NCBI RefSeq assembly: GCF_055900595.2
Contig: NZ_CM148325.1
DNA: 64,000 bases
Reading direction: 5' to 3' (one strand)
Part shown: positions 1-64,000 of the stretch, in pieces
How positions within the stretch are numbered: position 1 is the first letter of the stretch
Layout of the letters: each line of letters opens with the position of its first letter
The notes under the pieces: model-generated
What the model was told of the DNA's origin: nothing
What the model saw: the letters and a program-made list of their open reading frames with translations, nothing else
Database searches by the model: none
Position numbers and translations under genes: made by a program

Positions 1-790
1 CGTTGGTCAGGGTACGCAGCGACTGCTGGGCGAGCCACTGGTCGCCAAACTCGCCGAGAGACACCATCCTGCCTTCGGCAAAATCAGCGATGAAGTCGGT
101 AGCGATTTTTTGCTGCCACTGCCACGGATGTACCGGCAGCGGCAGCCAGTTGTGATCCAGTCCGTTTTCCTGCCAGACCTGACTGAAGCGTGTAAACTCC
201 TGCGGATCCATTGCGGCAGTCAACAACTGCTGAATATCCAGATCGTTATCGCAGCGCCAGATCATATGTTCACGTTTTACCGCCAGCCAGTGCAGTCTGA
301 AGGTGTTGGTATACTCTGGCGCATATCGTTCCAGCGCCTCTTTGCCCCAGCCACGGCGACCTTTATTAAAAACGAATTTAGGATGACCGCTCAGCAAGCA
401 TTGCAGACGATCGGCATCAAGATTAATCAGGTCACTGGCACTCAGTCCGCGACGGGCCTTCAGCAGTTGCAGGTCGCCCAGTAGCGTGGCATACAAATCC
501 TGCATATGCTCTGCAACAGTGGCATCACTCATTGACAGCACCGGCTTTAGCTGCATCAGCAGCGTCTGCGCCAGTACTGGTTCGTCCGTGCAGCGCAACG
601 TTTGGGCATCAATCCACAGCCAGCCCCAGATACCACGTTCAGCGATGAAGCGCCATTGTGCTCCCGGCAGGTTAATGCAGTAGTGGTCATCGCCCTGAGA
701 TTCCGCGTGGAAAACCTGCTCATACTCCATCTCAGACAACATTTTTGCCACCAGCCGACGGTTAACAAAATCCCAGTCCTTGTGATTCAT
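1..790 (-). CDS. iucC: Aerobactin synthase IucC, N-terminal part (gene runs off the window start)
   Basis: Minus-strand frame open from ATG at 790..788 to the window edge; translation starts MNHKDWDFVNRRL, matching recalled IucC; start overlaps the iucB stop (TAATG); operon order iucA-B-C. Confidence 0.85.
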   Translation of the reverse strand, partial: MNHKDWDFVNRRLVAKMLSEMEYEQVFHAESQGDDHYCINLPGAQWRFIAERGIWGWLWIDAQTLRCTDEPVLAQTLLMQLKPVLSMSDATVAEHMQDLYATLLGDLQLLKARRGLSASDLINLDADRLQCLLSGHPKFVFNKGRRGWGKEALERYAPEYTNTFRLHWLAVKREHMIWRCDNDLDIQQLLTAAMDPQEFTRFSQVWQENGLDHNWLPLPVHPWQWQQKIATDFIADFAEGRMVSLGEFGDQWLAQQSLRTLTN

Positions 791-1737
791 TACAGACCGA
801 CCTCCGTGAAGAAGTGATGACGATCCGCCATCACCATGCGCGAGCGCTTATGTGGGAAGTCGAACTCTTTAATTGTCCGGTATCCCGCAGGCTCAAGATG
901 GCGGAACAGGCGCAGGTTATCGGTGCGTGGCTCCAGTACTGTGCGCTGCGTACGGGGCTCATCCAGCAGCAGGTAATGTGTCAGCCCGCGCAGCCAGCTT
1001 TGCACATAGTGGGCCCCGCGCCATTGCTGTTCACCAACCAGCAGATGCAGGCCACGGTCAAAGGGCTGCCACGAATAGTGACGACCAATGCGGTCTTCCG
1101 CCGCCCAGTAGATTTCGAAATAGCTGAATGGCCGATCGTCGAAGCACCCAATCAGCGGGAATGCATGTTTACCGGTGAGCTGGCGCTCCAGATAGGCGGT
1201 CTGTACCTCCAGTGAGCCACTTTGCTCCCAGAAATACTCAACGCGCGGATCATTCATCCAGCGGGTGAAACGTTCTGCATCAGAAACGGGATCGGCAATG
1301 CGGAAACTCAGCATCCTGCGAATACGTGGATCGTAACGGCGGTAAACCTCACCCTGTGGACGGGGTGGGCGCTGCGGGAAATAAATCTCACGCTCTGCAT
1401 CAAAAACCATTTCACCGGAGGCCCGGTTTGCCGGTGAACTCAACCATAACGGTAACTGCCAGAAGGCAGTACGATGGATAATGTCGCTTTTTACCTGCCC
1501 AAAAAGCGTCAGCGCCTGTGGCTCCTCACGCCATTCGGCCCAGGGGAGAGCCACTGCTGACAGTTGTGGAGCGGCGATAAATATCTGATCCAGCGCATCG
1601 CACAGCCACCCTGTCGGCAGCTCCCCGGGACAGTGCAACACCGCGCTATTGTCCAGTCCCCAGCCAAGATTCAGGGGCTTGTCGAGTTTTTCACAGCGCA
1701 GTCCATATCTGCTGTGAATAATGTTTGCCTCAGACAT
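790..1737 (-). CDS. iucB: N6-hydroxylysine acetyltransferase IucB (315 aa)
   Basis: Track ORF 790..1737; length and sequence match recalled IucB; lies between iucA and iucC. Confidence 0.9.
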   Translation of the reverse strand: MSEANIIHSRYGLRCEKLDKPLNLGWGLDNSAVLHCPGELPTGWLCDALDQIFIAAPQLSAVALPWAEWREEPQALTLFGQVKSDIIHRTAFWQLPLWLSSPANRASGEMVFDAEREIYFPQRPPRPQGEVYRRYDPRIRRMLSFRIADPVSDAERFTRWMNDPRVEYFWEQSGSLEVQTAYLERQLTGKHAFPLIGCFDDRPFSYFEIYWAAEDRIGRHYSWQPFDRGLHLLVGEQQWRGAHYVQSWLRGLTHYLLLDEPRTQRTVLEPRTDNLRLFRHLEPAGYRTIKEFDFPHKRSRMVMADRHHFFTEVGL

Positions 1738-3462
1738 TCAGACCTCCTGAGCCTGCAGCGGGTTAGCGAAATCGAAATAGATCACCGAAGGGTCAACAAT
1801 GGTGTTCTCGTTATGATCGTTCAGATAACAGAAAAAGTTACCTTTTACGTTCCAGTACGGACTTTCCAGCACGTAGTTGAGACAGGTTTTATGAGTCACC
1901 TGATCACGCACTTCAGCCAGCGATGCTCGTACACGAGCCATCAGATTCGATTCGCTGTCCAGCCCGGCAGCCCCCAGCGCAGCGGTCACAGCAAAAGTGG
2001 AGTTAACCAGCAGGTAATAAGGGAAATAGCGCAGCAACTGCTCATGGGTGAAAATATTTTCCGCCTGCGCCTCGCCAATAGAATCGAGCCAGTCTGTCGC
2101 GTGAGGCATAAAAGCGCTGCCCTGACAGTCACGGTAAATAAATCCGACCGGCAGATCCCCAAGCATCTGGACAAGAATATTTTGCTGATGCGCCAGCAGC
2201 ACCAGGCCGTAATCCGCTTCAGCCGTAAACAGCGGCTTTAGCACTTGCTGACAGTATGCATCGACCCATGCATGGGCGGCCTGTTGCACAGTGATACCGA
2301 GGCGATCGCTCAGGCGTTTTACCGCCGAAACCAGCAGCGAATCACCGCCATCAGGTGCGGCCTGAGTCAGGGAGACCAGTACGTTAGTCTGGCTTTTCGG
2401 CTGATCCACCAGCAGATTTTCACGCAGGGCAAACAGACTTTCCTGCATGATGTTGCCGTTAAGATCGCGCAGCCCGGCCCAGCCATCCTCCTGCATTACC
2501 CGGAAAGTCGGGAAGCGGACCTGTAGCATCTGCCAGCCGTCGGTTTGAGCCAGGCGTGCCAGGCGCATCCCACGCTTCACTTCTTTCACGGACAGAGTAC
2601 GGATGGAGTTGGTCAGCCGTACGCTCAGGGAGAACTTGATCATATCGCGGCTGGTGGCACAGTAGAGGGAACGGGAAGAGGTGGTCGGCAGCCACGACGT
2701 GCCGGCCTCACCTAAGTCTTTAATCAGCCCTTTAGCAACAAGTGCCTGGCACCACCCCTGCTGCAAAAGATATTCCCCCTGCCACGGGTGCAACGGGAAC
2801 AGCCATTGGTTGTCACTTAATTCGTTGAGTAACTGAGGCGCATTCTCTGCGGCAAATCGCGTCAGCCGCTGTTGAAGGTTGAGATGCAAACTTTCACCGG
2901 CGATTTGCGTTTTATCCACCGAAAACCACCGCAGTGGGAAGTGGGGTGCCATATCAGGCAGGTAGCGTTCAGCCTCCCGCCGGTTAAACGGTTCATGAGA
3001 CTTAGGCGCAGGGTGGAAAGCGTGTCCTGTCAGCAGCGCCTGCTCAGCCTCGCCAAAATTCAACGCTTTTTCACGCAGAGCGGCCCAGTCATGACGGGCA
3101 TCAATTGCCTGTTGCGTATGGACATGGCTTTCCAGCACGCGCTGGTGGAAAGTTTCGCAGAGGGGAACGGGCAGAAACAGTTGATGGCGTAGCTTATCAA
3201 TAATAAGCCGGGAGAGAGTGGTAAAGTCGACAGGATAACTGCCTGATGCCGTGACCAGACGTGCAGGAAATGCAAAGCGGTGATGCTGGGTTGGGGAGAA
3301 ATAAGCCACTCTGAAATGGAGCGATTTCTGCTCATCCAGCGGGATGAGCAATTCGTCTGGCGGGTATTCTGTCAGTTTCCAGTCTGTGGTTTCACGAATC
3401 AGTGCATTCAGGAAGCACTGCGCAGCCACATCTGTGGCTGGTTTTTCAGAGGGCAGGGTCAT
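1738..3462 (-). CDS. iucA: Aerobactin synthase IucA
   Basis: Track ORF 1738..3525; I place the start at the internal Met (MTLPSEKPATDVAAQCF...) at 3462, which sits just downstream of the Fur box; NRPS-independent siderophore synthetase family by recall. Confidence 0.9.
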   Translation of the reverse strand: MTLPSEKPATDVAAQCFLNALIRETTDWKLTEYPPDELLIPLDEQKSLHFRVAYFSPTQHHRFAFPARLVTASGSYPVDFTTLSRLIIDKLRHQLFLPVPLCETFHQRVLESHVHTQQAIDARHDWAALREKALNFGEAEQALLTGHAFHPAPKSHEPFNRREAERYLPDMAPHFPLRWFSVDKTQIAGESLHLNLQQRLTRFAAENAPQLLNELSDNQWLFPLHPWQGEYLLQQGWCQALVAKGLIKDLGEAGTSWLPTTSSRSLYCATSRDMIKFSLSVRLTNSIRTLSVKEVKRGMRLARLAQTDGWQMLQVRFPTFRVMQEDGWAGLRDLNGNIMQESLFALRENLLVDQPKSQTNVLVSLTQAAPDGGDSLLVSAVKRLSDRLGITVQQAAHAWVDAYCQQVLKPLFTAEADYGLVLLAHQQNILVQMLGDLPVGFIYRDCQGSAFMPHATDWLDSIGEAQAENIFTHEQLLRYFPYYLLVNSTFAVTAALGAAGLDSESNLMARVRASLAEVRDQVTHKTCLNYVLESPYWNVKGNFFCYLNDHNENTIVDPSVIYFDFANPLQAQEV

Positions 3463-3504
3463 AGTCAAACAGCTCCCACACAGCAAAATAATAACAATTA
3501 TGTC

Positions 3505-3523
3505 AATAATGATTCTCATTATC
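3505..3523. promoter_or_regulatory. Fur box in the aerobactin (iuc) promoter
   Basis: Sequence aataatgattctcattatc is the reverse complement of the classical GATAATGAGAATCATTATT iron box, 45 bp upstream of the iucA start; divergent from the MFS gene. Confidence 0.85.
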
Positions 3524-3597
3524 AATAATAAATGTTATTGTCAGATAAATTAATTTTACAAATAAACACAATTAATACATGGAGTTGAAACATTATA

Positions 3598-4791
3598 ATG
3601 TCACCAGGGATCGAAGATACGCCCCAAAAACCACTGTCCTGCTGGCCACTTGCGTTCAGTGCCGGGCTTCTCGGTATCGGACAGAACGGTCTGCTGGTTG
3701 TGCTCCCTGTTCTGGTCATACAGACAAATCTGAGTCTGTCTGTATGGGCTGCCCTGCTGATGCTTGGCTCAATGCTGTTTCTGCCATCGTCCCCGTGCTG
3801 GGGAAAGCAAATTTCCCGTACTGGCAGTAAACCTGTGGTGTTGTGGGCTCTGGGAGGATATGGCATAAGCTTTACCCTGCTAGGGCTGGGAAGCGTGCTG
3901 ATGGCTACCAGCGCCATAACAACAGCGGTGGGACTGGGAATATTAATCATCGCCCGGATCGCCTACGGGCTGACCGTGTCGGCAATGGTGCCAGCCTGTC
4001 AGGTCTGGGCATTGCAGAGAGCTGGAGAAGGGAATCGCATGGCCGCTCTGGCAACCATCAGCTCCGGCCTGAGTTGCGGCAGGCTATTCGGGCCGCTGTG
4101 CGCGGCAGCAATGCTGGCCATTCATCCTCTGGCGCCACTGGGGCTGCTGATGGCAGCCCCAGTGCTGGCGCTGCTGATGCTGCTGCGGTTGCCCGGCACA
4201 CCACCACAGCCCACACCGGAGTGCAAGAGCGTCAGTCTGAAGCGGGATTGTCTGCCTTATCTGCTTTGCGCAATATTACTGGCTGCGGCGGTGAGCATGA
4301 TGCAGCTTGGACTTTCGCCTGCCCTTACTCGCCAGTTCGCCACGGATACCACCGCCATTAGCCAACAGGTGGCCTGGCTGTTGGGTCTGTCCGCAGTAGC
4401 TGCGCTTATCGCGCAGTTCGGGGTACTCCGTCCGCAGCGCCTGACTCCGGTGGCCCTGCTCCTGAGTGCCGGAGTGTTGATGAGTGGTGGTCTGGCTATC
4501 ATGCTCTCCGAACAGCTATGGTTGTTTTACCCGGGCTGTGCAGTGCTGTCATTTGGAGCAGCTCTGGCAACACCCGCTTATCAACTTCTACTGAATGATA
4601 AGCTGGCTGATGGCGCAGGCGCGGGCTGGCTCGCTACCAGTCACACACTTGGCTATGGACTGTGCGCTTTGCTGGTGCCGCTGGTATCGAAAACAGGTGT
4701 CGCAATCGCGCTGATTATGGCAGCATTATTTGCAACTATATTATTTACCATTGTGTCTGTATTTATCTGGCATTACCGTACTATCAAATAA
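3598..4791 (+). CDS. shiF: MFS transporter, ShiF-like (397 aa), divergent from iucA
   Basis: Track ORF; multi-pass hydrophobic protein typical of MFS; position upstream of and divergent from iucA as in SHI-2-type aerobactin islands (recall). Confidence 0.7.
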   Translation: MSPGIEDTPQKPLSCWPLAFSAGLLGIGQNGLLVVLPVLVIQTNLSLSVWAALLMLGSMLFLPSSPCWGKQISRTGSKPVVLWALGGYGISFTLLGLGSVLMATSAITTAVGLGILIIARIAYGLTVSAMVPACQVWALQRAGEGNRMAALATISSGLSCGRLFGPLCAAAMLAIHPLAPLGLLMAAPVLALLMLLRLPGTPPQPTPECKSVSLKRDCLPYLLCAILLAAAVSMMQLGLSPALTRQFATDTTAISQQVAWLLGLSAVAALIAQFGVLRPQRLTPVALLLSAGVLMSGGLAIMLSEQLWLFYPGCAVLSFGAALATPAYQLLLNDKLADGAGAGWLATSHTLGYGLCALLVPLVSKTGVAIALIMAALFATILFTIVSVFIWHYRTIK

Positions 4792-4903
4792 AGATATGAT
4801 CATCACCTTACTGGAGTAAATCAGAGGATATGAGAGAGGACCTGCGTCTGATGAAAACATGTCAGGCAGTGTTCTGGCTTGCTGCCCCCGCCTGGATTTG
4901 CCC

Positions 4904-5809
4904 CTATATTTCCAGACATCTGTTATCACTTAACCCATTACAGGCCCGCTGCCGCAGATATTCCCGTGGCGAGCGATAACCCAACGCACTATGCGGATGC
5001 CATTCGTTATAATGCTCGAACGCCTCTGCAAGGTTCTTTGCTGCCGTTAACCCGTCTGGTTTGGGTATGATACTTATGTAGTCACGCTTTATCGTTTTCA
5101 CGAAGCTCTCTGCTATGCCGTTACTCTCCGGACTCCGCACCGCCGTGTTTTTCGGTTCAAGCCCCAACATCCGGGCAAACTGCCGTGTTTCATTAGCCCG
5201 GTAGCATGAACCATTATCCGTCAGCCACTCTACTGGAGACGCCGGAAGCTCGTTGCCGAAGCGGCGTTCCACCGCTCCCAGCATGACGTCCTGTACTGTT
5301 TCACTGTTGAAGCCGCCCGTAGTGACCGCCCAGTGCAGTGCCTCACGGTCACAGCAGTCCAGCGCGAACGTGACCCGCAGTTTTTCTCCGTTATCACAGC
5401 GGAACTCGAACCCGTCAGAGCACCATCGCTGATTACTTTCTTTCACAGCCACTCTGCCGGTATGTGCCCGTTTCGATGGCGGTACAGCGGTTTTTCGCTC
5501 AAGCAACAGCGCATTCTGGCGCATGATCCGGTAAATACGTTTGGCATTGATCGCAGGCATACCATCAAGTTCTGTTTGTCTGCGAAGCAGCGCCCATACC
5601 CGACGATAACCATATGTGGGTAGCTCTCCGATAACATGGTGTATACGGCGAAGCACATCCGTATCATCCGTGTGACGGCTGCGGCGGCCGTCCTTCCAGT
5701 CATCGGCTCGTCTGAGAATGACGTGCAACTGCGCACGCGACACCCGGAGACAACGGCTGACGAAGCTTACTCCCCATCCCCGGGCAATAAGGGCGCGTGC
5801 GCTATCCAC
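4904..5809 (-). CDS. insD: IS2 InsD (OrfB) transposase
   Basis: Track ORF 301 aa [19 protein letters not shown]..., recalled IS2 OrfB. Confidence 0.9.
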
Positions 5810-6132
5810 TTTTTTGCTCGCCCATATTCAACGGCTTCTTTAAGGAGTTCATTTTCCATCGTTTTTTTGCCGAGCAGACGCTGGAGTTCTTTAATCTGCT
5901 TCATGGCGGCAGCAAGTTCAGAGGCAGGAACGACCTGTTCTCCGGCAGCCACAGCAGTAAGACTTCCCTCCTGGTATTGCTTACGCCAGAGAAATAACTG
6001 GCTGGCTGCCACACCATGTTGCCGGGCAACAAGGGAGACCGTCATTCCCGGTTCAAAGCTCTGCTGAACGATAGCGATCTTTTCCTGTGTAGTACGCCGT
6101 CTGCGTTTCTCCGGCCCTAAGACATCAATCAT
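5767..6132 (-). CDS. insC: IS2 InsC (OrfA)
   Basis: Track ORF 5767..6177 trimmed to Met of [18 protein letters not shown]. Confidence 0.9.
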
Positions 6133-6840
6133 CTGTTCTCCAATGACTAGTCTAAAAACTAGTATTAAGACTATCACTTATTTAAGTGATATTGGTTGTC
6201 TGGAGATTCAGGGGGCCAGTCTAACGGTTTACGTTACGCCCTTAGCTACCTGGCTAAACAGGATCAGAAAGAACACGGTATTATTCTGATGCGTAGCAGA
6301 CTTCCCGAAAAAAGTAACCGCGGCCGACCACGACACAACTGAATTACAGCTGTATTAGAATTAAGTTTCCGTAAGTTGTTGGGAGGTGCTTGAGTTAATA
6401 GGCAGCAGAGGGGGCGCTGTAATCAGTGTAGGGGACCCGAATTTCTGCTGTGGTGCTTCAGTGGTTCGGATACAGGTAACGAATATGGTTCATAAATCTG
6501 ACAGTGATGAATTAGCAGCACTGAGGGAAGACATCACTTGAAGCTTATGGGATTGAATGGCGACGTAAACCGCAGAGTCCTGTGCAGTGCGTTTCCGTAT
6601 TATCCACGGATGAGAAAGTTGCGTTATTTCGTCGGTTGTTTCGTGGGCGTAGTGATGTATGGGGCCTTCGATGGGAAAGTAAAACTAGCGGAAAATAAAA
6701 GTACTCGCCTGCCTACGGACCTTTTTACTCAGGGTATTTTTGTTTTCCATAACGTTGCGTATTAACATGAAGGAGAACGAGGGGGATTAGGTAATCTCTT
6801 TCCATGAAAATACGCAAACGTTCATCACCGAAGTGAAAAA

Positions 6841-7269
6841 TCAGTTTTTGATATTTAAATAATTTTTCAAATCATATTTCAGCAGGACACTACCAGCACC
6901 TAACAGCAGCACATCTTTGATGACAAAACTGTCAACTTTTCCCAGTTGTGGTAACAGACTTAGTGTGACTAAACCTGTAACAATAACGATAATATCTCCC
7001 AGTATGCCAGCAGCAGGCCTGAAGAAGCCGATACTCAGTGCTAGAAAAGTGATAGTTTCTACTATGCCGAGGAAATAGCTCCCCCCATGAACACCAAACA
7101 TAATGTACAGGATATTCAGCCACGTGGGAGAAATCAGGGGCTTGAGGGCCATCACTTCAAAATCAAACCATTTATAGGTCCCGAAGAGCATAAATATTAT
7201 AATAACAGACAGGCGAAGAATAACTATGTCATAATCTGATTTAATGTAAACATTAATAAATTTTTTCAT
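6841..7269 (-). CDS. DUF417-family small membrane protein (YkgB/RclC-like)
   Basis: Track ORF trimmed to MKKFINVYIK with GGAG RBS; several hydrophobic helices; 39 bp downstream of the TetR gene. Confidence 0.65.
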   Translation of the reverse strand: MKKFINVYIKSDYDIVILRLSVIIIFMLFGTYKWFDFEVMALKPLISPTWLNILYIMFGVHGGSYFLGIVETITFLALSIGFFRPAAGILGDIIVIVTGLVTLSLLPQLGKVDSFVIKDVLLLGAGSVLLKYDLKNYLNIKN

Positions 7270-7308
7270 TTCATTCTCCGGGTGGAAAATTATATGCACT
7301 AAAAAGGA

Positions 7309-7869
7309 TTAAGTACGGGTATCAAGCATTTTAATTAAAGCGTTAACGGTTCCTGAATAGATATCATGTGGTGGAAGTCGATTTAACATCAGTGCCCCCT
7401 TTAGTGTAGAACAGACTATAACGGCGAGCTCATCCGGAAGAAGAACTGTTTTGAACTCTCCACTATTCTGCCCGGAGGTGATAATATCTTTAATCATCTG
7501 TATCTCCTGATGTGCCAGTTGACTTACAGCCTCCTGTAATTCAGGAGAAAACTGATGGCTGTCGGATAGCATGGCATAAATACCGCACATTTCCCCTCTT
7601 TCAGCACAACCAGCAAATGCATCAAGATATGTCCTGAGACGTTGTACACCTGAAGAAACATTATGGAGAGTTATATTAAGTCTATCAAATACTTCTGTTT
7701 TGTATTGGCAGTAGGCTATACCAAGATCAGTTTTCCTCGGGAAATGGTGATGAATACTGGCTTTTCTGATACCAATTTCTTTTTCCAGATCTGCGTAACT
7801 GAACCCCAAAAATCCGCGTTGCTGGATCAGAGTATCCGTTATGCGAAGTATATTCTCATAAGTAGACAC
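7309..7869 (-). CDS. TetR-family transcriptional regulator (186 aa)
   Basis: N-terminal HTH signature (...RGFLGFSYADLEKEIGIRKASIHHHF...) typical of TetR; likely operon with the DUF417 gene. Confidence 0.8.
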   Translation of the reverse strand: MSTYENILRITDTLIQQRGFLGFSYADLEKEIGIRKASIHHHFPRKTDLGIAYCQYKTEVFDRLNITLHNVSSGVQRLRTYLDAFAGCAERGEMCGIYAMLSDSHQFSPELQEAVSQLAHQEIQMIKDIITSGQNSGEFKTVLLPDELAVIVCSTLKGALMLNRLPPHDIYSGTVNALIKMLDTRT

Positions 7870-7910
7870 GGCTTTACCTGTTATGTATTAAAGGGACTAT
7901 TATACATATT

Positions 7911-8171
7911 TTAGCGATAGATAATGGCAGTTCCATCAAGTTTATTTTTTCCTCCCAATGAAGTGATTCGGAAATGAGAACCTCCTGCCTGCTCCGCTTT
8001 GTCTTTAAGCGCAGTTGCCACCTCTTCTGGTGTATATAGATTACCAACAGAAATATAGTCTGACGGCATCAAACCAACAACGTCCTGACGATTAATTTCA
8101 TCTGCAGCAGTTGCGTAGCCTGTCAGAATGAGACCAAGGGCGACAATGGTAGTGCAGATAACATAATTCAT
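7911..8171 (-). CDS. DUF1471 (YdgH/BhsA/McbA-like) small secreted stress protein
   Basis: Signal peptide MNYVICTTIVALGLILTGYATAA followed by a roughly 60-aa domain ending ...GTAIIYR, as in the BhsA family (recall). Confidence 0.65.
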   Translation of the reverse strand: MNYVICTTIVALGLILTGYATAADEINRQDVVGLMPSDYISVGNLYTPEEVATALKDKAEQAGGSHFRITSLGGKNKLDGTAIIYR

Positions 8172-8722
8172 GAGCAATTTCTCTTTATGTTTGCGATACT
8201 ACACATGCTACCTTCTGATTGGTAGGCTTGCAAGATGGATTTATTTAAAATAAGAGGGATGATTTGTATCAAATTGTTTTGTATTTTTGTGTTTTGTATC
8301 ACTGAGGTGAAGTTGTAAGATCTGGCCCTCTGCGAGGTTGGCTCTGTCGAAAGGAACAGGTGACGAGAGTTAACATCGTTGCCTTGGCTGCATGGGGGAT
8401 ATGTAGCTACCCCCTGATATTTCCGCCACGGAAGCCAATATGAACAACAATAACAATACGCCTCGTTTCCAGTATGCTTCATGTCGGATATTTTGTAAGC
8501 GCTATGTACTTCCCGGGACGCTTATCTTTTAGCCGTAGCTGGTAGTGCAATAAAAGCCTGGCAGCAATCCAGGCCTCTACGTTCTAAGAATCAACTGTCA
8601 GTGCAGAGGAATGCGCACGACGCTCTCGTTGTTATTGGCTTTTGCCGTCGCACCGTCGTTTTTCACGGTGACAAACAGCGCGTGCGCTTTGCTATCCGTC
8701 TTATATCACTGGTGCTGACAAT

Positions 8723-9469
8723 GTGGATGAGGTCGCCTTTAAAAAAGGACATCGTTATATAACGGTGATCTCCGATCGCGATGGTCGTGCGCTGGCCTTA
8801 ACGGACGATCGTGGCACAGAGAGCCTCGCCGGCTATCTTCGCACGCTTACTGACGGGCAGTTGCTGGCTATCAAAACGCTCTCAATGGACATGAATGCAG
8901 GCTATATAAGAGCAGCGCGTATCCACTTACCCTGTGCGGTTGAGAAAATCGCCTTCGACCGCTTCCATGTAGCAAAGCAACTTGGCGAAGTGGTTGATAA
9001 AACCCGTCAGAATGAACATCCGCACCTCCCTGTTGAAAGTTGGCGTCAGGCAAAGGGGACCCGCTTCCTGTGGCAGTACAGCGATAAATGGATGACCAAA
9101 TCCAGGCAGGAAAAGCTGATATGGCTGCGTGCACAGATGAAGCTGACAAGCCAGTGCTGGGCGCTGAAAGAGCTGGCAAAGGATATCTGGAACAGGCCAT
9201 GGAGTGAGGAAAGACGTAATGACTGGGAGAGATGGCTGGCTCTGGCGGCCAACAGTGACGTTCCTATGATGAAAAACGCCGCGAAAACGATAGGAAAAAG
9301 GCTTTACGGGATCCTGAATGCCATGCGACACCGTGTCTCAAACGGAAACGCGGAGGCGCTTAACAGTAAGATCAGGCTACTGAGGATAAAAGCCAGGGGA
9401 TACCGAAATCGGGAGCGCTTTAAGCTGGGCGTGATGTTCCACTACGGGAAACTGAATATGGCGTTCTGA
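8723..9469 (+). pseudogene. ISL3-family transposase, 3' fragment (N-terminus missing)
   Basis: C-terminal motif ...HRVSNGNAEALNSKIRLLRIKARGYRNRERFKLGVMFHYG typical of ISL3 transposases; no N-terminal region upstream; a second, more degenerate copy of the same region abuts IS629 (about 10100-10153 and 11464-11540). Confidence 0.6.
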
Positions 9470-9652
9470 GCCTTCCCACCATGATCAGGGAAAACCCATG
9501 TATCATCAGGTTATTATGTGAGCTGGTAAATCAGATTTTGCATGGACTGAAATCATGCTGTTATTTAGGGATAAAGAACCGGCTTTTTGTCCCGCCCCCT
9601 CGCCATTAATGAAAAAAAGAATGGAATGCTCCCTCTGAGGAGAAGGGCAGTA

Positions 9653-9750
9653 GAAAAAAGAACCCGCCAGCAAAAATATTGGGGATGAACAGCTTTCGCT
9701 ACTCAGATTGCTGGCGGGTATAGTTCCTCATGAAATAAAAATACTACATA
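9653..9750 (-). ncRNA. Candidate Fur-regulated small RNA (about 95 nt), not RyhB
   Basis: Minus strand: TTGACA, 17-bp spacer containing the Fur box, weak -10 (TAAAAG), then about 95 nt ending in a 10-bp GC-rich inverted repeat (CCCGCCAGCA...TGCTGGCGGG) followed by TTCTTTTTT; no ORF with RBS. Confidence 0.3.
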
Positions 9751-9763
9751 ATCCTTTTAATGC

Positions 9764-9782
9764 AAATGATAATCATTGTCAA
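9764..9782. promoter_or_regulatory. Fur-box-like operator overlapping a TTGACA -35 element
   Basis: aaatgataatcattgtcaa matches the Fur consensus GATAATGATAATCATTATC at 15 of 16 aligned positions; on the minus strand it overlaps TTGACA. Confidence 0.5.
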
Positions 9783-10208
9783 TTGTTTGTGCGTGTTTTC
9801 TTCATACATGATTGGTAGTAAAGGTGATTCAGGCTATCAGTTTTTGCTGATGATCTTTTTATCTATAGAAAACATCAGCCAAGCTGGTTGGTTCAGTAAC
9901 GCTTTCATCTTTGAGCATTTTATAAAAAATTCTTGAATTGTTAAAATAGATTAAAGTCTGGTAACAGCAAAAGTTAAACGAGAAATCAAAAGGAGGTCCC
10001 AAATCTGAAAATGAAGCATCTGCGTGATGATGTTGCAGCGGGACGTCGTCGGCTGTATATCAGAGCAATCTGTCCATCCCTGCGTGAAGCCCCGTTACTT
10101 TATTCGTACCCCTTATAATGGGGTGTTAGCCAGCCAGACCCGGCATGATTACTGTGAACCGCCCCGGGAATCCTGGAGACTAAATTCCCTGAGAAAGAGG
10201 TAAACAGG

Positions 10209-10535
10209 ATGACTAAAAATACACGTTTTTCCCCCGAAGTCCGTCAACGGGCAGTTCGTATGGTTCTGGAAAGTCAGGACGAATATGACTCACAATGGGC
10301 GGCAATTTGTTCCATAGCTCCAAAGATTGGCTGTACGCCAGAGACTCTGCGTGTCTGGGTTCGCCAGCATGAGCGGGATACCGGGGGCGGTGATGGTGGG
10401 CTCACCACCGCTGAACGTCAGCGTCTGAAAGAGCTGGAACGTGAAAATCGTGAACTGCGCCGCAGTAACGATATCCTTCGCCAGGCTTCCGCTTATTTTG
10501 CGAAGGCGGAGTTCGACCGCCTCTGGAAAAAATAA
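10209..10535 (+). CDS. IS629 OrfA (108 aa)
   Basis: [23 protein letters not shown]... matches recalled IS629/IS1203 OrfA. Confidence 0.9.
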
Positions 10536-11335
10536 TGCCACTGCTGGATAAGCTGCGTGAGCAGTACGGGGTCGGACCGGTATGCAGTGAACAGCATATT
10601 GCCCCGTCAACGTATTACCATTGTCAGCAGCAGCGGCATCATCCTGATAAACGCAGTGCCCGTTGTCAGCGCGATGACTGGCTGAAGAGAGAGATACAGC
10701 GCGTATACGATGAAAATCATCAGGTGTACGGTGTGCGTAAAGTCTGGCGTCAGTTGTTACGGGAAGGAATCAGGGTGGCCAGATGTACAGTGGCGCGCCT
10801 CATGGCGGTTATGGGACTTGCCGGTGTTCTCCGGGGTAAAAAGGTCCGCACTACCGTCAGCCGGAAAACCGTTGCTGCAGGTGACCGCGTAAACCGTCAG
10901 TTCGTGGCAGAACGTCCTGACCAGCTGTGGGTGGCTGATTTTACTTACGTCAGCACATGGCAGGGCTTCGTCTATGTGGCGTTCATCATTGATGTGTTTG
11001 CCGGATACATCGTGGGGTGGTGGGTCTCATCGTCTATGGAAACGACATTCGTGCTGGATGCGCTGGAGCAGGCGTTGTGGGCCCGCCGTCCGTCCGGCAC
11101 CATCCATCACAGCGATAAAGGCTCTCAGTATGTGTCACTGGCCTATATGGAGCGATTAAAAGAAGCAAAACTGCTGGCATCAACAGGGAGTACAGGCGAC
11201 TCGTATGACAACGCGATGGCGGAGAGCATCAATGGTCTTTACAAAGCGGAGGTAATACACCGTAAGAGCTGGAAAAACCGTGCAGAAGTGGAACTGGCCA
11301 CACTCACGTGGGTGGACTGGTATAACAATCGATGA
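10535..11335 (+). CDS. IS629 OrfB transposase, shortened by a premature stop (266 aa versus about 296)
   Basis: Ends ...TWVDWYNNR then TGA; the expected C-terminus (LLGRLGHTPPAEAEKAYYASIGN) is readable just after the stop. Confidence 0.8.
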   Translation: MPLLDKLREQYGVGPVCSEQHIAPSTYYHCQQQRHHPDKRSARCQRDDWLKREIQRVYDENHQVYGVRKVWRQLLREGIRVARCTVARLMAVMGLAGVLRGKKVRTTVSRKTVAAGDRVNRQFVAERPDQLWVADFTYVSTWQGFVYVAFIIDVFAGYIVGWWVSSSMETTFVLDALEQALWARRPSGTIHHSDKGSQYVSLAYMERLKEAKLLASTGSTGDSYDNAMAESINGLYKAEVIHRKSWKNRAEVELATLTWVDWYNNR

Positions 11336-11985
11336 TTGCTGGGAAGGCTGGGCCATACTCCTCCGGCAGAAGCAGAAAAAGCTTATTATGCTTCCATCGG
11401 AAACAATGATCTGGCAGCCTGAGTTCACAGATAAAACACTCTCCAGGAAACCCGGGGAGGTTCAGTAATATCTGATCGTAACGGACGGACGCTGGAATTA
11501 ACCGATGACCGCAGCACAGAGAGTAGGGGATGCGGACGGTCAAAGATCGTGGAGTTGGATTTTATAAATCTGTCTCCAGTAGTAGATGAACTGAATACAA
11601 AGTTGCCAGAGAGTGGTCTGTCAGGCAGGGAATCAGAAACCGGATATTATTGACTGGTACATTGTGTCGGGCTGTGTACGTTCTCCCCGGACAGACAGTC
11701 TCAGTTCGTAGAATCTATAAATTACTGCTACTGATGCTGCCGGGGAAAGGTGTAACGAAAAAGCAGCCTCCGTTACCGGACAGCAAGAAGGCTGAATGAA
11801 GTTTATGGCGTTTGTATTTTGTAATGTCTGGCCATGCAGTAAATCCAGACAGGTTTTTATTATCATGTGAAGTATTCTGACATAAAATACTAAATTTCTA
11901 TTTTGTGATGAATGCTGCAAAATTGAATCTGCACTCTGATGTAACTTTTATCTGTTTCAGTGAAGCATGCCCACAGATTGAGTTA

Positions 11986-12219
11986 TTAAGTTGTGGAAGA
12001 ACAGTTCTGCCCCGCCTGCTTCTCTCCTTTCAGAAGCCAGTATGTTGCCATGCCTCGCCTTAATGGAGAGCGCTGAACCACACCTTCTTTTTCCAGTAAT
12101 AACAGGTAATAGCGTGCCTGATAATCCGTTACCGCCAGCGCCTCCGCAATTTCTGCGGTTTTCCCTCCATTATGCCTGTTCAGAAATTCCAGTATTTCAT
12201 TCTTCATATATTCACTCAT
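11986..12219 (-). CDS. papI: Pap fimbrial phase-variation regulator PapI (77 aa)
   Basis: [46 protein letters not shown]... matches recalled PapI; divergent from papB. Confidence 0.85.
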
Positions 12220-12399
12220 CTCACTGTAACAAAGTTTCTTCGAATAATAAAAATCATGCTCTCTGTTATCAACGGAAAGGTATTTTTATTCTCTGTGTTT
12301 GCTTTATTTGTGCAATTTAGTGAATTTGCTTTTTGTTGGCTTTATTTGATGTGTATCACATTTTGTGTGTTATTTTTCTGTGAAAAGAAAGTCCGTAAA

Positions 12400-12530
12400 A
12401 ATGCATTTAGACGATCTTTTATGCTGTAAATTCAATTCACCATGATGTTTTTATCTGAGTGTATTCTTGTTGTTAGAATTTTATTCTGGTTTAATTTTGT
12501 TTTGTGGGTTAAAAGATCGTTTAAATCAAT
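12400..12530. promoter_or_regulatory. pap phase-variation switch with two GATC sites 102 bp apart
   Basis: GATC at 12413-12416 (acgatctttta) and 12515-12518 (aaagatcgttta) in the papI-papB intergenic region; spacing matches the known Dam/Lrp switch. Confidence 0.75.
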
Positions 12531-12623
12531 ATTTACAACATAAAAAACTAAATTTAACTTATTGCGTGAAGAGTATTTCCGGGCCGGAAGCATATATCCA
12601 GGGGCCCGACAGAAGGGGGAAAC

Positions 12624-12937
12624 ATGGCGCATCATGAAGTCATCAGTCGGTCAGGAAATGCGTTTTTGCTGAATATACGCGAGAGCGTGCTGTTGCTCGG
12701 CTCTATGTCTGAAATGCATTTTTTTTACTGATAGGTATTTCTTCTATTCACAGTGACAGGGTCATTCTGGCTATGAAGGACTATCTGGTAGGTGGGCACT
12801 CCCGTAAGGAGGTCTGCGAGAAATACCAGATGAATAATGGGTATTTCAGTACAACACTGGGGAGACTTATACGGCTGAATGCTCTTGCAGCAAGGCTTGC
12901 ACCTTATTATACAGATGAGTCATCGGCATTTGACTAA
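12624..12937 (+). pseudogene. papB: papB, frameshifted in a poly-T tract
   Basis: Starts MAHHEVISRSGNAFLLNIRESVLL...SEMHFF then a stop after the T-run at 12719-12726; the downstream frame still encodes ...VILAMKDYLVGGHSRKEVCEKYQMNNGYFSTTLGRLIRLNALAARLAPYYTDESSAFD; length is 1 nt short of an intact frame. Confidence 0.8.
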
Positions 12938-13144
12938 ATTATGGCATTCCGGAGTTTCTGGAAGATAAAAAAAGAAGCCCTTGTCAGAAAGCAGACAGGT
13001 TATATCAGTATTCTGTCGATAAATAACCTGCCCTGAAAATACGAGAATATTATTTGTATTGATCTGGTTATTAAAGGTAATCGGGTCATTTTAAATTGCC
13101 AGATATCTCTGGTGTGTTCAGTAATGAAAAAGAGGTTGTTATTT

Positions 13145-13686
13145 ATGATTAAGTCGGTTATTGCCGGTGCGGTAGCTATGGCAGTGGTGTCTTTTGGTGT
13201 AAATGCTGCTCTAACTACTCCACAGGGGCAGGGTAGAGTAACCTTTAACGGAACTGTTGTTGATGCTCCATGCAGCATTTCTCAGAAATCAGCTGATCAG
13301 TCTATTGATTTTGGACAGCTTTCAAAAAGCTTCCTTCAAGCAGGAGGCGTATCCAAACCAATGAATTTAGATATTGAATTGGTTAATTGTGATATCACTT
13401 CATTTAAGGGGGGGGAGGAGTCTCGGCAGCAAAAAAAGGGACTGTGAAGCTGGCTTTTAGTGGTCCAAGGGTTTCTGGTCATAATGAGGAGTTAGATACC
13501 AGCGGGGGGACAGGTACTGCGATTGTAGTTCAGGCTGCAGGTAAAAACGTTTCTTTCGATGGCACAGAAGGTGATGCTAATACCCTGAAAGATGGTGATA
13601 ATGTGCTGCATTATACTGCGATTGTTAAGAAGTCGTCAGCCAATAATGCCCAAGTCACTGAGGGTGCTTTTTCTGCAGTCGCAACC
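13145..13686 (+). pseudogene. papA: papA major pilin, frameshifted and truncated near its 3' end by IS1
   Basis: Two track ORFs in different frames (13112..13447, 13444..13713) together read as PapA (MIKSVIAGAVAMAVVSFGVNAA...NVLHYTAIVKKSS...TEGAFSAVA); frame break near 13405-13440; coding sequence runs straight into the IS1 left end at 13687. Confidence 0.8.
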
Positions 13687-13741
13687 GGTGATGCTGCCAA
13701 CTTACTGATTTAGTGTATGATGGTGTTTTTGAGGTGCTCCA

Positions 13742-14017
13742 GTGGCTTCTGTTTCTATCAGCTGTCCCTCCTGTTCAGCTACTGACGGGGTGGTGCGTAA
13801 CGGCAAAAGCACCGCCGGACATCAGCGCTATCTCTGCTCTCACTGCCGTAAAACATGGCAACTGCAGTTCACTTACACCGCTTCTCAACCCGGTACGCAC
13901 CAGAAAATCATTGATATGGCCATGAATGGCGTTGGATGCCGGGCAACAGCCCGCATTATGGGCGTTGGCCTCAACACGATTTTACGTCACTTAAAAAACT
14001 CAGGCCGCAGTCGGTAA
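13742..14017 (+). CDS. insA: IS1 InsA
   Basis: 91 aa [30 protein letters not shown]... Confidence 0.9.
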
Positions 14018-14439
14018 CCTCGCGCATACAGCCGGGCAGTGACGTCATCGTCTGCGCGGAAATGGGCGAACAGTGGGGCTATGTCGGGGCTAAATCGCGC
14101 CAGCGCTGGCTGTTTTACGCGTATGACAGGCTCCGGAAGACGGTTGTTGCGCACGTATTCGGTGAACGCACGATGGCGACGCTGGGGCGTCTTATGAGCC
14201 TGCTGTCACCCTTTGACGTGGTGATATGGATGACGGATGGCTGGCCGCTGTATGAATCCCGCCTGAAGGGAAAGCTGCACGTAATCAGCAAGCGATATAC
14301 GCAGCGAATTGAGCGGCATAACCTGAATCTGAGGCAGCACCTGGCACGGCTGGGACGGAAGTCGCTGTCGTTCTCAAAATCGGTGGAGCTGCATGACAAA
14401 GTCATCGGGCATTATCTGAACATAAAACACTATCAATAA
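13936..14439 (+). CDS. insB: IS1 InsB (made as InsAB' by frameshift)
   Basis: 167-aa track ORF overlapping insA in the -1 frame. Confidence 0.9.
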
Positions 14440-14710
14440 GTTGGAGTCATTACCTACAACGTTTATCGACCTCACACGAACAACGATGGTTTACCGCCTT
14501 GCTTACATGAAGAAAAGTGGAAACAGGTTATTCCGGTGTCCTGATTTTGTGAACCACTACAATAATCCTTTTTCACAGACTTGTCAGCAGCCAGCATTTA
14601 TGTTCTTTTACCTGCGGGAATTTATCCGTCTGCCTGTCGGGACTACTCTGTCATACAGAAATCAGGTAGGAATAAATTGTAGTGGAAAGTCGATGTTTAC
14701 CGGATGACTG

Positions 14711-15262
14711 ATGCGCGCTTGTACACAGACAGTGTGTTTCAGTAATATGGAGAATAATGAAATGAATAACACAGACACATTAGAAAAAATAATCAGACAC
14801 CAAAAAAACAAAGACCCCGCATATCCCTTTCGGGAACATTTGTTGATGCAGCTCTGTATTCGCACAAATAAAAGAATGCAGGATAATATATCTGAATTTC
14901 TGGGGGTGTATGGAATAAATCACTCAGCATATATGGTTCTCACCACATTATTCGCAGCGGAGAACCATTGTCTGTCACCTTCAGAGATAAGCCAGAAACT
15001 TCAGTTTACCAGAACTAATATTACCCGCATTACAGATTTTTTAGAAAAAGCCGGATATGTAAAAAGGACGGATAGCAGGGAGGATCGCCGTGCTAAAAAA
15101 ATCAGTCTGACATCTGAAGGTATGTTTTTTATTCAGAGGCTCACTCTTGCACAAAGCATGTATCTGAAAGAAATCTGGGATTATCTGACCCATGATGAAC
15201 AGGAACTGTTTGAAGTCATTAATAAAAAGTTACTGGCACATTTTTCTGATGCCAGCTCATAA
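14711..15262 (+). CDS. papX: MarR-family regulator PapX/SfaX-like (183 aa by track; start may be the internal MENNEMNN)
   Basis: MarR-type wHTH; sequence ...TDTLEKIIRHQKNKDPAYPFREHLLMQLCIRTNKR... matches recalled PapX; sits where the 3' end of a pap operon would be. Confidence 0.75.
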   Translation: MRACTQTVCFSNMENNEMNNTDTLEKIIRHQKNKDPAYPFREHLLMQLCIRTNKRMQDNISEFLGVYGINHSAYMVLTTLFAAENHCLSPSEISQKLQFTRTNITRITDFLEKAGYVKRTDSREDRRAKKISLTSEGMFFIQRLTLAQSMYLKEIWDYLTHDEQELFEVINKKLLAHFSDASS

Positions 15263-15728
15263 AGTGCGAAATATCTGAGGATGCTGGATAGCTTCAGGCA
15301 AGAGAATAATGATTCTTGCAGATGTGTTTTTCCGGATACAAAAACAAAAGTAAAAAATTGCAGCGCCAGGCCACCTTTCAAAGCAGGGAGGCCTGTACCG
15401 CGTCGAAAATTTCAGCCAGTTAATGTAATTGTCTGAACCAGGCACTTCGCCCGGGCAGGAGAAGGAGCGTGGTTGCGGTCATCCTGTATACTGAAGTCGT
15501 TATGAAGGAATAATACAAATAATTGCCCGTTTTCTCTGTACGATAGAGGCAGGTGTGTATGATTGCATTACTATGTTTTTGTGATATAAAAAACTAAATG
15601 GTGAGATATGCATTTTAAAATATAACAAAAATCACCATGAAATAAGAATAATTATCCACGGAGAACATAAACTGCAGACTGTTACAATGCATGCTGTTCA
15701 TCTTGACAATGTCGGTAATGACTCCAAC

Positions 15729-16232
15729 TTATTGATAGTGTTTTATGTTCAGATAATGCCCGATGACTTTGTCATGCAGCTCCACCGATTTTGAGAACGA
15801 CAGCGACTTCCGTCCCAGCCGTGCCAGGTGCTGCCTCAGATTCAGGTTATGCCGCTCAATTCGCTGCGTATATCGCTTGCTGATTACGTGCAGCTTTCCC
15901 TTCAGGCGGGATTCATACAGCGGCCAGCCATCCGTCATCCATATCACCACGTCAAAGGGTGACAGCAGGCTCATAAGACGCCCCAGCGTCGCCATCGTGC
16001 GTTCACCGAATACGTGCGCAACAACCGTCTTCCGGAGCCTGTCATACGCGTAAAACAGCCAGCGCTGGCGCGATTTAGCCCCGACATAGCCCCACTGTTC
16101 GCCCATTTCCGCGCAGACGATGACGTCACTGCCCGGCTGTATGCGCGAGGTTACCGACTGCGGCCTGAGTTTTTTAAGTGACGTAAAATCGTGTTGAGGC
16201 CAACGCCCATAATGCGGGCTGTTGCCCGGCAT
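15729..16232 (-). CDS. insB: IS1 InsB (copy B)
   Basis: Identical to copy A InsB. Confidence 0.9.
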
Positions 16233-16426
16233 CCAACGCCATTCATGGCCATATCAATGATTTTCTGGTGCGTACCGGGTTGAGAAGCGGTGTAAGTGAA
16301 CTGCAGTTGCCATGTTTTACGGCAGTGAGAGCAGAGATAGCGCTGATGTCCGGCGGTGCTTTTGCCGTTACGCACCACCCCGTCAGTAGCTGAACAGGAG
16401 GGACAGCTGATAGAAACAGAAGCCAC
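16151..16426 (-). CDS. insA: IS1 InsA (copy B)
   Basis: Identical to copy A InsA. Confidence 0.9.
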
Positions 16427-16955
16427 TGGAGCACCTCAAAAACACCATCATACACTAAATCAGTAAGTTGGCAGCATCACCCAATCTGCTGACAGACGAA
16501 GATAATGAACCCGTTATGGTTTTTAACGGAGAGAGGAATGTACTGGCAGACAGTCTGAAACCACAGCCTCTGATTCTTCCGGTCAAGGGAAAATAAGCGT
16601 AATGTTCATCACCAGATTATGTACGATGAGTTTTCCACTGTTTATAGCAATTATCTTGCTAATAACCAGACAGGAGTAACCAGACCAACCGAAAACACCG
16701 GGAAGGTGATTACCCGCTGGCAGAGGAAATCCGGTTTTTTTTGATGTCAGCCATAACGTGTTTGACAATAAAGCATCATGAAAGGGTGTTAATGAGTCCA
16801 TGGGATAATTCATAAAAATAATTTACTGTGTTATCCTTTTCAAAAGAAATATTCAGAAGATAACCCCTGGCTGACAACCAGGGGAAGGGGGCATTAACAG
16901 TGTTATTATTGGTGAATAAATTATTACTTGTGTGCAGGATACACTAATGCAATAT

Positions 16956-18029
16956 CTACTGATACTGTATGCCAGTATGTTTCATGCCTGCCGCTGAAAA
17001 CGGCAATATCCAGGGCCAGATATATTCACCATTCATATTTCTGCATTTCTGTACAATTTTCTCAGAAAGCGTCTCATCAATTCTTTCACGCAACTTCTCC
17101 TGCTGTCTTAAAATACTTTCGCATATTTCGAAATCATCTTCCTGCATCAGCATTTCGGCGCATTTAATGATTTCTGCCCGTTCATGCAGCACAGAGGAAT
17201 GATTATAGAGCCAGTTTACAAACAGCAATGCTTCCGGATATTGCCCCCATAACGGGTGGTATGTGGCATAATAATCTTCGGCAGTATCCGGACCGCCTGA
17301 AAAGTTATGCCATACAGCAAGTGGAAATGGATGCAGATTTCCGCACAGTATTTCTGCGATGTAAGTATTTGCCGCAAAGCCGCGACGAAATGCAGTTGCA
17401 GCTTTTACCAGTTCCCCATTAAGAAAATGCAGAAGGCCGAGTTCATACCAGTAAGGTGAAAATTCATCTGCATGTTCCTGCAGTATATGGCGTGCCTGTT
17501 CATGAGCGCCAGTGCGTAACAGTTCCGGTCCCAGTAGCCAGCGTGCACCATGATTATCTTCGGGATTGTAATCCAGTATTTTTTCAATGAGCATGATGGC
17601 ATCCTGATGACGCTGTAAATGTGCATTTGCCAGGATTGCCGCATAGAGGGCACGAAGAAAAGGTCGGTTGTCAGGATGTATCCAGATGATTCTGCCACTG
17701 AAACCTTCAGGGATAAGACGATTGCCAATTGCCAGCCCTTTAAGGGCAGCATTCAGCGCCTTACGCGGGGCATTCTGCTCCAGAAATACGTATGCCAAGT
17801 GAGCGTGTACATCAATAAAGTCATTCTCCTGTCGGGCAAGGCGCCTGAGTTTGTTGATGTAACTTGTTTCGCTGATTTCATCCGCATCGTATGCATCAAT
17901 CAGTTCTTCAAACTCATCCAGCAACGAGCCAAACCAGGTTTCCGGAAATATGAAACAGCCCTGGTTATCGTTCACTTCAAAGCGTAATTTGCCAGTCATA
18001 TTCTGAACCTGTAAAAAAGGATGGACCAT
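16956..18029 (-). CDS. Hypothetical protein with TPR-like helical repeats (357 aa by track; alternative start at 17999)
   Basis: Long ORF with repeated amphipathic helix pairs (...ALNAALKGLAIGNRL..., ...LRALYAAILANAHLQRHQDAIMLIEKILDYNPED...); I do not recognise the family. Confidence 0.6.
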   Translation of the reverse strand: MVHPFLQVQNMTGKLRFEVNDNQGCFIFPETWFGSLLDEFEELIDAYDADEISETSYINKLRRLARQENDFIDVHAHLAYVFLEQNAPRKALNAALKGLAIGNRLIPEGFSGRIIWIHPDNRPFLRALYAAILANAHLQRHQDAIMLIEKILDYNPEDNHGARWLLGPELLRTGAHEQARHILQEHADEFSPYWYELGLLHFLNGELVKAATAFRRGFAANTYIAEILCGNLHPFPLAVWHNFSGGPDTAEDYYATYHPLWGQYPEALLFVNWLYNHSSVLHERAEIIKCAEMLMQEDDFEICESILRQQEKLRERIDETLSEKIVQKCRNMNGEYIWPWILPFSAAGMKHTGIQYQ

Positions 18030-18254
18030 AACCTGCAGGCTATAAAAATTGTGATGCCTGGCATCGGTGTCCTTTTATTGTCCGGGATTAACGTTGCCCA
18101 TGATAATACAGTGAATTCTGTTCTGTGGTAAGACGTTGAGTTATTGAATGAGAACCTCAGCCTGGCTGATGGTTCCGCCGGCATAAAAAAGAAATTGATT
18201 GAGGCGGGTGCTCTTCCCCTTAAGAGGAAGAGCATGTGTGTAAATGGCGTTCAG

Positions 18255-19520
18255 TCACCTTTTCAGTGGATTGTTAACTTTTGCATATTCAAACGGACTG
18301 ATACACTCCTCCCTGTTTGCATCCAGAAAATCTGCCCACCATTGCAGCATAAGCCGACGTTCTTCCAGATGTTCTGCTTTATGAATATACGCGGCACGTA
18401 CTCCGTTGCGCTCCTGATGACTCATCTGACGTTCAACCGCATCTCTTGACCATAAGCCGGATTCAATCAATGCACTGCACGCCATCGCCCGGAATCCATG
18501 GCCACAGACTTCCTTGGTTGTGTCATACCCCATCACTCTGAGGGCCTTATTTACGGTATTTTCACTGATTGGTTTACGTGGGTCGTGTGCTCCCGTAAAG
18601 ATCAGACCATTTTCACCTGCCCATGTCTGAAGTTCTGCCAGTATGGCTACAGCCTGTTGGCTGAGTGGCACAAGATGTGGTGTTCGCATCTTGGAGCCCC
18701 GGTATGAAAATTTTACGCCTGGCAGAGGTTCGCGTTCGGCTGGAATAGTCCACATGGCATTGTCAATATCAATTTCAGACCAGCGGGCATATCTGAGTTC
18801 ACTGGAACGAATAAAAACCAGTAAATTCAGCATAACTGCCAGTCGGGTGACAGGCTGGCCTTTATAACCGTCAATACGCGACAGAAGTTCAGGCAGGCGT
18901 GAAAGATCCAGAGCAGGGCGATGCTGGCGTTTTACCGTGGTCAATGCACCAGCCATATCCAGAGCCGGGTTATATCTGATGATGCCAGACTGTACGGCAT
19001 AACGCATTACAGCAGATATTCTTTGCTGCAGACGACTGGCGATTTCATAAATTTGTTTAACTTCTGCAGCACGAACAGGGATAAGCAGATCCGGGGTACT
19101 GAGTGTTGTGATATCCCGGTTGCCGATAAAGGGGAAAACGTGAGTCTCGAGGCTTTTGAGTACTTTATCGCTGTGTGATTGTGCCCATTGTTTATTACTG
19201 GCATGCCAGCGTCGTGCAATATGTTCAAAAGAGAGCTGTAAATCAGGGACTACTTTTTTAGCTCTTTTCTGTTCGCAAGGGTCAACCCCCTCCGAAATCA
19301 GTTTTCGGGCCTCATCCCGTTTTGTACGAGCTTCGGAGAGAGAAACTTCCGGATACACACCAAGTGCCAGGGTTTTCTCCTTACCCAGAATACGATAACG
19401 GAGACGCCAGTAACGGGAACCATTAGGATGTACCAGCAGGAACATGCCAGCCCCGTCAGTGAGTTTATAAGCCTTGTCAGTGGGCTTTGCAGCCCGGATT
19501 TTTGCGTCAGTCAGTGCCAT
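18255..19520 (-). CDS. P4-family tyrosine integrase (421 aa)
   Basis: N-terminus MALTDAKIRAAKPTDKAYKLTDGAGMFLLVHPNGSRYWRLRYRILGKEK typical of P4/CP4-type integrases; C-terminal catalytic region present. Confidence 0.9.
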   Translation of the reverse strand: MALTDAKIRAAKPTDKAYKLTDGAGMFLLVHPNGSRYWRLRYRILGKEKTLALGVYPEVSLSEARTKRDEARKLISEGVDPCEQKRAKKVVPDLQLSFEHIARRWHASNKQWAQSHSDKVLKSLETHVFPFIGNRDITTLSTPDLLIPVRAAEVKQIYEIASRLQQRISAVMRYAVQSGIIRYNPALDMAGALTTVKRQHRPALDLSRLPELLSRIDGYKGQPVTRLAVMLNLLVFIRSSELRYARWSEIDIDNAMWTIPAEREPLPGVKFSYRGSKMRTPHLVPLSQQAVAILAELQTWAGENGLIFTGAHDPRKPISENTVNKALRVMGYDTTKEVCGHGFRAMACSALIESGLWSRDAVERQMSHQERNGVRAAYIHKAEHLEERRLMLQWWADFLDANREECISPFEYAKVNNPLKR

Positions 19521-19680
19521 AGTTCAGCCTTCTGAATGCGTTAAAGAGGGTACAAATTCTGTCGAACTGGGGTATACCCGCAATTATACCCACACAATGG
19601 GGTTGATGTGGGGGGAATCTGGTTGAGTTCGGTAGAATTGATTTGGAGGCAGAACGCTTAAATTGTGGCGTTCTGAAACG

Positions 19681-19708
19681 AAAAACGGACCTCCGTGGAG
19701 GTCCGTTT
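19681..19708. terminator. Strong hairpin terminator between the tRNA-Phe remnant and the integrase
   Basis: aaaaacggacctcc gtgg aggtccgttt: 11-12 bp perfect stem with T-runs on both sides. Confidence 0.6.
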
Positions 19709-19717
19709 ATATGAATT

Positions 19718-19736
19718 TGGTGCCCGGACTCGGAAT
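19718..19736 (-). repeat. 19-bp copy of the tRNA-Phe 3' end (attachment-site core repeat); no full tRNA
   Basis: Minus strand reads ATTCCGAGTCCGGGCACCA, identical to the 3' end of tRNA-Phe (pheV/pheU, recalled); upstream sequence does not continue as tRNA. Confidence 0.6.
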
Positions 19737-19983
19737 GAAACTGGTTATATAACCAATTGTTTTGTATCGACTGTTTTGTCTTTGTTCTTTTTGGGGCCAC
19801 CAATGAGGCCCCCATGTGCAATTCGAATTCTTTTGACGCTATAATCCCTCTTTTTTGTGCTTTGTTGTAATCATTTTGTCTGGTTCGATATGCTGAATCG
19901 CGGAATCGAAGTAACAACAAAATACAGAGATTTATAAAATACCTGGCTACCTGTGTTAGGGAGCGTTAACGCACAGATTTTGT

Positions 19984-20310
19984 TTATGGCTGCCAGAAAT
20001 GATCTGATGGTTTGTCGTCTGGCTCTGCAAGTACCCTGTTGATATCCCGGGAACCATGAACGATACGTTCGATACGAACTTCAGTATCCAGTACCCTGAA
20101 CAGCAGAAGGTAACGACCATACGAACAACCTCTGATCCCTGCCCCTAACTCGGGTCTTTCTCTGTAGAGTACTGGCGATTCGGCTATCAACAGACATTGT
20201 TGGTAAAGCTCTTCGGTAAAACTGATTGCACGGACAGGATTATCCTGAGCGATCCAGTCACCTATAGCTTCAAGATCGTGTTCTGCTAATGGTGAAACAG
20301 TCAGTTTCAT
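19984..20310 (-). CDS. ParE/RelE-superfamily toxin (108 aa)
   Basis: Small basic protein immediately downstream of, and overlapping by 4 bp, a ParD-like antitoxin gene; ParE-like sequence by recall. Confidence 0.75.
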   Translation of the reverse strand: MKLTVSPLAEHDLEAIGDWIAQDNPVRAISFTEELYQQCLLIAESPVLYRERPELGAGIRGCSYGRYLLLFRVLDTEVRIERIVHGSRDINRVLAEPDDKPSDHFWQP

Positions 20311-20570
20311 ATTGGCTGTTCACCTTCTGCCATCTTTTTGTATTTGTGCGTCAGTCGCCCGAATACCTCTTCAGCACTTTTACTTTCACCGCTGTTGATG
20401 CCTGCGGTAACGGCGCTCTGGAGTGATTCAAGCTTTATCTGCTGTTCCCGTTCTTCCAGAGCACGAAGTCCGGCACGAATGACTTCACTTGTATTGTTAT
20501 ACCGACCACTTTCTATTTGTTCGCGGATAAACGTTTCAAAGTAAGGACTGAGGGATACACTGGTAGGCAT
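20307..20570 (-). CDS. ParD-family antitoxin (87 aa, RHH fold)
   Basis: MPTSVSLSPYFETFIREQIESGRYNNTSEVIRAGLRALEEREQQ is a typical ParD N-terminus. Confidence 0.75.
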   Translation of the reverse strand: MPTSVSLSPYFETFIREQIESGRYNNTSEVIRAGLRALEEREQQIKLESLQSAVTAGINSGESKSAEEVFGRLTHKYKKMAEGEQPI

Positions 20571-20641
20571 GGTGATTTTCTCGCCGATTGATTACTATCA
20601 ATTAATAATAGTTAATATTCGCGAATTGTAAAATACCTCTT

Positions 20642-21508
20642 TTATGCCTTGCGGCTTTTGTTCACTGTGCTTGCCAGGGCTTCCGGGTAGTGTCTGACAA
20701 TAATATCATTAAGCCTGTCAACCAGTTCTGGTTTCCTGAACGTGATGTGCGCGGAGCCCTTCTTAAAGTATCTGATGCTGAACATCTCATCTTCATAGTC
20801 CTCTTTACCCTGAACAGACCGGATGTGCTCATTCAGATGAATGGTGATGTTTTCCCGGTTGTCGGGGATCGGTTTGCCGCTGAACAGATACAGCATTCTT
20901 TCCAGGTCGGCAAGTCGATCTGCCTGTTGCCCGGTGATAAGATGAAACCCCCACCGGTCCCACCTCACCAGGTTGTTGACGATAATTTTACTGCCAAATT
21001 TACAGGGTGAATTGTTTTCGTAATTCCAGCTCAGTCCCCTGAAAACATTGATCACCCCACGCTCAAACACTTCATCTTTGTTCTGGTGCAGTTGTTCAAA
21101 TGTGCTCAGAATGTTCGCTTCACTGATTTCCGGAAAATTATCGTATTCCAGTGACCGGTACCATGTATCACGGGCCTGCGCATCCATTAATGACAGCATC
21201 CCGGAACGTTGCATCAGGTCACGCCAGATTTCGCGATCGAGATTGCGGGTGATGGCTTTCATTGCTGTTTCCGGTTTATCCATGAGCCAGCATCCGCAGC
21301 GAAAATCCTGTTTCATCGCCCAGTCCCGTGCGCTTTTACCACCAATGCTTTTTGTCAGTACTGAGATTTCAGTCAGTTGCCGGATAAGCGTTTCGGTTTG
21401 TTGCAGTGCTGCATTCCGTACCGTCACAACGTGTCGGATACTGGTGGAGCAGATAACGTCCGTATTCCCGGTGACCACTTCCGGATGGGAGATTGTGATG
21501 TTTGACAT
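20642..21508 (-). CDS. Hypothetical protein, 288 aa (possibly DUF4942-type, common at the ends of CP4-like islands)
   Basis: Track ORF with coding-like composition; family assignment from memory only. Confidence 0.6.
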   Translation of the reverse strand: MSNITISHPEVVTGNTDVICSTSIRHVVTVRNAALQQTETLIRQLTEISVLTKSIGGKSARDWAMKQDFRCGCWLMDKPETAMKAITRNLDREIWRDLMQRSGMLSLMDAQARDTWYRSLEYDNFPEISEANILSTFEQLHQNKDEVFERGVINVFRGLSWNYENNSPCKFGSKIIVNNLVRWDRWGFHLITGQQADRLADLERMLYLFSGKPIPDNRENITIHLNEHIRSVQGKEDYEDEMFSIRYFKKGSAHITFRKPELVDRLNDIIVRHYPEALASTVNKSRKA

Positions 21509-21592
21509 TATCGGTTTCCCTTTTGGTTTATAAACGAAAACGCCAGCCGTATTCAGGCTGGCGTCAGTGGAATGAAGTCTGGTGAGTAAGGC

Positions 21593-21790
21593 TCACCGGT
21601 TCTGTTGCAGAAGCTGCAGTTGGCGCAGGGTATGGATATCCTCCCTCGCCTGTTCAATGCAGGGCAGCAGTGCTGCCGAATCCGTTTTATCCTCATCGTT
21701 GTCAAAGATAATTCCCGATTCGCAGTCGATATTGTCCTGCAGCCACGCAATCAGAATATCCAGTGCTGTTTCCGTGGTTAATGATTTCAT
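21593..21790 (-). CDS. YeeW-like small protein
   Basis: MKSLTTETALDILIAWLQDNIDCESGIIFDNDEDK... resembles YeeW/YpjJ-type proteins that follow cbtA-type toxin genes (recall). Confidence 0.55.
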   Translation of the reverse strand: MKSLTTETALDILIAWLQDNIDCESGIIFDNDEDKTDSAALLPCIEQAREDIHTLRQLQLLQQNR

Positions 21791-21801
21791 GTTGTTCCTG
21801 G

Positions 21802-22290
21802 TTACCAGTTGAAAGTGGGTAAACCCGGCAGGCATTCAGCGCTGGCATCCAGATGAATGAGACTGACGCCATAACGTCGGGTAAGTGTGACAACCAGACA
21901 ACGGAACGTTTTTGACAGGCCCAGGCGCTTAAGCCGCAGAACCGGGTATGACCACGCATCGGTACGTAACAGATAGCCGCTACCTGTGAAATGAATCCAT
22001 TCTGATTCACCAACGTCACTGGTCTGATGCGACAGCGAGTACAGCCAGGCGTTATCCTTTTCCGTGATATGTGCGGTACTGCAGCGTATGCCGGCAAGGG
22101 TTGCAAACGGTGGTAGTGTGCAGGTTGACTGTTGGTCGGATTCCTCCACCACGCGGAGTGAATAACCGTTTTCAGCGACCTTGTTAATCAGTTCAGTGAG
22201 ATTAACACCATCGACGTCAACGACAATTTGCCCCATGTTCAGTGCCTGCACATTAATTCTGTCGGCTTCCAGCATCAGGGAAAGTTTCAT
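21802..22290 (-). CDS. Hypothetical protein, 162 aa, start overlapping the cbtA-like stop
   Basis: Track ORF; 4-bp overlap with the upstream toxin gene suggests translational coupling; family not recognised. Confidence 0.45.
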
Positions 22291-22661
22291 CGTTTCTCCG
22301 GATGCTTACCCAGGGTAATGTTATTTACCGTTCTGTAATTGTCGCGGGTCATCAGGCCGGTCGCCCGGCGAGCCCGGAGGATATCAATACTGTTTATTAA
22401 CTGAGAGCGGGGACAAGTGCTGAATCCCGGCTGGTCGGTACGCACCAGCGCGTATTTTTCCACGAGAAAATTCACCGCATCACACAGTGAAATGCCAGCT
22501 TCAATATGCTGCTCAATCACACGTTCATCGGCGAACGGTGTGTCATTCAGTGTAAGGCCGTAATGCTGGCCCAGTAGTCGGGAGAGCAGAGTCTGCCAGA
22601 TGGTGACGGGAGACGGGCAGCTCGATGCCTCCCGTACGTGTGTATCGGGTAATGTTTTCAT
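22287..22661 (-). CDS. CbtA/YeeV/YkfI/YpjF-family type IV toxin (124 aa)
   Basis: ...[45 protein letters not shown]...[10 protein letters not shown] matches the recalled family. Confidence 0.85.
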
Positions 22662-22750
22662 ACTGAAGGTTTTCCTGATATGCAGAGATGAAAAATGGAA
22701 AAGTGGCGTGGTGAAAGCACCAGGCCGGAGCAGAAGGTTATTCCGGTGGT

Positions 22751-23119
22751 TTACTTTTTCGTTTCGGGCGTCGGATAAACAGCCAGATAAACGTAACCAC
22801 AGGAGCCGAGGGTGTCGGCTTCGCAGGTCAGCCCTTTCGCATACAGCGTGACGGTATGCTGATGTCGGGGATTCAGTTCACCGCTGGTGAGCATGAGTTC
22901 CAGTTGTTTCATCAGCAGCGGAAAGGCCTGGTCCAGATGGTATGCATCTGCGTCGCTGAAGCGGCCTCTGATACCGGCGCGGTCGGCAAGGTAATGCAGG
23001 CGGTTACCCTCCTGCACCAGACGGGCGCCAAAACAGGGCCTCACTGTGCAGGGAAGCCCCCACCAGGGGCGGTCGTGATTGTCGTCGGGATGAGTTATCC
23101 CGGAGAGTGTGTCTGACAC
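22751..23119 (-). CDS. CbeA/YeeU/YfjZ-family antitoxin (122 aa)
   Basis: [80 protein letters not shown] matches recalled YeeU. Confidence 0.85.
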
Positions 23120-23159
23120 GATAAAATCCTCTCTGAAAAGTGGTTAAGAATGGTTTAAC

Positions 23160-23801
23160 GATGACAGGTCAGCCGGTGCGCTGACCGGTTTCGGTGAAGA
23201 TGTATGCATTGATGAGAATGGCCTCATCCACAGCGGCGTCTGAGGTCATCTGGTCGTACTCGTTTTCCAGTTGACGGTACAGCCAGAAGGCCAGGTCGCG
23301 CAGGGCTTCGCTGACAGCGGCTTCCGCATCGGCTGTCATAGCCTGACCAGTCGGACTGTTCCGGGTAACAGTGATAACGGATGGCAGTAACGTCCCCGGT
23401 GGTGGATTTCAGCCTGCAGTTGCCAGAAGTTACGTTTCTGCACCGCCTGCAGGGCATCCGCGATACGATGAAGCTCACGGTTCTGCGGGGCATACTCCCG
23501 GACTCTCCTGGTTGTTGCTGACTGCCAGTGCCAGCGTCCTTCAAAACAGGCTCCGTCCCTGGCTGCAGAATCCGCTGAACCAGATGCACGGCTCTTCCAT
23601 AAACCTGCCGTTGCTGAGACGGATAACACGCTGGCAGAGGTCAATTCCGAAAATGCCACAGACCTCCCTGACGTCCTCATACACGTTTTCATACCAGTTG
23701 CTGTCAGCATGATGCTGACGGTACCCGTCGCGGGCTTTTTCCCGTGCCGGGCAGGAAAGTTCATCCAGCGTATACACTGTGATGGTGATAATTCTGCTCA
23801 T
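23160..23801 (-). pseudogene. Frameshifted gene between yeeT-like and cbeA-like genes (product unknown)
   Basis: Three overlapping track ORFs in three frames (23541..23801, 23336..23764, 23224..23589) plus a readable C-terminal peptide (...AVSEALRDLAFWLYRQLENEYDQMTSDAAVDEAILINAY...) point to one roughly 210-aa gene broken by frameshifts. Confidence 0.45.
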
Positions 23802-23815
23802 CAGAATGCCCTGAC

Positions 23816-24037
23816 TCAGTTCAGGGTGACGCTCATCAGCCGGACATACGGGCCAAAACTGTCCTTACGACGTTCTGCAAACACAGCCAGCACACCGGGA
23901 ATATCCTGCACTTCACGACCGGTATACGTTTCAGTGCTGCCGTGCCAGCGGTATTTGCCGGTACAGAACGGAAAAAGACGGGATGCAGGATGCTGTTGGT
24001 GAATACGCATGGCTTCACCACGGGTGATGATTTTCAT
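23816..24037 (-). CDS. YeeT-like protein, 73 aa (DUF-type, CP4-44 family)
   Basis: MKIITRGEAMRIHQQHP.SRLFPFCTGKYRWHGS.E.YTGREVQDIPGVLAVFAERRKDSFGPYVRLMSVTLN matches recalled YeeT. Confidence 0.8.
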   Translation of the reverse strand: MKIITRGEAMRIHQQHPASRLFPFCTGKYRWHGSTETYTGREVQDIPGVLAVFAERRKDSFGPYVRLMSVTLN

Positions 24038-24105
24038 AATGGGATACCTCTGAAGACAGAAGATAAAAGTGAAAACAGGTGTGATGTGGTTGTGACGGTG
24101 ACGGG

Positions 24106-24582
24106 TTAAAGCAGACCGTGTTCGGCAAAGGAGAATACCTGGCTGCCACCGACTATCAGATGGTCCGGCACCCGGATATCCACCAGGGCCAGCGCCTGAA
24201 CCAGACGTTCCGTAATAAGCCGGTCTGCCTTACTGGGAGTGACTTCACCGGACGGGTGGTTGTGTGCCAGTATCACGGCGGCGGCATTGTGGTACAGGGC
24301 GCGTTTAATCACTTCCCGGGGATGGACTTCCGTGCGGTTGATGGTGCCGGTGAAGAGGGTTTCACCGGCAATCAGCTGATTCTGGTTGTTCAGATACAGC
24401 ACCCGGAACTCTTCACGCTCCAGTCCCGCCATGTTCAGAATCAGCCATTCCCGTGCCGCATGCGTGGAGGTGAAGGCCACGCCGGGTTCATGAAGATGAC
24501 GGTCCAGGGTTTTCAGGGCCCGCTGAATGAGGCTGCGCTCACCGGGTGTCATCTCTCCGGGCAGAAAGGAAAGTTGTTGCAT
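24106..24582 (-). CDS. RadC-like JAB-domain protein (YeeS/YfjY/YkfG family)
   Basis: Track ORF trimmed to MQQLSFLPGEM...; HNHPSG JAMM motif present. Confidence 0.85.
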   Translation of the reverse strand: MQQLSFLPGEMTPGERSLIQRALKTLDRHLHEPGVAFTSTHAAREWLILNMAGLEREEFRVLYLNNQNQLIAGETLFTGTINRTEVHPREVIKRALYHNAAAVILAHNHPSGEVTPSKADRLITERLVQALALVDIRVPDHLIVGGSQVFSFAEHGLL

Positions 24583-24597
24583 TGTGCTTCTCTCCAT

Positions 24598-25083
24598 TCA
24601 GTCGATGATGCGCATAATGGCGCTGCATTCCGGATGCTGCAGGGCATAATCCCGCAGCCGGTAATAATGGACCGTCATGGCATAACACTCCGTACGACAG
24701 GCATGATGACTGTACGTCATCAGACAGGCAGCAATGCCGGCGGCTTCCGGGCTCATTTCAGCGCGGTTACCGTTCATGGCATTGAACAGTACCCATGTTT
24801 CGTCATCATCGTCATCCGGTTCGGGTGCCATAAATGCCCCGCCGTTGTTCAGGGTGTACAGATTCCAGATACCACCGCAGTAGTCTTCGCACAGACGGTC
24901 CATCCAGCCGAAGACACGGGGCTCCAGGGTCACCCACTGTGGAATGAGGCCAAAGTGCTGCGGCCAGAAGCTGATGCGCTGTTCATCAGGGACTATGGTG
25001 GCAACCAGCTGAGACTGGTTATTCCCTGATGCAGTAGTTACGGAAACAGAAGGTGTGGTGAAATTATGCGAAGAGGTTGTCAT
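24598..25083 (-). CDS. Anti-restriction protein (YfjX/KlcA/ArdB-like), 161 aa
   Basis: Acidic stretch PEPDDDDDETW and overall similarity to recalled YfjX/YafX-type proteins. Confidence 0.75.
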   Translation of the reverse strand: MTTSSHNFTTPSVSVTTASGNNQSQLVATIVPDEQRISFWPQHFGLIPQWVTLEPRVFGWMDRLCEDYCGGIWNLYTLNNGGAFMAPEPDDDDDETWVLFNAMNGNRAEMSPEAAGIAACLMTYSHHACRTECYAMTVHYYRLRDYALQHPECSAIMRIID

Positions 25084-25173
25084 GAGATTATTCCTTATAA
25101 AAAGTAAATGAATGGAAGACGTCCCGGGGACAGGGACAGACGTGAGCCGGACTGTACTTTCAGGGAAACGGCA

Positions 25174-25992
25174 TCAGCGCAGGCTCTCCAGCAACGTTTC
25201 CGCCATCACCCATAACGCGCGATTGAGCTTAATGTCGGTGTCAATGCTGTGAATGGCCCGGGTATGGATACGTTTTCCTTTTGCACTGCGACCGGAAATC
25301 CCGCCTTTCAGCATATTCTCCTGGATGGTCTGATAAGCACTCCACAGGTCCTTACCGTAATCCTCCCGGCGTCGTGGCGTCAGAATGTCGGCGGTGGTGA
25401 CGAGGTGATGTTCGTCACCATAACGGTAAGTCAGTGCCGCCTGTGCCAGCGCCTGGCGTGCCGGTGGCGGCAGGACCAGCGACTGCATGGCATCACGCTT
25501 TTCCTCAATCCGGTCAAAAACGCCCACCACTTCGTAAGCCCCTTCAATAACTTTCTCCACCACGTCTCCCCGGTGTGGAACACGCACTTCCCCCAGAGAC
25601 TGACCACAGACGCAGCCGTTCTGGCAGACGAACCTGAAGTAACCCGGCAGCATCTGGTAGCTGGAGGTACCGTCATGGGAGTTCAGCAGGATGATTTCAG
25701 GGACATGTTGTCCGTTTATCTCTCCGTCACGGCGCAGACGCAGCATGTGTTTGGTATACCCCCGGCGGCCCGGGTCACGTACGCGGGTCTGGCAGGCAAA
25801 GAAGGGCTGAAAGCCTTCCCGCTGCAGGCTTTCCAGCACGGTGATGGTGGGGATCCAGGTATAGTTCTCGCTTCTGGATGTGTGCTTATCTTCCCCGAAT
25901 ACGCTGGGGACGACCTGCATCAGTTCTTCGCGAGTTAAGGGGCGGTCACGGCGTATCTGGTTCGCATAACCAAAACGACTGGCTAATCGCAT
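25174..25992 (-). CDS. DUF932-family protein (YfjQ/YafZ-like), 272 aa
   Basis: Size, position between the GTPase/regulator genes and the anti-restriction gene, and recalled similarity to YfjQ. Confidence 0.7.
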   Translation of the reverse strand: MRLASRFGYANQIRRDRPLTREELMQVVPSVFGEDKHTSRSENYTWIPTITVLESLQREGFQPFFACQTRVRDPGRRGYTKHMLRLRRDGEINGQHVPEIILLNSHDGTSSYQMLPGYFRFVCQNGCVCGQSLGEVRVPHRGDVVEKVIEGAYEVVGVFDRIEEKRDAMQSLVLPPPARQALAQAALTYRYGDEHHLVTTADILTPRRREDYGKDLWSAYQTIQENMLKGGISGRSAKGKRIHTRAIHSIDTDIKLNRALWVMAETLLESLR

Positions 25993-26082
25993 GATTTGCT
26001 CCTTATGAATGAGTTAGCGATATAAATGAAAAAGCCGCGCCTCCCGGAGAAGACGCGGCCTGATGGATGAAATGAATGAGGT

Positions 26083-26316
26083 TTATTGTCTGGGAAGCCC
26101 TTCACTGGCGAGCCACGCATTAAGTTGTTTGCCGGCATCGTATTCAAAATTCCAGCACCGCCAGCGCAACTGACCTTCAGCATTGTGGATAACCAGCCGG
26201 AAATGCGTTCCCTGGTCATTTTCGATAAACACATTGCGATAAGCTGTTGTGATGGCAACCGCCTGCTCTCGAGAGAAAGGGCCTTCGGGCAATAAAACAG
26301 GGTGACAGTCCGACAT
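26083..26316 (-). CDS. Small hypothetical protein (77 aa)
   Basis: Track ORF in a gene-dense, co-directional stretch; family not recognised. Confidence 0.45.
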
Positions 26317-26321
26317 ACCGG

Positions 26322-26999
26322 CTATTTTCCGATAAATTCAACGCTGGCACCGGTGGCATTACCGTCAGCACCAACCGTGACGGTCACTTTGTCGTACGCA
26401 CGGTCTTCAGGATTGAACACTTCAAACTCAACCTTATTGCCTTTTACTTCGTAAGAGCCAAAATCAGCGGTTTCTGTTGTTTCCTCGTCATATTCCCGGG
26501 CGTATGCCTGCCGGGCAGCCTGCAGGACGGAATCTTTATTAATAGTGGTCGTCTGTTTCGGGGAAAAACCGGCAAGTGATGTGACAAATTTCGGACAGAC
26601 CTTCAGCATATCACCGCGGGTGAATTCCATTCGTACACCAAATGCCTGTAAAACGGACACATCACGCTCTGCTATGGAGTGAACGGCTTTTTTGACCATT
26701 TCCGGCGCCTGTCCGATTTCCACCTCAACAGCCCTGAATCCCGTCTGCTGATTACACATTTGTGATGTGGGGATCAGGTTACCGTTAATACTGATACGGC
26801 TGCCCAGGAGCGTCTGTACGCCATTCGGGCATCCCTGCATCAGGCCGGTAATACCAATCGTGCCATTTTTCAGCATTACCAGCGCCTGACCATCTTCCGT
26901 CATGGTCTGACACCAGCCGTTTTTGACAGCCCAGTTGCCGGCGGAGGCGGAGAATGATGCCACAGTGAACAGCAGGGGAAAAAGAGCTCTGGTATTCAT
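26322..26999 (-). CDS. Hypothetical secreted protein with signal peptide (225 aa)
   Basis: Track ORF trimmed to [25 protein letters not shown] with GAGGT RBS. Confidence 0.6.
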
Positions 27000-27146
27000 G
27001 ACTGACCTCTGAAATGAACGTATGGTGTTATTGATAATGATGGAAGGTATGCAGTGACTGTTCAGGGAATGACGTAGCCGTATATTTAGTTTTCTGTTCA
27101 ACATATTGTCTCCATACCTGTCGGGACGGCTTTGGCAGGCCGGCGA

Positions 27147-27827
27147 TCACAGGTTAAAGGTGTTGATAAGTTTATGGATGAAAGAGAAATGTGGCAGGGC
27201 GGAGATAAAACGCTCTTCAGCGACCAGACTGTGGATGTGGCCTCTCCGTTCAAACCGTTCTGATGTCAGGCTGACTGATTTGATATCTGCCAGAGGAAAG
27301 ACCTGCAGTTTTCCCTTCTGTAACGCGATCAGATACCAGCTACCGCTGTAATAAATGAGCCGGCAGGGCTCCAGTGACGGATACCATCGCTCAGCCATCA
27401 GAGAGATGTGGATACACTGTCTTATTGCCAGGATGAGTTGCGAGAAACACTCGGGGAACGTTGCAGTGATATCCGGCGCCGGTAGCCAGATAAGGCAGGG
27501 AGAGGGCTCCTGGTTGTCGGTAAGACAGGTTATCAGTCGTCCGTTCCGGAGCGGAAGTATCCGTGCGATCCCCGTATTCTGTATAAAAGAAAGCATTTCA
27601 GGGATCGCACCTGGGCTGCTCTGTCGTCTGAGGCTGTACCTGCCATTTCTGTACTCTAAATCCAGGTGAACCAGACGCTGATGAAAATCGCGCTGTAAAG
27701 TACGTTCTGTAACGCCAAATTCATCTGACAGTGTTTTTAGTGACAGAGATTCTCCGGCCATCAGTCGGCTGATAATGAGTGATAAGCGAACCGCCAGGCG
27801 ATCATGCCGGGAACGATTATCAGACAT
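27147..27827 (-). CDS. YfjR-like HTH transcriptional regulator (226 aa)
   Basis: N-terminal HTH (...SLKTLSDEFGVTERTLQRDF...) plus C-terminal WYL-like domain; position as in CP4-57 (recall). Confidence 0.7.
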   Translation of the reverse strand: MSDNRSRHDRLAVRLSLIISRLMAGESLSLKTLSDEFGVTERTLQRDFHQRLVHLDLEYRNGRYSLRRQSSPGAIPEMLSFIQNTGIARILPLRNGRLITCLTDNQEPSPCLIWLPAPDITATFPECFSQLILAIRQCIHISLMAERWYPSLEPCRLIYYSGSWYLIALQKGKLQVFPLADIKSVSLTSERFERRGHIHSLVAEERFISALPHFSFIHKLINTFNL

Positions 27828-28029
27828 AGATGTGCACTCCGTAAGAAAACATCTTTTATTTCATAATGTTATTATGCATCATGATGTTGAAAGGATGTGT
27901 CGCATCCGAATAATCAGGAATAAAATGCAGCAGAAAAAATATTCCTTTAATTATCTGATTTTTAAGCAGGGTTTCATAAAAAGAAGAATGCTTGTTAATC
28001 CAGCGACACATCCTGTCGGCGTGAGTGTG

Positions 28030-28914
28030 TCAGAACAGACGATCCCACAGTGTGACCAGCAGGTGGATAATGCGGTCCCGGGCTTTACGCAGAAGCTGTA
28101 ACATCCAGGCCGGAAAGCTGAACCGGGCAACGGCGTCGTCAAAGCTTTTCCCGATGGTTTCACCAAAAGTCTGTTGTGCGTGTTTCCGGGCCTGTTCAGA
28201 GCGGTTTTCCCCCCGGATATGTGAATAAACTGCGCTGGTTGCCTGTGGTGGCAGTGCGTGGATCATCAGCGACACAAACGCCGGAAGGTTCCAGCCGACA
28301 GATGCGGCAACGGAGAGTACCGGAAATGATGACGGGAACAGGGTGGCCACCCGGGCTGTTACTGTCGCCAGTGAGAGTTCCTGCTGACGGGACGGGCATT
28401 TTTCTGTGTCGTTCCATTCTTCAGCAGGAAACACGCGATCGGCATGGCTGAGAATAAACAGAAAGCGCGAGGGATCTGCGCCCTCATTCAGTAAAAACTG
28501 ATGCATGGCAATATCGGCAGCATACGCACGTTCATCAGCCCGCAGGATCCAGATAATCAGATCCAGTTCCGGTAGCAGCTGACGATAAAGTGTCCGGTAT
28601 TCCTGATCATGCTGCGGTGTTTCACCAATGCCGGGCAGATCGACCAGCGTCATTCTGCGTTCACCGAGCTGCAGAGTAAGACGATGAGCCTGGCGGGTGC
28701 AGCCGTTCAGGGGATGCGTGGCGCAGATACGGGACTGAAAAATGGCATTACACAGACTGCTTTTGCCGGTACCGGATTTACCCATAATGCCAATCACGGG
28801 CTCGTAATGAATAACATCGTGGAGATGTTCAAGGATTTTCTGGCGAATTTCTTCAGGAAGAAACGTCAGATATGATTTTACTTGTGCAGAGAGGGAAGAA
28901 TGGCTGAATGACAT
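28030..28914 (-). CDS. YfjP/YeeP/YkfA-family GTPase (294 aa)
   Basis: P-loop GIMGKSGTGKSSL and DLPG switch motif; recalled CP4-island GTPase family. Confidence 0.85.
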   Translation of the reverse strand: MSFSHSSLSAQVKSYLTFLPEEIRQKILEHLHDVIHYEPVIGIMGKSGTGKSSLCNAIFQSRICATHPLNGCTRQAHRLTLQLGERRMTLVDLPGIGETPQHDQEYRTLYRQLLPELDLIIWILRADERAYAADIAMHQFLLNEGADPSRFLFILSHADRVFPAEEWNDTEKCPSRQQELSLATVTARVATLFPSSFPVLSVAASVGWNLPAFVSLMIHALPPQATSAVYSHIRGENRSEQARKHAQQTFGETIGKSFDDAVARFSFPAWMLQLLRKARDRIIHLLVTLWDRLF

Positions 28915-29027
28915 ACCGGTATCCTGTTGATTTCACTGAACCGGATCACAGTAATCCGGTTTATCATTCAGGTAATATGGGCGTATAATTATTTCCATTT
29001 TTAATGGAATATATTCGGAGGTAATAA

Positions 29028-29987
29028 ATGACAGGATTATCTGAGCAGGCAAAAGAACTTCATATGATGATGGGGCGGAGAAAACCGCCGAAGATACAGG
29101 CTGTTCTTAACACCCGATACTGGAAAAACACAGAAAAAACGATAAAAAGAACTGTAGGTATGAATATTCATACGCTCAGTCAGTGGTGTGGAGAACAATA
29201 TGAGAAGATGTTTATTTCAAAAGTGGCAGAAGTCTATATGCTCCACCATACGGCAGCAATATTGAGGCGTAAAGGAGTTTATGTGGATGTTTTTAAGATT
29301 CCCTCAAAAATAATGAACCCGCCTGAAGCGAGAGCCAATTGTACTGGTTGCCCTTCTTCTCAGAATGTCTCTCATTTTTTTGCTGATTCTGAGCCTAACA
29401 TCATAAATTTTTCTGAAAGTATAAGAATAAATTATTCATATACTCTAGTTCCAGCCTATATAAGGAAAAAAGTCTCATCTCTGATGGGGGATTCAGAACT
29501 TCGTTATGTGTATTCATTTCCCGGTAGTTTATATTCTTATCTTCTTGAGAAACATCCATTGTCAGAAGTTAAAAAACTGATGGAGGATTTGCCTTCAACG
29601 GAAGATGAAAACTTCAGGAGGAGTGAAACAGGTAGCCAGTATTTGAAGGGGATTCTCGGTGTAAAAACAAGAGTATCTGAACTTTTTATAAGGCAGTTTT
29701 CTTTGCCGTTTAGATTTCTCCACACTAAAGAATATGTAAGAGACGTCATATTTAAGCCTGTAGAAAATGATATGTCGTTAAGTGAAGAACTGGCCCATGT
29801 GTTATTTTTTACATTATTGCATTCGGATATAATGTCCAGGTTTAGTTTAAGAGAATTATTCTTCAGAATAGAAAGTGGACGTGATAATAATAAGAAAAGG
29901 GATCTTATACGCGAATATGTAAGCGATGTAACAAAAGAATATTCGTTATGTATACCTGGCATAGTCAGTCGGCACGATAAAAAATAG
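29028..29987 (+). CDS. Orphan hypothetical protein (319 aa), AT-rich
   Basis: Strong RBS ggaggtaataaATG; divergent from the GTPase gene; GC clearly lower than neighbours; no recognisable motif. Confidence 0.6.
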   Translation: MTGLSEQAKELHMMMGRRKPPKIQAVLNTRYWKNTEKTIKRTVGMNIHTLSQWCGEQYEKMFISKVAEVYMLHHTAAILRRKGVYVDVFKIPSKIMNPPEARANCTGCPSSQNVSHFFADSEPNIINFSESIRINYSYTLVPAYIRKKVSSLMGDSELRYVYSFPGSLYSYLLEKHPLSEVKKLMEDLPSTEDENFRRSETGSQYLKGILGVKTRVSELFIRQFSLPFRFLHTKEYVRDVIFKPVENDMSLSEELAHVLFFTLLHSDIMSRFSLRELFFRIESGRDNNKKRDLIREYVSDVTKEYSLCIPGIVSRHDKK

Positions 29988-30043
29988 TCAGTATCATCCC
30001 GTGCATATGATGTATGGTCGGGATGAAATGGTGAACGTGGTGG

Positions 30044-30847
30044 TTATTGTATCGCCCAGTATGCCCTGGTAATGAGTTCCTTTATGATTTCTGACTTACT
30101 TTTGTTTTCTTTCTGCGCGATAAAAAGAAGTTGCTGATACTGAAAATCCTTAAGACGAATATTTACCTGTTTATCTGTTCCTGAACTGACTGACATCTGT
30201 TGGTTATTCCGGGAGTGAATTCGCGCACGCGCTCGGCTCTTTCTTTTATAAAACGCTGCATTCATCTTTCTGAGTAACATGTTCTTTATCTCAATATCGT
30301 CGGCAGGGTTGTTTTCAATAAGACAGGTATCGAAAAAAGCATTAATGAGAAGCTTTCGTTCAGTATTATTCTGAGGCTGAATGTGTTGCAGGCCGCTCAG
30401 GGAAAATAATCGTTTTTTCTTAATGTAATTCCATGACCATTCTGTGTCATCAGTTCCCTCCCGAAAGTGTCGTGGAACGTGGATATTATCAAAGGTGAAT
30501 GCCCATTCATTTTCCATACGATAACAGAACTGAGCTATCTGATTTATATTAAAACGGGAGCGCATGAAGGATATCCAGTCACGTAATACCTTTTTCCTTT
30601 TTTCATGGGTGTCAGGGTATGAGGGAAAATGGTATTCACGATAGGGTATTGATTCGGGCGCAGAACCGCGCTGAAAAATCCCCATCTTCTTATAACTGGC
30701 TTTACTGATATAAAGCCATACCCAGAACACGACTCTTTTATTATTCAACCACCCGGTGCCACCCCGTTTTGCTGTGGTTGTTGTACCAGGAAAAATGACA
30801 AGAAATATTTCTGGTTTTATTAAATCGGAAATGCCATCTGCGCTCAT
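30044..30847 (-). CDS. Orphan hypothetical protein (267 aa) with C-terminal ribbon-helix-helix-like segment
   Basis: RBS ggaggtacaaacATG; AT-rich; C-terminus ...VNIRLKDFQYQQLLFIAQKENKSKSEIIKELITRAY resembles an RHH DNA-binding fold; convergent with the 319-aa gene. Confidence 0.6.
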   Translation of the reverse strand: MSADGISDLIKPEIFLVIFPGTTTTAKRGGTGWLNNKRVVFWVWLYISKASYKKMGIFQRGSAPESIPYREYHFPSYPDTHEKRKKVLRDWISFMRSRFNINQIAQFCYRMENEWAFTFDNIHVPRHFREGTDDTEWSWNYIKKKRLFSLSGLQHIQPQNNTERKLLINAFFDTCLIENNPADDIEIKNMLLRKMNAAFYKRKSRARARIHSRNNQQMSVSSGTDKQVNIRLKDFQYQQLLFIAQKENKSKSEIIKELITRAYWAIQ

Positions 30848-31889
30848 GTTTGTACCTCCATTAAATTATTAAATACTGACATTTTTATGATATGTCAGTC
30901 AATTAGTTTTGTGATATGCCCATGTCGTCTTAGAAGAACAATGACGAGTCTGTATTATGGGGGATTAAATACATGCCCTAAGATTGTAACATATAAAGTC
31001 ATGGAACTGGTCTTTATGGTGTATTATTGTTACATGTAGTTAACATTATGGGTTATGTTATGCCCTTCCTGTATGTCCGGAGGATGTTGCTGTTCTGTGT
31101 GTGTCAGCGAGTGGGAAGACTGGCAGGAAGACGGTATTGAGCAGGATAAAAGTATGCGATGTCTGAGCAAAGAAAAGTGTGTACGATGGGCGTCATTATC
31201 AGGATGTCGGGTAACCACGGAAGGTTATTCAAAAAGGAAATGATGGATTACAGATGCGCAATATCGGCGCGGTTTTTTGGCGCGATTTTGTTGATTTTTA
31301 TATATCAGCACCATCTGTGACGTTGTCACATGGTGATAATTTCCTGATGTGTGTCCTTTATAACTGACAATATTTCAATGAAGTATGAGAATAAACGGTA
31401 ATATGCAGGTGTCAGAAGAAATGTTTACGATGGCCATCTCTTGTCATTATTGACGGAAATCTGCCTGATGTTCATCTCTTTTATCCGACGGTCAGATTTA
31501 CAGGGAGGGGATTCGCCTGAAAGATATCAGGTAATGCAGCTACCATGATAAAAACAGGTATCACTTCCTTTCGGGAAAAATAAATGTCCCGGTCTTCTGC
31601 ATGAGAATGTTTGTCAGACAGAAATGTCGTCTGAATCAGTTTTTTATCGCTGCCTGTTCGTTCGGTAAAGAACAGGATTATCGCTTGTCTGACTTACCTG
31701 AATGAATATGCCAGAATGATGTTATACTCCCGTTGTGTTGTGGAAATTTTTCAGGTGAAAAACATCCCGACAGGGAAAATAATTCCAGAGTAAATTTGCT
31801 CCGTTTTCAGAACAAAAATCCCCATGCTGACCGTGAAAAACTGAAACCAACATTCAGTCTGTATGAGTGTCTGAGAATGTTGCTAATGT

Positions 31890-32100
31890 CGGTATGATAC
31901 TATATACACGTATTTTACTAAGTATTATATACACCTATTTCATTAAGTATTTTTACTAAGCATTTCAATAAGTGTTATATACGTATTTTCTACTAAGTGT
32001 TTTACCAGACATACACGTATTTTCATAAACACTTCTACAAGTGTTTTCATTAAGTATTGCTATACACATTGCTTTGTCTGATACACATCCAGTTTAGTAA
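31890..32100. repeat. Iteron-like array of imperfect direct repeats (about 22-25 bp period) in AT-rich non-coding DNA
   Basis: Recurring units containing atacacgtatttt, tactaagt(g)tt and cattaagtat at 31903, 31929, 31981, 32010, 32037, 32061 and 32082. Confidence 0.55.
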
Positions 32101-32943
32101 ATTTGTTAGTCCTGTTTTTACGATAGCTAAAATCAGTTAACGTCACTACAAAACTTTCTGTCCTGTTTAAGCAGTCAATGTGCTATTCGATTTTACTGAT
32201 GTTACATTTAACCTTTTCTTAGTTTTTGTGTTTTTAGTCGTTAACCTGAGACAAGTGTCTTTATGTAAAAATGCAAATCCGGCTGAGATAACCTGGCGTG
32301 ATTTACTGTGTGCTTACGATGATTTTGTTAAATGGTTTTATGGATGATTTTGTAACGATGAGATTGATGAGATGATTAACTGGTCCTGGTGTTTTTTCTC
32401 AGTGCAAGGTGATTATCTTCATCATAAGGCTCTTTTCAGAAAAGCGTGATGATTGGTTCTGGTGTTTTGATTCAGATGAGGTTTACGTTATCGATGGTTA
32501 ATCGTTTTTATGGTGCGTAGTGAAAAGTAACGTTTTCAGTATAAGAAAATCGATTCTGATGTTGGTGGTTTTTGTTCTTGGGGTGGGGTGTCTGTAAACA
32601 GGTTTTAAACGCGCTATTCGGCTCTGTGATTGAGTTTTGTGGTTAAGCTGTAGGTTTTGGTATTGTTGTTGATTCACAGCAGCAGAAAGCGTTCTGATTG
32701 CGTTTTTGGTGTTTTGTTTGCACGTTCTGTTGATCCGTTTCCCTTCGGGCTTTGTAGTTTTTAAAAACCATTTATGCCGTTGTTGTGTGTTTTACCCTGC
32801 GTGTAGGTTTATCTTTTCTTCGTGGGGGATTCATTCTGTTTTAATCAGGAGCCATTGGCGTTGCTCAATGGCGGGATGCCGTAAAGTTTTACCGCGGTGA
32901 TTAATGATGTGAAGTCAATCCAAATCAACGGAGATCTCTCATC

Positions 32944-33675
32944 ATGAATCAACCAATACACAATGCTTACTGGTTATCCCGTTTTGACAGCCTTCTCGAC
33001 AGTGCCCTGGTGCAGCACCGTGCCGTCTCGTTAATTCGGGTGGATTTACGTTTTCCTGAGTATATGCCTGCCACTATTATGGATACCGATTTAGATTCAG
33101 CAGTGATTTCTCGTTTTTTCGAATCCCTGAAAGCAAAAATTCAGGCTTACCAGCGGAAAAAACGACGTGCCAACAAGCGTGTGCATGCAACCACTCTGCG
33201 TTATTTCTGGTGTCGGGAGTTTGGCAAGGAAAAAGGCAGGAAACATTATCACGTGATATTACTGCTCAACAAAGATACCTGGTGCTCGCCAGGGGATTTC
33301 ACCGTTCCTTCTTCGCTGGCGACGCTGATCAAGCTGGCATGGTGTAGCGCTCTGCATCTTGAGCCCTGGCAGGGTAATGGACTGGTTCATTTTTCCAGGC
33401 GGGCGCCTTTCCGTAAACCGACATCATCTGATGCTCGCCCTTCTTCCGATGATACGCCTTTGTCGGGTGGATGTTCTGATACCCGGAAAGCTTCTGACAA
33501 AAAATCTGGTGGATCCGCTGTGCTCTGGGTCAAGCGTGGTGATGTGGAAGCGATGCAGAAAGCCATGGAGAGAGCCTGTTATCTCGTGAAGTATGAGACG
33601 AAGCAGCATGACGGTTCTGGTCAACGTAATTATGGTTGCAGTCGTGGGCCGGGGCGTTTACTGGATGGCAGGTGA
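32944..33675 (+). CDS. Rep-like HUH protein (inovirus Gp2 / YfjJ-YagK family), 243 aa
   Basis: HUH-type motif KHYHVILLLN; family recalled from CP4-type islands; conserved leader immediately upstream. Confidence 0.65.
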   Translation: MNQPIHNAYWLSRFDSLLDSALVQHRAVSLIRVDLRFPEYMPATIMDTDLDSAVISRFFESLKAKIQAYQRKKRRANKRVHATTLRYFWCREFGKEKGRKHYHVILLLNKDTWCSPGDFTVPSSLATLIKLAWCSALHLEPWQGNGLVHFSRRAPFRKPTSSDARPSSDDTPLSGGCSDTRKASDKKSGGSAVLWVKRGDVEAMQKAMERACYLVKYETKQHDGSGQRNYGCSRGPGRLLDGR

Positions 33676-34106
33676 GCCCTGTAAAACGGCATCCGGTGCC
33701 TGAGCATACGTCACGTAATTAACTGTCTTGACCAACAAAATTATGGAGTAACCTGATGGCAGGATTCATTACATTTCTTTGTTCTTTCTGAGTATCGCAT
33801 TCAGGATGGTCAGCAGTTTGCGCATACAGGCTACCAGCACCGCCGTAGTCATTACGCCGATGCCTTTAATGTTGCTCAGGTGCTCAGCTGGTTCTTTAAA
33901 ATGGTTCCGGATGTGGGTGTTCATCTTCCAGCGCTTTGATGATATTAATGTTTTTTTTGCTTTGCGGGTGAGCCGGGTACAACCTGTTTTGCTCAGTAAC
34001 TGGCATTGCGATCAACTGGTGTCTGCAAACGACTATGGCATTAAGAACCTGACGTTCTGCATCCGGCAAAGTCCGGATAAAGCGGTCTCGTTCCGGATGG
34101 TAATTA

Positions 34107-34262
<156 letters not shown>

Positions 34263-34442
34263 TCAACACAAAGGCCATATCGTGCTGCCTCAGTTCAGCG
34301 ATGATGAAATCAACGCCGTCAGCACCACTGGCAACAGAAAACCGTTCAATAGTGTTGCTGGCGGTAATATCCAGCGTTGTTTTGGACACATCGGTATCAA
34401 CACAAAGTGGATTTGGCAGACTCATTATTGCCCATTCTTGCT

Positions 34443-34485
<43 letters not shown>

Positions 34486-34858
34486 TGGCTCAGCGTATGC
34501 GCCATTTGCTTACATATGGGCTTAAACCCTAAGGGGCACCAGGCTGCATACGCTTTGCCAAATCTGTTCGCTGCTCATGATAACGAAGAACCAGGATACA
34601 AGGTGGAAGATCCTCAACGCTCAGGGGCGCAATGTTCCCTGTGTTTCATGCCCCCATCGTTTGTTGCTGTGGTGCCAGACTTCTGAGGCACCTCCATGTC
34701 GTTTTGCTTTTGTCAGCATCATAAATGCGTCGGGACTGGTGAATGGATACAAGTCATTTTATTATCGACGTCAGCGAACATACTCACTATGTCGGTATAT
34801 TTCTGAACTGAACAGTAAGTTTTGCGTTGATTACAGTATGCGAAGGAGGTCCATTACA

Positions 34859-36463
34859 ATGAATCCCGATTATGTGCAATCCTTGCAGACATCCCACCAC
34901 TTCCCAGCTGATTTAACCTACAGATTATTTCCTAGTGAGCTTGCGTATCTCATTGACGACTTATATGAAAGTACCCAACTTCCGTTGGAGCTCATTTTTA
35001 ATACTGTACTGGCAACGCTCTCACTCTCCTGTCAGTCATTGGTTGACGTTGTTCATCCTCACACCAACATGCCGGAACCCTGCTCACTTTATCTGTTGGC
35101 AATCGCAGAGCCAGGCGCGGGAAAAACAACGATAAACAGACTGGTGATGAACCCCTGTTACGAATTTGCCGATCGACTCATTCAACAATACGAAGAGAGA
35201 AACAAAGATTATAAGACTGAACTACAGATCTGGAATACCCGGCAGAAAGCGCTTGCTGCCAATTTAAGAAAGGTTGTTAACCGGGGGTATCCGGGGGAAC
35301 AGGAAGAAGAGGCGCTGCGTAATCACGAAAGAAATAAACCGACACGTCCGGTTCGACCGAATTTTATCTATGAAGATGTTTCGCTTAAAGCGCTTGTGGA
35401 AGGGCTCAATGAACATCCTGAGGCAGGGGTTATTTCTGATGAGGCGGTCACTTTTTTCAGAAGCTATCTGAAAAATTATCCGGGCCTGTTGAATAAAGCA
35501 TGGAGTGGGCAACCGTTTGATTTTGGACGGGCTGACGAGAAATACCATATCGCGCCACGTCTGACATTTTCGTTAATGTCTCAGCCGGATGTCTTTACGA
35601 ATTATATAAATAAAAATGACGTACTGGCGTGGGGAAGCGGATTTCTTTCCCGGTTTCTGTTCAGTCAGGTTGTAAGTTCTTCCTGGATACGTGATTATAC
35701 GAGAGGTGAGTTCAGAACAATATCAACCCTGGAGAACTTTCATAAAAAGATTAACGGATTCCTGTTAAACCACAACATTAATTTCCCCGGCATGAGCACC
35801 GAAAGGAAGACATTAAAACTTGCGAAGAAAGCGTTGGGGGAGTGGCAGGAAAACCAGATTAAGATTGAAAGAAAAGCGCTTGCAGGCGGGGAGTGGGAAC
35901 ACATCAGAGATATTGTTCTGAAAGCAGGCTCTAATATACTGAGGATAGCTGGAATATTCACCTGCTATTGCTATAAAGATGCTGAGGAAATTGAATCAAT
36001 TACGCTTTTTAAAGCTATGCATCTCATGGACTGGTATCTGGAGGAGGCGAGCACAATATTTTATCCCATGTCTGCACGATGCCAGTTTGAACAGGATGCC
36101 TGTGAACTGTATGCATGGATTATGACCCGAATAAGGCAGAATAATTGGCGTGCTATCAGGAAAACAGACATTGAAAGATATGGTCCCAATCGACTGAGAA
36201 GAGCAGAAAAACTTACACCTGTACTCAATCAGTTAATCTGTCAGGGGTATTTATGTATCATCAGAATGCGATCGCATCAGGCACTTTATGTTTCTGTTTA
36301 TTGTAACAATGGTTACCTCCTTCCTTTAGGCGCAATGTATTACGAACAGTTTGATATTGTTCTACCCGAGAATATTCATAAAGCGAAAGCATATCACGTT
36401 AATATTCCACCGGAATTAATTCCGTCATTTGCGTCACCTTTTTCAGAGTATAGCTTATTTTGA
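34859..36463 (+). CDS. DUF3987-type P-loop protein (YfjI-like, primase-associated family), about 534 aa
   Basis: Track ORF 34577..36463 trimmed to MNPDYV with strong RBS aaggaggt; Walker A-like AEPGAGKTT. Confidence 0.65.
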   Translation: MNPDYVQSLQTSHHFPADLTYRLFPSELAYLIDDLYESTQLPLELIFNTVLATLSLSCQSLVDVVHPHTNMPEPCSLYLLAIAEPGAGKTTINRLVMNPCYEFADRLIQQYEERNKDYKTELQIWNTRQKALAANLRKVVNRGYPGEQEEEALRNHERNKPTRPVRPNFIYEDVSLKALVEGLNEHPEAGVISDEAVTFFRSYLKNYPGLLNKAWSGQPFDFGRADEKYHIAPRLTFSLMSQPDVFTNYINKNDVLAWGSGFLSRFLFSQVVSSSWIRDYTRGEFRTISTLENFHKKINGFLLNHNINFPGMSTERKTLKLAKKALGEWQENQIKIERKALAGGEWEHIRDIVLKAGSNILRIAGIFTCYCYKDAEEIESITLFKAMHLMDWYLEEASTIFYPMSARCQFEQDACELYAWIMTRIRQNNWRAIRKTDIERYGPNRLRRAEKLTPVLNQLICQGYLCIIRMRSHQALYVSVYCNNGYLLPLGAMYYEQFDIVLPENIHKAKAYHVNIPPELIPSFASPFSEYSLF

Positions 36464-38027
36464 AATAACCTTACACAGATAAAACAAAATCAACCAACCT
36501 TCATTCGGAGGTTGGTGATAAGGCGTTTTGCATATCCTGCACCTATGCAAATGTTCACCAATTATGGGGGGTGAATGAGAATTTCTCTGAAAAAACCGCT
36601 ACGGTAGCAACAGTAGCAGCACATGCACCACATCTGTGATTTAATTTTGTTTTCATAATGACCTGCTGTCAGAGCTGGTTGAATACAGGAGTGTGCGCAC
36701 TGGTGGAAGCATGGCTTTCGTTTTTTTATTGATCGAAAGTGAATCGAAAGATTATTTTTAACATAGATTAAAGCTAATCATTAACCATATTGTGTGAGTT
36801 TTCATATATAACTTCGTTTGATTTTTGTCGTGATGAGTGCAGGTGTATATGATAATGTTGGTCTCTGCCTGAATAACGAATGGTTATCACTGTTACTGAA
36901 AAGAGATGCTGTTCAAGTTTGCATTTCAATAGGAGAGTGAAGAAAAATGATTTGATATTTTTTTCTGTAAGATAATGGTTTGTCATGTTCGTATTCAGAA
37001 CGGATGATTTCTTATTTTTACTCATCAAACATGGATAATTTTAATTTAGGTTTATTACTATAATTAGTATCTACCCCTTTATTTATCATCCATCTCTGCC
37101 CTTCATTTTCCCTCTCTGTCTTTACACATTCCATTACTCTTATTCTCATCCAGTTATATTCACTCCCTTCCTTGTCTAATCTGCATTGTCACCATTATCA
37201 TGGTATCCACCTTCTCCATTCCTCAATCATAACTACTGTAACTCATATGATACTCAGATAAGTTATTCTCTACTACGCTATTGCTGATATCCATCTGTTC
37301 CTGTTTTCAGTAAAATAATAATTTATTTTAATTTTATCTATCATGAGCTGTATTTGCTTAACAATGATTGTTTATCTGATATGTTTTAACCATTCCGGTA
37401 AATATCAATACTTCTGTCATCACTGATTAACTGAATGTTTACTCTTTGATAAGGTGTCCATGATTTCGTCATGTTTAACAGTGCAGGATAAACAATGAAA
37501 TTAACAGAGTGAATTCCTGATTATGTTTTTTTCGGGTTGTATTGTTTAAGATGCAGGGTAAAAATCATGCCAGTGGTATTTTTTACTCTGGTAATGTGTG
37601 CGGTTAACGTTCATGTCCTTAAGAACAGATTGGATGAGGGCGTATAAGTTTATTGTGTTGGCCTTGTATACGTTTTTTTTAGAACCACTGAGAGCAAGTT
37701 TGTAGTTTATGATGTTATTGGTCGTAATATGTTTCTTGAACTTCTGGTCGTGGGTTTTTATCGCGTGTTTTGCAGTATTTTGTGATGTTTATTGATTCTG
37801 TATTTTATTCGCTCCTCGTTTATCTCATCTCTTTAGCTAATACCATCAGATAATCCATTTATTTCTGCACAACGCTACGTGTCGTTAATAACCGACGTAT
37901 CCATTCTGTTACAGCATGCCTGATAAATACCGTCTGTAAGTTATTACCGTTTTAGATCTGATTATGAGCGAAAGCATTAATTCGTTTACAGCACTTAAAA
38001 CGTCATTAACTTTCAGGAGTCATCAGC

Positions 38028-38594
38028 ATGCCTAAATCTTACACACCAAACTGGTTTTTTACCGCTTTACTTGACAATCACATCAATCAAATGATGGCAC
38101 GCTATTCCTGCCTGCGGGCCTTACGCATGGATTTCTTCTACAGGAAAGATACGCCTGATTTCTTACAACCTGATCATCGCTGGCTTGAATTGCAGTTGCG
38201 TATGCTGCTGGAGCAGGTGGAACAATTTGAAAATATCGTTGGCTTCTTCTGGGTGATTGAATGGACGGCTGATCATGGTTTTCATGCGCATGCGGTTTTC
38301 TGGATCGATCGTCAGAGGGTTAAAAAAATATATCCCTTTGCGGAGCGGATTACGGAATGCTGGCGGTCTATTACGCATAACAGTGGTTCGGCACACCGCT
38401 GTACATATCAGCCGCATTATACATACAACATCAACATTCCTGTGCGCCACAACGATCCTGAAAGCATCGATAATATTCGCGGTGCCCTGCATTATCTGGC
38501 GAAAGAAGAACAAAAAGACGGGCTGTGTGCCTACGGCTGCAATGAAGTTCCTGAACGTCCTGCTGCAGGGCGTCCTCGTAAGCCTCACTTCTGA
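38028..38594 (+). CDS. Rep-like HUH protein (inovirus Gp2 / YfjJ family), 188 aa
   Basis: HUH-type motif HGFHAHAVFWID; same GT-rich leader architecture upstream as the 32944 gene. Confidence 0.6.
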   Translation: MPKSYTPNWFFTALLDNHINQMMARYSCLRALRMDFFYRKDTPDFLQPDHRWLELQLRMLLEQVEQFENIVGFFWVIEWTADHGFHAHAVFWIDRQRVKKIYPFAERITECWRSITHNSGSAHRCTYQPHYTYNINIPVRHNDPESIDNIRGALHYLAKEEQKDGLCAYGCNEVPERPAAGRPRKPHF

Positions 38595-38708
38595 AGCTTA
38601 AGGCCTGAGCCTCCGCTCCTGGAAACACTCCGTCGGTAAAACCTTACCGCCTTGATTAATGATGTGAACTGAAGTCAACGGAGATCATTCACCCTGAACC
38701 TGCATCCG

Positions 38709-39416
38709 GTGTTCTGTCCCTTATCTTCCCGTTCTGCTTCAGTTCTTCACTTATTCCATCAATCTCATCCGCAAGCCATAACACGTCAGCTCATTCACGG
38801 GCAGGACGCATTGTGGGCTGCGCATAACGGAACATATCTTATGAATGCTATTCCTTATTTCGACTATAGCCTGGCACCCTTCTGGCCATCTTATCAGAAC
38901 AAAGTCATCGGCGTCCTTGAGCGTGCGCTGCGTGAGCAGTCCGGCTCACGGATACGGCGGATCCTGCTTCGTCTGCCGTGGGAACATGACAACGCCTTCA
39001 ACAGCAGACAGACCTGGTTTGGTATGGATTTTATCGAAACCGTCAGTGCGCTGATGAATGCGAAACCCGGACGCGACCTTTGCTGGCTCCTGACCCGTCA
39101 TCCGGAAAAGCCGGAATACCACGTGGTGCTGTGCGTCAGACAGGAGTATTTCGACGGCCCCGAACTGGACCGGCTGATTCTGGATGCCTGGAGCAACGTA
39201 CTGGGCTTCGCGTCACCGGGGGAAGCGGCACCGTACCAGAAACAGATAACCCGGGATGTGGTGCTGGACAGTCGTTCACCGGACTGCGAAGACATCCTCA
39301 AAGATTTGATCTGGGCGTTCAGTGATTTCGCCCGCGATCGTCGTGGTGTGTGCGATCCGGAAGCCCGTTGCCTCGCCGGTAATCCCGGCTATCCCGGATC
39401 TGCAGGACCGTTCTGA
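38709..39416 (+). CDS. Hypothetical island protein (235 aa by track; true start uncertain)
   Basis: Track ORF upstream of alpA; the conserved leader motif precedes it but no ATG follows at the expected distance. Confidence 0.4.
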   Translation: MFCPLSSRSASVLHLFHQSHPQAITRQLIHGQDALWAAHNGTYLMNAIPYFDYSLAPFWPSYQNKVIGVLERALREQSGSRIRRILLRLPWEHDNAFNSRQTWFGMDFIETVSALMNAKPGRDLCWLLTRHPEKPEYHVVLCVRQEYFDGPELDRLILDAWSNVLGFASPGEAAPYQKQITRDVVLDSRSPDCEDILKDLIWAFSDFARDRRGVCDPEARCLAGNPGYPGSAGPF

Positions 39417-39484
39417 GAATACGGCTCAGCACCTTTCCCCGCATTCGCACAACCTTCATAAATCTCACAGAGGATATTCTGACC

Positions 39485-39721
39485 ATGTTGACCTCAATGA
39501 CAGGCCACGACTGCGTGTTGCTGCGTGCCGACGATCCCCTGATCGACATGAACTACATCACCAGTTTCACCGGTATGACAGATAAATGGTTTTACAAGCT
39601 GATCAGTGAAGGCCATTTCCCGAAACCCATCAAGCTGGGCCGCAGCAGCCGCTGGTACAAAAGTGAAGTGGAGCAGTGGATGCAGCAGCGAATTGAGGAA
39701 TCACGAGGAGCAGCAGCATGA
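39485..39721 (+). CDS. AlpA-family phage regulatory/excisionase-like protein
   Basis: ...MNYITSFTGMTDKWFYKLISEGHFPKPIKLGRSSRWYKSEVEQWMQQR fits the AlpA wHTH family; start may be the internal Met at 39548. Confidence 0.7.
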   Translation: MLTSMTGHDCVLLRADDPLIDMNYITSFTGMTDKWFYKLISEGHFPKPIKLGRSSRWYKSEVEQWMQQRIEESRGAAA

Positions 39722-39912
39722 AACGTGTTGCAATGTCGGCGCTGGTATTGCGGAAATCAGCCCTGTCCCTGGTGCTGGCGACATTACCGTTCATCTTCCT
39801 GCTGACCCTCTCCGGTCAGCCAGCAGATTGTAGCTCTTTCCTGACTGATTCGTCATTCCATTCACATTGTTTATAACTGGCATTACACCGGTGTTGATGC
39901 GCACCTTCCCGT

Positions 39913-40512
39913 GTGTCTGCACCGGCTGAACAAAATTCAACAGGGTTTGAAAAGGAACATTTCGTGCAAATAACCGAAGCATTAATTTCAGAGCCGGGAG
40001 ACATCCGGCGTTTTATTCAGCAGGCGGTGGACCACTGGCCGCATTTGCTGGCATTTTACTTCACACTCCATTCGGCAGAAGGAAATATCAACGGGCAACA
40101 GATTCATGCATTCTGTACTTCCTTTTACCGACAGGTGCACGAACGTATTACTGAGCGTAATCACACGGCCAGTCCATCATCGCCGGTGGTGTTACGCTGG
40201 TTGCGGGAACAACATGGAGGAGCAACAATTCGATGCCTGTTGCTGCTCAGCCAGACGAGTATTTGTCACCCGCGAGCCAGTGTCACAGTTGATGAACAAT
40301 GTTCGCAAATGGTGGATTTATTGCAACAGACATGGCGGGTGATAAGTGCTGACGGACAATGCCGGGTGGAAAGGTGTTTTCAGGCTGCCCGGGGTGATAC
40401 ATCCGGCCAGTATATTGCGTTAAAAACAGTTGCATTGTCTCTGGGGTTACCGGTTGTGACCGGTATTACCCATCGCCCGGTACAGCGCTGTACATTGATT
40501 ACAGCTCAGTGA
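39913..40512 (+). CDS. Hypothetical protein (199 aa)
   Basis: Track ORF downstream of alpA; family not recognised. Confidence 0.45.
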   Translation: MSAPAEQNSTGFEKEHFVQITEALISEPGDIRRFIQQAVDHWPHLLAFYFTLHSAEGNINGQQIHAFCTSFYRQVHERITERNHTASPSSPVVLRWLREQHGGATIRCLLLLSQTSICHPRASVTVDEQCSQMVDLLQQTWRVISADGQCRVERCFQAARGDTSGQYIALKTVALSLGLPVVTGITHRPVQRCTLITAQ

Positions 40513-40529
40513 ACAGCGCTGTTGTGCAG

Positions 40530-40832
40530 TCAACGAGGTTTTCTGTCTTTTCGTCGGTCATTCAGCATCATTAAACGGGTCTCTGCCTCTTTCTGTTCCT
40601 GTGGTGTCACTTCCCCGCACGGCTGACCGTTCAGGTTGTAACGGGCGCCACCTGCTATTAACGCACGGTAATAGCGCGGAGACTGCACATAAGACGCCAC
40701 TGCTGCATGTAATGTACCAGCGCCAAACGCCAGTTCTCGGATGGCGATATCCTGTATCAGGTCGTCAGGTATCCCCACTTTAAGTGGTTTTGTTTTTTTC
40801 CCGGTTGAATGACTCAGGCCAGAGTTCCACAA
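40530..40832 (-). CDS. Hypothetical protein (100 aa), possibly part of a frameshifted gene with ORF 40847..41041
   Basis: Two adjacent minus-strand ORFs in different frames. Confidence 0.35.
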   Translation of the reverse strand: MWNSGLSHSTGKKTKPLKVGIPDDLIQDIAIRELAFGAGTLHAAVASYVQSPRYYRALIAGGARYNLNGQPCGEVTPQEQKEAETRLMMLNDRRKDRKPR

Positions 40833-41633
40833 GACGAATAATGCGCTTACGGTTTTTGCTCTGGCGTTTTGTCATGTCGCCACGGTGTTTTATCAGCAGG
40901 TTTCTGTTTATCGTTCAACTGTGGTATCTGGTCACCGGCCTTCATTTTGTATGCTGTGTCCGTTTTATTCTGCAGCGGCGTTGCCGGTGATTTACTGAAA
41001 ATACCCTGCGGTTTACGGTTAATGGTCAGAGTTACCATCAATTTTGTTACCTCGCGCTGTCAATGGAAGTAGTACCTCATCCGATATCTGAAAATGTTTT
41101 CCGGTGGATGTTACAGCGAATTTCATGTAAGACATGTTGTTGTCGGTATTGTTCAGTACTGTGCGTTGTGAGCGTATTCGTTATCAGACAGAGGGGCAGG
41201 GAACAAACGTCAGAGGTTAAGGATATCCGGGAACAAATGGCGTAAACGGACATCTCAGTGCCTGAGAAACAGTACAGGTCAGGCCATCATGGCCTGCAAA
41301 CAGAGCCCTGGCGACCCCGTGGCCGAAAACGAAACAATAACCCGCGCGCAGTGCGAGGAATCCGGATGTGAAGCAATCAGCAGGTAATATTAATGGCAGG
41401 ACCAGCAGGTTCTTTAAACAAACGAACATGCTGTAATTGATATTTTGCTTATTGTATTTTCTTTTTAGTTATTAAATTAATTTATTTACGAAAAATTTTC
41501 TGCAGATACAGGATGGGAATTCAGGGTGTCATCACGCCTTATGATGACACCCTTCCCCTGGTTGTGGAAAACCGAAGGATATATCAGGTTCAGCAACAAA
41601 ATCAGTGAGCTGAAAGATACCAGTCCCCCAGCT

Positions 41634-42653
41634 TCAGCAGCTTTCACGTAAACATAAACAGGGCTCAATGAATATCTGATTGCTCCAGTTACCTTCTTTA
41701 ATTCGTTCCAGCAAAACATTTCCTGCTTCCAGACCAATTTTCCTGTGAGGAACGGCCATTGTTGTTAATGATGGTTGGCAAACTTTGCTGACGTCACTGT
41801 CACCAAATCCTACTACGGCGAGCTCGTCTGGAACTTTGATCCGTCTTCGTTGACATTCATAGAGAACACCGCAGGCTAACTCATCTGACACACATACCAG
41901 GGCATCCAGTTCCGGCCATGCGAGCAAAAATTCCGGTAGTTGTGATGCTCCGGTGGAAAAAACAGGTGGCAGAGCAGCGTTAATAACACGGTTGGGAGAC
42001 ATATGATGGCGTAACATAGCTTTATACCATCCCTGTAAATGCTGCTGAAAGATCCACTGTTCCTGGTTAGCGCATAGCAAACCGATATTCTGATAACCAC
42101 GTTGTACCAGCATATCCGTCAGCTCGAACATTGCTGCAACATTATCAATACCAATGTTGATATCTATCGGATCAGTACGAATGGCACCGATTTCTATAAC
42201 AGGAATCGAGGCATTTTTGAGCAAGTGACGCACGGTACTATTATGCTCAACACTAAGCAAAATTGCTGCAGCGATATTAGAAGCCAGCAGGGTTTCCAGC
42301 AGTTTTTCTTCTTGTTCCAGACGATGGCGTGACTCAGCCAGGATTATTTGATACCCCGCTGGTTGTAGCACATGTTGCAGCCCGGCAAACATTTCCGTGC
42401 ATCCCGCTTCAGCCAGGTTTGGCACGACCATTGCGATCGTGTGTGAAGATGCCGATGCCAGTGCGCTTGCAGTGAGGTTGGGCATATACCCTAATTCATT
42501 AACTGCGGCTTCAATCTTCTCCCTCAATTTATCTGAAACTTGTTCGGGAGTGCGTAACGCTCTGGATACAGTCATTGTGCCAACTCCCGCGAGTTGCGCG
42601 ACATCAGCAATAGTGACTTTACCTGTACTACGACGTTTTCGGGTTATTGCCAT
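41634..42653 (-). CDS. LacI-family transcriptional repressor (339 aa)
   Basis: N-terminal HTH (VTIADVAQLAGVGTMTVSRALR) plus periplasmic-binding-protein-like sugar-binding domain; divergent from the PTS operon. Confidence 0.85.
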   Translation of the reverse strand: MAITRKRRSTGKVTIADVAQLAGVGTMTVSRALRTPEQVSDKLREKIEAAVNELGYMPNLTASALASASSHTIAMVVPNLAEAGCTEMFAGLQHVLQPAGYQIILAESRHRLEQEEKLLETLLASNIAAAILLSVEHNSTVRHLLKNASIPVIEIGAIRTDPIDINIGIDNVAAMFELTDMLVQRGYQNIGLLCANQEQWIFQQHLQGWYKAMLRHHMSPNRVINAALPPVFSTGASQLPEFLLAWPELDALVCVSDELACGVLYECQRRRIKVPDELAVVGFGDSDVSKVCQPSLTTMAVPHRKIGLEAGNVLLERIKEGNWSNQIFIEPCLCLRESC

Positions 42654-42904
42654 ACAAAATCCTGCTCAGCGACTACATATGGAGATCTTTTATTACTTAT
42701 CATCAACGGCTTCCTGCACTGCCAGTAGCAGAGTATACCTCTTAATATCTGCCATAAGTCTGGATTTAATCAGTGAAATCTATTTTGATAGCGCTATCAC
42801 AAATTCGAACAATACCTCCTGATAGCGCTATCTTTGTGATATTGATCGCAGATATACCGTCGTTACTTGAATACATTCTGGTCATATAAATAAGAAATTA
42901 GGGG

Positions 42905-43354
42905 GTGGGAGTGCTTAATATCTGGCTTTCTGATTCAACAATCGCATTACGAAAGAATGCCGCAACCTGGCAGCAGGCATTAGATATCTGTGCCAGACCG
43001 TTACTGGATGCAGAGATAATTACGACGGATTATCTCAGTGCGATAAAGACACAACATGAAAAACTGGGGCCTTATTATGTCCTGGCACCCGGGCTGGCCA
43101 TGCCGCATGCCCGACCAGAAGAAGGGGCAAAAGGATTAGGTTTATCATTATTAAAACTTGAAGAAGGTGTCAGTTTTCATACAGAGGAATTTGATCCTGT
43201 AGATGTTATCATTTTACTTGCCGCACCAGACAAACACAGTCATATCGAAATGATATCTGCACTGGCTGAGTTATTCTCCAGCGAAAAAGATTTACATGAA
43301 TTGCATCAGGCTCGCAATGTGGAGGAAATAAAAAAGATAATTTCACGGTTCTGA
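42905..43354 (+). CDS. PTS EIIA component (ascorbate/L-Asc family, PTS_EIIA_2)
   Basis: ...GPYYVLAPGLAMPHARPEEG... resembles UlaC/SgaA-type EIIA; first gene of a five-gene operon. Confidence 0.8.
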   Translation: MGVLNIWLSDSTIALRKNAATWQQALDICARPLLDAEIITTDYLSAIKTQHEKLGPYYVLAPGLAMPHARPEEGAKGLGLSLLKLEEGVSFHTEEFDPVDVIILLAAPDKHSHIEMISALAELFSSEKDLHELHQARNVEEIKKIISRF

Positions 43355-43432
43355 TTACATTATAAATTCAGTCTTTTCACAACATTGCGCCGTTGCGTGA
43401 TGGGACTTCTTCAACTTAAAATGGTGAATATA

Positions 43433-43705
43433 ATGAAAATTATGGCTATTTGTGGCTCAGGGCTTGGTAGTAGTTTTATGGTCGAAATGAATATTAAAAA
43501 AGTTCTGAAAAAAATGGATATAGAGGCGGAAGTGGAACATTCCGATCTCTCATCAGCAACGCCAGGGGCTGCCGATTTATTTGTGATGGCCAAAGATATT
43601 GCTGCCAGTGCCAGCGTACCGGAAAGTCAGTTGGTGGTTATCAACAACATCATTGATATTAATGAACTCGAAACGCAACTGCGTAACTGGTTAGCAAAAC
43701 AATAA
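43433..43705 (+). CDS. PTS EIIB component (UlaB/SgaB-like)
   Basis: MKIMAICGSGLGSS with the active-site Cys motif; start chosen inside track ORF 43385..43705. Confidence 0.8.
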   Translation: MKIMAICGSGLGSSFMVEMNIKKVLKKMDIEAEVEHSDLSSATPGAADLFVMAKDIAASASVPESQLVVINNIIDINELETQLRNWLAKQ

Positions 43706-43721
43706 CCTTAATTGAAGCGAG

Positions 43722-45116
43722 GTGGATATGTTTATCCTTGAAACGCTGAATTTTGTTGTTGATATACTTAAAGTGCCCGCGATACTGGTCGGCTTGATTG
43801 CCTTAATTGGTCTGGTTGCCCAGAAAAAATCTTTTTCAGATGTTGTTAAAGGTACAATTAAAACTATTCTCGGCTTTATTGTACTGGGCGGTGGTGCCAC
43901 TGTTTTGGTTGGTTCGTTAAATCCTCTTGGGAGTATGTTTGAACATGCCTTTAATATTCAGGGCATCATTCCGAATAATGAGGCTATTGTTTCTATTGCG
44001 CTGGAAAAATATGGCGCATCGACGGCCCTTATTATGGCATTTGGTATGGTGGCGAATATTATTGTTGCCCGCTTTACCCGCCTTAAATATATCTTCCTGA
44101 CCGGACACCACACATTTTACATGGCCTGCATGATTGGTGTGATTCTGACAGTGGCTGGTTTTGAAGGTATATCACTGGTCTTTACCGGTTCTCTTATTCT
44201 GGGACTTGTGATGGCATTTTTCCCGGCATTAGCACAACGCTATATGAAGCGTATTACGGGGAATGATGACATTGCTTTTGGTCACTTTGGCACTCTGGGA
44301 TATGTACTTTCTGGCTGGATTGGCAGCGTGTGCGGTAAAGGTTCCCGCTCCACCGAAGAGATGAATTTGCCCAAAAATCTGAGCTTCCTGCGCGACAGTT
44401 CCATCTCTATTTCTCTTACGATGATGGTGATTTATCTGATCATGGCGATCAGTGCTGGTCGTGAGTTCGTTGAAAGCCAGTTCAGTGGTGGTCAAAACTA
44501 CCTTGTCTACGCCATCATAATGGCCATCACCTTCGCTGCTGGTGTATTTATTATTCTGCAAGGCGTGCGTTTAATCCTTGCTGAAATAGTTCCGGCATTT
44601 ACCGGGTTTTCAGAAAAGCTGGTGCCGAATGCCCGTCCGGCCCTCGATTGCCCGGTTGTGTATCCGTATGCGCCAAACGCAGTGTTAGTTGGTTTCTTGT
44701 TTAGCTTTTTTGGCGGTCTGGTAGGGCTATTTTTGTTGGGACAGATGAAACTGGTGTTGATTCTTCCGGGTGTCGTTCCTCACTTTTTTACCGGGGCGGC
44801 TGCTGGCGTATTTGGTAACGCTACGGGGGGACGTCGTGGCGCAATGATTGGTGCTTTTGCGAATGGCTTATTGATTACCTTCCTGCCAGTACTGTTATTG
44901 CCGGTTCTTGGGGCGATAGGCTTTGCTAATACGACCTTTTCCGATGCAGATTTTGGTGCTGTCGGCATCGTCCTCGGAAACCTGGCACGTTATCTCTCAC
45001 CTTTTGCCATCACCGGACTTGTAGTAGCGCTATTTGTGCTGCTGGTTGCCTGGAACATTTTCGCCAGTAACAAAATCGCTGCCAAAGCGCAGAAGAAGAG
45101 TGGAGCCAAATCATGA
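43722..45116 (+). CDS. PTS EIIC permease (UlaA/SgaT-like), 464 aa
   Basis: Large polytopic membrane protein directly after EIIB. Confidence 0.85.
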   Translation: MDMFILETLNFVVDILKVPAILVGLIALIGLVAQKKSFSDVVKGTIKTILGFIVLGGGATVLVGSLNPLGSMFEHAFNIQGIIPNNEAIVSIALEKYGASTALIMAFGMVANIIVARFTRLKYIFLTGHHTFYMACMIGVILTVAGFEGISLVFTGSLILGLVMAFFPALAQRYMKRITGNDDIAFGHFGTLGYVLSGWIGSVCGKGSRSTEEMNLPKNLSFLRDSSISISLTMMVIYLIMAISAGREFVESQFSGGQNYLVYAIIMAITFAAGVFIILQGVRLILAEIVPAFTGFSEKLVPNARPALDCPVVYPYAPNAVLVGFLFSFFGGLVGLFLLGQMKLVLILPGVVPHFFTGAAAGVFGNATGGRRGAMIGAFANGLLITFLPVLLLPVLGAIGFANTTFSDADFGAVGIVLGNLARYLSPFAITGLVVALFVLLVAWNIFASNKIAAKAQKKSGAKS

Positions 45117-45943
45117 ATGTTAAAGAATTGACTCAATTTGCACGGGATATACGTATCCAGACGCTTAAATCATTAACTCATCTCGGCTTCGGTCATTATG
45201 GTGGCAGCATGTCGGTTGTGGAAACGCTGGCAGTGCTTTATGGCGCTGTAATGAAAATTGATCCTGCTGCTCCCGACTGGCCTGAGCGTGACTATTTTAT
45301 CCTGTCCAAAGGACATGCCGGACCTGCTCTCTACAGTACTCTGGCGCTGAAAGGCTACTTTCCACTGGAAGAATTAAGCACCTTAAATCAGAACGGAACC
45401 CGCTTACCAAGTCATCCGGATCGGCTAAAAACGTGTGGTGTTGATAGCACCACAGGATCGCTGGGGCAGGGGATATCCATTGCCGGAGGGATGGCGCTGT
45501 CGCATAAACTGGCGGGGCGCAAGAATCGGGTTTTTTGTATTGTCGGCGATGGCGAACTTAATGAAGGCCAATGTTGGGAAGCTTTCCAGTTTATCGCGCA
45601 TCATCGTTTGAATAACCTCACTGTGTTTGTGGACTGGAACAAACAGCAGCTTGATGGTCAACTGGATGAAATTATTAATCCATTTGATTTGGAAGGAAAA
45701 TTCCGGGCTTTCGGTTTTGATGTCGTGACAGTGAAGGGCGATGATATTGAGGGCTTGTTGAATGTAGTTAAACCTGTCCTGCCAGCTGAGGCCAGACCGA
45801 GAGTGGTCATTCTCGATAGCATTAAAGGGCAGGGGGTGCCGTGTCTCGAGCAACTCAGTAATTCTCATCACTTACGCCTCACAGAAGAGATGAAGGGGAC
45901 GCTAAACGAAACAATTCGCCAACTGGAGGCTATGCATGATTAA
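45113..45943 (+). CDS. Transketolase, N-terminal subunit (split tkt)
   Basis: Thiamine-diphosphate-binding signature (...GHYGGSMS..., ...GDGELNEGQCWEA...); overlaps neighbours by 4 and 8 bp. Confidence 0.85.
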   Translation: MNVKELTQFARDIRIQTLKSLTHLGFGHYGGSMSVVETLAVLYGAVMKIDPAAPDWPERDYFILSKGHAGPALYSTLALKGYFPLEELSTLNQNGTRLPSHPDRLKTCGVDSTTGSLGQGISIAGGMALSHKLAGRKNRVFCIVGDGELNEGQCWEAFQFIAHHRLNNLTVFVDWNKQQLDGQLDEIINPFDLEGKFRAFGFDVVTVKGDDIEGLLNVVKPVLPAEARPRVVILDSIKGQGVPCLEQLSNSHHLRLTEEMKGTLNETIRQLEAMHD

Positions 45944-46889
45944 TCTCGCACCGGCAGGACAAAAAGACAGCATTGAAATGCGCAAAGTTTATGCAGATTT
46001 TATCGCGCAACAGAGTAAAAACGTCAGTTCTGTCATTGCTCTTGAGGCTGATTTAATGAGTTCCATGGCAATGGACAGCGTGGCGCAGGATTATCCAGAT
46101 CACGTCATTAATTGCGGCATTATGGAAGCCAATGTTATCGGCACAGCTGCAGGGCTGGCCTTAACCGGGCGCAAGCCATTCGTGCATACCTTTACCGCAT
46201 TTGCCAGTCGTCGCTGTTTTGATCAACTCTTTATGTCGCTTGATTACCAGGGCGCTAACGTCAAAGTTATAGCTTCTGATGCGGGTGTTGCTGCTTGCCA
46301 CAATGGCGGAACACATATGTCATTTGAAGATATGGGAATTGTGCGCGGGCTGGCGCATTCGGTGGTGATGGAGATGACAGATGCCGTAATGTTCAGCGAT
46401 ATCTTGCGTCAACTCGTTGCACTGGAAGGATTTTATTGGATTCGTACCATTCGGAAGCAAGCAGCGAGTATTTACGCACCAGGTACAACCTTTACAATTG
46501 GCAAAGGGCAGGTATTACGTGAAGGTACGGATGTCACCTTAATTGCTAATGGCATTATGGTGGTGGAAGCCCTGGAGGCCGCACGTCAACTTGAGCTGGC
46601 TGGGGTAAGTGTAGCGGTGATTGATATGTTTACGCTCAAACCCGTTGATCGGATGTTAATTAAAAATTATGCCGAAAAAACAGGACGGATCGTAACATGT
46701 GAAAACCATAGTATTCATAATGGATTAGGTTCAGCAGTTGCTGAAGTGCTTGTAGAAACTTGTCCTGTGCCCATGCGTCGGGTGGGGGTTAAAGAGCGGT
46801 ATGGCCAGGTTGGAACTCAGGACTTTTTACAGAGAGAGTACGGGTTAACCGCGCAAGATATTGTGGCGGCAGCCAGAGAGCTATTGTAA
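45936..46889 (+). CDS. Transketolase, C-terminal subunit (split tkt)
   Basis: Pyrimidine-binding and C-terminal transketolase domains; last gene of the operon. Confidence 0.85.
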   Translation: MINLAPAGQKDSIEMRKVYADFIAQQSKNVSSVIALEADLMSSMAMDSVAQDYPDHVINCGIMEANVIGTAAGLALTGRKPFVHTFTAFASRRCFDQLFMSLDYQGANVKVIASDAGVAACHNGGTHMSFEDMGIVRGLAHSVVMEMTDAVMFSDILRQLVALEGFYWIRTIRKQAASIYAPGTTFTIGKGQVLREGTDVTLIANGIMVVEALEAARQLELAGVSVAVIDMFTLKPVDRMLIKNYAEKTGRIVTCENHSIHNGLGSAVAEVLVETCPVPMRRVGVKERYGQVGTQDFLQREYGLTAQDIVAAARELL

Positions 46890-47151
46890 TTCATGGAGTT
46901 TGTTTACCATTCTGTTTTTCTTAAAAGTGAGTGTCTGTGCGGTCACTAAACTCGGTAATAAAGCAGTTCATTGCAGGATAAGAAGCGTTTGGTTGTGTCG
47001 TTTTACCGTAAGAACCGACCGCCGTATGTAGCCATTAAGCCAGTATTGGTAACGTAGGTGCCCACCTTTTCAAACTGGTGGACGCCTGTTATGGAGCAAA
47101 AACATTATCCGCAGAACCCCGCAGATCATTTTCAAATGAGTTAAACTTCAA

Positions 47152-47337
47152 ATGGTTAAACTGGTTTTGCAACCAGGAGCCTCTGTTGCCCGTATTGCCC
47201 GGGAACACGATATCAATGATAACCTCCTGTTCAAATGGCTCAGACTCTGGCAGAACGTAAGGTACAGGGAGATGAAAAAGGCAATAGCAGAACTGAGTGA
47301 CAGTGAAACCATTCTGGCGTACAGGGTTGGATGGTGA
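47152..47337 (+). pseudogene. IS66-family TnpA-like fragment
   Basis: VKLVLQPGASVARIAREHDINDNLLFKWLR parallels the TnpA at 51132 (VEQSLQPGACVAQIARENGINDNLLFNWR); short and isolated. Confidence 0.45.
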
Positions 47338-47343
47338 AACTGA

Positions 47344-47377
47344 TAAAAAAACCCCTCTGAAAATTCTGTCAGAGGGG
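47344..47377 (-). terminator. Orphan Rho-independent terminator (minus strand)
   Basis: cccctctga / tcagagggg stem with 8-nt loop followed by seven T on the minus strand; no intact gene upstream. Confidence 0.6.
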
Positions 47378-48033
47378 TGTAGTCAATAAGGGTGTCATAT
47401 TCAACATGAAGATGTCTTCTGGGAATGTTTACATAGCAAATGCTTTCACTCCGGTAATTAATTTCCGTGATTAACTGCTTTCGATCAATAAAGGAATTGC
47501 AAAAGTGTGATCTTGCTCACGACATTGTGGATGATAATATGCCTGATGTCTGAATCCGGAAACAGTGCTCTGGCGGGTTTCATGTGAAGTTGACGGATAA
47601 AAAATCCTCACGACCAGACAGACGTGCGGTTTACGAAATTCGTAACAAGAGGCTTTTCTACGGATCACGTGGTGCGTGCCACGTGAAATTTTTGTAGCGC
47701 AAAATGTGCAATGTGTAAATACAAGGAAGGAAAAAGTTAAATTGGTGGAAGTCCATGCCTGCCACATGTACGTCTGCATTCCTCGTTTTGAACAGAATTC
47801 TCACCAGACATCGTGAATTTCTCATTCAATCTGCAAAATGGCATCTGAATCGATCGCAGTTTGGCATTCGAATCGATCATGATTTGGCATCCATCTCCGA
47901 TCACAGTTTGGCATCACAATCGATCACGATTTGGCATGCTTCCGATCATTGATTGGCATCCTGCCAGTCACTCCGGGAATTCACTCTTTTCACCACAGTC
48001 TCCATTGCCGTGTTTAAACCAGTGGAGACGTCA

Positions 48034-49599
48034 ATGTCCAGAAAGCGAAAATCCAGGAGCACTATGGAAACCTGTTTTAAGATCCTTCAGCTCAAGTTCG
48101 ACAAGAAGCTGACTAACCGTTGTATCGGACTGACGTTACACATCAGCGCCTCAACCGTTTTTGAGGTTATTGCCCGCTTCAAAGCCTCTTCTCTGCCATG
48201 GCCATTACCTGCTGATATATCCCATGACACGCTGGAGAAACTCATTTTTCCGCCCAAAGACACCTTTGCATCAGAGCTTGTAATGCCTGACATGTTGTAC
48301 TTCGATACGGAAATGAGAAAACCAGGTGTGACGCGGCAACTGCTGTGGATGGAATACAAGGCACAGGCAGGTGACAAAGCGATGGGATACTCGCACTTCT
48401 GCCTTTGCTACCGGGAGTGGAAAAAAACGCGACGTCTCTCCATGCGCCAGGAGCATCGTGCCGGCGAAAAGCTTTTTATCGACTTCTGTGGTCCTACTGT
48501 TCCTGTTATTAATCCGGACACCGGTGAGATACGCCGCGTGGCAATCTTCGTGGCCGTAATGGGGGCGTCCAAGTATACCTACGTTGAAGCGTGCGAAGGT
48601 CAGGACATGATGTCATGGTTAAATGCCCACAGCCGTTGCCTGACCTTCCTGGGCGGCGTACCGAAGCTGCTCATCCCCGATAACCTCAGAAGCGCAGTGA
48701 AAAAGACCGATCGCTATGAGCCTGTCATCAACGACAGTTATCAGGCACTGGCTGAGCACTATGGCACGGTTATCATCCCGGCCCGACCACGCAAACCTAA
48801 AGATAAACCAAAAGCAGAAAACGGCGTCCTCATCGTCGAACGATGGCTTCTTGCCCGCATCCGTAATGAAACCTTCCACACGCTCAGGGCGCTGAATGCG
48901 CGCCTTTGGGAGTTACTGACAGACATGAATAACCGGCCAATGAAGGGGTACGGCAATCAAACCCGTGCAGAACGCTTCCGCATACTGGATGCGCCAGCTC
49001 TCTCTCCGCTGCCTCTGACACCTTATGAATACACGGAATACAAAGCCGTGAAGGTTGGCCCTGACTACCACGTTGAATATGCCCGTCACTGGTACTCCGT
49101 TCCACACGAACTGGTCGGTCAGCGTCTGTCACTGAAAGCGGGGCAGTCGGTGGTACAGCTCTGGCACAAGGGGCAGTGTGTGGCACAACATCCGCGCAGC
49201 ACACATGAATATAAACACACAACCAATCCGCTTCACATGCCAGAGCGCCACCGGCAGCACGGGACATGGACACCGGAACGCCTTATCGGGCAGGGAAAAC
49301 GTACGGGCCCGTCCACAGGCCGGGTGGTTGAATCCATGCTGAAGGCAAAACCCCATCCGGAACTGGCTTATCGTGCAGTTCTGGGGCTGCTGGCACTTCA
49401 GAAAAAATACGGCCCGGAACGGCTGGAAAAGGCCTGTTACGTTGCCCTGCACTATAATGCCCCGGACAGACGCTTTATCGACAATCTGCTGCGTCACCAT
49501 CGGGAGAACCTGGAGCTTCCGTTATCCCGCCAGGGCGAACAACATCCGGCATATGCTTCAGAGCATGAAAACCTGTGTGGTCCGGGCTACTACCACTGA
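48034..49599 (+). CDS. istA: IS21-family transposase IstA
   Basis: Track ORF trimmed to MSRKRKS with GGAG RBS; HTH plus DDE-type integrase core. Confidence 0.85.
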   Translation: MSRKRKSRSTMETCFKILQLKFDKKLTNRCIGLTLHISASTVFEVIARFKASSLPWPLPADISHDTLEKLIFPPKDTFASELVMPDMLYFDTEMRKPGVTRQLLWMEYKAQAGDKAMGYSHFCLCYREWKKTRRLSMRQEHRAGEKLFIDFCGPTVPVINPDTGEIRRVAIFVAVMGASKYTYVEACEGQDMMSWLNAHSRCLTFLGGVPKLLIPDNLRSAVKKTDRYEPVINDSYQALAEHYGTVIIPARPRKPKDKPKAENGVLIVERWLLARIRNETFHTLRALNARLWELLTDMNNRPMKGYGNQTRAERFRILDAPALSPLPLTPYEYTEYKAVKVGPDYHVEYARHWYSVPHELVGQRLSLKAGQSVVQLWHKGQCVAQHPRSTHEYKHTTNPLHMPERHRQHGTWTPERLIGQGKRTGPSTGRVVESMLKAKPHPELAYRAVLGLLALQKKYGPERLEKACYVALHYNAPDRRFIDNLLRHHRENLELPLSRQGEQHPAYASEHENLCGPGYYH

Positions 49600-49615
49600 C
49601 AGAAGGAACAACAGT

Positions 49616-50371
49616 ATGAGTGATAACCTGTTAAACAAACTGACCCAACTGAAACTCCCGGCGATGGCCGGGAGCCTGATACGGCAGCGGGAAACGCCTC
49701 AGACCTACGACGAGCTGTCGTTCGAGGAAAGGCTGACGCTGCTGGTTGATGACGAGCTTCTGAGCAGGGAAAACATCCGTGTGGCACGGTTGAGAAAAAA
49801 TGCCGGCCTGAAATACCAGGCAACACCGGAAGGGCTGCGCTATCCGGCCTCAAGAGGTCTGCGGGCTGAACAGATGAGGGAACTGCTGAACGGCCACTAC
49901 ATAACCCACAGGAAAAACCTGCTGATAACCGGTCCGACAGGATGTGGCAAGAGCTGGATAGCCAATGCGCTGGGCGAACAGGCATGTCGACAGAAACACA
50001 GCGTCCGGTACTGTAGAACCGGGCGATTACTGGAACAACTGGCTCAGGGACGTGTTGATGGCAGCTGGCTGAAGTATCTGAAACAGTTGCAAAAAATACA
50101 GGTTCTAATCCTGGACGATCTGGGGCTGGAGTCGTTAAGTAACGCCCAGTGTAATGACCTTCTGGAGCTCATAGAGGATCGTTACGGACAAAGCAGCACG
50201 ATAGTGGTAAGCCAGTTCCCGGTAGATAAATGGCATGGTCTGATGGAGAAGCCAACAACAGCAGATGCCATCCCGGACAGACTGGTACATAACTCACACA
50301 GACTAGTCCTTCAGGGAGAGTCCCTGAGGAAAAATCCCTCGATAGTGGAAAGCATCGAAAAAACGAGTTAA
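49616..50371 (+). CDS. istB: IS21-family helper ATPase IstB
   Basis: Walker A GPTGCGKSW; start MSDNLLNKL inside track ORF 49373..50371. Confidence 0.9.
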   Translation: MSDNLLNKLTQLKLPAMAGSLIRQRETPQTYDELSFEERLTLLVDDELLSRENIRVARLRKNAGLKYQATPEGLRYPASRGLRAEQMRELLNGHYITHRKNLLITGPTGCGKSWIANALGEQACRQKHSVRYCRTGRLLEQLAQGRVDGSWLKYLKQLQKIQVLILDDLGLESLSNAQCNDLLELIEDRYGQSSTIVVSQFPVDKWHGLMEKPTTADAIPDRLVHNSHRLVLQGESLRKNPSIVESIEKTS

Positions 50372-50879
50372 AAAGCGGTAGAAAAAGTTAAGTTCCCGGT
50401 TGATCGAATGGATGCGAATAGCTGATCGGACTTCGATGCCAATCCGTGATCGAATAGAGCGGAATACGCACTTTAACAACACAAAACATCATTTTTTGAA
50501 ACAATATTCACGGAACTTCTTATCCCTTCACTTCCCGTTTTATATGGGCAGCACCGTCTGTCTTTCCTATTGATGCGATTCGTATAATTTATTTTACCCA
50601 TGAGAAACTCACATTTAAATTTATGAGATGTCATATATGAAGAATAAGGAAATGCCCGGATAGGTGGATTGTGGAAAAGTTACTGGCAATAACTTAACTA
50701 CAATAACCGGCACGTTTTCAACGCTGGCGCAGGCAAGTGCGGACAAAACGGGATTCTTTATCACGGGTAAAACTTGTGCATCTGTGACGGTATTAATCCT
50801 GTTCATCAGTAAGCGCCTCATCTGAACCGTCTGGTCTGTTTCCTCCGGCTCCACAAAAATAATGTCCATCATTTTTAAT

Positions 50880-51085
50880 GGACACTATCGTATGGAATAC
50901 CGGACCTGGATCACCGAAGCTTTACGTCTTCACTTTGAAGAACATTTACCACGGATTGTGGCCGGACGTCGCCTGGGCGTACCAAAATCAACAGTTTGTG
51001 GTATGTTCGTGCGCTTCCGCAAAGCTGGCCTTTCATGGCCTCTGCCCGCAGGTATGTCGGAGCGGGAACTTGATGCCCGTCTTTA
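50880..51085 (+). pseudogene. N-terminal fragment of a second IS21-family IstA, truncated by the IS66 insertion
   Basis: N-terminal 90 aa of track ORF 50862..51539 (HTH then LSWPLPAGMSERELDARLYG) parallels the IstA N-terminus at 48034 (LPWPLPADISHDTLEKLIFP) before switching into IS66 TnpA. Confidence 0.5.
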
Positions 51086-51131
51086 CGGGAGTGCCTCCAC
51101 AGTACCTGTCGTACTTACTGAAAACACCGTT

Positions 51132-51539
51132 ATGTCCGAAGTCCCGGTGGTAAAAAAACGTCCCCGGCGGCCTAATTTTCCTTATGAGTTTAAAATCGCC
51201 TTAGTGGAGCAGTCACTGCAGCCCGGAGCCTGTGTGGCGCAGATCGCCCGTGAAAACGGAATCAACGATAACCTGCTCTTCAACTGGCGCCATCAATACC
51301 GGAAAGGTGGCCTGCTGCCTTCCGGAAAAAATATGCCTGCACTGCTTCCCGTGACGTTAACGCCGGAGCCGGATAATAAAATCCCGGCTCCGGCACAGGA
51401 ACCAGAGCAGATAAATACACCGTCCGACAGTCTGTGCTGTGAGCTGGTTCTGCCGGCCGGAACTCTCAGGCTGAAAGGTGAACTGACACCGGCCTTATTA
51501 CAGACACTTATCCGCGAAATGAAAGTGAGCAGCCACTGA
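51132..51539 (+). CDS. tnpA: IS66 TnpA (Orf1)
   Basis: MSEVPVVKKRPRRPNFPYEFKIALVEQSLQPGACVAQIARENGINDNLLFNWR... Confidence 0.85.
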   Translation: MSEVPVVKKRPRRPNFPYEFKIALVEQSLQPGACVAQIARENGINDNLLFNWRHQYRKGGLLPSGKNMPALLPVTLTPEPDNKIPAPAQEPEQINTPSDSLCCELVLPAGTLRLKGELTPALLQTLIREMKVSSH

Positions 51540-51886
51540 TGATATCTCTCCCTGCAGGTTCGCGTATCTGGCTGGTTGCCGGTATCACCGACATGCGAAA
51601 TGGCTTTAACGGCCTGGCCTCAAAAGTTCAGAACGTCCTGAAGGATGACCCGTTCTCCGGACACCTGTTCATCTTCCGCGGACGCCGGGGTGACCAGATA
51701 AAAGTGTTGTGGGCTGACAGTGACGGACTGTGCCTCTTCACCAAACGCCTGGAGCGGGGCCGCTTCGTCTGGCCGGTCACCCGTGACGGCAAGGTGCACC
51801 TTACTCCGGCCCAGTTATCCATGCTTCTTGAGGGCATCGACTGGAAACATCCAAAACGAACGGAACGCGCTGGAATCCGCATATAA
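51539..51886 (+). CDS. tnpB: IS66 TnpB (Orf2)
   Basis: 115 aa MISLPAGSRIWLVAGITDMRNGFNGLASKVQ...; start overlaps the tnpA stop (ATGA). Confidence 0.9.
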   Translation: MISLPAGSRIWLVAGITDMRNGFNGLASKVQNVLKDDPFSGHLFIFRGRRGDQIKVLWADSDGLCLFTKRLERGRFVWPVTRDGKVHLTPAQLSMLLEGIDWKHPKRTERAGIRI

Positions 51887-51905
51887 CCCGTTGTAAAGTG
51901 AGGAT

Positions 51906-53477
51906 ATGGACACCTCACTTGCTCATGAGAACGCCCGCCTGCGGGCACTGTTGCAGGCGCAACAGGACACCATCCGCCAGATGGCCGAATACAATTGCCT
52001 GCTCTCACAGCGGGTGGCGGCTTATGCTTCTGAAATCAACCGGCTGAAGGCGCTGGTTGCAAAACTGCAGCGCATGCAGTTCGGTAAAAGCTCAGAAAAA
52101 CTTCGCGCAAAAACCGAACGACAGATACAGGAAGCACAGGAGCGAATCAGCGCACTTCAGGAAGAAATGGCGGAAACACTGGGTGAGCAATATGACCCGG
52201 CACTGCCATCTTCCCTGCGCCAGTCTTCAGCCCGTAAACCGTTACCGGCTGCACTTCCCCGTGAATCCCGGGTTATCCGGCCGGAAGAGGAATGCTGCCC
52301 GGCTTGTGGTGGCGAACTCAGTTCTCTGGGATGTGATGTGTCAGAGCAACTGGAGCTTATCAGCAGCGCCTTTAAGGTTATCGAAACACAACGTCCGAAA
52401 CTGGCCTGTTGCCGGTGCGACCATATCGTGCAGGCACCAGTACCTTCAAAACCCATTGCACGCAGTTATGCCGGAGCGGGGCTTCTGGCTCATATCGTCA
52501 CCGGGAAGTATGCAGACCATCTGCCGTTATACCGCCAGTCAGAAATATACCGTCGTCAGGGCGTGGAACTGAGCCGCGCCACGCTGGGGCGCTGGACCAG
52601 TGCCGTTGCTGAACTGCTGGAGCCGCTGTATGACGTGCTGCGCCAGTATGTGCTGATGCCCGGTAAAGTCCATGCGGATGATATCCCCGTTCCGGTCCAG
52701 GAGCCGGGCAGTGGTAAAACAAGAACTGCCCGGCTGTGGGTTTACGTCCGTGATGACCGTAACGCCGGTTCACAGATGCCCCCGGCGGTCTGGTTCGCGT
52801 ACAGCCCGGACCGGAAAGGTATCCATCCACAGAATCACCTGGCCGGTTACAGCGGTGTGCTTCAGGCCGATGCTTACGGTGGTTACCGGGCGTTATACGA
52901 ATCCGGCAGAATAACGGAAGCCGCGTGTATGGCCCATGCCCGGAGAAAAATCCACGATGTGCATGCAAGAGCGCCTACCGATATCACCACGGAAGCCCTG
53001 CAGCGTATCGGTGAACTGTATGCAATCGAGGCAGAGGTCCGGGGATGTTCAGCAGAACAGCGTCTGGCGGCAAGAAAAGCCAGAGCTGTGCCACTGATGC
53101 AGTCACTGTACGACTGGATACAGACTCAGATGAAAACACTGTCGCGTCACTCAGATACGGCAAAAGCGTTCGCATACCTGCTGAAACAGTGGGATGCACT
53201 GAACGTGTACTGCAGTAATGGCTGGGTGGAAATCGACAACAACATCGCAGAGAACGCCTTACGGGGAGTGGCCGTAGGCCGGAAAAACTGGATGTTCGCG
53301 GGTTCCGACAGCGGTGGTGAACATGCGGCGGTGTTGTACTCGCTGATCGGCACATGCCGTCTGAACAATGTGGAGCCAGAAAAGTGGCTGCGTTACGTCA
53401 TTGAACATATCCAGGACTGGTCGGCAAACCGGGTACGCGATCTGTTGCCCTGGAAAGTTGATCTGAGCTCTCAGTAA
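51906..53477 (+). CDS. tnpC: IS66 TnpC transposase (523 aa)
   Basis: Leucine-zipper-like N-terminus, CxxC zinc motif and DDE core typical of IS66 TnpC. Confidence 0.9.
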
Positions 53478-53615
53478 ATATCAATACGGTTCTGACGAGC
53501 CGCTTACTATTCAGCAATGATGCTATTTTTTTTGAAGTAGATCACATTATCTGTGTTTCCCTTCCAGATTTATTTAGATAGTCTGATTTCTCGGTTTTAA
53601 TAAAAGGGGGAAGTA

Positions 53616-64000: not shown

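Follow-up and report, generated by a model that had tools for sequence, protein, structure and literature searches.

A pile of decayed insertion sequences between the aerobactin-side and pap modules of a pheV-type genomic island

In a stretch of 64,000 nucleotides of contig NZ_CM148325.1 (RefSeq assembly GCF_055900595.2), hereafter called the window, pieces of several transposase genes follow one another closely, which raises the questions of whether any of them still belongs to a working element, how they came to be joined, and whether the stretch that they form has a function. An earlier note on this DNA had described it as stacked IS decay. This description is correct, and the pile is deeper than first described: the 2.8 kb at positions 8720-11524 hold the remains of five IS families, and about 83% of this segment is IS debris. 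We consider it probable (about 0.85) that the segment is a fossil IS pile, lying between the aerobactin-side and pap modules of a pheV-type island and having no function of its own. The pheV island is made of gene modules with IS between them and carries a partial pap cluster, and the loss of its modules has been ascribed to the flanking IS (PMC11537424). The features are listed in Table 1.

Table 1. Insertion sequences and gene remnants in the window
Feature	Position	Strand	Evidence
IS2 copy 1, 1331 bp, frames intact, no target-site duplication	4893..6223	-	annotation, sequence comparison
yncE-family gene, 3'-end remnant and downstream spacer	8548..8697	-	sequence match
ISL3 fragment 1, ISKox3-like, 3' 778 bp	8720..9497	+	nucleotide, amino acid and Pfam matches
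Lambda-like lysis-region relic	9499..10089	+	match to pSTN0717-20-1
Degenerate IS200-type left-end relic (STnc490/art200)	9870..9992	+	Rfam RF01405
ISEc20 (IS110 family), first 65 bp, cut by IS629	10090..10154	+	100% identity
IS629-like IS3-family element, complete length, 1310 bp	10155..11464	+	nucleotide match, ends
IS629 orfA, 108 codons, intact	10209..10535	+	Pfam HTH_Tnp_1
Programmed -1 frameshift signal, ALIL pseudoknot, intact	10490..10606	+	Rfam RF01497
IS629 orfB, truncated	10535..11335	+	alignment; Pfam HTH_21, rve, rve_3
IS629 right inverted-repeat tip substitution, ...GGGGAGGTTCA not ...GGGGCGGTTCA	11458	+	alignment
ISL3 fragment 2, ISEc53-like, 60-bp internal piece, codons VISDRNGRTLELTDDRSTES	11465..11524	+	nucleotide match
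IS1 copy truncating papA, no target-site duplication	13687..14454	+	annotation, flank comparison
Second IS1 copy, inverted	15714-16481		
IS100 (IS21 family), runs past the window end	62287-62310, then 63641..64000	+	
IS2 copy 2, 1330 bp	62311..63640	-	comparison with copy 1

Two partial copies of ISL3-family elements had been reported, and both are present. The first corresponds to nucleotides 539-1316 of the 1316-bp ISKox3, with 93.3% identity and no gap at the nucleotide level and 96.8% identity at the amino acid level. Its right inverted repeat (IRR) is intact, and the first 538 bp are gone, together with the left repeat, the promoter and the 157 N-terminal codons. What stays open is the C-terminal 248-249 of 406 codons (8720/8723-9469), which match Pfam DDE_Tnp_ISL3 at profile positions 3-238 of 240 (E 1.7e-54). 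A full ISL3 element has both inverted repeats, an 8-bp duplication and a transposase of about 400 amino acids, a set that fragment 1 lacks. It is 97.1% identical to a plasmid copy in strain 2014C-3307 and 84% identical to ISEc53, and in CP018970.1 another IS21-family element adjoins it or lies within it. Fragment 2 corresponds to ISKox3 nucleotides 584-643 with 78% identity (E 7e-8 within the window) and is 84% identical to ISEc53; when it is compared with fragment 1, 13 of the 17 mismatches fall at third codon positions. It is genuine, since IS629-free islands hold a 416-bp version of it, which is 356 bp more than the window has; in one such island, that of M22546, this stump runs unbroken across the IS629 site and is 87% identical to ISEc53. 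As the identities of the two fragments (93% and 84-87%) lie below the usual 95% isoform level, both derive from unnamed relatives of the named elements, and they stem from two different ISL3 elements.

The second copy had been thought to be split by IS629. What the window has is its right side alone, truncated by IS629, and the other half is gone: left of IS629 no ISL3 homology was found, either by tblastn and blastn with ISKox3 or by blastn with the long M22546 stump. A reading of this left flank as a 'GHxY' ISL3 motif was rejected, the flank being ISEc20 at 100% identity.

Several smaller remnants had gone unnoticed in the earlier note, namely the ISEc20 fragment, the IS200/art200 relic and what is left of Rz and yncE. 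The yncE-family remnant matches E. coli ECamp083 with 95.4% identity over 151 bp, and there it overlaps a gene annotated as YncE family at its 3' end. Positions 9499-10091 match, over 594 bp and with 86.9% identity, pSTN0717-20-1, in which Rz/Rz1 pseudogenes and then iss come next. The lysis relic ends in an Rz (i-spanin) remnant of about 70 bp (approximately 10011-10089), and in Nissle PGAP calls a 35-aa 'Rz' ORF in it. Within the relic, the match to RF01405 reaches 65.5 bits (gathering score 56) over the full length of the model, with several broken pairs. STnc490 is an IS200 antisense RNA (PMC4513863); the lost IS200 tnpA would have occupied the minus strand, and a search with an approximate TnpA query sequence found no IS200 TnpA homology beside the match. 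The adjoining 65 bp agree at every position with the 5' end of ISEc20 in VCSW7 and 99-3311, whose copies are 1464 bp long; there the element runs on beyond this point into other sequence and the transposase gene. The remaining 1399 bp, transposase gene included, are absent from the window.

The IS629-like element is the one member of the pile that is present at complete length. Its termini are TGAACCG...GGTTCA, with inverted repeats TGAACCGCCCCGGG... and ...CCCGGGGAGGTTCA. With 96.2% identity to IS629 of pO157 Sakai, taken as the reference, it lies above the isoform level of at least 95%; since the closest intact copies, both on plasmids, reach only 98.5% and 98.2%, it is a distinct isoform. 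OrfA differs from intact references by one or two residues. The frameshift signal, which PGAP also calls, scores 116.3 bits over its full length (gathering score 50), with the A-run at 10527-10533. OrfB matches rve (E 6e-25), and the D, D and E residues are kept in the alignment. It also carries the lineage-specific changes L20Q, A44C, R163W and T205M. The substitution in the tip of the right inverted repeat, which had been overlooked along with the missing target-site duplications, is shared by the window and Nissle and is absent from EC958, DA33137, ZLWT and all reference copies.

The premature stop that had been noted in orfB is confirmed. A C-to-T change at 11333 turns CGA into TGA (11333-11335), and three intact reference copies have CGA at this codon, so that R267* leaves 266 of 296 residues and removes 30 from the C-terminus. 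PGAP marks the gene with an 'internal stop' in both Nissle and EC958. Sequencing error, which the earlier note had named as the way in which its view of the defects could fail, is excluded for this stop and for the fragment boundaries: Nissle 1917 and many other independent assemblies match the locus at 100% identity, EC958 also has T at 11333, the exact 266-aa product is recorded in 3587 collection blocks, and a nonsense substitution is not a typical homopolymer error. The exact truncated OrfB stood in this context alone in each of the 8 distinct places that were read (32 contigs of the 3587 blocks). Of 5426 complete E. coli genomes, 722-724 share the architecture, with 714 records at 99% identity or more.

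The idea that the defects in the window are errors of sequencing or assembly and the elements truly intact has more to draw on at the far end of the window. There, the two further frameshifts that had been noted were both observed, each in one sequence only and each as one 1-bp deletion. In IS2 copy 2, insC is shifted near codon 27 by a deletion at 63467/63468 relative to copy 1; insD is open, and the element, flanked by the 5-bp target duplication GTGAT, is inserted 24 bp inside the left end of IS100. In IS100, a deletion at about 63956 relative to intact IS100 shifts istA, which starts at 63708, at codon 83 and leads to a stop (362 window bases for 363 in intact copies, 99.7%); intact istA encodes 340 aa, and istB falls outside the window. 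No other complete genome has the IS1::IS100::IS2 junction with which these two frameshifts could be compared, and the rightmost 44 kb have no full match in the genome collection, only positions 1-19739 matching Nissle-type islands. Taking the defects together, we regard error as an unlikely explanation. The statement that much of the IS load is non-autonomous was overstated, as IS2 copy 1, the two IS1 copies and the IS66-family and IS21-family elements have intact frames.

Decay of the IS629 copy is also seen in a second line. The sister lineage represented by DA33137 and ZLWT has the same architecture, with a 1-bp deletion in orfB (10854) instead of R267*, and an 8-bp deletion within ISL3 fragment 1; the differing orfB lesion indicates independent decay. 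A further copy of the locus, pE2022-9 (L003), differs at many further positions, has a 1-bp insertion and was left out as a lower-quality copy. Between the two lineages, 15 events in the 1310 bp of IS629 compare with 14 in 2508 bp of flanks (p ~0.04, gene-conversion test). Most of the derived IS629 alleles are unique and not borrowed from known copies, and the sign of gene conversion is weak.

Judged from its sequence, the R267* copy has likely lost transposition activity. It might still work or be mobilised if the last 30 residues of OrfB were dispensable, or if another copy supplied transposase in trans: it retains both of its ends and orfA, along with the frameshift pseudoknot and the DDE triad, and other IS629/IS1203 copies are present in many E. 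coli. We consider this quite improbable. The four missense changes and the repeat-tip substitution have accumulated in the same copy, the independent frameshift of the sister lineage shows an absence of selection on orfB, the exact truncated protein was seen at this locus only in the 8 places read, and the closest plasmid copy of the element is no nearer than 98.5%. IS3-family transposases, as is known from IS911, act preferentially in cis, which counts against supply in trans.

In IS629-free islands the ISEc53-like element upstream of papI is the internal stump described above; the ISKox3-like element and ISEc20 sit in the lambda-like Rz/IS200 relic. In the window, IS629 forms a direct bridge between ISEc20 (position 65) and the stump (about position 584), with ...ACTG of ISEc20 on its left, GTAA... 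of the stump on its right and no 3-4 bp target-site duplication. Since IS629 thus stands without a duplication between unrelated flanks, a deletion or recombination occurred at it, and the missing duplication argues for rearrangement, not against membership of the IS3 family. IS629 itself would have made the junction, either by adjacent deletion (intramolecular transposition) or through homologous recombination of two IS629 copies, and either route would have taken away 356 bp of the stump, the rest of ISEc20 and anything in between. The left 538 bp of the ISKox3-like element may have been lost in a deletion of its own. Once the IS629 copy was fixed, drift brought R267*, the missense changes and the inverted-repeat substitution in the line of the window and Nissle, and the 1-bp deletion in that of DA33137 and ZLWT; the copy would have been unable to make full-length OrfAB transposase and would not have moved since. 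Neither reciprocal junction (the left part of the stump joined to IS629, or IS629 joined to ISEc20 from position 66 onward) was found in any of the 5426 complete E. coli genomes; we therefore only infer in what order the events took place and which of the two routes, adjacent deletion or recombination of two copies, was followed. The proposal that the IS elements act mainly as recombination substrate gains indirect support, in that IS629, IS2 copy 1 and both IS1 copies lack duplications and stand at junctions of unrelated DNA.

Could the pile nevertheless have been put to use? Within 4 bp at the position 3' of papI (about 11525-11529), different IS families abut across islands: in the window it is the ISEc53-like stump, and in strain C51 an IS3-family element with its right end. 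This boundary could be a recurrent landing or exchange point, and/or IS629 orfA with its frameshift signal could be a trans inhibitor of IS3-family elements; if either were true, the pile would be more than passive debris, a speculation to which we give very little weight. Still less credible is outright co-option, in which OrfA or truncated OrfAB would inhibit IS3-family transposition in trans, the art200-like relic or an AS-pc02-like region would act as an sRNA, or the stack would serve 3' of papI as a terminator or insulator. In over 700 genomes of several lineages the locus keeps at least 99% identity, IS629 orfA is intact in both lineages and two Rfam matches exceed their gathering scores. 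However, recent common descent of the island accounts for this conservation, which the flanks share to an equal degree. The survival of orfA is expected by chance because it is short: the probability that two hits fall in orfB and not in orfA is about 0.5 (891 versus 327 bp). The art200 match, in which many pairs are broken, has no cognate tnpA (approximate TnpA query), and intact pap operons are found in islands that lack IS629.

Beyond annotation hygiene its importance is small. As a stable scar, the pile is informative about lineages, and R267* versus the deletion at 10854, the 8-bp deletion in fragment 1 and the substitution at 11458 may serve as markers for typing pheV islands in ExPEC and Nissle-derived strains. 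It also indicates that IS-bounded module junctions in a pheV-type island were made by deletion or recombination and not by simple insertion. For the engineering of Nissle 1917, it marks out 2.8 kb of probably non-functional sequence, of which 1.3 kb is still homologous to other IS629-family copies.

Compared with known elements, fragment 1 is collinear with ISKox3, including the IRR, and fragment 2 with the interior of ISEc53/ISKox3, but they hold just 59% and less than 5% of an element. The IS629-like copy shares with IS629 of pO157 Sakai (isoforms IS1203 and IS3411) the length of 1310 bp, orfA/orfB, the -1 frameshift pseudoknot, the rve DDE domain and the TG...CA ends, and departs from it by its stop, four extra missense changes, altered IRR and missing duplication. 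The ISEc20 piece has no transposase gene, and its non-coding left end is incomplete. The lysis relic resembles the part upstream of iss, with Rz/Rz1 pseudogenes, in the lambda-derived iss/bor region of ColV-type plasmids; unlike that region, it is cut inside Rz by ISEc20 and IS629 and lacks Rz1 and iss. As a whole, the pile is a known kind of structure within a published island, and is ordinary genomic debris. Window positions 1-19739 match the Nissle 1917 island at 99.985% identity, and nothing essential differs from the GI-pheV mosaics (Nissle 1917 GEI, EC958_GI-pheV, CFT073 type); the island in the window meets another island at a 19-nt tRNA-Phe repeat and not at the tRNA gene. To the published picture of GI-pheV our analysis adds the fine anatomy of one boundary, with its ISEc20 and IS200 relics and its independent orfB lesions.

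In E. coli Nissle 1917 the pheV genomic island (reverse strand of NZ_CP022686.1) matches window positions 1-19739 at 99.985% identity. The IS pile at 8720-11524 has papI on one side there and, on the other, the shiF-iuc part of the island (iucABC, an MFS transporter, IS2, DUF417/TetR/DUF1471 genes). The region 8000-12500 has 100% identity to its counterpart in Nissle and in numerous other genomes. Of the 5426 complete E. coli genomes, 724 contain 80% or more of it, and its search against them gave 714 records at ≥99% identity. The stacked IS decay described in the earlier note is real, as about 83% of 8720-11524 is IS-derived, and its structure is deeper than had been described (table). The pile is an ordinary IS graveyard on the border between two modules of an island that has been published, and it has already been sequenced and annotated.

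Features of the IS pile and of related loci in the window
Feature	Position (strand)	Match or content
IS2 copy 1	4893-6223	
Frameshifted 'TOTE conflict system archaeo-eukaryotic primase domain' gene fragment	6485-6695 (+)	Adjoins IS2 copy 1; PGAP, identical Nissle sequence
ISL3 fragment 1	8720-9497	ISKox3 positions 539-1316 of 1316 bp, collinear, gap-free; 93.3% nt, 96.8% aa
Lambda-like relic	9499-10091	86.9% to lambda-derived region upstream of iss on ColV-type plasmids
Probable IS200-type relic	9870-9992 (+)	Rfam STnc490, 65.5 bits (gathering score 56)
ISEc20 stub	10090-10154	First 65 bp of ISEc20, 100%
IS629 copy	10155-11464	1310 bp; 96.2% to IS629 of pO157 Sakai, 98.5% and 98.2% to intact plasmid copies
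orfB stop (R267*)	11333-11335	TGA; CGA in 3/3 intact references
ISL3 fragment 2	11465-11524	60 bp, VISDRNGRTLELTDDRSTES; ISKox3 positions 584-643, 78%, E 7e-8
AS-pc02 match	11657-11835 (-)	Rfam RF02876 ('antisense to pHK01_099'), 58.6 bits (gathering score 40)
pap operon stump	12773-16481	
IS1 cutting papA	13687-14454	
Second, inverted IS1	15714-16481	
tRNA-Phe remnant	19719-19739	19-nt 3' end only
Truncated IS110-family transposase ORF	57858-58358 (+)	Profile positions 105-257 of 343
IS629-family left-end fragment	59646-60043 (-)	400 bp, 93.8%
IS1/IS100/IS2 nest	61922-64000	
IS2 copy 2	62311-63640	

The Nissle match ends past 19739, inside the tRNA-Phe remnant; ARAGORN found no tRNA gene in the window. 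Another island follows, which suggests tandem islands joined at a direct repeat. In the form seen here this second island is carried by none of the complete RefSeq E. coli genomes, and the right 44 kb of the window has a full counterpart in none of the 5426 complete genomes.

Both partial ISL3 copies reported earlier proved real. The ISKox3 reference bounds were set on pNDM5_040047 from the inverted repeats and the 8-bp duplication ATGCATAT. Fragment 1 has an intact right inverted repeat but no left one: the leftmost 538 bp are missing, and with them the promoter and the first 157 codons. Its nearest relative found is a frameshifted copy (97.1%) on a plasmid of strain 2014C-3307. On its left come 22 bases of no assigned origin and then a 150-bp remnant of a yncE-family gene (3' end), so its truncation is a junction left by a deletion rather than the edge of an IS. 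In CP018970.1 (1-868 of the fetched locus) an IS21-family element, comprising IstB and the right end, abuts fragment 1 at window position 8903; judged from this element, the pile is still gathering insertions.

The ColV-type counterpart of the lambda-like relic ends in Rz/Rz1 pseudogenes. Within the relic lies a probable further IS-family remnant, unflagged by the genome annotation, matching STnc490. The matched family is the antisense RNA art200 from the left end of IS200 (PMC4513863). Since several pairs are broken and no adjoining tnpA homology was found, this match is probably a relic. The Rz remnant ends at 10089, directly followed by the start of ISEc20, a 1464-bp IS110-family element whose ends were set from two independent insertions.

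The IS629-like copy has an intact orfA (108 codons) and an intact frameshift pseudoknot (ALIL, 116 bits). Comparison with the intact references bore out the premature orfB stop, which removes 30 of 296 residues and leaves the DDE residues in place. orfB also carries L20Q, A44C, R163W and T205M, none of them found in the references, and a substitution lies at 11458, 7 bases short of the element's right end.

The IS629 copy decayed after fixation, with lesions that differ between strains. The stop (T at 11333) is shared by the Nissle lineage and EC958 (ST131), the latter without the 11458 change in the right inverted repeat. DA33137 and ZLWT, whose junctions are exactly those of the window, have the ancestral C at 11333, a 1-bp deletion at 10854 in orfB, and an 8-bp deletion (9325-9332) in fragment 1; in DA33137 an intact pap operon follows the pile. 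One fixed copy was therefore knocked out twice independently, which indicates neutral decay and rules out sequencing error as the source of the orfB stop. In the assembly collection the exact 266-aa orfB product occurs in 3587 blocks. All eight distinct places read had the same neighbours, which gives no indication that the mutant copy has moved. Between the two lineages the IS629 copy differs at 15 of 1310 bp and its flanks at 14 of 2508 bp (p ~0.04), about twice the differences per base of the surrounding non-coding debris. Gene conversion from known copies is not an obvious cause of this weak excess, because most derived alleles are unique.

Fragment 2 shares 43 of 60 bases with fragment 1, with 13 of the 17 mismatches in third codon positions; the homology is genuine, and the source is an ISL3 element other than that of fragment 1. 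In M22546, which lacks IS629 at this point of its pap island, the fragment 2 sequence lies within a 416-bp internal ISL3 stump (ISKox3 positions 226-643 at 80.6%; 87% identity to ISEc53) that runs uninterrupted across the point of IS629 in the window. The earlier note held that IS629 splits this second copy. The 356 bp to the left in M22546 are absent from the whole window, however, and the left neighbour of IS629 is ISEc20, so that fragment 2 is truncated and not split. A search with the M22546 stump gave 1053 matching records, most with the right-hand 102 bases only (query 400-501, the 60-bp remnant plus 42 bp); the long version occurs in at most 52 genomes, including matches to true ISEc53 copies.

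Just 3' of papI, two unlike IS remnants, the ISEc53-like stump in the window (11524-11529) and, in C51, the right end of an IS3-family element (locus 3492-3501), stop within 4 bp of one point. IS junctions seem to recur at the left border of the pap module. The AS-pc02 match shares the strand of papI and lies about 150 bp 3' of it. In the pap stump, papB encodes 54 aa (about 104 expected), and the frameshifted papA is cut by IS1 and followed by papX and the inverted IS1; neither IS1 copy has a 9-bp duplication. The sister island of DA33137 keeps papB, papA, papH and papC behind the same pile, over the extent of the fetched locus.

Elsewhere in the window, the right-hand island holds further IS debris, namely the more divergent IS629-family fragment and the IS110-family ORF. 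At the right end an IS1 fragment is interrupted by IS100, and IS100 by IS2 copy 2, inserted 24 bp inside its left end. The IS1::IS100 junction with its TTTAG duplication also occurs on an ExPEC plasmid (NZ_CP025329.1), and IS2 copy 2 has a GTGAT duplication. IS2 copy 2 differs from copy 1 by 8 substitutions and a 1-bp deletion that shifts insC near codon 27, insD being open; in IS100, istA is missing a G at ~63956 that intact copies have, which shifts its frame at codon 83. Both frameshifts claimed earlier are thus present in the sequence, and either could still be an error, since no other complete genome has the nest. The view that much of the IS load is non-autonomous was too strong, as IS2 copy 1, both IS1 copies, one IS66-family and one IS21-family element keep intact frames.

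No target-site duplication surrounds the IS629 copy (flanks ACTG on the left, GTAA on the right). Where an IS links two unrelated sequences and has no duplication, the classic causes are IS-mediated adjacent deletion and recombination between two copies. The IS629 junction probably arose by one of these two routes; both reciprocal junctions were sought in 5426 genomes and neither was found. The duplication is likewise missing at IS2 copy 1 and at both IS1 copies bracketing papX and truncating papA. These missing duplications fit the published account of GI-pheV, in which IS elements stand between the modules and module loss is ascribed to them (PMC11537424).

Follow-up and report, generated by a model that had tools for sequence, protein, structure and literature searches.

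The window, that is, the whole 64-kb stretch of DNA that was analysed, carries on its minus strand a compact candidate small-RNA unit, which lies in the remnant of a lambdoid prophage next to a truncated transposase gene. Listed by coordinate, the features of the locus are as follows.

8723..9469, plus strand: partial ISL3 transposase gene, truncated, which bounds the prophage remnant downstream of the candidate
9654..9747, minus strand: predicted RNA of ~94 nt, its 5' end inferred from the -10 hexamer
9654..9661, minus strand: T-run TCTTTTTT, directly after the stem
9662..9719, minus strand: terminator hairpin, a 12-bp outer stem enclosing an internal loop and an inner hairpin
9674..9685, minus strand: C-rich stretch UCCCCAAUAUUU within the terminator hairpin, unpaired in the predicted fold
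9686..9705, minus strand: inner 8-bp hairpin with a GAAA tetraloop (predicted fold)
9699..9731, minus strand: 10-codon ORF (MRNYTRQQSE*), considered as a product and rejected
9754..9759, minus strand: -10-like hexamer TAAAAG, matching the consensus at 4/6 positions, with a 17-bp spacer from the -35 hexamer
9762..9780: Fur box, a palindromic operator recognized by its consensus match and its retention among alleles, overlapping the -35 hexamer and the spacer
9777..9782, minus strand: -35 hexamer TTGACA, a perfect consensus
9832..9860, plus strand: decayed remnant of a late-direction terminator hairpin, which in intact prophages precedes the holin gene
9870..9992, plus strand: IS200-like left-end remnant at a deletion junction (Rfam RF01405, STnc490/art200)
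10011..10118, plus strand: Rz (i-spanin) gene fragment, an ORF that is annotated as Rz in Nissle 1917

Prophage setting and distribution

The original prediction placed the unit in an iron-acquisition island, about 6 kb from the aerobactin promoter. The distance holds (6.26 kb to the aerobactin Fur box), but the link to the island appears to be incidental because the same module is found on ColV plasmids and in whole prophages. Judged from these other settings, the unit is not part of the aerobactin cluster and originates in a lambdoid prophage, the remnant of which in the window consists of the Rz fragment, the IS200 remnant and the candidate unit, in this order. Homology to the other alleles stops at ~9500. 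The IS200-like remnant scores 65.5 bits against RF01405 (gathering score 56) and is ~74% identical to the ends of IS200C; it contains a promoter-like site (TTAACA-16-TAAAAT, 9917-9944, minus strand) that faces the candidate and could cause Fur-independent read-through into it. Two IS3-family ALIL frameshift pseudoknots and a match to the AS-pc02 antisense RNA elsewhere in the window (10490-10606 on the plus strand, 59647-59710 and 11657-11835 on the minus strand) are ordinary features of the insertion sequences of the island.

On ColV-type plasmids, the same 360-bp module (~85% identical) is located between an IS remnant and Rz/Rz1-iss, ~2.5 kb from iroB. The gene order in intact prophages is Q antiterminator, DNA methyltransferase, STnc100 sRNA gene, candidate, holin, lysozyme, Rz and iss/bor, with the candidate positioned ~110-240 nt upstream of the holin start codon on the strand opposite to the late genes. 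Only the converging methyltransferase gene follows 3' of the candidate on its own strand, so the unit is self-contained. This disposes of the concern, raised with the original prediction, that the segment might be the untranslated end of a neighbouring gene remnant, since no gene follows the unit in intact prophages; a leader or attenuator of a downstream gene is rejected because those prophages have no such gene. The slot upstream of this holin gene is occupied by at least 16 unrelated sequence classes among 78 viral contigs (the candidate is found in 6 of them), and such diversity marks it as a typical 'moron' insertion site.

Other small-RNA-like sequences share this part of the prophage. 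The intact prophage locus L003 has a clear STnc100 sRNA gene (6460-6648, minus strand; RF02076, 114.5 bits), which runs in the late direction ~250 nt past the candidate terminator. The same locus has, at 6000-6096 on the minus strand (corresponding to about 9781-9860 on the plus strand of the window), a 3' module resembling the SgrS seed plus terminator, which stops ~35 nt short of the holin ATG; GATAAT, the one -10-like hexamer of this module, sits within the same Fur box. The Q-to-holin interval of this prophage type thus holds up to three small-RNA-like units, namely STnc100, the candidate and the possible SgrS-like module.

The module is present in 1,424 of the 5,426 complete E. coli genomes, at 915 chromosomal and 640 plasmid places that include pheV islands, ColV plasmids (beside iss) and prophages. 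A plasmid database yielded 571 records with the module, mostly from Escherichia with a few from Klebsiella, Salmonella and Shigella. A search of a cultured-phage database gave no match, and the exact core pattern had 0 matches among 100,044 species-representative genomes. A looser stem pattern produced 74 matches in the latter set, essentially all in non-enterobacterial taxa, which were read as chance matches without individual checks. Five alleles, differing by ~12-17% over the unit, can be distinguished.

Allele A: this window, Nissle 1917 and many clinical isolates
Allele B: ColV plasmids
Allele C: intact prophages, e.g. of IHE3034, APEC O78 and APEC O18
Alleles D and E: intact prophages

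The holin and lysozyme genes have been lost from alleles A and B. These island and ColV alleles make up ~90% of the copies, in which the unit itself is intact, and most copies may be passengers of iss, iro or iuc. Two copies from metagenome contigs (L203 and L211) are damaged: in one, the promoter has been replaced by unrelated DNA with the breakpoint at the predicted transcription start, and the other has a deletion just past a shortened T-run. These two resemble knock-out variants of natural origin.

Predicted promoter, operator and RNA

As originally described, a perfect TTGACA on the minus strand (9782-9777) is overlapped by a Fur box (9780-9762). The box, GACAATGATTATCATTTGC, matches the consensus GATAATGATAATCATTATC at 15/19 positions (16/19 when read on the plus strand); it is indeed near-consensus, but the earlier figure of 15/16 came from a shorter alignment and becomes 15/19 on the full 19-bp consensus. 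A scan of the whole 64-kb window ranked it as the second-best Fur-like site after the shared iucA/shiF operator (3505-3523, 17/19), and mononucleotide shuffles of the window gave an expectation of 0.23 sites with at least 15/19 matches. A further 15/19 match, at 43134-43152, lies within a PTS IIA-like ORF (42905-43354) and is probably due to chance. All five alleles retain 14-16/19 matches to the Fur box (counted by hand on the better strand of each).

The -35 hexamer TTGACA is unchanged in every allele that retains the promoter. The other alleles have TAAAAA in place of TAAAAG, and the block CATTAAAA is conserved. The -10 hexamer had been called weak, and it is: TAAAAG matches at 4/6 positions and has no final T, so a strict consensus scan misses the promoter. 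The arrangement that characterizes the class of Fur-repressed sRNAs, an operator (here 15-16/19) placed across the -35 hexamer and the spacer, is present; the stand-alone nature of the unit, likewise characteristic of that class, is seen at the level of sequence.

Downstream of this promoter, the anticipated ~95 nt ending in a GC-rich inverted repeat and a T-run were found as a predicted RNA of ~94 nt with a 12-bp stem, whose arms are ACCCGCCAGCAA (9719-9708) and TTGCTGGCGGGT (9673-9662). The loop of this hairpin had been considered too long for comfort. There are 34 nt between the arms, but the loop is not open, as it is predicted to form the 8-bp hairpin capped by GAAA. A 97-nt stretch spanning the structure has a predicted folding energy of -33.1 kcal/mol (z = -4.82), and none of 200 shuffled sequences was as stable. 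Perfect GC-rich stems with 10 or more bp and a T-run behind them are rare, there being only two in the window, both strands taken together, and none in shuffled sequences; hence, the pairing of the Fur box with such a terminator is improbable by chance. By a rough estimate, the probability that a terminator of this kind would fall by chance 45-120 nt past a top Fur box on the correct strand is ~0.01, i.e. chance is an unlikely explanation. The candidate unit occurs in a single copy in the window.

The outer stem is invariant among the alleles apart from single changes, to an A·C mismatch in allele B (ColV plasmids) and to a G·U pair in locus L023, whereas the two outermost pairs of the inner hairpin are broken in allele D without compensation. 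Over the 26 predicted pairs there were no compensatory changes, 4 one-sided changes and 3 broken cells, the alleles being too similar for these counts to serve as a test of the structure. A metagenome scan found only sub-variants of the unit with unchanged stems. The UCCCCAAUAUUU stretch within the hairpin is nearly invariant and is a candidate region for pairing or for contact with Hfq.

Likeness to known small RNAs

Rfam searches at gathering and permissive thresholds, covering the window, a 171-nt core and the intact-prophage locus, returned no family above threshold for the candidate. In particular, the RyhB model (RF00057) gave no match at its gathering threshold or at E <= 10, in agreement with the original statement that the sequence is distinct from RyhB. 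The best matches, isrD (17 bits) and Esr41 (13.5 bits), were both below threshold and were rejected. A search of the full-text literature with sequence strings and keywords retrieved no earlier description of the unit.

In its architecture the candidate resembles RyhB, PrrF and IsrE/RyhB-2, in which a sigma-70 promoter is likewise overlaid by a Fur operator and the RNA, ~90 nt long, ends at an intrinsic terminator that leaves a U-tail. It differs from the RyhB-type sRNAs in being carried by mobile elements and not by the core genome.

In its position the candidate resembles PasA and PasC (EcOnc51/52) of EPEC and EHEC, which are Northern-validated, Hfq-dependent RNAs (PMC8550237). According to an RIL-seq study of EPEC (E2348/69), they are encoded on the opposite strand between the sialate esterase and holin genes of the prophages PP2 and PP5 (PMC8550237 Table S6). 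The candidate thus occupies the same slot in the same orientation, directly upstream of a class II holin gene and opposite to the late genes. The likeness extends to a TTGACA of their own ~45 nt ahead of a conserved CATG, to a 5' arm of the terminator with GCCAGCA and to the size (79-85 nt for PasA/PasC); unlike that of the candidate, the PasA and PasC promoters have no Fur box. Homology could not be demonstrated either by alignment or with a covariance model: local alignments of the candidate with PasA and PasC were at chance level, global alignments gave z = 2.7 and 1.7, and the covariance model of the candidate (R1) found neither RNA. Moreover, Pas genes are almost never plasmid-borne by BLAST (12/4,600 hits; bioRxiv 10.64898/2026.05.13.724894), as against the 640 plasmid places of the candidate. 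We therefore regard the candidate as a positional and architectural analogue of PasA/PasC and possibly as a very distant relative. In E2348/69 (L106 2765-3045, L107 2330-2462), a second, PasC-like unit that has a TTGACA and a terminator to itself lies in tandem behind PasA; the two point away from the holin gene and neither promoter has a Fur box.

A third likeness is to Esr41, an sRNA from an EHEC island that represses chuA, cirA and bfr (PMC5286369). Both are pathotype-specific and belong to a mobile island near iron-uptake genes, and they faintly resemble each other in the terminator and in the CAUG..CCGCC block ahead of it, although the score of the candidate with the Esr41 model RF02676 (13.5 bits, gathering 102, E 2.4-8.4) is not significant. 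Esr41 adjoins iha in SpLE1, whereas the slot of the candidate is a prophage lysis region, and Fur is not mentioned in the paper that defined the iron targets of Esr41 (PMC5286369). A Fur-controlled promoter of phage is known in the form of the stx1 promoter, which lies in the Q-to-S interval of Stx1 phages (PMC7873438). It is comparable to the predicted promoter of the candidate in belonging to a moron under Fur control between Q and the holin gene of a lambdoid phage, but the genes that it drives encode a protein toxin and are read in the late direction, whereas the candidate is a short non-coding unit on the opposite strand. PapR, the UPEC sRNA that acts on papI, was rejected as a counterpart, as it lies outside the pap island and is Lrp-regulated.

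Published expression data were also consulted. The candidate Fur-box sequences are absent from the supplementary Fur ChIP-seq and RNA-seq tables for strain CFT073 (PMC7157518), which does not have this arrangement by shiF. A CFT073 peak near the extrapolated coordinate (c3636) is unrelated, as sialic-acid genes are located there instead of the remnant. In plasmid pS88, qRT-PCR showed a 5-fold decrease in iron-depleted LB for the hypothetical ORF 132, located between the IS remnant and iss (PMC3438092); this ORF may or may not overlap the unit and the assay had been designed for other purposes, which makes the result ambiguous. When the seed region was scanned for duplexes with 40 linked genes (island, plasmid and phage), nothing exceeded the shuffled controls, and a scan for targets with the whole RNA was uninformative.

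Conservation of the unit and its possible roles

The shares of variable columns were obtained from an alignment with one representative per allele (5 alleles). From the upstream to the downstream side of the unit they are:

Upstream flank: 36%
-35 to -10: 20%
Between the -10 hexamer and the conserved RNA body: 59%
RNA core through the T-run: 16%
Downstream flank: 42-55%

For the predicted RNA as a whole (9654..9747), 23% of the columns vary among the alleles, compared with 36-55% in the flanks. Alleles A and B share an identical run of 60 nt in the core and are ~85% identical otherwise. The candidate terminator is perfect in allele A and has a single mismatch in allele B, while the adjoining late-direction hairpin, which is intact in L003 (GGCCATCAG...CTGATGGCC TTTTTT), is mismatched in the window and on the ColV plasmids. 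This pattern of retention argues for constraint on the promoter and the RNA, though there are further conserved blocks nearby. The sequence case for a stand-alone, Fur-controlled sRNA distinct from RyhB is strengthened because the promoter, the Fur box and the terminator are kept in the five alleles.

From the anatomy of the unit, its statistical rarity, conservation pattern, prophage origin and wide distribution, we lean with modest confidence towards a Fur-repressed, independently terminated small RNA of prophage origin that would have been kept after the decay of the prophage. Under this reading, the ~94-nt RNA gene would have arisen as a 'moron' expressed in the lysogen, at the variable site that immediately precedes the holin gene in a lambdoid prophage. 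Its putative sigma-70 promoter, with a perfect -35 hexamer and a weak A-rich -10 hexamer, would be overlapped by the Fur operator; iron-loaded Fur, when bound, would exclude RNA polymerase, and the promoter would fire under iron limitation. The strong intrinsic terminator would then end transcription and leave a structured RNA with a U-tail. Such tails are typical of Hfq-bound regulators. We infer that the unit is transcribed and repressed by Fur and that its RNA binds Hfq or ProQ; the RNA would most likely act in trans by base-pairing with host mRNAs, which would be its targets. In an intact prophage, it would also match the late transcript immediately ahead of the holin gene with perfect complementarity. 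The unit appears to travel with the iron-uptake and serum-resistance genes of ExPEC.

Four other readings were weighed. The unit could be an inert relic, its similarity reflecting shared recent ancestry and linkage to iss, iro and iuc, with nothing functional made from the island and plasmid copies. Most copies do lie in degraded contexts flanked by IS elements, no covariation was seen, the -10 hexamer is weak, and the two metagenomic copies have lost the promoter or part of the T-run. Against such inertness, the promoter and the RNA core are distinctly less variable in the five alleles than the adjacent non-coding DNA, the late-direction hairpin has decayed in the very copies in which the unit is intact, and chance would rarely put such a Fur box and terminator together. 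We consider this explanation unlikely.

Decidedly less probable, in our view, is a cis-antisense phage regulator that anneals to the late transcript ahead of the holin gene, ties the lysis genes or transcript processing to iron and is vestigial in the window. The position of the unit, upstream of the holin start on the opposite strand and with full complementarity to the late transcript, is what such a regulator would require, but ~90% of the copies, though devoid of holin and lysozyme genes, still hold an intact unit, and the RNA overlaps neither the ribosome-binding site nor the coding region of the holin gene. In addition, a trans mode of action on many host mRNAs is known for PasA and PasC, which share this position (PMC8550237).

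A third reading, which we hold to be quite improbable, is that the Fur box mainly or additionally controls a late-strand SgrS-like RNA of ~85-95 nt, forming a back-to-back pair under one operator. The box is palindromic and could serve the opposite strand equally well; its plus-strand reading contains a good -10 hexamer, GATAAT, and the late strand of L003, taken from the Fur box as far as the hairpin, reaches 24.8 bits with the Rfam SgrS model (E = 4e-5 in a 301-nt search) and ends in a clean terminator. That score is, however, below the SgrS gathering threshold of 37, there is no conserved -35 hexamer in that direction, where it would fall in the most variable stretch (hexamers read by hand), and the hairpin has decayed in the window, whereas the strand of the candidate has the perfect, unchanged TTGACA.

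Finally, it is barely conceivable that a 10-residue peptide (M-R/K-N/K/S-Y/F/H-T-R-Q-Q-S/P-E/K) is translated from the transcript, for although the ATG...TAG frame is kept in 5/5 alleles, it has no Shine-Dalgarno sequence, nearly every codon change alters the amino acid (the one synonymous change is CAG to CAA), and its unchanged codons are exactly those of the terminator stem, so that constraint appears to act on the RNA. Apart from this frame, the only ORF on the strand of the unit is a TTG-started one of 55 aa that begins within the terminator and is not conserved, and the ORFs on the opposite strand vary in length and frame among the alleles; the segment is thus free of any credible ORF, as had been stated at the outset.

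A Fur-repressed small RNA of prophage origin would have a bearing on the regulation of iron metabolism in pathogenic E. coli. A 2021 review of sRNAs in these bacteria mentions RyhB as the sole Fur-regulated sRNA and Esr41 as the sole pathotype-specific sRNA tied to iron (PMC7873438). We put forward, tentatively and as a possibility that we rate as doubtful, that the unit is a second, horizontally mobile Fur-controlled riboregulator of E. coli beside RyhB, which would reprogram host mRNAs under iron starvation. If true, this regulator would be carried by lambdoid prophages, ColV virulence plasmids and pheV islands in about a quarter of the sequenced strains, including the Nissle 1917, ST131-type and ST95/APEC lineages, and in intact prophages it may be paired back to back with an SgrS-like RNA under one Fur operator. 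The iron-starvation response of extraintestinal pathogens would gain a mobile layer of post-transcriptional control, carried beside iss, salmochelin and aerobactin by ColV plasmids and pheV islands; the probiotic strain Nissle 1917 also carries the unit. The notion of the slot upstream of the prophage holin gene as a nursery for host-directed sRNAs would also be widened, now with Fur as a new regulatory input.

Follow-up and report, generated by a model that had tools for sequence, protein, structure and literature searches.

The region at 11986–16481 of the window (the whole stretch of 64 000 nucleotides that was analysed) is best read as what remains of a degenerate P-fimbrial (pap) operon in a genomic island of pheV type, near the end that carries the integrase, with IS1-bordered deletions and a still functional papX, and we put the probability of this reading at about 0.88. 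The decayed pap locus of the original prediction is real, and each of its features lies where it had been placed.

The papI gene (11986–12219, minus strand) is an intact 77-aa open reading frame, as had been claimed. Its product is a predicted winged-helix co-regulator of the PapI/FaeA type (Pfam FaeA, 1.3e-30; papI, WP_000006213.1, in RefSeq), differing from the PapI of CFT073 at five residues and from that of R13 at three, so that the co-regulator of a Pap-type switch appears to be present. Between papI and papB lies a regulatory region of 404 bp (12220–12623) with exactly two GATC sites, the distal at 12413–12416 and the proximal at 12515–12518. Both are in ACGATC context and, as originally noted, they are 102 bp apart, the spacing and context of a Pap-type Dam/Lrp switch. 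The two boxes are held within a 27-nt inverted repeat with arms at 12395–12421 and 12510–12536. Compared with the intact operon of R13 the regulatory region carries nine substitutions, with none in the GATC boxes and none in the interval 12506–12688. This region presumably also contains the divergent promoters pI and pBA, and we take TTTGA-N6-TCACA at 12345–12360 to be a CAP-like site. The two GATC positions gave no match in a term search of the supplementary files to the SMRT methylome study of EC958.

The epigenetic switch had been described as intact. This is true of papI and the cis elements, but not of PapB, which the operon encodes as the activator of pBA and papI. The papB pseudogene (12624–12937, plus strand) has lost one nucleotide from a T-run, as foreseen; alignment shows T8 at 12719–12726, where the intact papB of the same allele in R13 has T9. 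The activator and autoregulator is truncated after 35 codons (N-terminal open reading frame 12624–12731), leaving a C-terminal frame of 54 aa (12773–12937) that RefSeq labels a PapB/FocB family protein. Putting back the T restores a 104-aa PapB (Pfam PapB, 1.4e-35) whose sole substitution is P25L. With PapB absent there is no positive feedback to maintain the ON state. The switch is then probably idle or locked OFF, unless PapB comes in trans from a second pap-type operon.

The papA pseudogene (13145–13686, plus strand) is broken twice, in agreement with the original prediction. Aligned with the intact papA of the same allele in R13, it lacks a T after 13412; the loss throws the gene out of frame and leaves a run of G8. 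It is then cut by IS1 between 13686 and 13687, 21 bp short of the native stop; position 13686 corresponds to 15129 in the R13 sequence (L006), where papA ends at 15150. The stated absence of papH to papG holds for the entire 64-kb window, in which tblastn found no homologue of these genes, the usher PapC and chaperone PapD, searched with CFT073 queries, included. With papC, papD and papG absent and papA broken this is not a P fimbria chaperone–usher operon, and no fimbria can be formed from it.

Could the frameshifts, or indeed the whole structure, be an artefact of sequencing or assembly, or a collapsed copy of an intact operon? Each frameshift is situated in a homopolymer or gives rise to one (T8 and G8), and two assemblies of Nissle 1917 disagree on the papB run, which is T9 in CP007799 and T8 in CP022686. 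Yet among the independent complete genomes with this papB allele (656) an exact T9 match is found in only three, and the others among the matches listed have T8. The 4.9-kb stretch is reproduced in 560 of 5426 complete Escherichia coli genomes, many at 100% identity, RefSeq calls the pseudogenes independently, papA as frameshifted, and papIBA without papH to papF was found in 65% of 4071 ST131 assemblies (bioRxiv 10.1101/2020.05.07.081380). Recurrence in many independent assemblies rules out assembly error as the origin of the papB and papA frameshifts, and the chance that an artefact or collapse of any kind underlies the locus is negligible. Assembly error or a collapsed duplicate had been named as what might overturn the original prediction; some 650 assemblies with the papB allele effectively refute this. 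The same counts bear on the idea of the papB T-run as a contingency locus, at which slippage between T8 and T9 would reversibly toggle PapB and, in consequence, both the switch and the cross-talk with type 1 fimbriae. The repaired gene would be intact but for its one substitution, and the three assemblies with T9 on the window's papB allele are annotated with full-length PapB. But these are just three of 656, one is contradicted by the other assembly of its strain, the remaining two could be homopolymer errors, and a run of T8/T9 is short for high-frequency slippage. We consider such a toggle very improbable.

The degenerate operon owes its outline to deletions bordered by IS1. Copy 1 (13687–14454, plus strand; IS1A type) and copy 2 (15714–16481, minus strand) are each 768 bp, with terminal inverted repeats and insA/insB′ frames; those of copy 1 are intact, and RefSeq annotates it as an IS1A family transposase with programmed frameshift. 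The copies are inverted with respect to one another around papX and have no mismatch between them, as had been observed. Both present IRR toward papX, and the IRL of copy 1 lies against papA′. The 9-bp flanks are GTCGCAACC and TACAACGTT for copy 1, and GACAATGTC and CAATCTGCT for copy 2, and these do not match in any pairing, whether direct, swapped or reverse-complement. Neither copy therefore has the 8–9 bp target duplication of a simple insertion, bearing out a further point of the earlier reading, and this is expected where each copy borders a deletion. Both copies are positioned exactly at breaks in collinearity with CFT073, R13 and strain 582, which supports the IS1-mediated deletion that had been proposed.

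Alignment to an intact pap operon had been suggested as a check; performed against R13, CFT073 and strain 582, it maps the deletion end points. The comparison shows an ancestor with the order papI-papBAHCDJKEFG, an IS3-family element, papX, ~11 kb of island DNA, an ept pseudogene and int. Deletion 1, at IS1 copy 1, took away papH to papG together with the final 21 bp of papA, and left 107 bp of the IS3 element. Deletion 2, at IS1 copy 2, is independent of the first and was not mentioned in the earlier reading; on the same comparison it took away the DNA from 451 bp past papX to the 3′ end of ept. Its size is ~11 kb relative to strain 582 (positions 15713 and 16482 of the window correspond to 13259 and 24251 of the strain 582 sequence, L004), while the matching interval of CFT073 is much longer and includes hlyCABD. 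The right end of deletion 2 is the 3′ end of a phosphoethanolamine-transferase (ept) pseudogene (16482 to approximately 16600, plus strand), assigned by blastn to CFT073 and annotation, and island-end DNA with hypothetical genes and int follows. Each deletion would have arisen through adjacent deletion, in which IS1 transposes intramolecularly, or through one IS1 copy recombining with another, and either route would explain the absent target duplications. Neither the order of events nor the choice between these mechanisms can be read from the sequence alone.

The 107 bp to the right of IS1 copy 1 (14455–14561, plus strand), which passed unnoticed in the first reading, are not pap DNA. They are the end of an IS3-family element, which terminates in CA at 14561 and had its ancestral site between papG and papX. 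They match an IS3-type remnant in CFT073 at 96%, as well as plasmid-borne transposase genes of IS3 or ISKpn37-like type; in strain 582 the equivalent sequence is contiguous with a full IS3-family element adjoining papG. There follows native papG–papX intergenic DNA (14562–14710, plus strand) with the proximal papX promoter, likewise overlooked in the first reading, onto which the 5′ RACE data from CFT073 were mapped. The −35 element is TTGTCA (14581–14586), separated by a 19-bp spacer from a −10 element TTTTAC (14606–14611), and the start is inferred at ~14619. In CFT073 the transcript starts at an A that precedes the ATG by 144 bp, and the promoter spacer is 19 bp (PMC6246914); the ATG at 14762 is the only one here that satisfies both distances. 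This mapping suggests that papX, annotated as 183 aa (14711–15262, plus strand), begins at 14762 with a product of 166 aa. The gene would be transcribed from its own proximal sigma-70 promoter inside the retained segment. The −10 box is TTTTAT in CFT073, R13 and strain 582, and TTTTAC in the window, Nissle 1917 and strain Z0117EC0062. The T to C change at the last position should weaken the promoter, and hence some papX transcription may start elsewhere, from an sfaX-type start 44 bp downstream or by read-through from IS1.

The survival of a MarR-type papX, another element of the original prediction, is upheld. The intact gene product matches Pfam MarR (2.1e-11) and an MprA-like NCBIfam model below its curated cut-off, and 176 of its 183 residues (96%) are identical in CFT073 PapX, with seven differences. 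By its MarR domain and high identity to a characterised PapX it belongs to the PapX/SfaX/FocX family. Downstream there are 451 bp of native DNA (15263–15713, plus strand) up to the junction with IS1 copy 2. The papX segment is contiguous, up to the position of the junction, with strain 582 at 99.7% identity (L004 12001–13259), where native DNA runs on beyond. That the retained regulator works is indicated by EC958, which has an identical locus. In a TraDIS screen of this strain papX mutants were enriched among hypermotile cells, with logFC 8.76 (PMC5425062; also given in PMC6246914). The gene hit in the screen, EC958_3259, is presumably papX of this locus, given the single papX place in ST131-type records. 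From this literature PapX would repress flhDC and thereby lower motility.

The segment around papX occurs in more than one arrangement. It is flipped between the IS1 copies in 40 complete genomes, SaT040 for example, so both orientations of the 1.26-kb segment are found in nature; homologous recombination between the inverted 768-bp copies would bring about the flip. A further reduced, second form (MS6198-type) is present in 276 genomes, with papX but without papIBA. It has two exact junctions in common with the window, together with a hybrid IS1 that has the appearance of a recombination scar. Island type and papX orientation are combined in all four ways. The two independently reduced forms that retain papX number ~600 and 276 complete genomes.

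These arrangements bear on how papX is expressed and how it came to be bracketed by IS1. The original prediction proposed that a fimbria-less locus may keep a phase-variable promoter and a motility regulator. The regulator is supported by the EC958 screen, but the implied coupling to pBA is not supported, since papX has its own promoter in the retained DNA and is flipped with respect to pBA in 40 genomes. In its explicit form the coupling would be read-through from Dam/Lrp-controlled pBA, by way of papB′, papA′, IS1 and the IS3 tail, into papX, giving phase-variable papX and heterogeneous motility. All of pBA, papB′, papA′, insA/insB′ of IS1 copy 1 and papX are co-oriented, the papA–papH intergenic region usually found after papA has been lost, the −10 box of papX is weakened, and in CFT073 papX expression follows that of pap (PMC6246914). 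Against this, the ON state would rarely be reached or kept with PapB frameshifted, read-through would be antisense wherever the segment is inverted, and papX persists without any papIBA in the second form. Insertions of IS1 are moreover strongly polar, and we judge read-through unlikely. Somewhat more doubtful still is that the cassette acts as a recombinational invertible element whose orientation tunes the level of PapX and hence motility. In the ancestral orientation sense transcripts from pBA and IS1 would run into papX, while in the flipped orientation it would meet antisense transcription. If this were true, selection on motility would account for the survival of papX, alone among the pap genes, in two independently reduced forms, and also for the four combinations of island type and orientation. 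It is highly improbable that IS1-papX-IS1 is a composite transposon that imported papX, as opposed to papX being a leftover of the local operon. The two intact identical inverted copies, with their IRL ends outward around 1.26 kb of cargo, have the form of such a unit, and in MS6198-type genomes the cargo, again with an IS1 at either side, lies beside different outer DNA. But the direct target duplication around a unit at a new site is absent, the outer 9-bp flanks GTCGCAACC and CAATCTGCT being different, and papX keeps its native place and orientation relative to papA and to ept/int/pheV, as seen in CFT073 and strain 582. Native flanking sequence of strain 582 adjoins both the IS3 tail and the downstream DNA without a break, and the MS6198-type form is better explained by inversion plus IS1 × IS1 recombination.

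The pap remnant as such is not new, having been annotated and published before. RefSeq calls papI, a PapB fragment, frameshifted papA, IS1A, papX and IS1A across it; it has been termed ‘remnants of the pap locus’ (PMC11537424), and an earlier description was ‘papA, papB, papI and papX with nearby mobile elements’ (PMC8281228). Both the latter and the survey of ST131 assemblies (bioRxiv 10.1101/2020.05.07.081380) treated papB as functional or a full match, in contrast to the frameshifted papB of the window. The details that are perhaps new are the flipped papX segment, the further reduced second form, and the TTTTAC −10 box of papX.

The 4.9-kb stretch is 100% identical to that of EC958, JJ1886, clone D and Nissle 1917, and most E. 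coli ST131 are fixed for the allele, which the last two carry as well. The GI-pheV remnant of EC958, JJ1886 and Nissle 1917 has the same genes, frameshifts and IS1 junctions; the window differs in an additional IS2 at 4900–6225, outside the pap remnant, and in having a second island after int in place of the tRNA-Phe gene. Of the intact operons, that of CFT073 PAI-pheV is 97.6% identical to the window over papI, the switch, papB and the 5′ region of papA, and that of R13 is 99.1% identical over papB–papA, with the same island backbone on both sides. In contrast to these the window is without papH to papG, has frameshifted papB and papA, and has an IS3 tail before papX; the hly-bearing interval between papX and ept of CFT073 is missing. 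The orphan X genes (papX, sfaX, focX) likewise encode MarR-type regulators at the distal end of pap-type fimbrial operons, and repression of flhDC would be held in common with the papX of the window. The X genes are transcribed with their operon and also from a proximal promoter (PMC6246914), and stand-alone papX is listed on other islands, PAI-536-selC and PAI-S88-pheU (PMC7545054). The papX of the window is distinguished by lying between inverted IS1 copies where it can flip, and by its −10 sequence. As in other inversions between inverted IS copies, the segment is found in both orientations, and as in other IS1-mediated adjacent deletions there is a single IS1 at each deletion joint with no target duplication. 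In mechanism the locus is an ordinary case of IS1 adjacent deletion and inversion, with the events inferred by comparison.

The decayed pap locus at 11986–16481 contains in its sequence every element listed in the original prediction, whose description is accurate. The papI gene (11986–12219, minus strand) is an intact open reading frame of 77 amino acids with a Pfam FaeA match at 1.3e-30. The adjacent genes were compared with the intact pap operon of strain R13, which is 99.1% identical to the window over papB–papA, and the alignment reveals three lesions there. In the papB pseudogene, starting at 12624, the T9 run of R13 is reduced to T8 at 12719–12726 by the loss of one T, and a stop is reached after 35 codons; with the T restored the gene encodes a PapB of 104 amino acids whose sole change is P25L. 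In the papA pseudogene, starting at 13145, one T is lost after 13412 and GGGGGTGGG becomes a G8 run, so that the frame changes before IS1 is entered. The IS1–papA joint at 13686 lies 21 bp before the papA stop in this alignment, and the papA remnant is nearly full length, yet it is frameshifted, and the stop codon and the six codons before it are missing. A tblastn search of the entire 64-kb window for PapH, C, D, J, K, E, F and G found no homologue. The papX gene (14711–15262), encoding a protein of the MarR family (Pfam 2.1e-11), is retained between two IS1 copies. The gene inventory is thus as predicted: papI intact, papB frameshifted in its T-run, papA frameshifted and then cut by IS1, papH to papG absent, and papX bracketed by IS1. 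A 54-amino-acid reading frame at 12773–12937, the C-terminal product of the papB frameshift, is annotated in RefSeq as the PapB/FocB family protein WP_001305388.1; this predicted fragment would include the helix-turn-helix part, and an obvious ribosome-binding site is absent.

The left IS1 (copy 1, 13687–14454, plus strand) and the right IS1 (copy 2, 15714–16481, minus strand) are each 768 bp in length and have 0 mismatches between them. Their 9-bp flanks are GTCGCAACC, TACAACGTT, GACAATGTC and CAATCTGCT, and no 9-bp duplication is present among these four, whether paired directly, swapped as by inversion, as reverse complements (duplicative inversion) or as a composite. The two copies are therefore identical, inverted and without target duplication, as originally described.

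How did the locus lose its structural genes? The alignment to an intact operon that the original prediction proposed has been performed, and places the break points against R13, CFT073 and strain 582. The window and PAI-pheV of CFT073 are collinear over the stretch that leads from the IS elements on the left of papI into the 5′ portion of papA; collinearity resumes at 16482 in the 3′ end of the phosphoethanolamine-transferase (ept) pseudogene and holds across two hypothetical genes as far as int. To the right of copy 1, 107 bp (14455–14561) match an IS3-family remnant; they were at first assumed to be the 3′ end of papG, which is ruled out, the segment being the tail of an IS3-family element. 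Native papG–papX intergenic DNA runs from 14562 on. In strain 582 papC′-D-J-K-E-F-G is followed by a complete IS3-family element and papX, and another ∼11 kb of island DNA separates papX from the ept pseudogene. Window 14455–15713 is uninterrupted in that strain, at 99.7% identity, and window 16482 picks up 10,991 bp further on. From the comparison with strain 582 and CFT073 there were therefore two separate deletions, each with IS1 at its joint, and the predicted IS1-mediated deletion is borne out. One starts 21 bp short of the papA stop and ends within the IS3 element, and the other starts 451 bp past papX and ends at the ept 3′ end; the CFT073 interval matching the latter is longer and includes hlyCABD. 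The lack of target duplications fits either adjacent deletion by IS1 or recombination between IS1 copies, and which of these acted, and in what order, is a matter of inference. An NCBIfam search with the gene lost just to the right of the papX segment (13301–14017 in the strain 582 record L004) gave no match. A further partial IS1 of 366 bp (61921–62286) is 99.2% identical to the two copies of the locus.

The region 11800–16700 is found with 100% identity in E. coli EC958 and JJ1886 (O25b:H4-ST131), in clone D i2/i14 and in many other strains, and at least 80% of it is present in one piece in 560 of 5,426 complete genomes. The same locus is found in Nissle 1917. RefSeq annotates papI, the 54-amino-acid PapB/FocB family protein, papA as a frameshifted pseudogene, IS1A, papX and a second IS1A, followed by a tyrosine integrase and tRNA-Phe (pheV). 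Assembly error as the source of the frameshifts, one of the cases that could have overturned the original prediction, is effectively excluded by these data. A 67-nt probe combining the allele-specific bases of the window with T9 matched 656 genomes, exactly in only 3, the matches listed below those 3 being T8; and papIBA without papH to papF occurs in 65% of 4,071 ST131 assemblies (bioRxiv 10.1101/2020.05.07.081380). One of the 3 exact T9 matches is an assembly of Nissle 1917 (CP007799), and a second assembly of that strain (CP022686) contradicts it with T8; FCI17 and FCI48 have T9 with full-length PapB annotated; these T9 runs could be reversions or homopolymer errors.

The DNA of the Dam/Lrp switch is intact. 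In the 404-bp papI–papB intergenic region GATC occurs only at 12413 and 12515, 102 bp apart, each in an ACGATC context and inside a 27-nt inverted repeat. Relative to R13 the GATC boxes and the segment 12506–12688, which contains the papBA promoter pBA, are free of substitutions. In the pap circuit as established by the Uhlin and Low laboratories, PapB activates papI and pBA, closing a positive feedback that keeps cells ON. Because PapB has been lost and this feedback sustains the ON state, the switch is probably idle unless another pap-type operon provides PapB, as some ST131 sublineages have acquired (bioRxiv 10.1101/2020.05.07.081380). Thus the intact switch of the original prediction holds for papI and for the two GATC sites, but probably not for switching itself. 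The published idea that PapB from the kept papIBA damps type 1 fimbriae (bioRxiv 10.1101/2020.05.07.081380) does not hold for the window allele as it stands; with papB and papA frameshifted, it requires full-length PapB from elsewhere. The two GATC positions were sought in the supplementary material of the methylome study of EC958 and not found there.

The proximal promoter of papX was mapped in CFT073 by Luterbach and Mobley, with transcription starting at an A that lies 144 bp before the ATG, and a −35/−10 spacing of 19 bp (PMC6246914). Of the three in-frame ATGs, checked against the 144-bp distance, the +1 A and the 19-bp spacing, only that at 14762 agrees with all of these. The −35 is then TTGTCA at 14581–14586, the −10 lies at 14606–14611 and the start at ∼14619, all within retained native DNA. 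The −10 is TTTTAC in the window, Nissle 1917 and Z0117EC0062; CFT073, R13 and strain 582 have TTTTAT. The T to C change falls on the last and most conserved −10 position, and should lower promoter strength. The gene is active; in EC958 TraDIS, papX insertion mutants were strongly enriched in hypermotile cells (logFC 8.76; PMC5425062), so that the motility assay proposed for papX has in effect already been done. In Ecol_732 a third IS1 lies within the papX segment, the match being in two pieces over 2,035 bp, a possible natural knockout of papX.

The 1.26-kb papX segment exists in two orientations, 560 genomes having that of the window and 40 the flipped form. A synthetic 1,368-nt probe joining papA′ and IS1 to papX-downstream DNA in reverse complement had a full-length match in 40 complete genomes, with 100% identity in 15 of the 15 matches listed, and the SaT040 annotation (L010) places papX on the opposite strand between two IS1 copies. 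Collinearity with CFT073 indicates that the window orientation is ancestral. Both orientations occur with a single island (EC958 as the window, SaT040 flipped) and with a tandem island (JNEC-KY173 as the window, MS15046 and 401656 flipped). The existence of all four combinations suggests that inversion happened more than once, or that lineages recombined with each other.

A second reduced form, from which papIBA is absent, is found in 276 genomes (e.g. MS6198 and Z0117EC0062). Its order is pheV, int, ept′ and IS1, after which come 792 bp of the IS3 element, papX and a second IS1 (L005, 10380–14130). The junctions of 15713 with IRR and of IRL with 16482 are exact in both this form and the window, but on different IS1 copies. 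The second IS1 is a hybrid, its outer 280 bp coming from another IS1 isoform, a recombination scar. From the common junctions and the hybrid IS1, therefore, the right-hand IS1 event was probably ancestral to both forms.

Searching for pap-related RNA with Rfam gave only three elements, all above the gathering score and outside the locus: the ALIL frameshift pseudoknot (10490–10606, plus strand) in the IS3-family element left of papI, the Hfq-binding RNA STnc490 (9870–9992, plus strand) and the antisense RNA AS-pc02 (11657–11835, minus strand), ∼150 bp past the papI stop. The gene for the PapR sRNA lies outside the pap island (PMC4546395). The window has no tRNA gene; of tRNA-Phe, only the final 23 nt (19717–19739) are present after the integrase. 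A second island (19740–64000) carries DUF4942, CbtA/YeeU-type toxin–antitoxin genes, RadC and a 1,371-amino-acid autotransporter (53616–57731). The integrase end and this second island form a tandem-island arrangement, and the best complete-genome match across the junction is 95%. A 1.3-kb insertion at 4900–6225, not in EC958, encodes IS2 TnpB (NCBIfam 2.7e-212).

The locus accounts for the lack of P fimbriae from the pheV island in most ST131 strains and in Nissle 1917, with the PapX brake on flagella retained. In gene-presence surveys ST131 counts as carrying papA, papB and papI, although papB and papA are frameshifted in the window allele, and both orientations of the papX segment should be expected in structural comparisons and short-read assemblies of the island. 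In the literature searched we found neither the exact break points with the IS3 tail, the two orientations, the second reduced form lacking papIBA nor the papX −10 variant, nor the papB frameshift set against the published idea of PapB cross-talk. Yet the question is mostly settled. The locus itself had been annotated and described earlier (PMC11537424, PMC8281228, bioRxiv 10.1101/2020.05.07.081380), and the effect of the retained papX on motility was shown before in EC958 (PMC5425062). The break points, orientations, second form, −10 variant and papB conflict are minor refinements to this known locus, and do not constitute a new kind of system.

Follow-up and report, generated by a model that had tools for sequence, protein, structure and literature searches.

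A 19-bp tRNA-Phe fragment as the very probable internal junction of two tandem genomic islands

Phage P4 uses a leucine tRNA gene as its integration target. For the genomic islands found at pheV, Nhu et al. (2024) introduced a classification by integrase allele (PMC11537424), in which CFT073, EC958, ABU83972 and other uropathogenic strains have islands of the intP4.1 type. These islands contain aerobactin genes together with pap genes or pap remnants, and end in a 19-bp imperfect terminal repeat with a T substitution (PMC11537424). In Islander, tandem arrays are made up of islands that each have their own integrase and their own tRNA fragment, and 125 such arrays were counted (PMC4383910). In Escherichia coli CC73, a papGII island was described as "integrated adjacent to a PAI ABU83972-pheV-like island" (Biggel et al. 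2020; PMC7686366). Tandem tRNA-Phe arrays, and the pheV arrangement in uropathogenic E. coli, are already published, and the locus described here represents no new element or mechanism.

We analysed a stretch of 64,000 nucleotides from contig NZ_CM148325.1 (the window), in which a P4-type integrase gene is preceded by the last 19 nt of a tRNA-Phe gene. Very probably, this site is where two tRNA-Phe-integrating islands of a tandem array meet; they are here called island 1 (tRNA-proximal) and island 2 (tRNA-distal). Such a junction would be the exact border between two virulence islands that are usually annotated as one large "pheV island", and the three repeats identified could support their separate or joint excision. 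The result is of use for island delimitation and for tracing the accumulation of virulence genes at tRNA-Phe in uropathogenic and avian-pathogenic E. coli.

The attachment core, the integrase and its arm

The 19-mer TGGTGCCCGGACTCGGAAT lies on the plus strand at 19718-19736, its single site in the 64-kb window, and its reverse complement ATTCCGAGTCCGGGCACCA corresponds to positions 58-76 of E. coli tRNA-Phe, the last 19 nt, which start midway in the T-loop and include the CCA end. The identity was checked against both K-12 genes, and the perfect copy of the tRNA-Phe 3' end that an earlier note on this DNA had placed in front of the integrase gene was borne out by an exact match to the 3' ends of pheV and pheU. 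Scattering of the 19-mer over many unrelated sites, a concern of the same note, was not seen in the window, where one copy was found even with up to 3 mismatches allowed (chance expectation 0.02). The site has no complete tRNA either, as had been claimed: over the 64-kb window ARAGORN found no tRNA genes, and Rfam at its gathering threshold found no tRNA. Read on the minus strand, the order is ParD and ParE genes, a 172-bp arm, the 19-bp core, a hairpin, the integrase gene and a TPR gene, so that the core (19718-19736, minus strand) would be a repeat common to both islands, the right end of one and the left end of the other.

The hits that Rfam returned at the gathering threshold were an STnc490 sRNA, two ALIL pseudoknots (IS3-family frameshift elements) and an AS-pc02 antisense RNA, located at 9870-9992, 10490-10606, 11657-11835 and 59647-59710, in or near IS-rich stretches.

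The integrase gene of the distal island (18255-19520, minus strand) is an intact ORF of 421 aa. Its product contains the Pfam domains Arm-DNA-bind_3 (PF13356; 2e-29), Phage_int_M (PF22022; 1.3e-26) and Phage_integrase (PF00589; 8e-17), and aligns with phage P4 Int at 55% identity over 410 aa (E = 1e-173), with the RSSELR, GHGFR and RAAYIH segments kept. The three-domain layout, the similarity to P4 Int over the full length and the catalytic motifs identify it as a P4-type tyrosine integrase, in agreement with the earlier reading of a P4-type gene on the minus strand. Compared with the integrase next to pheV in CFT073, 4 of 421 residues differ.

The match to CFT073 extends over both sides of this gene. 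From 19736 down to 16900 (2,837 nt), the window and CFT073 are 99.33% identical in a gapless alignment, which sets in at base 1 of the core, inside the intact pheV of CFT073, where the matched stretch has the order intact pheV 3' end, hairpin, integrase and TPR gene. The segment between the core and the integrase gene (19521-19717, minus strand) is the integrase-proximal arm (P' arm) of the distal island, with 99.3% identity to the sequence that follows pheV in CFT073, and the 160 nt on the integrase side of the core have no similarity to the native K-12 pheV flank. A complete tRNA-Phe gene with the same left-end arm was found in 5,225 of 5,426 complete E. coli genomes (coverage of at least 80%), K-12 among them.

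Within this arm, AAACGGACCTCC and GGAGGTCCGTTT form a G+C-rich hairpin at 19683-19708 (minus strand), which starts 9 nt after the core on the minus strand and is followed by the T-rich tail TTCGTTT; the inverted repeat is perfect (12/12). The predicted fold has an 11-bp stem and a 4-nt loop at -22.9 kcal/mol, with a z-score of -3.3 against shuffled sequences, and the terminator scan detected the same hairpin. The strong hairpin terminator that had been proposed beside the 19-mer is thus supported by both fold and scan, and at this site it belongs to an island arm with no tRNA in front of it. The native pheV terminator, AACCCGCCCACAAGGCGGGTTTTT, is unlike the island hairpin; in the CSF isolate MS15046 it stands at the distal end of the array. 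Behind K-12 pheU there are 133 bp of the left-end arm, the same hairpin included, at 92.5% identity. Because the same arm and hairpin follow complete tRNA-Phe genes, K-12 pheU included, the hairpin is, as judged from the sequence, island-borne and not chromosomal, and replaces the tRNA-Phe gene's own terminator when an island integrates at the tRNA. The "native" pheU terminator of K-12 is itself island-derived, as part of the 133-bp attachment arm, after which the yjdQ integrase fragment follows (L007 2192-2627).

Two decamers 12 bp apart, TATACCCGCA and TATACCCACA, lie at 19573-19594, in the stretch that separates the core from the integrase start. In phage P4, the annotated tandem arm repeats, GATGCCCCCAAT and TATGCCCCCAAT, have the same relative position, and because position and pairing are alike, the decamers may by analogy be candidate arm-type integrase binding sites. 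The decamer is not over-represented in the window, so only its position and pairing are suggestive.

The ParDE-side arm and the tandem array

With all sites oriented in the direction of the tRNA, the sequence on the other side of the core (19737-19908, minus strand) is 91.9% identical over 172 bp to the arm before the terminal repeat of the MS15046 aerobactin island, and has no similarity to tRNA-Phe or to its upstream flank. It can be read as the distal arm (P arm) of the tRNA-proximal island, which contains the CP4-like/yee module and ParDE. Going by the two arm comparisons, the junction is a hybrid of the right-end arm of island 1, the 19-bp core and the left-end arm of island 2, because the CFT073 homology begins at base 1 of the core and the opposite arm is a right-end island arm. 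This arm-core-arm order is the layout of a complete phage-type attachment site in the chromosome. The earlier note had suggested that a second element integrated into the same tRNA and left a partial attachment site behind, and had pointed to known attachment sites for comparison; the CFT073 pheV left end (99.33%), the MS15046 right-end arm (92%) and the breakpoint at the core all fit such a tandem integration.

The same arm bears on another explanation, that the 19-mer is a stump left over from a tRNA-Phe gene after an unrelated insertion or deletion destroyed its 5' part. A window with no tRNA gene would agree with such a loss, but the neighbour of the 19-mer is a conserved island arm (92% over 172 bp) and not an IS end or random DNA, and the breakpoint is at tRNA position 58, as in the terminal repeats of pheV islands (Table 1, PMC11537424). 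We consider a stump extremely improbable, and the arm comparison effectively refutes it.

A TTG-initiated ORF of 137 aa (19507-19920, minus strand) runs across the attachment site. It is probably spurious, since it spans both of the unrelated arms and the annotation of MS15046 shows no feature under the junction match.

The last genes of island 1 are a parD-parE toxin-antitoxin pair (19984-20570, minus strand), assigned from NCBIfam and from the RefSeq annotation of matching genomes. In NCBIfam, the ParD antitoxin reached 96.9 bits (cut-off 46.2) and the RelE/StbE-type toxin 24.3 bits, which is under the cut-off of 27.9. The cargo of island 1 in the window further includes the CP4-like backbone and, in the region 39000-64000, a LacI-type regulator (41634-42653), an ascorbate-type PTS IIC gene (43722-45116), a transketolase split over two genes (45113-46889) and a large autotransporter of 1371 aa (53616-57731). 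The same region contains IS21 and IS66 elements and a YadA-like adhesin fragment (60064-60981). Neither a pap operon nor ireA was found within the window. The ORF at 34577-36463 was tried as ireA and rejected, as tblastn with MS15046 IreA finds nothing in the window; it is a DUF3987/helicase-like backbone gene. None of the complete E. coli genomes in the collection is collinear with 39-64 kb of the window (best coverage 55%), and only 3 cover at least 80% of 15-40 kb; the far end of island 1 was therefore studied in relatives.

In the mechanism that we propose, the P4-type integrases of both islands would recombine within the tRNA-Phe 3' end. Each integration would rebuild the tRNA from the island-borne copy of its last ~19 nt, and would move the displaced ~19-nt segment out to the island's other end. 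If one tRNA-Phe gene serves two islands, the displaced copy of the proximal island would double as the left-end core of the distal island. Island 1, which would supply the right-end arm, would correspond to the CP4-like/yee module with ParDE, and island 2, which would supply the left-end arm, would bring the hairpin, the CFT073-type integrase, the TPR gene, the pap remnant and the aerobactin genes. The layout agrees with that given in the earlier note, which had placed integrase, TPR gene, pap remnant and aerobactin on the older side and the CP4-like module opposite. No second integrase was found within the window, and related genomes suggest that the complete tRNA gene would lie beyond its right end. 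We infer that the junction arose by site-specific recombination and that, given the three repeats, either island, or both together, could still excise.

The junction in related genomes and the order of arrival

The junction of arm, core and this left-end arm was found in 377 of 5,426 complete E. coli genomes, and 201 complete E. coli genomes have it with ParDE and full integrase flanks (window 18000-20400), a segment over which the closest junction genomes are 99.8-99.9% identical to the window. An intact tRNA-Phe gene with an adjacent integrase, which the earlier note had proposed to look for elsewhere in the genome, was found in two related genomes, in both cases in the same orientation as the fragment; the window itself stops short of a tRNA. 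In MS15046, which is 99.9% identical over 18000-20400 and matches at 2,981 of 2,981 positions over 16737-19717, the array starts with yqgA, pheV, a 396-aa integrase, a TPR gene, the papG-II operon, ireA, the CP4-like/yee module and ParDE. The 19/19 repeat comes 62.7 kb from the intact pheV and is followed by the 421-aa integrase and its TPR gene, and then by the rest of island 2 (pap remnant, iucABCD-iutA, sat, iha, Ag43 and a second yee module). The far-end repeat ATTCCGATTCCGGGCACCA (18/19) is ~74.9 kb past the 19/19 repeat, outside the window; directly after it the native K-12 pheV flank resumes (48/48 nt, including its own terminator), ahead of the kps capsule genes. In MS8345 the junction is at pheU, and the intact pheU with its own integrase is 51.4 kb away. 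There, dicD is followed by pheU, the 396-aa integrase and a ~51 kb island whose last genes are ParDE; beyond the 19/19 repeat come the 421-aa integrase and a TPR gene, and then papX, IS elements and cadB. PKF11 and IR53017 were followed for ~50 kb, and the tRNA was not reached.

Each of the two islands can therefore be given its own integrase and its own tRNA fragment. The distal island has the gene at 18255-19520 and, in MS15046, the 18/19 repeat. To the proximal island belong the 19/19 fragment of the window and the 396-aa tRNA-adjacent integrase seen in MS15046 and MS8345. The end of the array at the native tRNA flank is seen in MS15046 (48/48 nt of K-12 pheV). For the window's own strain, the array is complete by analogy with these other genomes only.

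The two integrases of MS15046 (421 aa and 396 aa) share only 42% identity, while the TPR genes behind the two integrases (TPR-like gene at 16956-18029, minus strand, in the window; island-1 gene of MS15046 at L002 9760-10803) share 86% identity at the protein level. This difference fits the mosaic, modular make-up reported for pheV islands. The TPR gene of the window had no match in PADLOC or PHROGs.

The pheV gene of MS15046 (L002 7887-7961; NZ_CP082103.1 3356386-3356460) is 75 nt long and reads TCCGGCACCA versus TCCGGGCACCA, with a G missing from the acceptor stem. This 1-nt deletion was considered as an attachment feature of island 1 and rejected, as the other listed genomes align over 702 nt versus 701 nt in MS15046, and it appears to be specific to the MS15046 assembly or strain. 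The same "GG-C" variant is the terminal repeat of several other pheV island types (Table 1, PMC11537424). The deletion may be an assembly error, or left-end and right-end repeats may have exchanged sequence, with a defective tRNA gene as the result.

An inverted IS1 pair (13687-14458 and 15710-16481) flanks the papX segment of the window (13687-16481). Its orientation agrees with that in MS8345 and is the reverse of that in MS15046, which points to an IS1-mediated inversion.

On the integrase side, the window stays 99.8-100% identical to MS15046, MS8345 and PKF11. Against MS15046 there are 0 mismatches over 17000-19750 and ~1% up to ~20.6 kb, and from ~20.7 kb on the mismatch is 5-19%, inside the DUF4942/yee module. 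Over 20650-23200 (DUF4942, yee cbtA/cbeA), the identity to MS15046, MS8345 and PKF11 falls from ~99% to 81-95%. A break in identity to MS15046 had been expected at the core and was found ~1 kb inside island 1 instead, so the divergence says nothing about the time at which the junction formed. The course of identity marks the ~20.7-kb break as a recombination boundary within island 1 and not as an attachment site, and because the drop is ~1 kb inside island 1 and not at the core, homologous recombination has reshuffled the inner part of island 1.

The block of ParDE, core, integrase 2 and TPR gene is 99.8-100% identical at pheV (MS15046) and at pheU (MS8345), and may have reached this lineage in one piece, by descent or by transfer, instead of arising in it. 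A junction imported ready-made, by integrase-mediated or homologous recombination between pheV/pheU islands or as a composite element that moved between the two genes, would suit both this identity and the 5-19% difference in the interior of island 1 from ~20.7 kb on, and a movement of the pap island between pheU and pheV within CC95 has been proposed (PMC7686366). Such an import covers the spread of the junction, but its first origin still needs a tandem integration or an equivalent att x att event, and for this strain the same data fit both import and local integration. We regard the ready-made import as possible, though tentative. The block is also kept at 99% or more in about 200 genomes, at pheV or pheU. 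It could be thought of as a functional unit and not a scar, in which the islands excise or move together or separately, ParDE stabilises the array and the hairpin shields the integrase from read-through, and to us this seems quite improbable.

Under tandem integration, the order of arrival is unreadable from the junction, because both orders give an identical sequence. It is plausible, by inference, that the aerobactin island is older and island 1 the second to arrive, and two observations speak indirectly for this order. First, the 5 nt upstream of the T-loop are ACCAG in the arm versus CTTGG in the tRNA, and given the paired core sites of tyrosine integrases, a displaced repeat whose tRNA-side half is missing would be a poorer target. 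Second, STEC313 has a ParDE-ended island that separates pheU from a decayed integrase remnant, which lies beside cadC and is shared with K-12; because the island sits between pheU and this shared remnant, the tRNA-proximal element of STEC313 is the later arrival. In the reverse order, the CP4-like/ParDE island would be older and the aerobactin island would have come second, into the displaced 19-bp repeat. By the layout of the attachment sites the final sequence would be equal, and both island types occur alone in other genomes (PMC11537424), but the poorer target and the newer tRNA-proximal element of STEC313 speak against this order, and we consider it unlikely.

Comparison with known systems

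The closest relatives of island 2 are the intP4.1 islands at pheV (PAI I CFT073, EC958_GI-pheV and the ABU83972 pheV island). The integrase allele is the same type (99.3% DNA identity to CFT073; 4 of 421 residues different), and the arm, the hairpin and the TPR gene are also 99.3% identical. A pap remnant and iuc genes are present in the island of the window as well. In MS15046, the far-end repeat TTTCATTCCGATTCCGGGCACCA has the published T substitution, and the island measures ~74.9 kb, compared with 74,987 bp in ABU83972 (PMC11537424). Unlike in these islands, where the integrase lies directly downstream of an intact pheV, in the window a 19-bp fragment precedes the integrase: the island is off the tRNA, with a bare 19-bp left-end core, and another island lies between.

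Phage P4 resembles the locus in its Int (55% identical, with the same three-domain layout), in an integrase gene that adjoins the core, and in a pair of short repeats, spaced 12 bp apart, in the interval from this gene to the core. However, the core sequence of P4 attP differs from the tRNA-Phe core of the window, and the element in the window is a large non-phage island, with none of the P4 genes for replication and helper exploitation seen in the window.

The remnant at K-12 pheU contains yjdQ, a pseudogene which is the 3' end of an integrase gene behind pheU. It has the same left-end arm with the hairpin (133 bp, 92-93% identical), but its integrase is cut down to a fragment with ~66% DNA identity, and its tRNA is complete.

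The tandem arrays of Islander and the papGII array of CC73 share the arrangement found here, with two islands per tRNA, an integrase and a tRNA fragment for each island, and co-oriented repeats; moreover, island 1 of MS15046 has papG-II, like the CC73 array. The cargo of island 1 in the window differs from theirs, while in kind nothing separates the array proposed here from these described arrays.

Follow-up and report, generated by a model that had tools for sequence, protein, structure and literature searches.

In the region studied here we see the conserved end module of the E. coli CP4-44/CP4-57-type integrative islands in an ordinary form, and its 162-aa ORF, judged from domain content and gene position, is the full-length form of yeeW, an already catalogued gene of which K-12 keeps only a 64-aa remnant. 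Every gene examined within the window (the whole 64,000-nucleotide stretch of DNA that was analysed) was located on the minus strand, and the block was observed in the order DUF932, antirestriction, RadC, DUF987 (yeeT), cbeA, cbtA, yeeW (DUF5983), DUF957 and DUF4942 (Table 1). Such a gene block is present in most E. coli genomes; the DUF4942 gene is its final member and is syntenic in all full-length loci, and the yeeW copy of the window sits in a chromosomal, integrase-bearing island. The overall account that we favour, with moderate confidence, joins this ordinary island copy and its full-length yeeW to a role of YeeW for the mobile element, outside the requirements of the toxin-antitoxin pair, and to an inherited pseudogene between yeeT and cbeA.

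Table 1. Features of the island end module, with positions counted from the first letter of the window.
Feature	Position	Strand	Evidence or remark
DUF4942 (YdiA-like, methyltransferase-related), 288 aa	20642-21508	-	Pfam DUF4942 2.2e-66
Terminator-like hairpin (10 pairs, 7 G-C) with T-rich tail	21539-21565	-	Just 3' of the DUF957 stop
DUF957 gene (RefSeq name), 65 aa	21593-21790	-	RefSeq annotation of homologues
yeeW, full-length / DUF5983 (162 aa; 'Aec77', 'L0008')	21802-22290	-	Pfam DUF5983_N 1.8e-28 and DUF5983 7e-21
ATGA overlap, cbtA stop TGA / yeeW start ATG	22287-22290	-	Read directly from the sequence
cbtA (yeeV-type) toxin gene, 124 aa, intact	22287-22661	-	Pfam CbtA_toxin PF06755 9.6e-62
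cbeA (yeeU-type) antitoxin gene, 122 aa, GTG start, intact	22751-23119	-	Pfam CbeA_antitoxin PF06154 7.8e-55
Pseudogene of a 214-aa protein	23169-23801	-	Alignment to intact ZYB39 and identically broken F374 genes
10-bp deletion, ACAGCATGGA missing	between 23377 and 23376	-	Returns reading to the original frame
2-bp deletion, GGGGG -> GGG	23557-23559	-	First frameshift; stop follows at 23541-23543
DUF987 (yeeT-like), 73 aa	23816-24037	-	Pfam DUF987 3.7e-39
RadC/JAB	24106-24597	-	Pfam RadC 2.2e-45; upstream island member
Antirestriction protein	24598-25083	-	RefSeq annotation of syntenic loci
DUF932	25174-25992	-	RefSeq annotation of syntenic loci

The original prediction of a CbtA/CbeA toxin-antitoxin locus held, with both Pfam domains matched. 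The toxin match covered the full length of the PF06755 profile (positions 1-112 of 112), and cbeA lies directly upstream of cbtA on the same strand, the arrangement of the type IV CbtA/CbeA genes, a class whose toxin acts against FtsZ/MreB and whose antitoxin relieves this without contact with the toxin. The exact CbtA protein of the window was observed on at least 1000 public contigs, where it is named 'Aec76', and dN/dS for cbtA was 0.13-0.26. Downstream, the terminator-like hairpin likely marks the end of a cbeA-cbtA-yeeW-DUF957 transcription unit; hairpins were no more numerous across the region than chance would give, and for this one its position alone is suggestive. Its sequence was also found to be kept in K-12 CP4-44.

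The identity of the 162-aa ORF was established from its domains and from comparison with K-12. The protein scored 98.4 bits against DUF5983_N and 74.8 bits against DUF5983 (curated cut-off 27) and consists of two domains, between which residues 51-57 form a disordered linker. K-12 YeeW (b2006) showed 71% identity to it over residues 5-56 (E = 3e-26) and itself matched Pfam DUF5983_N at 2e-29, while the position of K-12 yeeW and its ATGA overlap with cbtA are those of the 162-aa ORF. Homology between the K-12 copy and the window ends at 22142 and restarts at 21675, an internal deletion that took the DUF5983 C-domain together with the first half of the DUF957 gene and left the 64-aa remnant. Full-length YeeW proteins from other islands do align with the 162-aa ORF, and the exact protein was observed on at least 1000 public contigs (Aec77 / 'MULTISPECIES DUF5983'). 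One outcome named beforehand as refuting the original prediction was that the ORF is simply the known full-length form of yeeW, and the Pfam domains and the K-12 yeeW position show that it is.

The label 'YeeW-like' had also been attached to the wrong gene, namely the small one after the 162-aa ORF, which is an unrelated DUF957 gene; YeeW is the 162-aa ORF itself. BLASTP of the 65-aa DUF957 protein against K-12 YeeW returned nothing even at E = 100, the protein had no match among the models of the Pfam library copy used, and PADLOC and NCBIfam profiles gave no matches for the small genes. At least 1000 contigs carry the exact 65-aa protein, under the name 'MULTISPECIES: DUF957 domain-containing protein', and dN/dS for the gene was 0.07-0.28. 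The 80-aa ORF that begins at 21835 is this gene with an upstream extension, which reaches into the last part of the 162-aa ORF. A preprint suggested for ANF00264 that programmed frameshifting joins yeeW and the small gene. Such a join is unlikely, as the two genes lie 11-29 nt apart and their frame offset varies between loci (start-codon spacings from yeeW to DUF957 of 500, 508, 521 and 523 nt, or 2, 1, 2 and 1 modulo 3). In two 200-aa 'fusions' (P0058 and P0111), reading continues into the small gene but in the wrong frame.

At the junction of cbtA and yeeW the minus strand reads ...GAG AAA CGA TGA AAC..., where the cbtA TGA and the yeeW ATG share the ATGA, and the 4-bp overlap of the ORF start with the toxin stop was thus confirmed as originally described. 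A GGAG Shine-Dalgarno-like motif was observed 5 nt upstream of the overlap, within the 3' end of cbtA. In a species survey of narrow scope (a single-protein scan of genome contigs, which gave 12 loci), the ATGA overlap was kept in 13 of 13 loci, including those of Yokenella, Citrobacter and Edwardsiella, and gene order was likewise kept in 13 of 13, with E. albertii, Yokenella, Citrobacter and Edwardsiella included and identity down to 63-64%. From this arrangement yeeW would share an mRNA with cbeA and cbtA, and ribosomes could start on it either by re-initiating at the ATGA overlap or by using the ribosome-binding motif that belongs to yeeW itself.

DUF5983 does not occur solely with the toxin-antitoxin pair, since C-domain homologues were observed without CbtA and CbtA paralogues without DUF5983. 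In three independent contexts in the leading regions of F-like plasmids, C-domain-only homologues adjoin SLT and traM near oriT, without CbtA, and their neighbours include PsiA, N6_Mtase, Antirestrict and DUF932 genes. A Foldseek search against viral models matched phage DUF5983 proteins. The plasmid and phage relatives share the C-terminal domain alone (33-43% identity); the DUF5983_N domain was not seen among them and was observed here only in cbtA-linked proteins. In the published analysis of plasmid leading regions, DUF5983 is family 72 (size 618, median position 2 from oriT, FDR p = 6.6e-199) and DUF4942 makes up families 24 and 76 (Samuel et al., Nature 2024, PMC11541004); this oriT-proximal enrichment is a property of the DUF5983 family, not of the window copy.

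Because a family with a well-folded C-domain is carried beside oriT in plasmid leading regions and also by lytic phages, a role for the mobile element is the most likely function of YeeW, which would act as the element enters and settles in a host, in an establishment or anti-defence type of function. In this account yeeW would not be a required component of the CbtA/CbeA pair, and an action of YeeW on CbtA is probably not to be expected. We also note that the adjacency and the ATGA overlap across genera would fit a functional link to CbtA as well. The N-domain was not seen in the plasmid and phage relatives, so a role connected with the toxin could be peculiar to the cbtA-linked form.

The strongest alternative makes YeeW/DUF5983 a third component of CbtA/CbeA, acting as modulator, second antitoxin, chaperone or trigger sensor, held in fixed proportion to CbtA by translational coupling and binding it, for example, through the N-domain and an extended CbtA C-terminal tail. 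The 162-aa ORF has already been described as the downstream 'partner' of CbtA, scored as such in an E. coli survey in which DUF5983 was always downstream of CbtA (PMC10790755). The invariable placement of yeeW with its overlap, in all 13 loci and five genera, and the confinement of the N-terminal domain to the cbtA-linked proteins observed here are what this alternative would lead one to expect. The CbtA tail is also about 12-15 aa longer when yeeW follows (124-125 aa vs 109-113 aa in YpjF and YkfI), and rare fused CbtA-DUF5983 predictions exist (P0002; ANF00264 preprint), though these resemble frameshift artefacts. Against it, the pairs YkfI/YafW and YpjF/YfjZ come without a DUF5983 gene, and the K-12 cbtA/cbeA locus has a truncated YeeW only. 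Toxicity and neutralisation experiments on CbtA-type pairs, by Brown and Shaw in 2003, Tan in 2011 and Masuda in 2012, reportedly used K-12 genes. The C-domain is moreover widespread without CbtA, and an AF2 model of CbtA-G25-YeeW gave a pTM of 0.37 with no confident packing and with confidence in the YeeW N-domain lost, a weak test given its shallow paired alignment and lack of interface scores. Comparison of YeeW with SecB-like chaperones and solved folds found no similarity. The suggestion in the original prediction that the ORF might be an additional toxin partner is accordingly not favoured, given the CbtA paralogues without the ORF, the C-domain without CbtA and a fused model that leans weakly against a complex; a dedicated partner role is unlikely, and third-component membership in its broad form is doubtful.

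A more specific form, in which full-length YeeW is a true CbtA modulator whose N-domain docks on the extended CbtA tail while its C-domain detects a host or phage factor or works against it, we regard as distinctly improbable. If true, a toxin directed at the cytoskeleton would be linked with how a mobile element establishes or defends itself. Work with the K-12 genes would miss such a role, because K-12 YeeW is truncated.

Less probable still is that the 162-aa ORF is a functionless passenger, a decaying or selfish remnant held in place by linkage to the toxin-antitoxin pair, a reading for which we see little room. K-12 yeeW is truncated without known consequence and many database entries are truncated or frameshifted, as a passenger would allow. 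However, dN/dS for yeeW was 0.16-0.34, similar to cbtA, in pairs with dS up to 0.38, and all full-length homologues have kept a length of 162-163 aa down to 63% identity. They also conserve the C-domain motif S-T-A-H-I-T..D-N ... E-W-I-H ... F-D/N-W, with H74 and D79 invariant in 37 sequences. The fold is predicted with confidence (AF2 pLDDT 86.5 for the 162-aa protein), and in plasmid leading regions the DUF5983 family is enriched, with a fixed position. The substitution pattern shows full-length yeeW to be a real protein-coding gene under purifying selection.

Between yeeT and cbeA, comparison of alleles identifies the 214-aa gene as an optional island gene, inactivated in the window by inherited 2-bp and 10-bp deletions. 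A gene of about 210 aa had been described there as broken in three frames; it is indeed broken into three pieces (23541-23801, about 23336-23557 and 23169-23339), but these occupy two frames. The two losses sum to -12, so that the third piece is back in the frame of the first, while the ORF as it stands is not intact, the deletions leading to a stop after codon 86. With the deleted bases put back at both sites, a 214-aa ORF is restored, and a minority of its positions differ from the intact ZYB39 protein. This intact homologue matched phrog_5162 at 2.6e-36 and carries the RefSeq name 'antitoxin of toxin-antitoxin stability system'.

Both deletions were also present in E. coli F374, the exact 86-aa and 56-aa fragments were observed on 544 and 478 public contigs, respectively, and the junction of the 10-bp deletion was found in about 115 complete E. 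coli genomes; on these grounds we reject homopolymer sequencing error, for which a check had been proposed and which the same broken allele in independent assemblies contradicts. That the gene still yields a full-length protein, by programmed frameshifting bypass or because the lesions are read errors, would suit the regained frame and a first deletion within a G run, yet is hardly credible: the second lesion removes 10 bp from sequence that is not repetitive, the stretch of some 60 codons from one lesion to the other is read out of frame with a stop 6 codons past the first shift, the recurrence in independent assemblies excludes a read error in the window, intact 214-aa alleles are far commoner (about 1,940 genomes vs about 115), and in RefSeq the F374 copy is flagged as a frameshifted pseudogene.

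As a discovery the locus carries little weight: public databases and papers already contain the locus itself, the 162-aa family with its coupling to cbtA, and the pseudogene allele. Its value lies in three corrections, that yeeW is the 162-aa gene and not the small gene after it, that K-12 is a poor reference for yeeW, since its copy is a deletion remnant, and that the frameshifts in the 214-aa gene are inherited rather than sequencing errors. DUF5983 emerges as a widespread, well-folded mobile-element family that occurs in two settings, downstream of cbtA and beside plasmid oriT. A literature search found no experiments on YeeW or DUF5983, and a deletion or co-expression experiment on the full-length locus has apparently never been reported.

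Among known systems, the tripartite toxin-antitoxin-chaperone systems likewise have a third conserved gene directly after the pair in the same operon; unlike their third component, YeeW shows no SecB-like similarity, paralogous CbtA pairs come without it, and a need of the antitoxin for YeeW is not supported. The K-12 islands CP4-57 (yfjZ-ypjF) and CP4-6 (yafW-ykfI) share the order of DUF987, antitoxin and toxin, preceded by RadC and antirestriction genes, but their toxins are shorter (109 and 113 aa vs 124 aa in the window) and are not trailed by DUF5983, DUF957 or DUF4942, with ypjF and ykfI ending the islands. Leading-region family 72 has in common with the window the DUF5983 C-domain and the kinds of neighbours (DUF932, antirestriction, methyltransferase/DUF4942). 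Its proteins are of about 96-110 aa, contain the C-domain only and lie some two genes from oriT with no cbtA upstream, whereas in the window copy an N-terminal domain is added and the gene lies in a chromosomal island. In K-12 CP4-44, yeeT-cbeA(yeeU)-cbtA(yeeV)-yeeW has the gene order and ATGA overlap of the window (identity of 88% for CbtA, 92% for CbeA and 71% for the YeeW N-domain); it differs in its 64-aa yeeW remnant and in having no optional 214-aa gene between yeeT and cbeA. Also compared were the APEC selC island, whose Aec76 and Aec77 UniProt entries are identical in sequence to CbtA and the 162-aa protein of the window, and the Shigella SRL island (L0007/L0008-L0010, orf53-56), for which the tabulated order of YeeV, YeeW (orf54 = L0008), DUF957 and DUF4942 is that of the window; neither differs from it in substance, and both represent the same genes elsewhere.

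The 162-aa ORF coupled to cbtA is the known full-length yeeW. It matched both Pfam domains of the family (DUF5983_N, 1.8e-28; DUF5983, 7e-21), and its exact sequence was observed on at least 1000 public contigs, annotated as 'Aec77' or 'MULTISPECIES: DUF5983 family protein [Escherichia]'. The K-12 CP4-44 yeeW (b2006, 64 aa; DUF5983_N match 2e-29) starts at the identical four-base cbtA overlap and shares 71% identity with the ORF over its residues 5-56. At the DNA level, K-12 matches the window from cbtA down to 22142 and then again from 21675, so K-12 yeeW is the remnant of an internal deletion, which took its C-terminal domain along with the first half of the gene that follows. In the table for the Shigella SRL island, YeeV, L0008/YeeW, DUF957 and DUF4942 appear in the same series as in the window. 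The interpretation in the original prediction was partly supported, and the ORF proved to be the known full-length yeeW, an outcome that the prediction itself had named as a refutation. DUF5983 is a small family, with 213 clusters at 50% identity and with H74 and D79 invariant.

The minus-strand junction reads GAG AAA CGA TGA AAC, so that the ATG of yeeW and the TGA of cbtA share ATGA at 22287-22290, with GGAG 5 nt upstream. The overlap with the toxin stop, the central observation of the original prediction, was thus borne out, and its description of the locus was largely correct apart from two corrections, to the gene after yeeW and to the broken gene. The region was matched in 4,968 of 5,426 complete E. 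coli genomes. Synteny of the block DUF987-CbeA-CbtA-DUF5983-DUF957-DUF4942 extended to E. albertii, Yokenella, Citrobacter and Edwardsiella, where DUF5983 protein identity was 63-64%, and the ATGA overlap and upstream G-rich motif were kept in all 13 loci examined. The dN/dS of yeeW was 0.16-0.34, versus 0.13-0.26 for cbtA. The Yokenella regensburgei locus (L010) carries tandem cbtA-like genes (2652-2972 and 3127-3498; products with 46% and 66% identity to the CbtA of the window), with yeeW downstream of the second only.

We consider YeeW to be probably a co-expressed accessory protein of the mobile element and not a required toxin-antitoxin component. That it is instead a true third component of the CbtA/CbeA system appears unlikely, although the cbtA-yeeW adjacency and overlap are invariant and an E. 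coli survey scores DUF5983 as a downstream CbtA 'partner' (PMC10790755). CbtA length also favors this alternative, with 124-125 aa in yeeW-linked proteins versus 109-113 aa in YpjF and YkfI. The C-terminal tail of yeeW-linked CbtA (19 protein letters; 22287-22340, the 3' end of cbtA) contains the ribosome-binding motif and overlap for yeeW, and is missing in K-12 YpjF (109 aa; CP4-57 locus L021, 5954-6283) and YkfI (113 aa; CP4-6 locus L022, 4829-5170). However, neither ypjF nor ykfI has a DUF5983 gene, K-12 YeeW is present only in truncated form, and toxin and antitoxin were reportedly defined with two genes in classical K-12 experiments. The DUF5983 C-domain is also common without CbtA, and when CbtA and YeeW were modeled in AF2 as a fusion through a glycine linker, no confident packing resulted (pTM 0.37), itself a weak test.

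The AF2 model of YeeW is confident (pLDDT 86.5): a small N-terminal domain is joined through a disordered linker (residues 51-57) to a C-terminal alpha/beta domain (pLDDT >90). No solved structural relative was found, and phage proteins of the DUF5983 family were the only structural matches. One homologue (P0136, 247 aa) has an insertion of ~85 aa with a CPDC motif between the two domains, and the interdomain linker therefore tolerates large insertions.

The gene following yeeW had been labeled YeeW-like, but it is the RefSeq DUF957 gene, and no similarity of its 65-aa protein to K-12 YeeW was found. This protein, observed exactly on at least 1000 contigs, lies within an 80-aa ORF (21593-21835) with its start at 21790. 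Its dN/dS (0.07-0.28) indicates a real gene. The spacing between yeeW and DUF957 start codons differs by locus (500, 508, 521 or 523 nt), so their frame relation varies and they are separate genes. No model in the current Pfam copy matched the 65-aa protein; it probably corresponds to ANF00264, a family classed as 'spurious' by AntiFam but defended as real in a 2026 preprint.

The gene between yeeT and cbeA is an inherited pseudogene allele. In an alignment with its intact 214-aa counterpart in E. coli ZYB39, it has lost 2 bp in a G run (23557-23559) and 10 bp between 23377 and 23376; the net change of -12 returns the last piece to the first frame, and putting back the 12 bases regained the 214-aa ORF. 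The frameshifted neighbor in three pieces thus stands, in two frames and not the three first described. A homopolymer sequencing error, which had been raised as a check, was ruled out: E. coli F374 carries both deletions (RefSeq tag 'frameshifted'), the 10-bp-deletion junction was found at >=99% identity in 115 complete E. coli genome records, and exact 86-aa and 56-aa fragments occur on 544 and 478 contigs, respectively. The intact junction was present at >=90% identity in ~1,940 complete E. coli genomes. Islands of this type can lack the gene, as TUM10828 and K-12 do, and for the intact protein the sole match was phrog_5162, with no Pfam match or PDB relative found. At 23336-23339 the out-of-frame stop of the middle piece and the ATG of the last again form ATGA (CTATGA), so re-initiation of the 56-aa tail, which many assemblies annotate as a protein of its own, is possible in principle; this ATGA is probably coincidental.

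All relevant genes lie on the minus strand, and the block terminates in a ParD/ParE pair and a tyrosine integrase, with an IS1 transposase nearby. No tRNA gene was found in the entire window. The best E. coli matches were mosaic, at ~94-96% identity.

Features of the island block and stand-alone plasmid DUF5983 C-domain genes
Feature	Sequence	Position	Strand	Remark
DUF905	window	26083-26316	minus	
DUF932	window	25174-25992	minus	
Antirestriction	window	24598-25083	minus	
RadC/JAB	window	24106-24597	minus	
DUF987/yeeT	window	23816-24037	minus	
Broken gene	window	23169-23801	minus	
cbeA	window	22751-23119	minus	
cbtA	window	22287-22661	minus	
162-aa ORF	window	21802-22290	minus	
65-aa gene	window	21593-21790	minus	DUF957 in RefSeq
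Terminator-like hairpin	window	21565-21539	minus	
DUF4942	window	20642-21508	minus	
ParD/ParE pair	window	19984-20570	minus	
Tyrosine integrase	window	18255-19520	minus	
IS1 transposase	window	15729-16232		
C-domain gene	L019	3003-3308		last leading-region position, beside SLT gene and traM
C-domain gene	L024	5001-5291		as L019
C-domain gene	L025	5001-5294		as L019

Everything at this locus is already catalogued, and the question of DUF5983/YeeW function is family-wide, nothing unusual in the window prompting it. In the K-12 RefSeq CP4-57 locus (L021, 4420-5369), yfjX is now lfgA ('putative antirestriction protein') and yfjY is lfgB ('CP4-57 prophage protease'), a renaming that points to recent functional studies of the RadC/JAB neighbor genes. 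Distant DUF5983 homologues with the C-domain only (96-188 aa) were observed where the leading regions of F-like plasmids end, adjoining an SLT gene, traM and traY, with neighbors including PsiA, an orphan N6 methyltransferase, an antirestriction protein or DUF932; no CbtA was found near them in the contexts examined. These plasmid contexts (L019, L024, L025) agree with supplementary file 3 of Samuel et al. (Nature 2024, PMC11541004), in which DUF5983 forms leading-region family 72, with 618 members, a median position of 2 from oriT and FDR p = 6.6e-199. The same table also has DUF4942, DUF905, DUF945/DUF932 and KlcA families, and most of the island block therefore corresponds, on the chromosome, to the gene sets of plasmid leading regions.

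What the first reader, a model, noticed from the sequence alone, without database searches (positions are those of the whole stretch)
28915..30900. Convergent pair of AT-rich orphan genes next to the YfjP-like GTPase: candidate novel defence or toxin module
Two well-formed genes (319 aa on plus, 267 aa on minus), each with a strong Shine-Dalgarno, lie between the CP4-type GTPase gene and 1.9 kb of AT-rich non-coding DNA. Their GC content is clearly lower than the flanking island genes, suggesting separate, recent acquisition. I recognise neither protein. The 267-aa protein ends in a ribbon-helix-helix-like segment attached to an unknown N-terminal domain. In E. coli K-12 the equivalent slot beside yfjP holds the rnlAB toxin-antitoxin/anti-phage pair, so this position behaves as a variable cargo hotspot.
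Basis: partly seen in the sequence, partly recalled or inferred. Interest (0 to 1): 0.7.

Follow-up and report, generated by a model that had tools for sequence, protein, structure and literature searches.

The report
Conserved island gene pair, one hypervariable
The two "orphan" genes are real, but they are an old, fast-evolving two-gene module built into a common family of enterobacterial genomic islands, made of a DNA-binding protein and an unusually variable partner, and its function has not been tested.

Summary
Both genes exist as described: ORF-A (29028-29987, +, 319 aa) and ORF-B (30044-30847, -, 267 aa). Each has a GGAGG ribosome-binding site and lower GC (0.37 and 0.40) than the neighbouring GTPase gene (0.53). 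Both are under purifying selection.

They are not recently acquired orphans. ORF-B belongs to an uncharacterised family of Enterobacteriaceae (17-38% identity). Family members lie next to the YfjP-like GTPase in most CP4-57-type islands sampled, and usually divergent from alpA. Every short-form member sampled is convergent with an ORF-A homologue. The low GC recurs in all lineages.

The ORF-B model (pLDDT 80) shows an all-alpha N-domain with no solved relative and a C-terminal ribbon-helix-helix. A unique palindrome overlaps its putative promoter.

Within E. coli (42 of 5426 complete genomes) ORF-B is at least 95% identical, whereas ORF-A falls to 62% protein identity. ORF-A is mosaic, with diversity 0.175 against 0.02-0.05 in the flanks.

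No defence, toxin, Pfam or PDB match was found for ORF-A or the ORF-B N-domain. Best reading (0.4): an island regulatory or immunity-like switch. A novel defence or toxin module is not excluded (0.25).

The parts
28030..28914 (-). YfjP-like GTPase gene (context). It is the first gene of the long same-strand backbone block: WYL regulator, DUF932, antirestriction, RadC/JAB, CbeA/CbtA.
   Evidence: Era/Der-type GTPase domain. Among alleles dS is 0.124 and dN/dS 0.15.
28915..29027 (.). Divergent control region of 113 nt between the GTPase gene and ORF-A. It holds a promoter-like site TTATCA-17-TATAAT at 28961-28989 (+) and the ORF-A ribosome-binding site GGAGG at 29017-29021.
   Evidence: The first 70-85 nt are shared by 1666 E. 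coli genomes. Diversity among alleles is 0.018.
29028..29987 (+). ORF-A, 319 aa. It is predicted all-alpha and belongs to an uncharacterised family with motifs W32-x-N-T-E/Q-K/R..KR, V66..Y70.L72, P142..IR.K, F164.GSLY and L259-F-F.
   Evidence: There are no Pfam, PADLOC, NCBIfam, PHROG or PDB hits.
29100..30060 (.). Hypervariable block: the ORF-A body plus the 56-nt spacer between the convergent stop codons. Diversity is 0.13-0.30 per 60 nt, with sharp borders.
   Evidence: dS is 0.41 against 0.12 (GTPase) and about 0.1 (ORF-B). Mosaic blocks are present and 13% of site pairs fail the four-gamete test.
29298..29432 (+). Codons about 91-135 of ORF-A. This Cys-containing insert of about 40 aa is absent from ORF-A homologues of the other lineages and is the least constrained part (pN/pS 0.9-1.0).
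30044..30847 (-). ORF-B, 267 aa. All-alpha N-domain (residues about 31-220), a long linker helix and a C-terminal ribbon-helix-helix. Ribosome-binding site GGAGG (complement at 30855-30859).
   Evidence: The AlphaFold2 model has pLDDT 79.9. dN/dS is 0.05-0.24. It is at least 95% identical in all 42 genomes.
30047..30178 (-). Ribbon-helix-helix DNA-binding domain of ORF-B (residues about 224-267).
   Evidence: PHROG repressor families match at 2e-3 to 0.03 and Pfam RHH_1 at 0.09. Among family members RepB-RCR_reg matches 3 of 13, RHH_1 2 and RHH_10 1, all at E<=1e-3. RepA2/CopB-like PRK13702 matches at 3.5e-6 but below its cutoff. The model has coil-helix-helix topology. DinJ and small viral RHH proteins superpose at 2-3 A.
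30875..30899 (.). Palindrome ACTGACAT-N9-ATGTCAGT, 28-52 nt upstream of the ORF-B start codon, overlapping its promoter-like site. It is a candidate operator.
   Evidence: It is unique in the 64-kb window, where 0.05 copies are expected by chance. It is kept in sister alleles. TGACAT-N7-ATGTCAGTATTT is also present upstream of the orthologue in L008, which is only 38% identical. A promoter-like site lies at 30915-30887. DNA binding is inferred, not shown.
30848..31770 (.). Lineage-specific non-coding DNA upstream of ORF-B. It travels with the pair in the same 42 genomes.
   Evidence: No Rfam family matches.

Best explanation
The pair is a conserved, fast-evolving backbone module of CP4-57-type integrative islands of Enterobacteriaceae, not imported cargo.

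ORF-B is a DNA-binding regulator. Its C-terminal ribbon-helix-helix domain probably dimerises and probably binds the palindrome that overlaps its own promoter (autorepression). It may also bind the neighbouring control regions of alpA, the Gp2-like replication gene or the GTPase operon. Its large all-alpha N-domain would receive a signal or a partner protein.

ORF-A is transcribed divergently from the GTPase operon and convergently with ORF-B. It is the specificity or sensor component. Old, recombining alleles of ORF-A are maintained inside nearly identical flanks. This is the pattern seen in immunity regions of temperate phages and in master repressors of phage satellites, where co-resident or competing elements select for distinct specificities.

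Shown: gene reality, synteny, the RHH domain, the asymmetric diversity and the palindrome. Inferred: DNA binding, autoregulation, an A-B interaction and the regulatory role.
For: Synteny:
- In most loci sampled, ORF-B homologues lie beside the GTPase, either directly or with only the ORF-A homologue between; L021 is an exception. In six loci they are divergent from alpA with a gap of 343-769 nt.
- All eight short-form lineages carry a convergent ORF-A homologue.
- In the two long-form lineages ORF-B heads the GTPase block directly, with gaps of 82 and 122 nt.
- A diverged version of the pair (320 + 284 aa) fills the same slot in 190 other E. coli genomes.

DNA-binding domain and candidate operator:
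- RHH domain.
- A unique palindrome lies on the ORF-B promoter and is conserved upstream of an orthologue only 38% identical.
- ORF-A shares a 113-nt divergent control region with the GTPase gene, conserved in 1666 genomes.

Diversity and composition:
- Diversity is 0.175 in ORF-A against 0.018-0.047 in the flanks. dS is 3-4 times higher and the gene is mosaic.
- Up to 5 such islands occur per genome, which gives scope for cross-talk.
- Neither family has an obvious conserved catalytic residue set.
- Low GC persists in all lineages.
Against: - No experiment or expression data exist.
- The RHH matches are individually weak or below curated cutoffs.
- Palindromes with 7-nt arms are not rare in AT-rich DNA, and only the window/L008 pair shares one.
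- If ORF-A contacted ORF-B through its variable surface, ORF-B should co-vary. It does not: it stays 96-99% identical while ORF-A drops to 62%.
- ORF-A overall has dN/dS of 0.4, and no segment is clearly above 1, so positive selection is not demonstrated.
- The ORF-A structure could not be modelled (pLDDT 44.5).
- In this window alpA is 8.7 kb away, so the alpA-adjacent switch architecture is not intact here.
Confidence: 0.4

Rival explanations
1. The pair is a novel anti-phage defence, abortive-infection or toxin-antitoxin-like module. ORF-A would be the effector or the phage-sensing specificity subunit, kept diverse by an arms race. ORF-B would be the RHH-bearing regulator or antitoxin that holds it in check.
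For: - The same island position in K-12 holds two defence systems, AbpAB and RnlAB.
- Sister islands carry TIR, restriction and type I R-M cargo nearby.
- ORF-A has deep mosaic allelic diversity inside conserved flanks.
- RHH domains are common in antitoxins, and HicB-type antitoxins also carry one at the C-terminus (a weak HicB/VapB-type hit appears).
- The neighbouring WYL regulator and GTPase give weak PADLOC hits.
Against: - Neither the E. coli proteins nor ten diverse family members gave a significant PADLOC hit to a defence-effector family; the only sub-1e-3 hit was P0033 to a winged-helix model (5e-5).
- The genes are convergent and not co-transcribed, unlike type II TA operons.
- Both are large, and no nuclease, NTPase or membrane-toxin signature is conserved.
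- The module is syntenic backbone and not variable cargo.
- Two lineages keep ORF-B without ORF-A, and at least one keeps an ORF-A-like gene without ORF-B. This is unexpected for an obligate toxin-antitoxin pair.
- It is absent from phages, true plasmids and IMG/VR.
Confidence: 0.25
2. The pair is a replication or copy-number control module for the excised island. ORF-B would act like CopG (RCR plasmids) or CopB/RepA2 (IncFII plasmids), repressing the Gp2-like/YagK-YfjJ rolling-circle initiator gene. The upstream region of that gene carries iteron-like repeats. ORF-A would be an accessory factor.
For: - The best profile matches of the ORF-B family C-terminus are to replication-regulator RHH families: Pfam RepB-RCR_reg and NCBIfam PRK13702 RepA.
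- The next gene on the ORF-B upstream side is an inovirus Gp2-family gene, 32944-33675.
- Iteron-like repeats of 25 nt lie at 31898-32060 between them.
Against: - RHH similarity is generic, and all these hits are below the curated cutoffs.
- CopG and CopB are 45-86 aa and sit in the rep operon. ORF-B is 267 aa, and its gene is 2.1 kb from the Gp2-like gene and divergent from it.
- In other lineages alpA, not the rep-like gene, is the immediate neighbour.
- The palindrome is not repeated near the Gp2-like gene.
Confidence: 0.15
3. The ORFs are decaying or chance reading frames in AT-rich junk DNA.
For: They have low GC, no database annotation, and lie next to 2 kb of non-coding DNA.
Against: - Both frames are intact in 42 of 42 genomes.
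- dN/dS is 0.05-0.24 for ORF-B and about 0.4 for ORF-A.
- Both have strong ribosome-binding sites.
- Homologues at 17-38% identity keep the same length, motifs and synteny.
- The ORF-B fold is predicted with confidence.
Confidence: 0.02

Closest known systems
Ribbon-helix-helix repressors: CopG (pMV158), CopB/RepA2 (R1/R100), Arc and Mnt (P22)
   Same: The C-terminal roughly 45 residues of ORF-B have beta-alpha-alpha topology and weak profile matches to these families. A palindrome overlaps the promoter, as with the CopG and Arc operators.
Immunity and master-repressor modules of mobile elements: lambdoid immunity regions, P22 immI (Mnt/Arc/Ant), SaPI Stl
   Same: ORF-B is a DNA-binding protein with a larger putative sensor domain and is divergent from an activator gene (alpA) in most lineages. 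A partner of about 300 aa sits beside an RHH protein, as Ant does beside Arc and Mnt. Deep, mosaic allelic diversity lies inside conserved flanks.
   Different: There is no sequence or fold relation to cI, Stl or Ant. The genes are convergent. The variable gene is the non-RHH partner and not the DNA-binding protein. No helper or inducer is known.
RnlAB and AbpAB of E. coli K-12 CP4-57
   Same: They occupy the corresponding island interval between the YfjJ-type gene and yfjP.
   Different: There is no homology. rnlA and rnlB are co-directional and overlapping, whereas this pair is convergent. RnlAB and AbpAB are strain-specific cargo, whereas this pair is syntenic across genera.
HicB-type antitoxins (N-terminal domain plus C-terminal RHH)
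   Same: The domain order is the same: a non-DNA-binding N-domain followed by an RHH.
   Different: The HicB N-domain is a small RNase-H-like fold paired with a 60-aa HicA toxin in an operon. The ORF-B N-domain is a 200-aa helical bundle, and its neighbour is a convergent 319-aa protein.

Membership tests
Ribbon-helix-helix (CopG/Arc/MetJ) DNA-binding superfamily (ORF-B C-terminus) | Sequence-profile match to RHH families | tested here: inconclusive
   ORF-B itself matches Pfam RHH_1 at 0.09 and PHROG repressor families at 2e-3 to 0.03. Among 13 family members, RepB-RCR_reg matches 3, RHH_1 2 and RHH_10 1 at E<=1e-3. NCBIfam PRK13702 matches at 3.5e-6 but scores 27 bits against a cutoff of 87.
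Ribbon-helix-helix (CopG/Arc/MetJ) DNA-binding superfamily (ORF-B C-terminus) | Beta-strand, helix, helix topology of about 45 residues | tested here: met
   The AlphaFold2 model shows an extended segment at 221-233 and helices at 234-247 and 251-266, with pLDDT 85-90. It superposes on DinJ (43 residues, 2.4 A) and on small viral CopG proteins (40-48 residues, 2-3 A).
Ribbon-helix-helix (CopG/Arc/MetJ) DNA-binding superfamily (ORF-B C-terminus) | Dimerises and binds repeated DNA sub-sites | not testable with these tools
   Only a candidate operator was found, the palindrome at 30875-30899.
Type II toxin-antitoxin system | Two small co-directional genes in one operon, usually overlapping or a few nt apart | tested here: not met
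   The genes are convergent and encode 319 and 267 aa. The arrangement is the same in all eight lineages that have both genes.
Type II toxin-antitoxin system | Toxin belongs to a recognisable toxin fold or family | tested here: not met
   The ORF-A family gave no Pfam, NCBIfam, PADLOC or PDB hit. The ORF-A model was too poor for a fold search.
Type II toxin-antitoxin system | The two genes are strictly co-inherited | tested here: inconclusive
   Co-occurrence is 42 of 42 in E. coli. However, long-form ORF-B occurs without ORF-A, and an ORF-A-like gene occurs without ORF-B in O157 strain 86-24.
Known anti-phage defence systems (PADLOC-DB v2.0.0) | HMM match to a component of a described or candidate system | tested here: not met
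   Both window proteins gave 0 families. For ten diverse family members the only hits were Cas11f at 0.012 and a winged-helix model at 5e-5 for P0033. Systems described after 2023 were not searched.
Known anti-phage defence systems (PADLOC-DB v2.0.0) | Behaves as variable cargo in a defence hotspot | tested here: not met
   The module keeps its position and partners across genera and is replaced by diverged versions of itself. In K-12 the corresponding interval does carry defence cargo instead.
CopG/CopB-type replication copy-number repressors | Small RHH-only protein encoded in, or immediately upstream of, the rep operon it represses | tested here: not met
   ORF-B is 267 aa. Its gene is divergent from the Gp2-like gene and 2.1 kb away. 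In other lineages the immediate neighbour is alpA.
Diversity-generating retroelement target | Adenine-specific substitutions and a nearby template repeat and reverse transcriptase | tested here: not met
   The substitution spectrum is ordinary and dominated by transitions. There is no template-like repeat and no reverse transcriptase in the annotation.

The most novel reading that the evidence does not exclude
ORF-A and ORF-B form a previously unrecognised conflict system carried in the backbone of CP4-57-type islands. It could be an anti-phage or anti-element defence, or an inter-island immunity system. ORF-A would be the specificity determinant: its old, recombining alleles would each recognise a different invader or rival-island protein. 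ORF-B would couple that recognition to transcription of the island's GTPase/antirestriction/CbtA block, or to its excision.
Probability: 0.25. Interest if true: 0.75.

Novelty: new variant of a known kind. Interest (0 to 1): 0.5.

Why it matters
CP4-57-type islands are among the commonest accessory elements of E. coli. Their GTPase-upstream segment occurs in 1666 of 5426 complete genomes, with up to five copies per genome. Related islands occur in Salmonella, Klebsiella and Citrobacter, and they ferry defence, toxin-antitoxin and virulence cargo. How these islands are regulated is poorly known beyond AlpA.

This work identifies two uncharacterised protein families that occupy the control end of the island. 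One is an RHH DNA-binding protein with a new helical domain. The other is a locally hypervariable, recombining gene. Together with a candidate operator, they give a concrete and testable handle on island regulation, or on a new conflict system.

Tried and rejected
Searches that found nothing:
- Pfam, NCBIfam, PHROGs and PADLOC on both proteins and on ten diverse relatives found nothing beyond the RHH.
- PDB sequence searches gave no hit for ORF-B and a single insignificant one for ORF-A (E 0.29).
- Two scans of species-representative genomes and one of IMG/VR found no relatives. The first attempt failed for lack of conserved stretches.
- Plasmid and phage tblastn searches returned only two chromosome-sized Klebsiella records filed as plasmids.
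- Rfam gave no credible RNA.
- Literature searches by accession and by theme found nothing on these genes.

Failed or poor computations:
- AlphaFold2 of ORF-A with eight close alleles gave pLDDT 44.5, too poor for a fold search.

Hypotheses rejected:
- A degraded alpA lies next to ORF-B: there is no tblastn signal, and the alpA homologue is at 39530-39709.
- K-12 YfjH or YfjM is related to the pair: no.
- ORF-A and ORF-B are paralogues: hhalign probability 0.4%.
- ORF-A is diversified by a retroelement: rejected.
- The small ORFs at 30887-31243 are genes: they are broken in sister alleles.
Full report
**1. Observation**

The window holds ORF-A (29028..29987, +, 319 aa) and ORF-B (30044..30847, -, 267 aa), which converge with 56 nt between their stop codons. 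Each has a GGAGG 6-7 nt before its ATG. GC is 0.35-0.40 across 28750-31500, against 0.52-0.57 in the island genes to the left.

RefSeq annotates both as 'hypothetical protein'. They sit inside a CP4-57-type island next to cadC. The island order is: integrase remnant, RelE/ParD, DUF4942, CbtA/YeeU, RadC-like JAB, antirestriction, DUF932, WYL regulator, GTPase, the pair, about 2 kb without genes, then an inovirus-Gp2/YagK-YfjJ gene.

**2. Are they genes?**

Yes. The complete pair occurs in 42 of 5426 complete E. coli genomes, always together and always intact.
- ORF-B evolves under strong purifying selection (dN/dS 0.05-0.24).
- ORF-A evolves under weaker but clear constraint (dN/dS about 0.4).

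**3. They are not orphans**

A word-indexed search found only Escherichia relatives. An exhaustive phmmer search with ORF-B found 16 proteins of 258-359 aa at 22-38% identity. They come from Salmonella, Citrobacter, Klebsiella and Kluyvera, and all are unnamed. The alignment (A3) has these features:
- Invariant residues W33, W44, Y69, R84, W115, W137, P158 and E163.
- A conserved C-terminal segment.

I read the genomic context of nine such lineages.
- In most, the ORF-B homologue lies next to the YfjP-like GTPase of the same island type, directly or with only the ORF-A homologue between. L021 is an exception, and one contig (L014) was too short to tell.
- In six loci it is divergent from an alpA gene, with a gap of 343-769 nt.
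- Every short-form homologue (258-290 aa) whose contig reaches that far is followed by a convergent gene of 275-320 aa.
- The 3' ends of the two genes are separated by 6-178 nt or overlap by 4 nt.

These partner genes are homologous to ORF-A. BLASTP gives 2e-24 and 3e-10. All of them align with shared motifs.

The two long-form lineages (347-359 aa) lack the partner and are followed directly by the GTPase gene.

Other E. coli islands that share only the 70-85 nt upstream of the GTPase gene were also sampled.
- Strain KSC9 carries a strongly diverged version of the same pair (320 + 284 aa). Profile E-values are 1.4e-45 and 5.5e-36 against models that did not include it. This version is complete in 190 genomes.
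- O157 strain 86-24 has an ORF-A-like gene only.
- Strain 14EC020 has a frameshifted weak ORF-A-like gene.

K-12 CP4-57 instead has abpAB, yfjM and rnlAB there.

The GC step between the pair (0.33-0.44) and the GTPase gene (0.51-0.59) recurs in nine of the ten loci examined; L021 has a different, AT-rich GTPase. Low GC is therefore a property of the module and not evidence of recent import.

**4. ORF-B**

With alignment A3, AlphaFold2 gives a usable model (pLDDT 79.9, pTM 0.65). Its parts are:
- A helical domain at residues 31-180.
- A 40-residue helix ending in a basic stretch.
- A coil-helix-helix C-terminus.

The C-terminus is a ribbon-helix-helix. This rests on weak but repeated profile hits to Arc, CopG, RepB-RCR_reg and RepA2/CopB families and on superposition with DinJ and small viral CopG proteins.

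A perfect palindrome, ACTGACAT-N9-ATGTCAGT (30875-30899), overlaps the promoter-like site upstream of ORF-B.
- It is unique in the 64-kb window, where 0.05 copies are expected by chance.
- It recurs upstream of the L008 orthologue, which is only 38% identical.

Autoregulation through this site is an inference.

**5. ORF-A**

ORF-A is predicted all-alpha, and the model was poor (pLDDT 44.5). No family, defence or PDB match was found for it or for six diverse relatives. It is unrelated to ORF-B. Its conserved positions are mostly aromatic, aliphatic and basic, with no obvious catalytic set.

**6. The striking feature: asymmetric diversity**

In loci where ORF-B is 96-99% identical, ORF-A is only 62-82% identical. 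The table gives nucleotide diversity across eight alleles.

| Region | Nucleotide diversity |
|---|---|
| ORF-A | 0.175 |
| GTPase gene | 0.041 |
| Shared GTPase/ORF-A intergenic region | 0.018 |
| ORF-B | 0.024 |
| Non-coding DNA upstream of ORF-B | 0.047 |

The borders of the variable block are sharp, near 29100 and 30060.

- Synonymous divergence is also 3-4 times higher in ORF-A (0.41 against 0.12 and about 0.1). The alleles are therefore old and are not merely evolving fast at the protein level.
- Blocks of the gene have different nearest relatives, and 13% of informative site pairs fail the four-gamete test. The gene is therefore a recombinant mosaic.
- The least constrained part (pN/pS 0.9-1.0) is an insert of about 40 aa, absent from the ORF-A homologues of the other lineages (codons 91-135).
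- The substitution spectrum is ordinary, so no retroelement is involved.
- Among the 42 genomes, ORF-B is always at least 95% identical. ORF-A is at least 99% in 18 genomes, 95-99% in 6, 90-95% in 13, 80-90% in 1 and 60-80% in 4.

**7. Interpretation**

The anatomy is:
- An RHH protein with a large second domain.
- A candidate operator on its own promoter.
- A position between alpA and the long GTPase-to-CbtA block.
- ORF-A sharing a compact divergent control region with the GTPase gene.
- No conserved catalytic residues.
- Persistence in the island backbone.

This anatomy fits a regulatory, immunity-like switch best (confidence 0.4). The maintenance of old ORF-A alleles inside young flanks is what one sees at immunity or specificity loci of mobile elements. 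E. coli genomes carry up to five such islands.

The same diversity pattern, and the defence cargo found at this position in K-12, keep a defence or toxin reading alive (0.25). Against it stand the convergent orientation, the lack of any defence or toxin signature, and the lineages that hold only one of the two genes.

A CopG/CopB-like control of the neighbouring Gp2-like replication gene is a narrower variant (0.15). Chance ORFs are excluded.

**8. Novelty**

Neither family is named in Pfam, NCBIfam, PHROGs or PADLOC, and no paper in the searchable library cites their accessions. The RHH regulator is a known kind. The N-domain, the ORF-A family and the conserved-plus-hypervariable pairing in the island backbone appear undescribed. 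I rate this a new variant of a known kind, with interest 0.5.

Noticed in passing
window 31898-32060: Iteron-like repeats of about 25 nt (TATATACACGTATTTTACTAAG and variants, at least 3-5 copies). They lie in AT-rich backbone DNA about 0.9 kb upstream of the inovirus-Gp2/YagK-YfjJ gene (32944-33675). This stretch (about 31770-32940) is shared by about 1877 E. coli genomes. It may be a replication origin for the excised island.
   Followed up: partly
window 28915-29000: The 70-85 nt upstream of the GTPase gene are conserved at 88-99% in 1666 of 5426 complete E. coli genomes, with up to 5 copies per genome. The sequence then diverges abruptly. In all four island types sampled, the gene that follows is an ORF-A-family member or a remnant of one.
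   Followed up: partly
L015-L017 (8001-9080) and L022-L023 (5001-6044): Long-form ORF-B homologues (347-359 aa) in Klebsiella, Citrobacter and Salmonella have a low-complexity N-terminal extension of about 90 aa. They have no ORF-A partner and sit directly upstream of the GTPase gene on the same strand.
   Followed up: partly
window 31159-31320 (+): A 53-aa ORF with a hydrophobic C-terminus is intact in 7 of 8 alleles. It has no good ribosome-binding site and contains a terminator-like hairpin (31255-31271 plus a T-run). It could be a small transcript or could be chance.
   Followed up: partly
window 33700-39710: The truly variable cargo interval appears to lie here and not at the pair. This window has IS110 fragments, a YfjI-family (DUF3987) gene at 34577-36463, a second YagK-like gene (38016-38585) and alpA (39530-39709). 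Sister genomes with the identical pair carry a TIR-domain gene after the Gp2-like gene instead (L001, L018).
   Followed up: partly
window 28030-28914 and 27147-27827: The YfjP-like GTPase gives a weak PADLOC hit to LeoBC of the Eleos/dynamin-type system (6.5e-6, C-terminal part only). The next gene is a WYL-domain regulator (2.6e-18), a regulator type often attached to defence loci.
   Followed up: no
L030 3001-4044 (E. coli 504239) and P0008/P0010: Some ORF-A alleles have lost the usual stop codon and run 8-28 codons further, overlapping the 3' end of ORF-B by 29 nt.
   Followed up: no
plasmid collection hits H183, H184: The only 'plasmid' matches to ORF-B are records of 5.37 Mb and 0.57 Mb from Klebsiella. 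These are almost certainly chromosomal sequence filed as plasmid.
   Followed up: no
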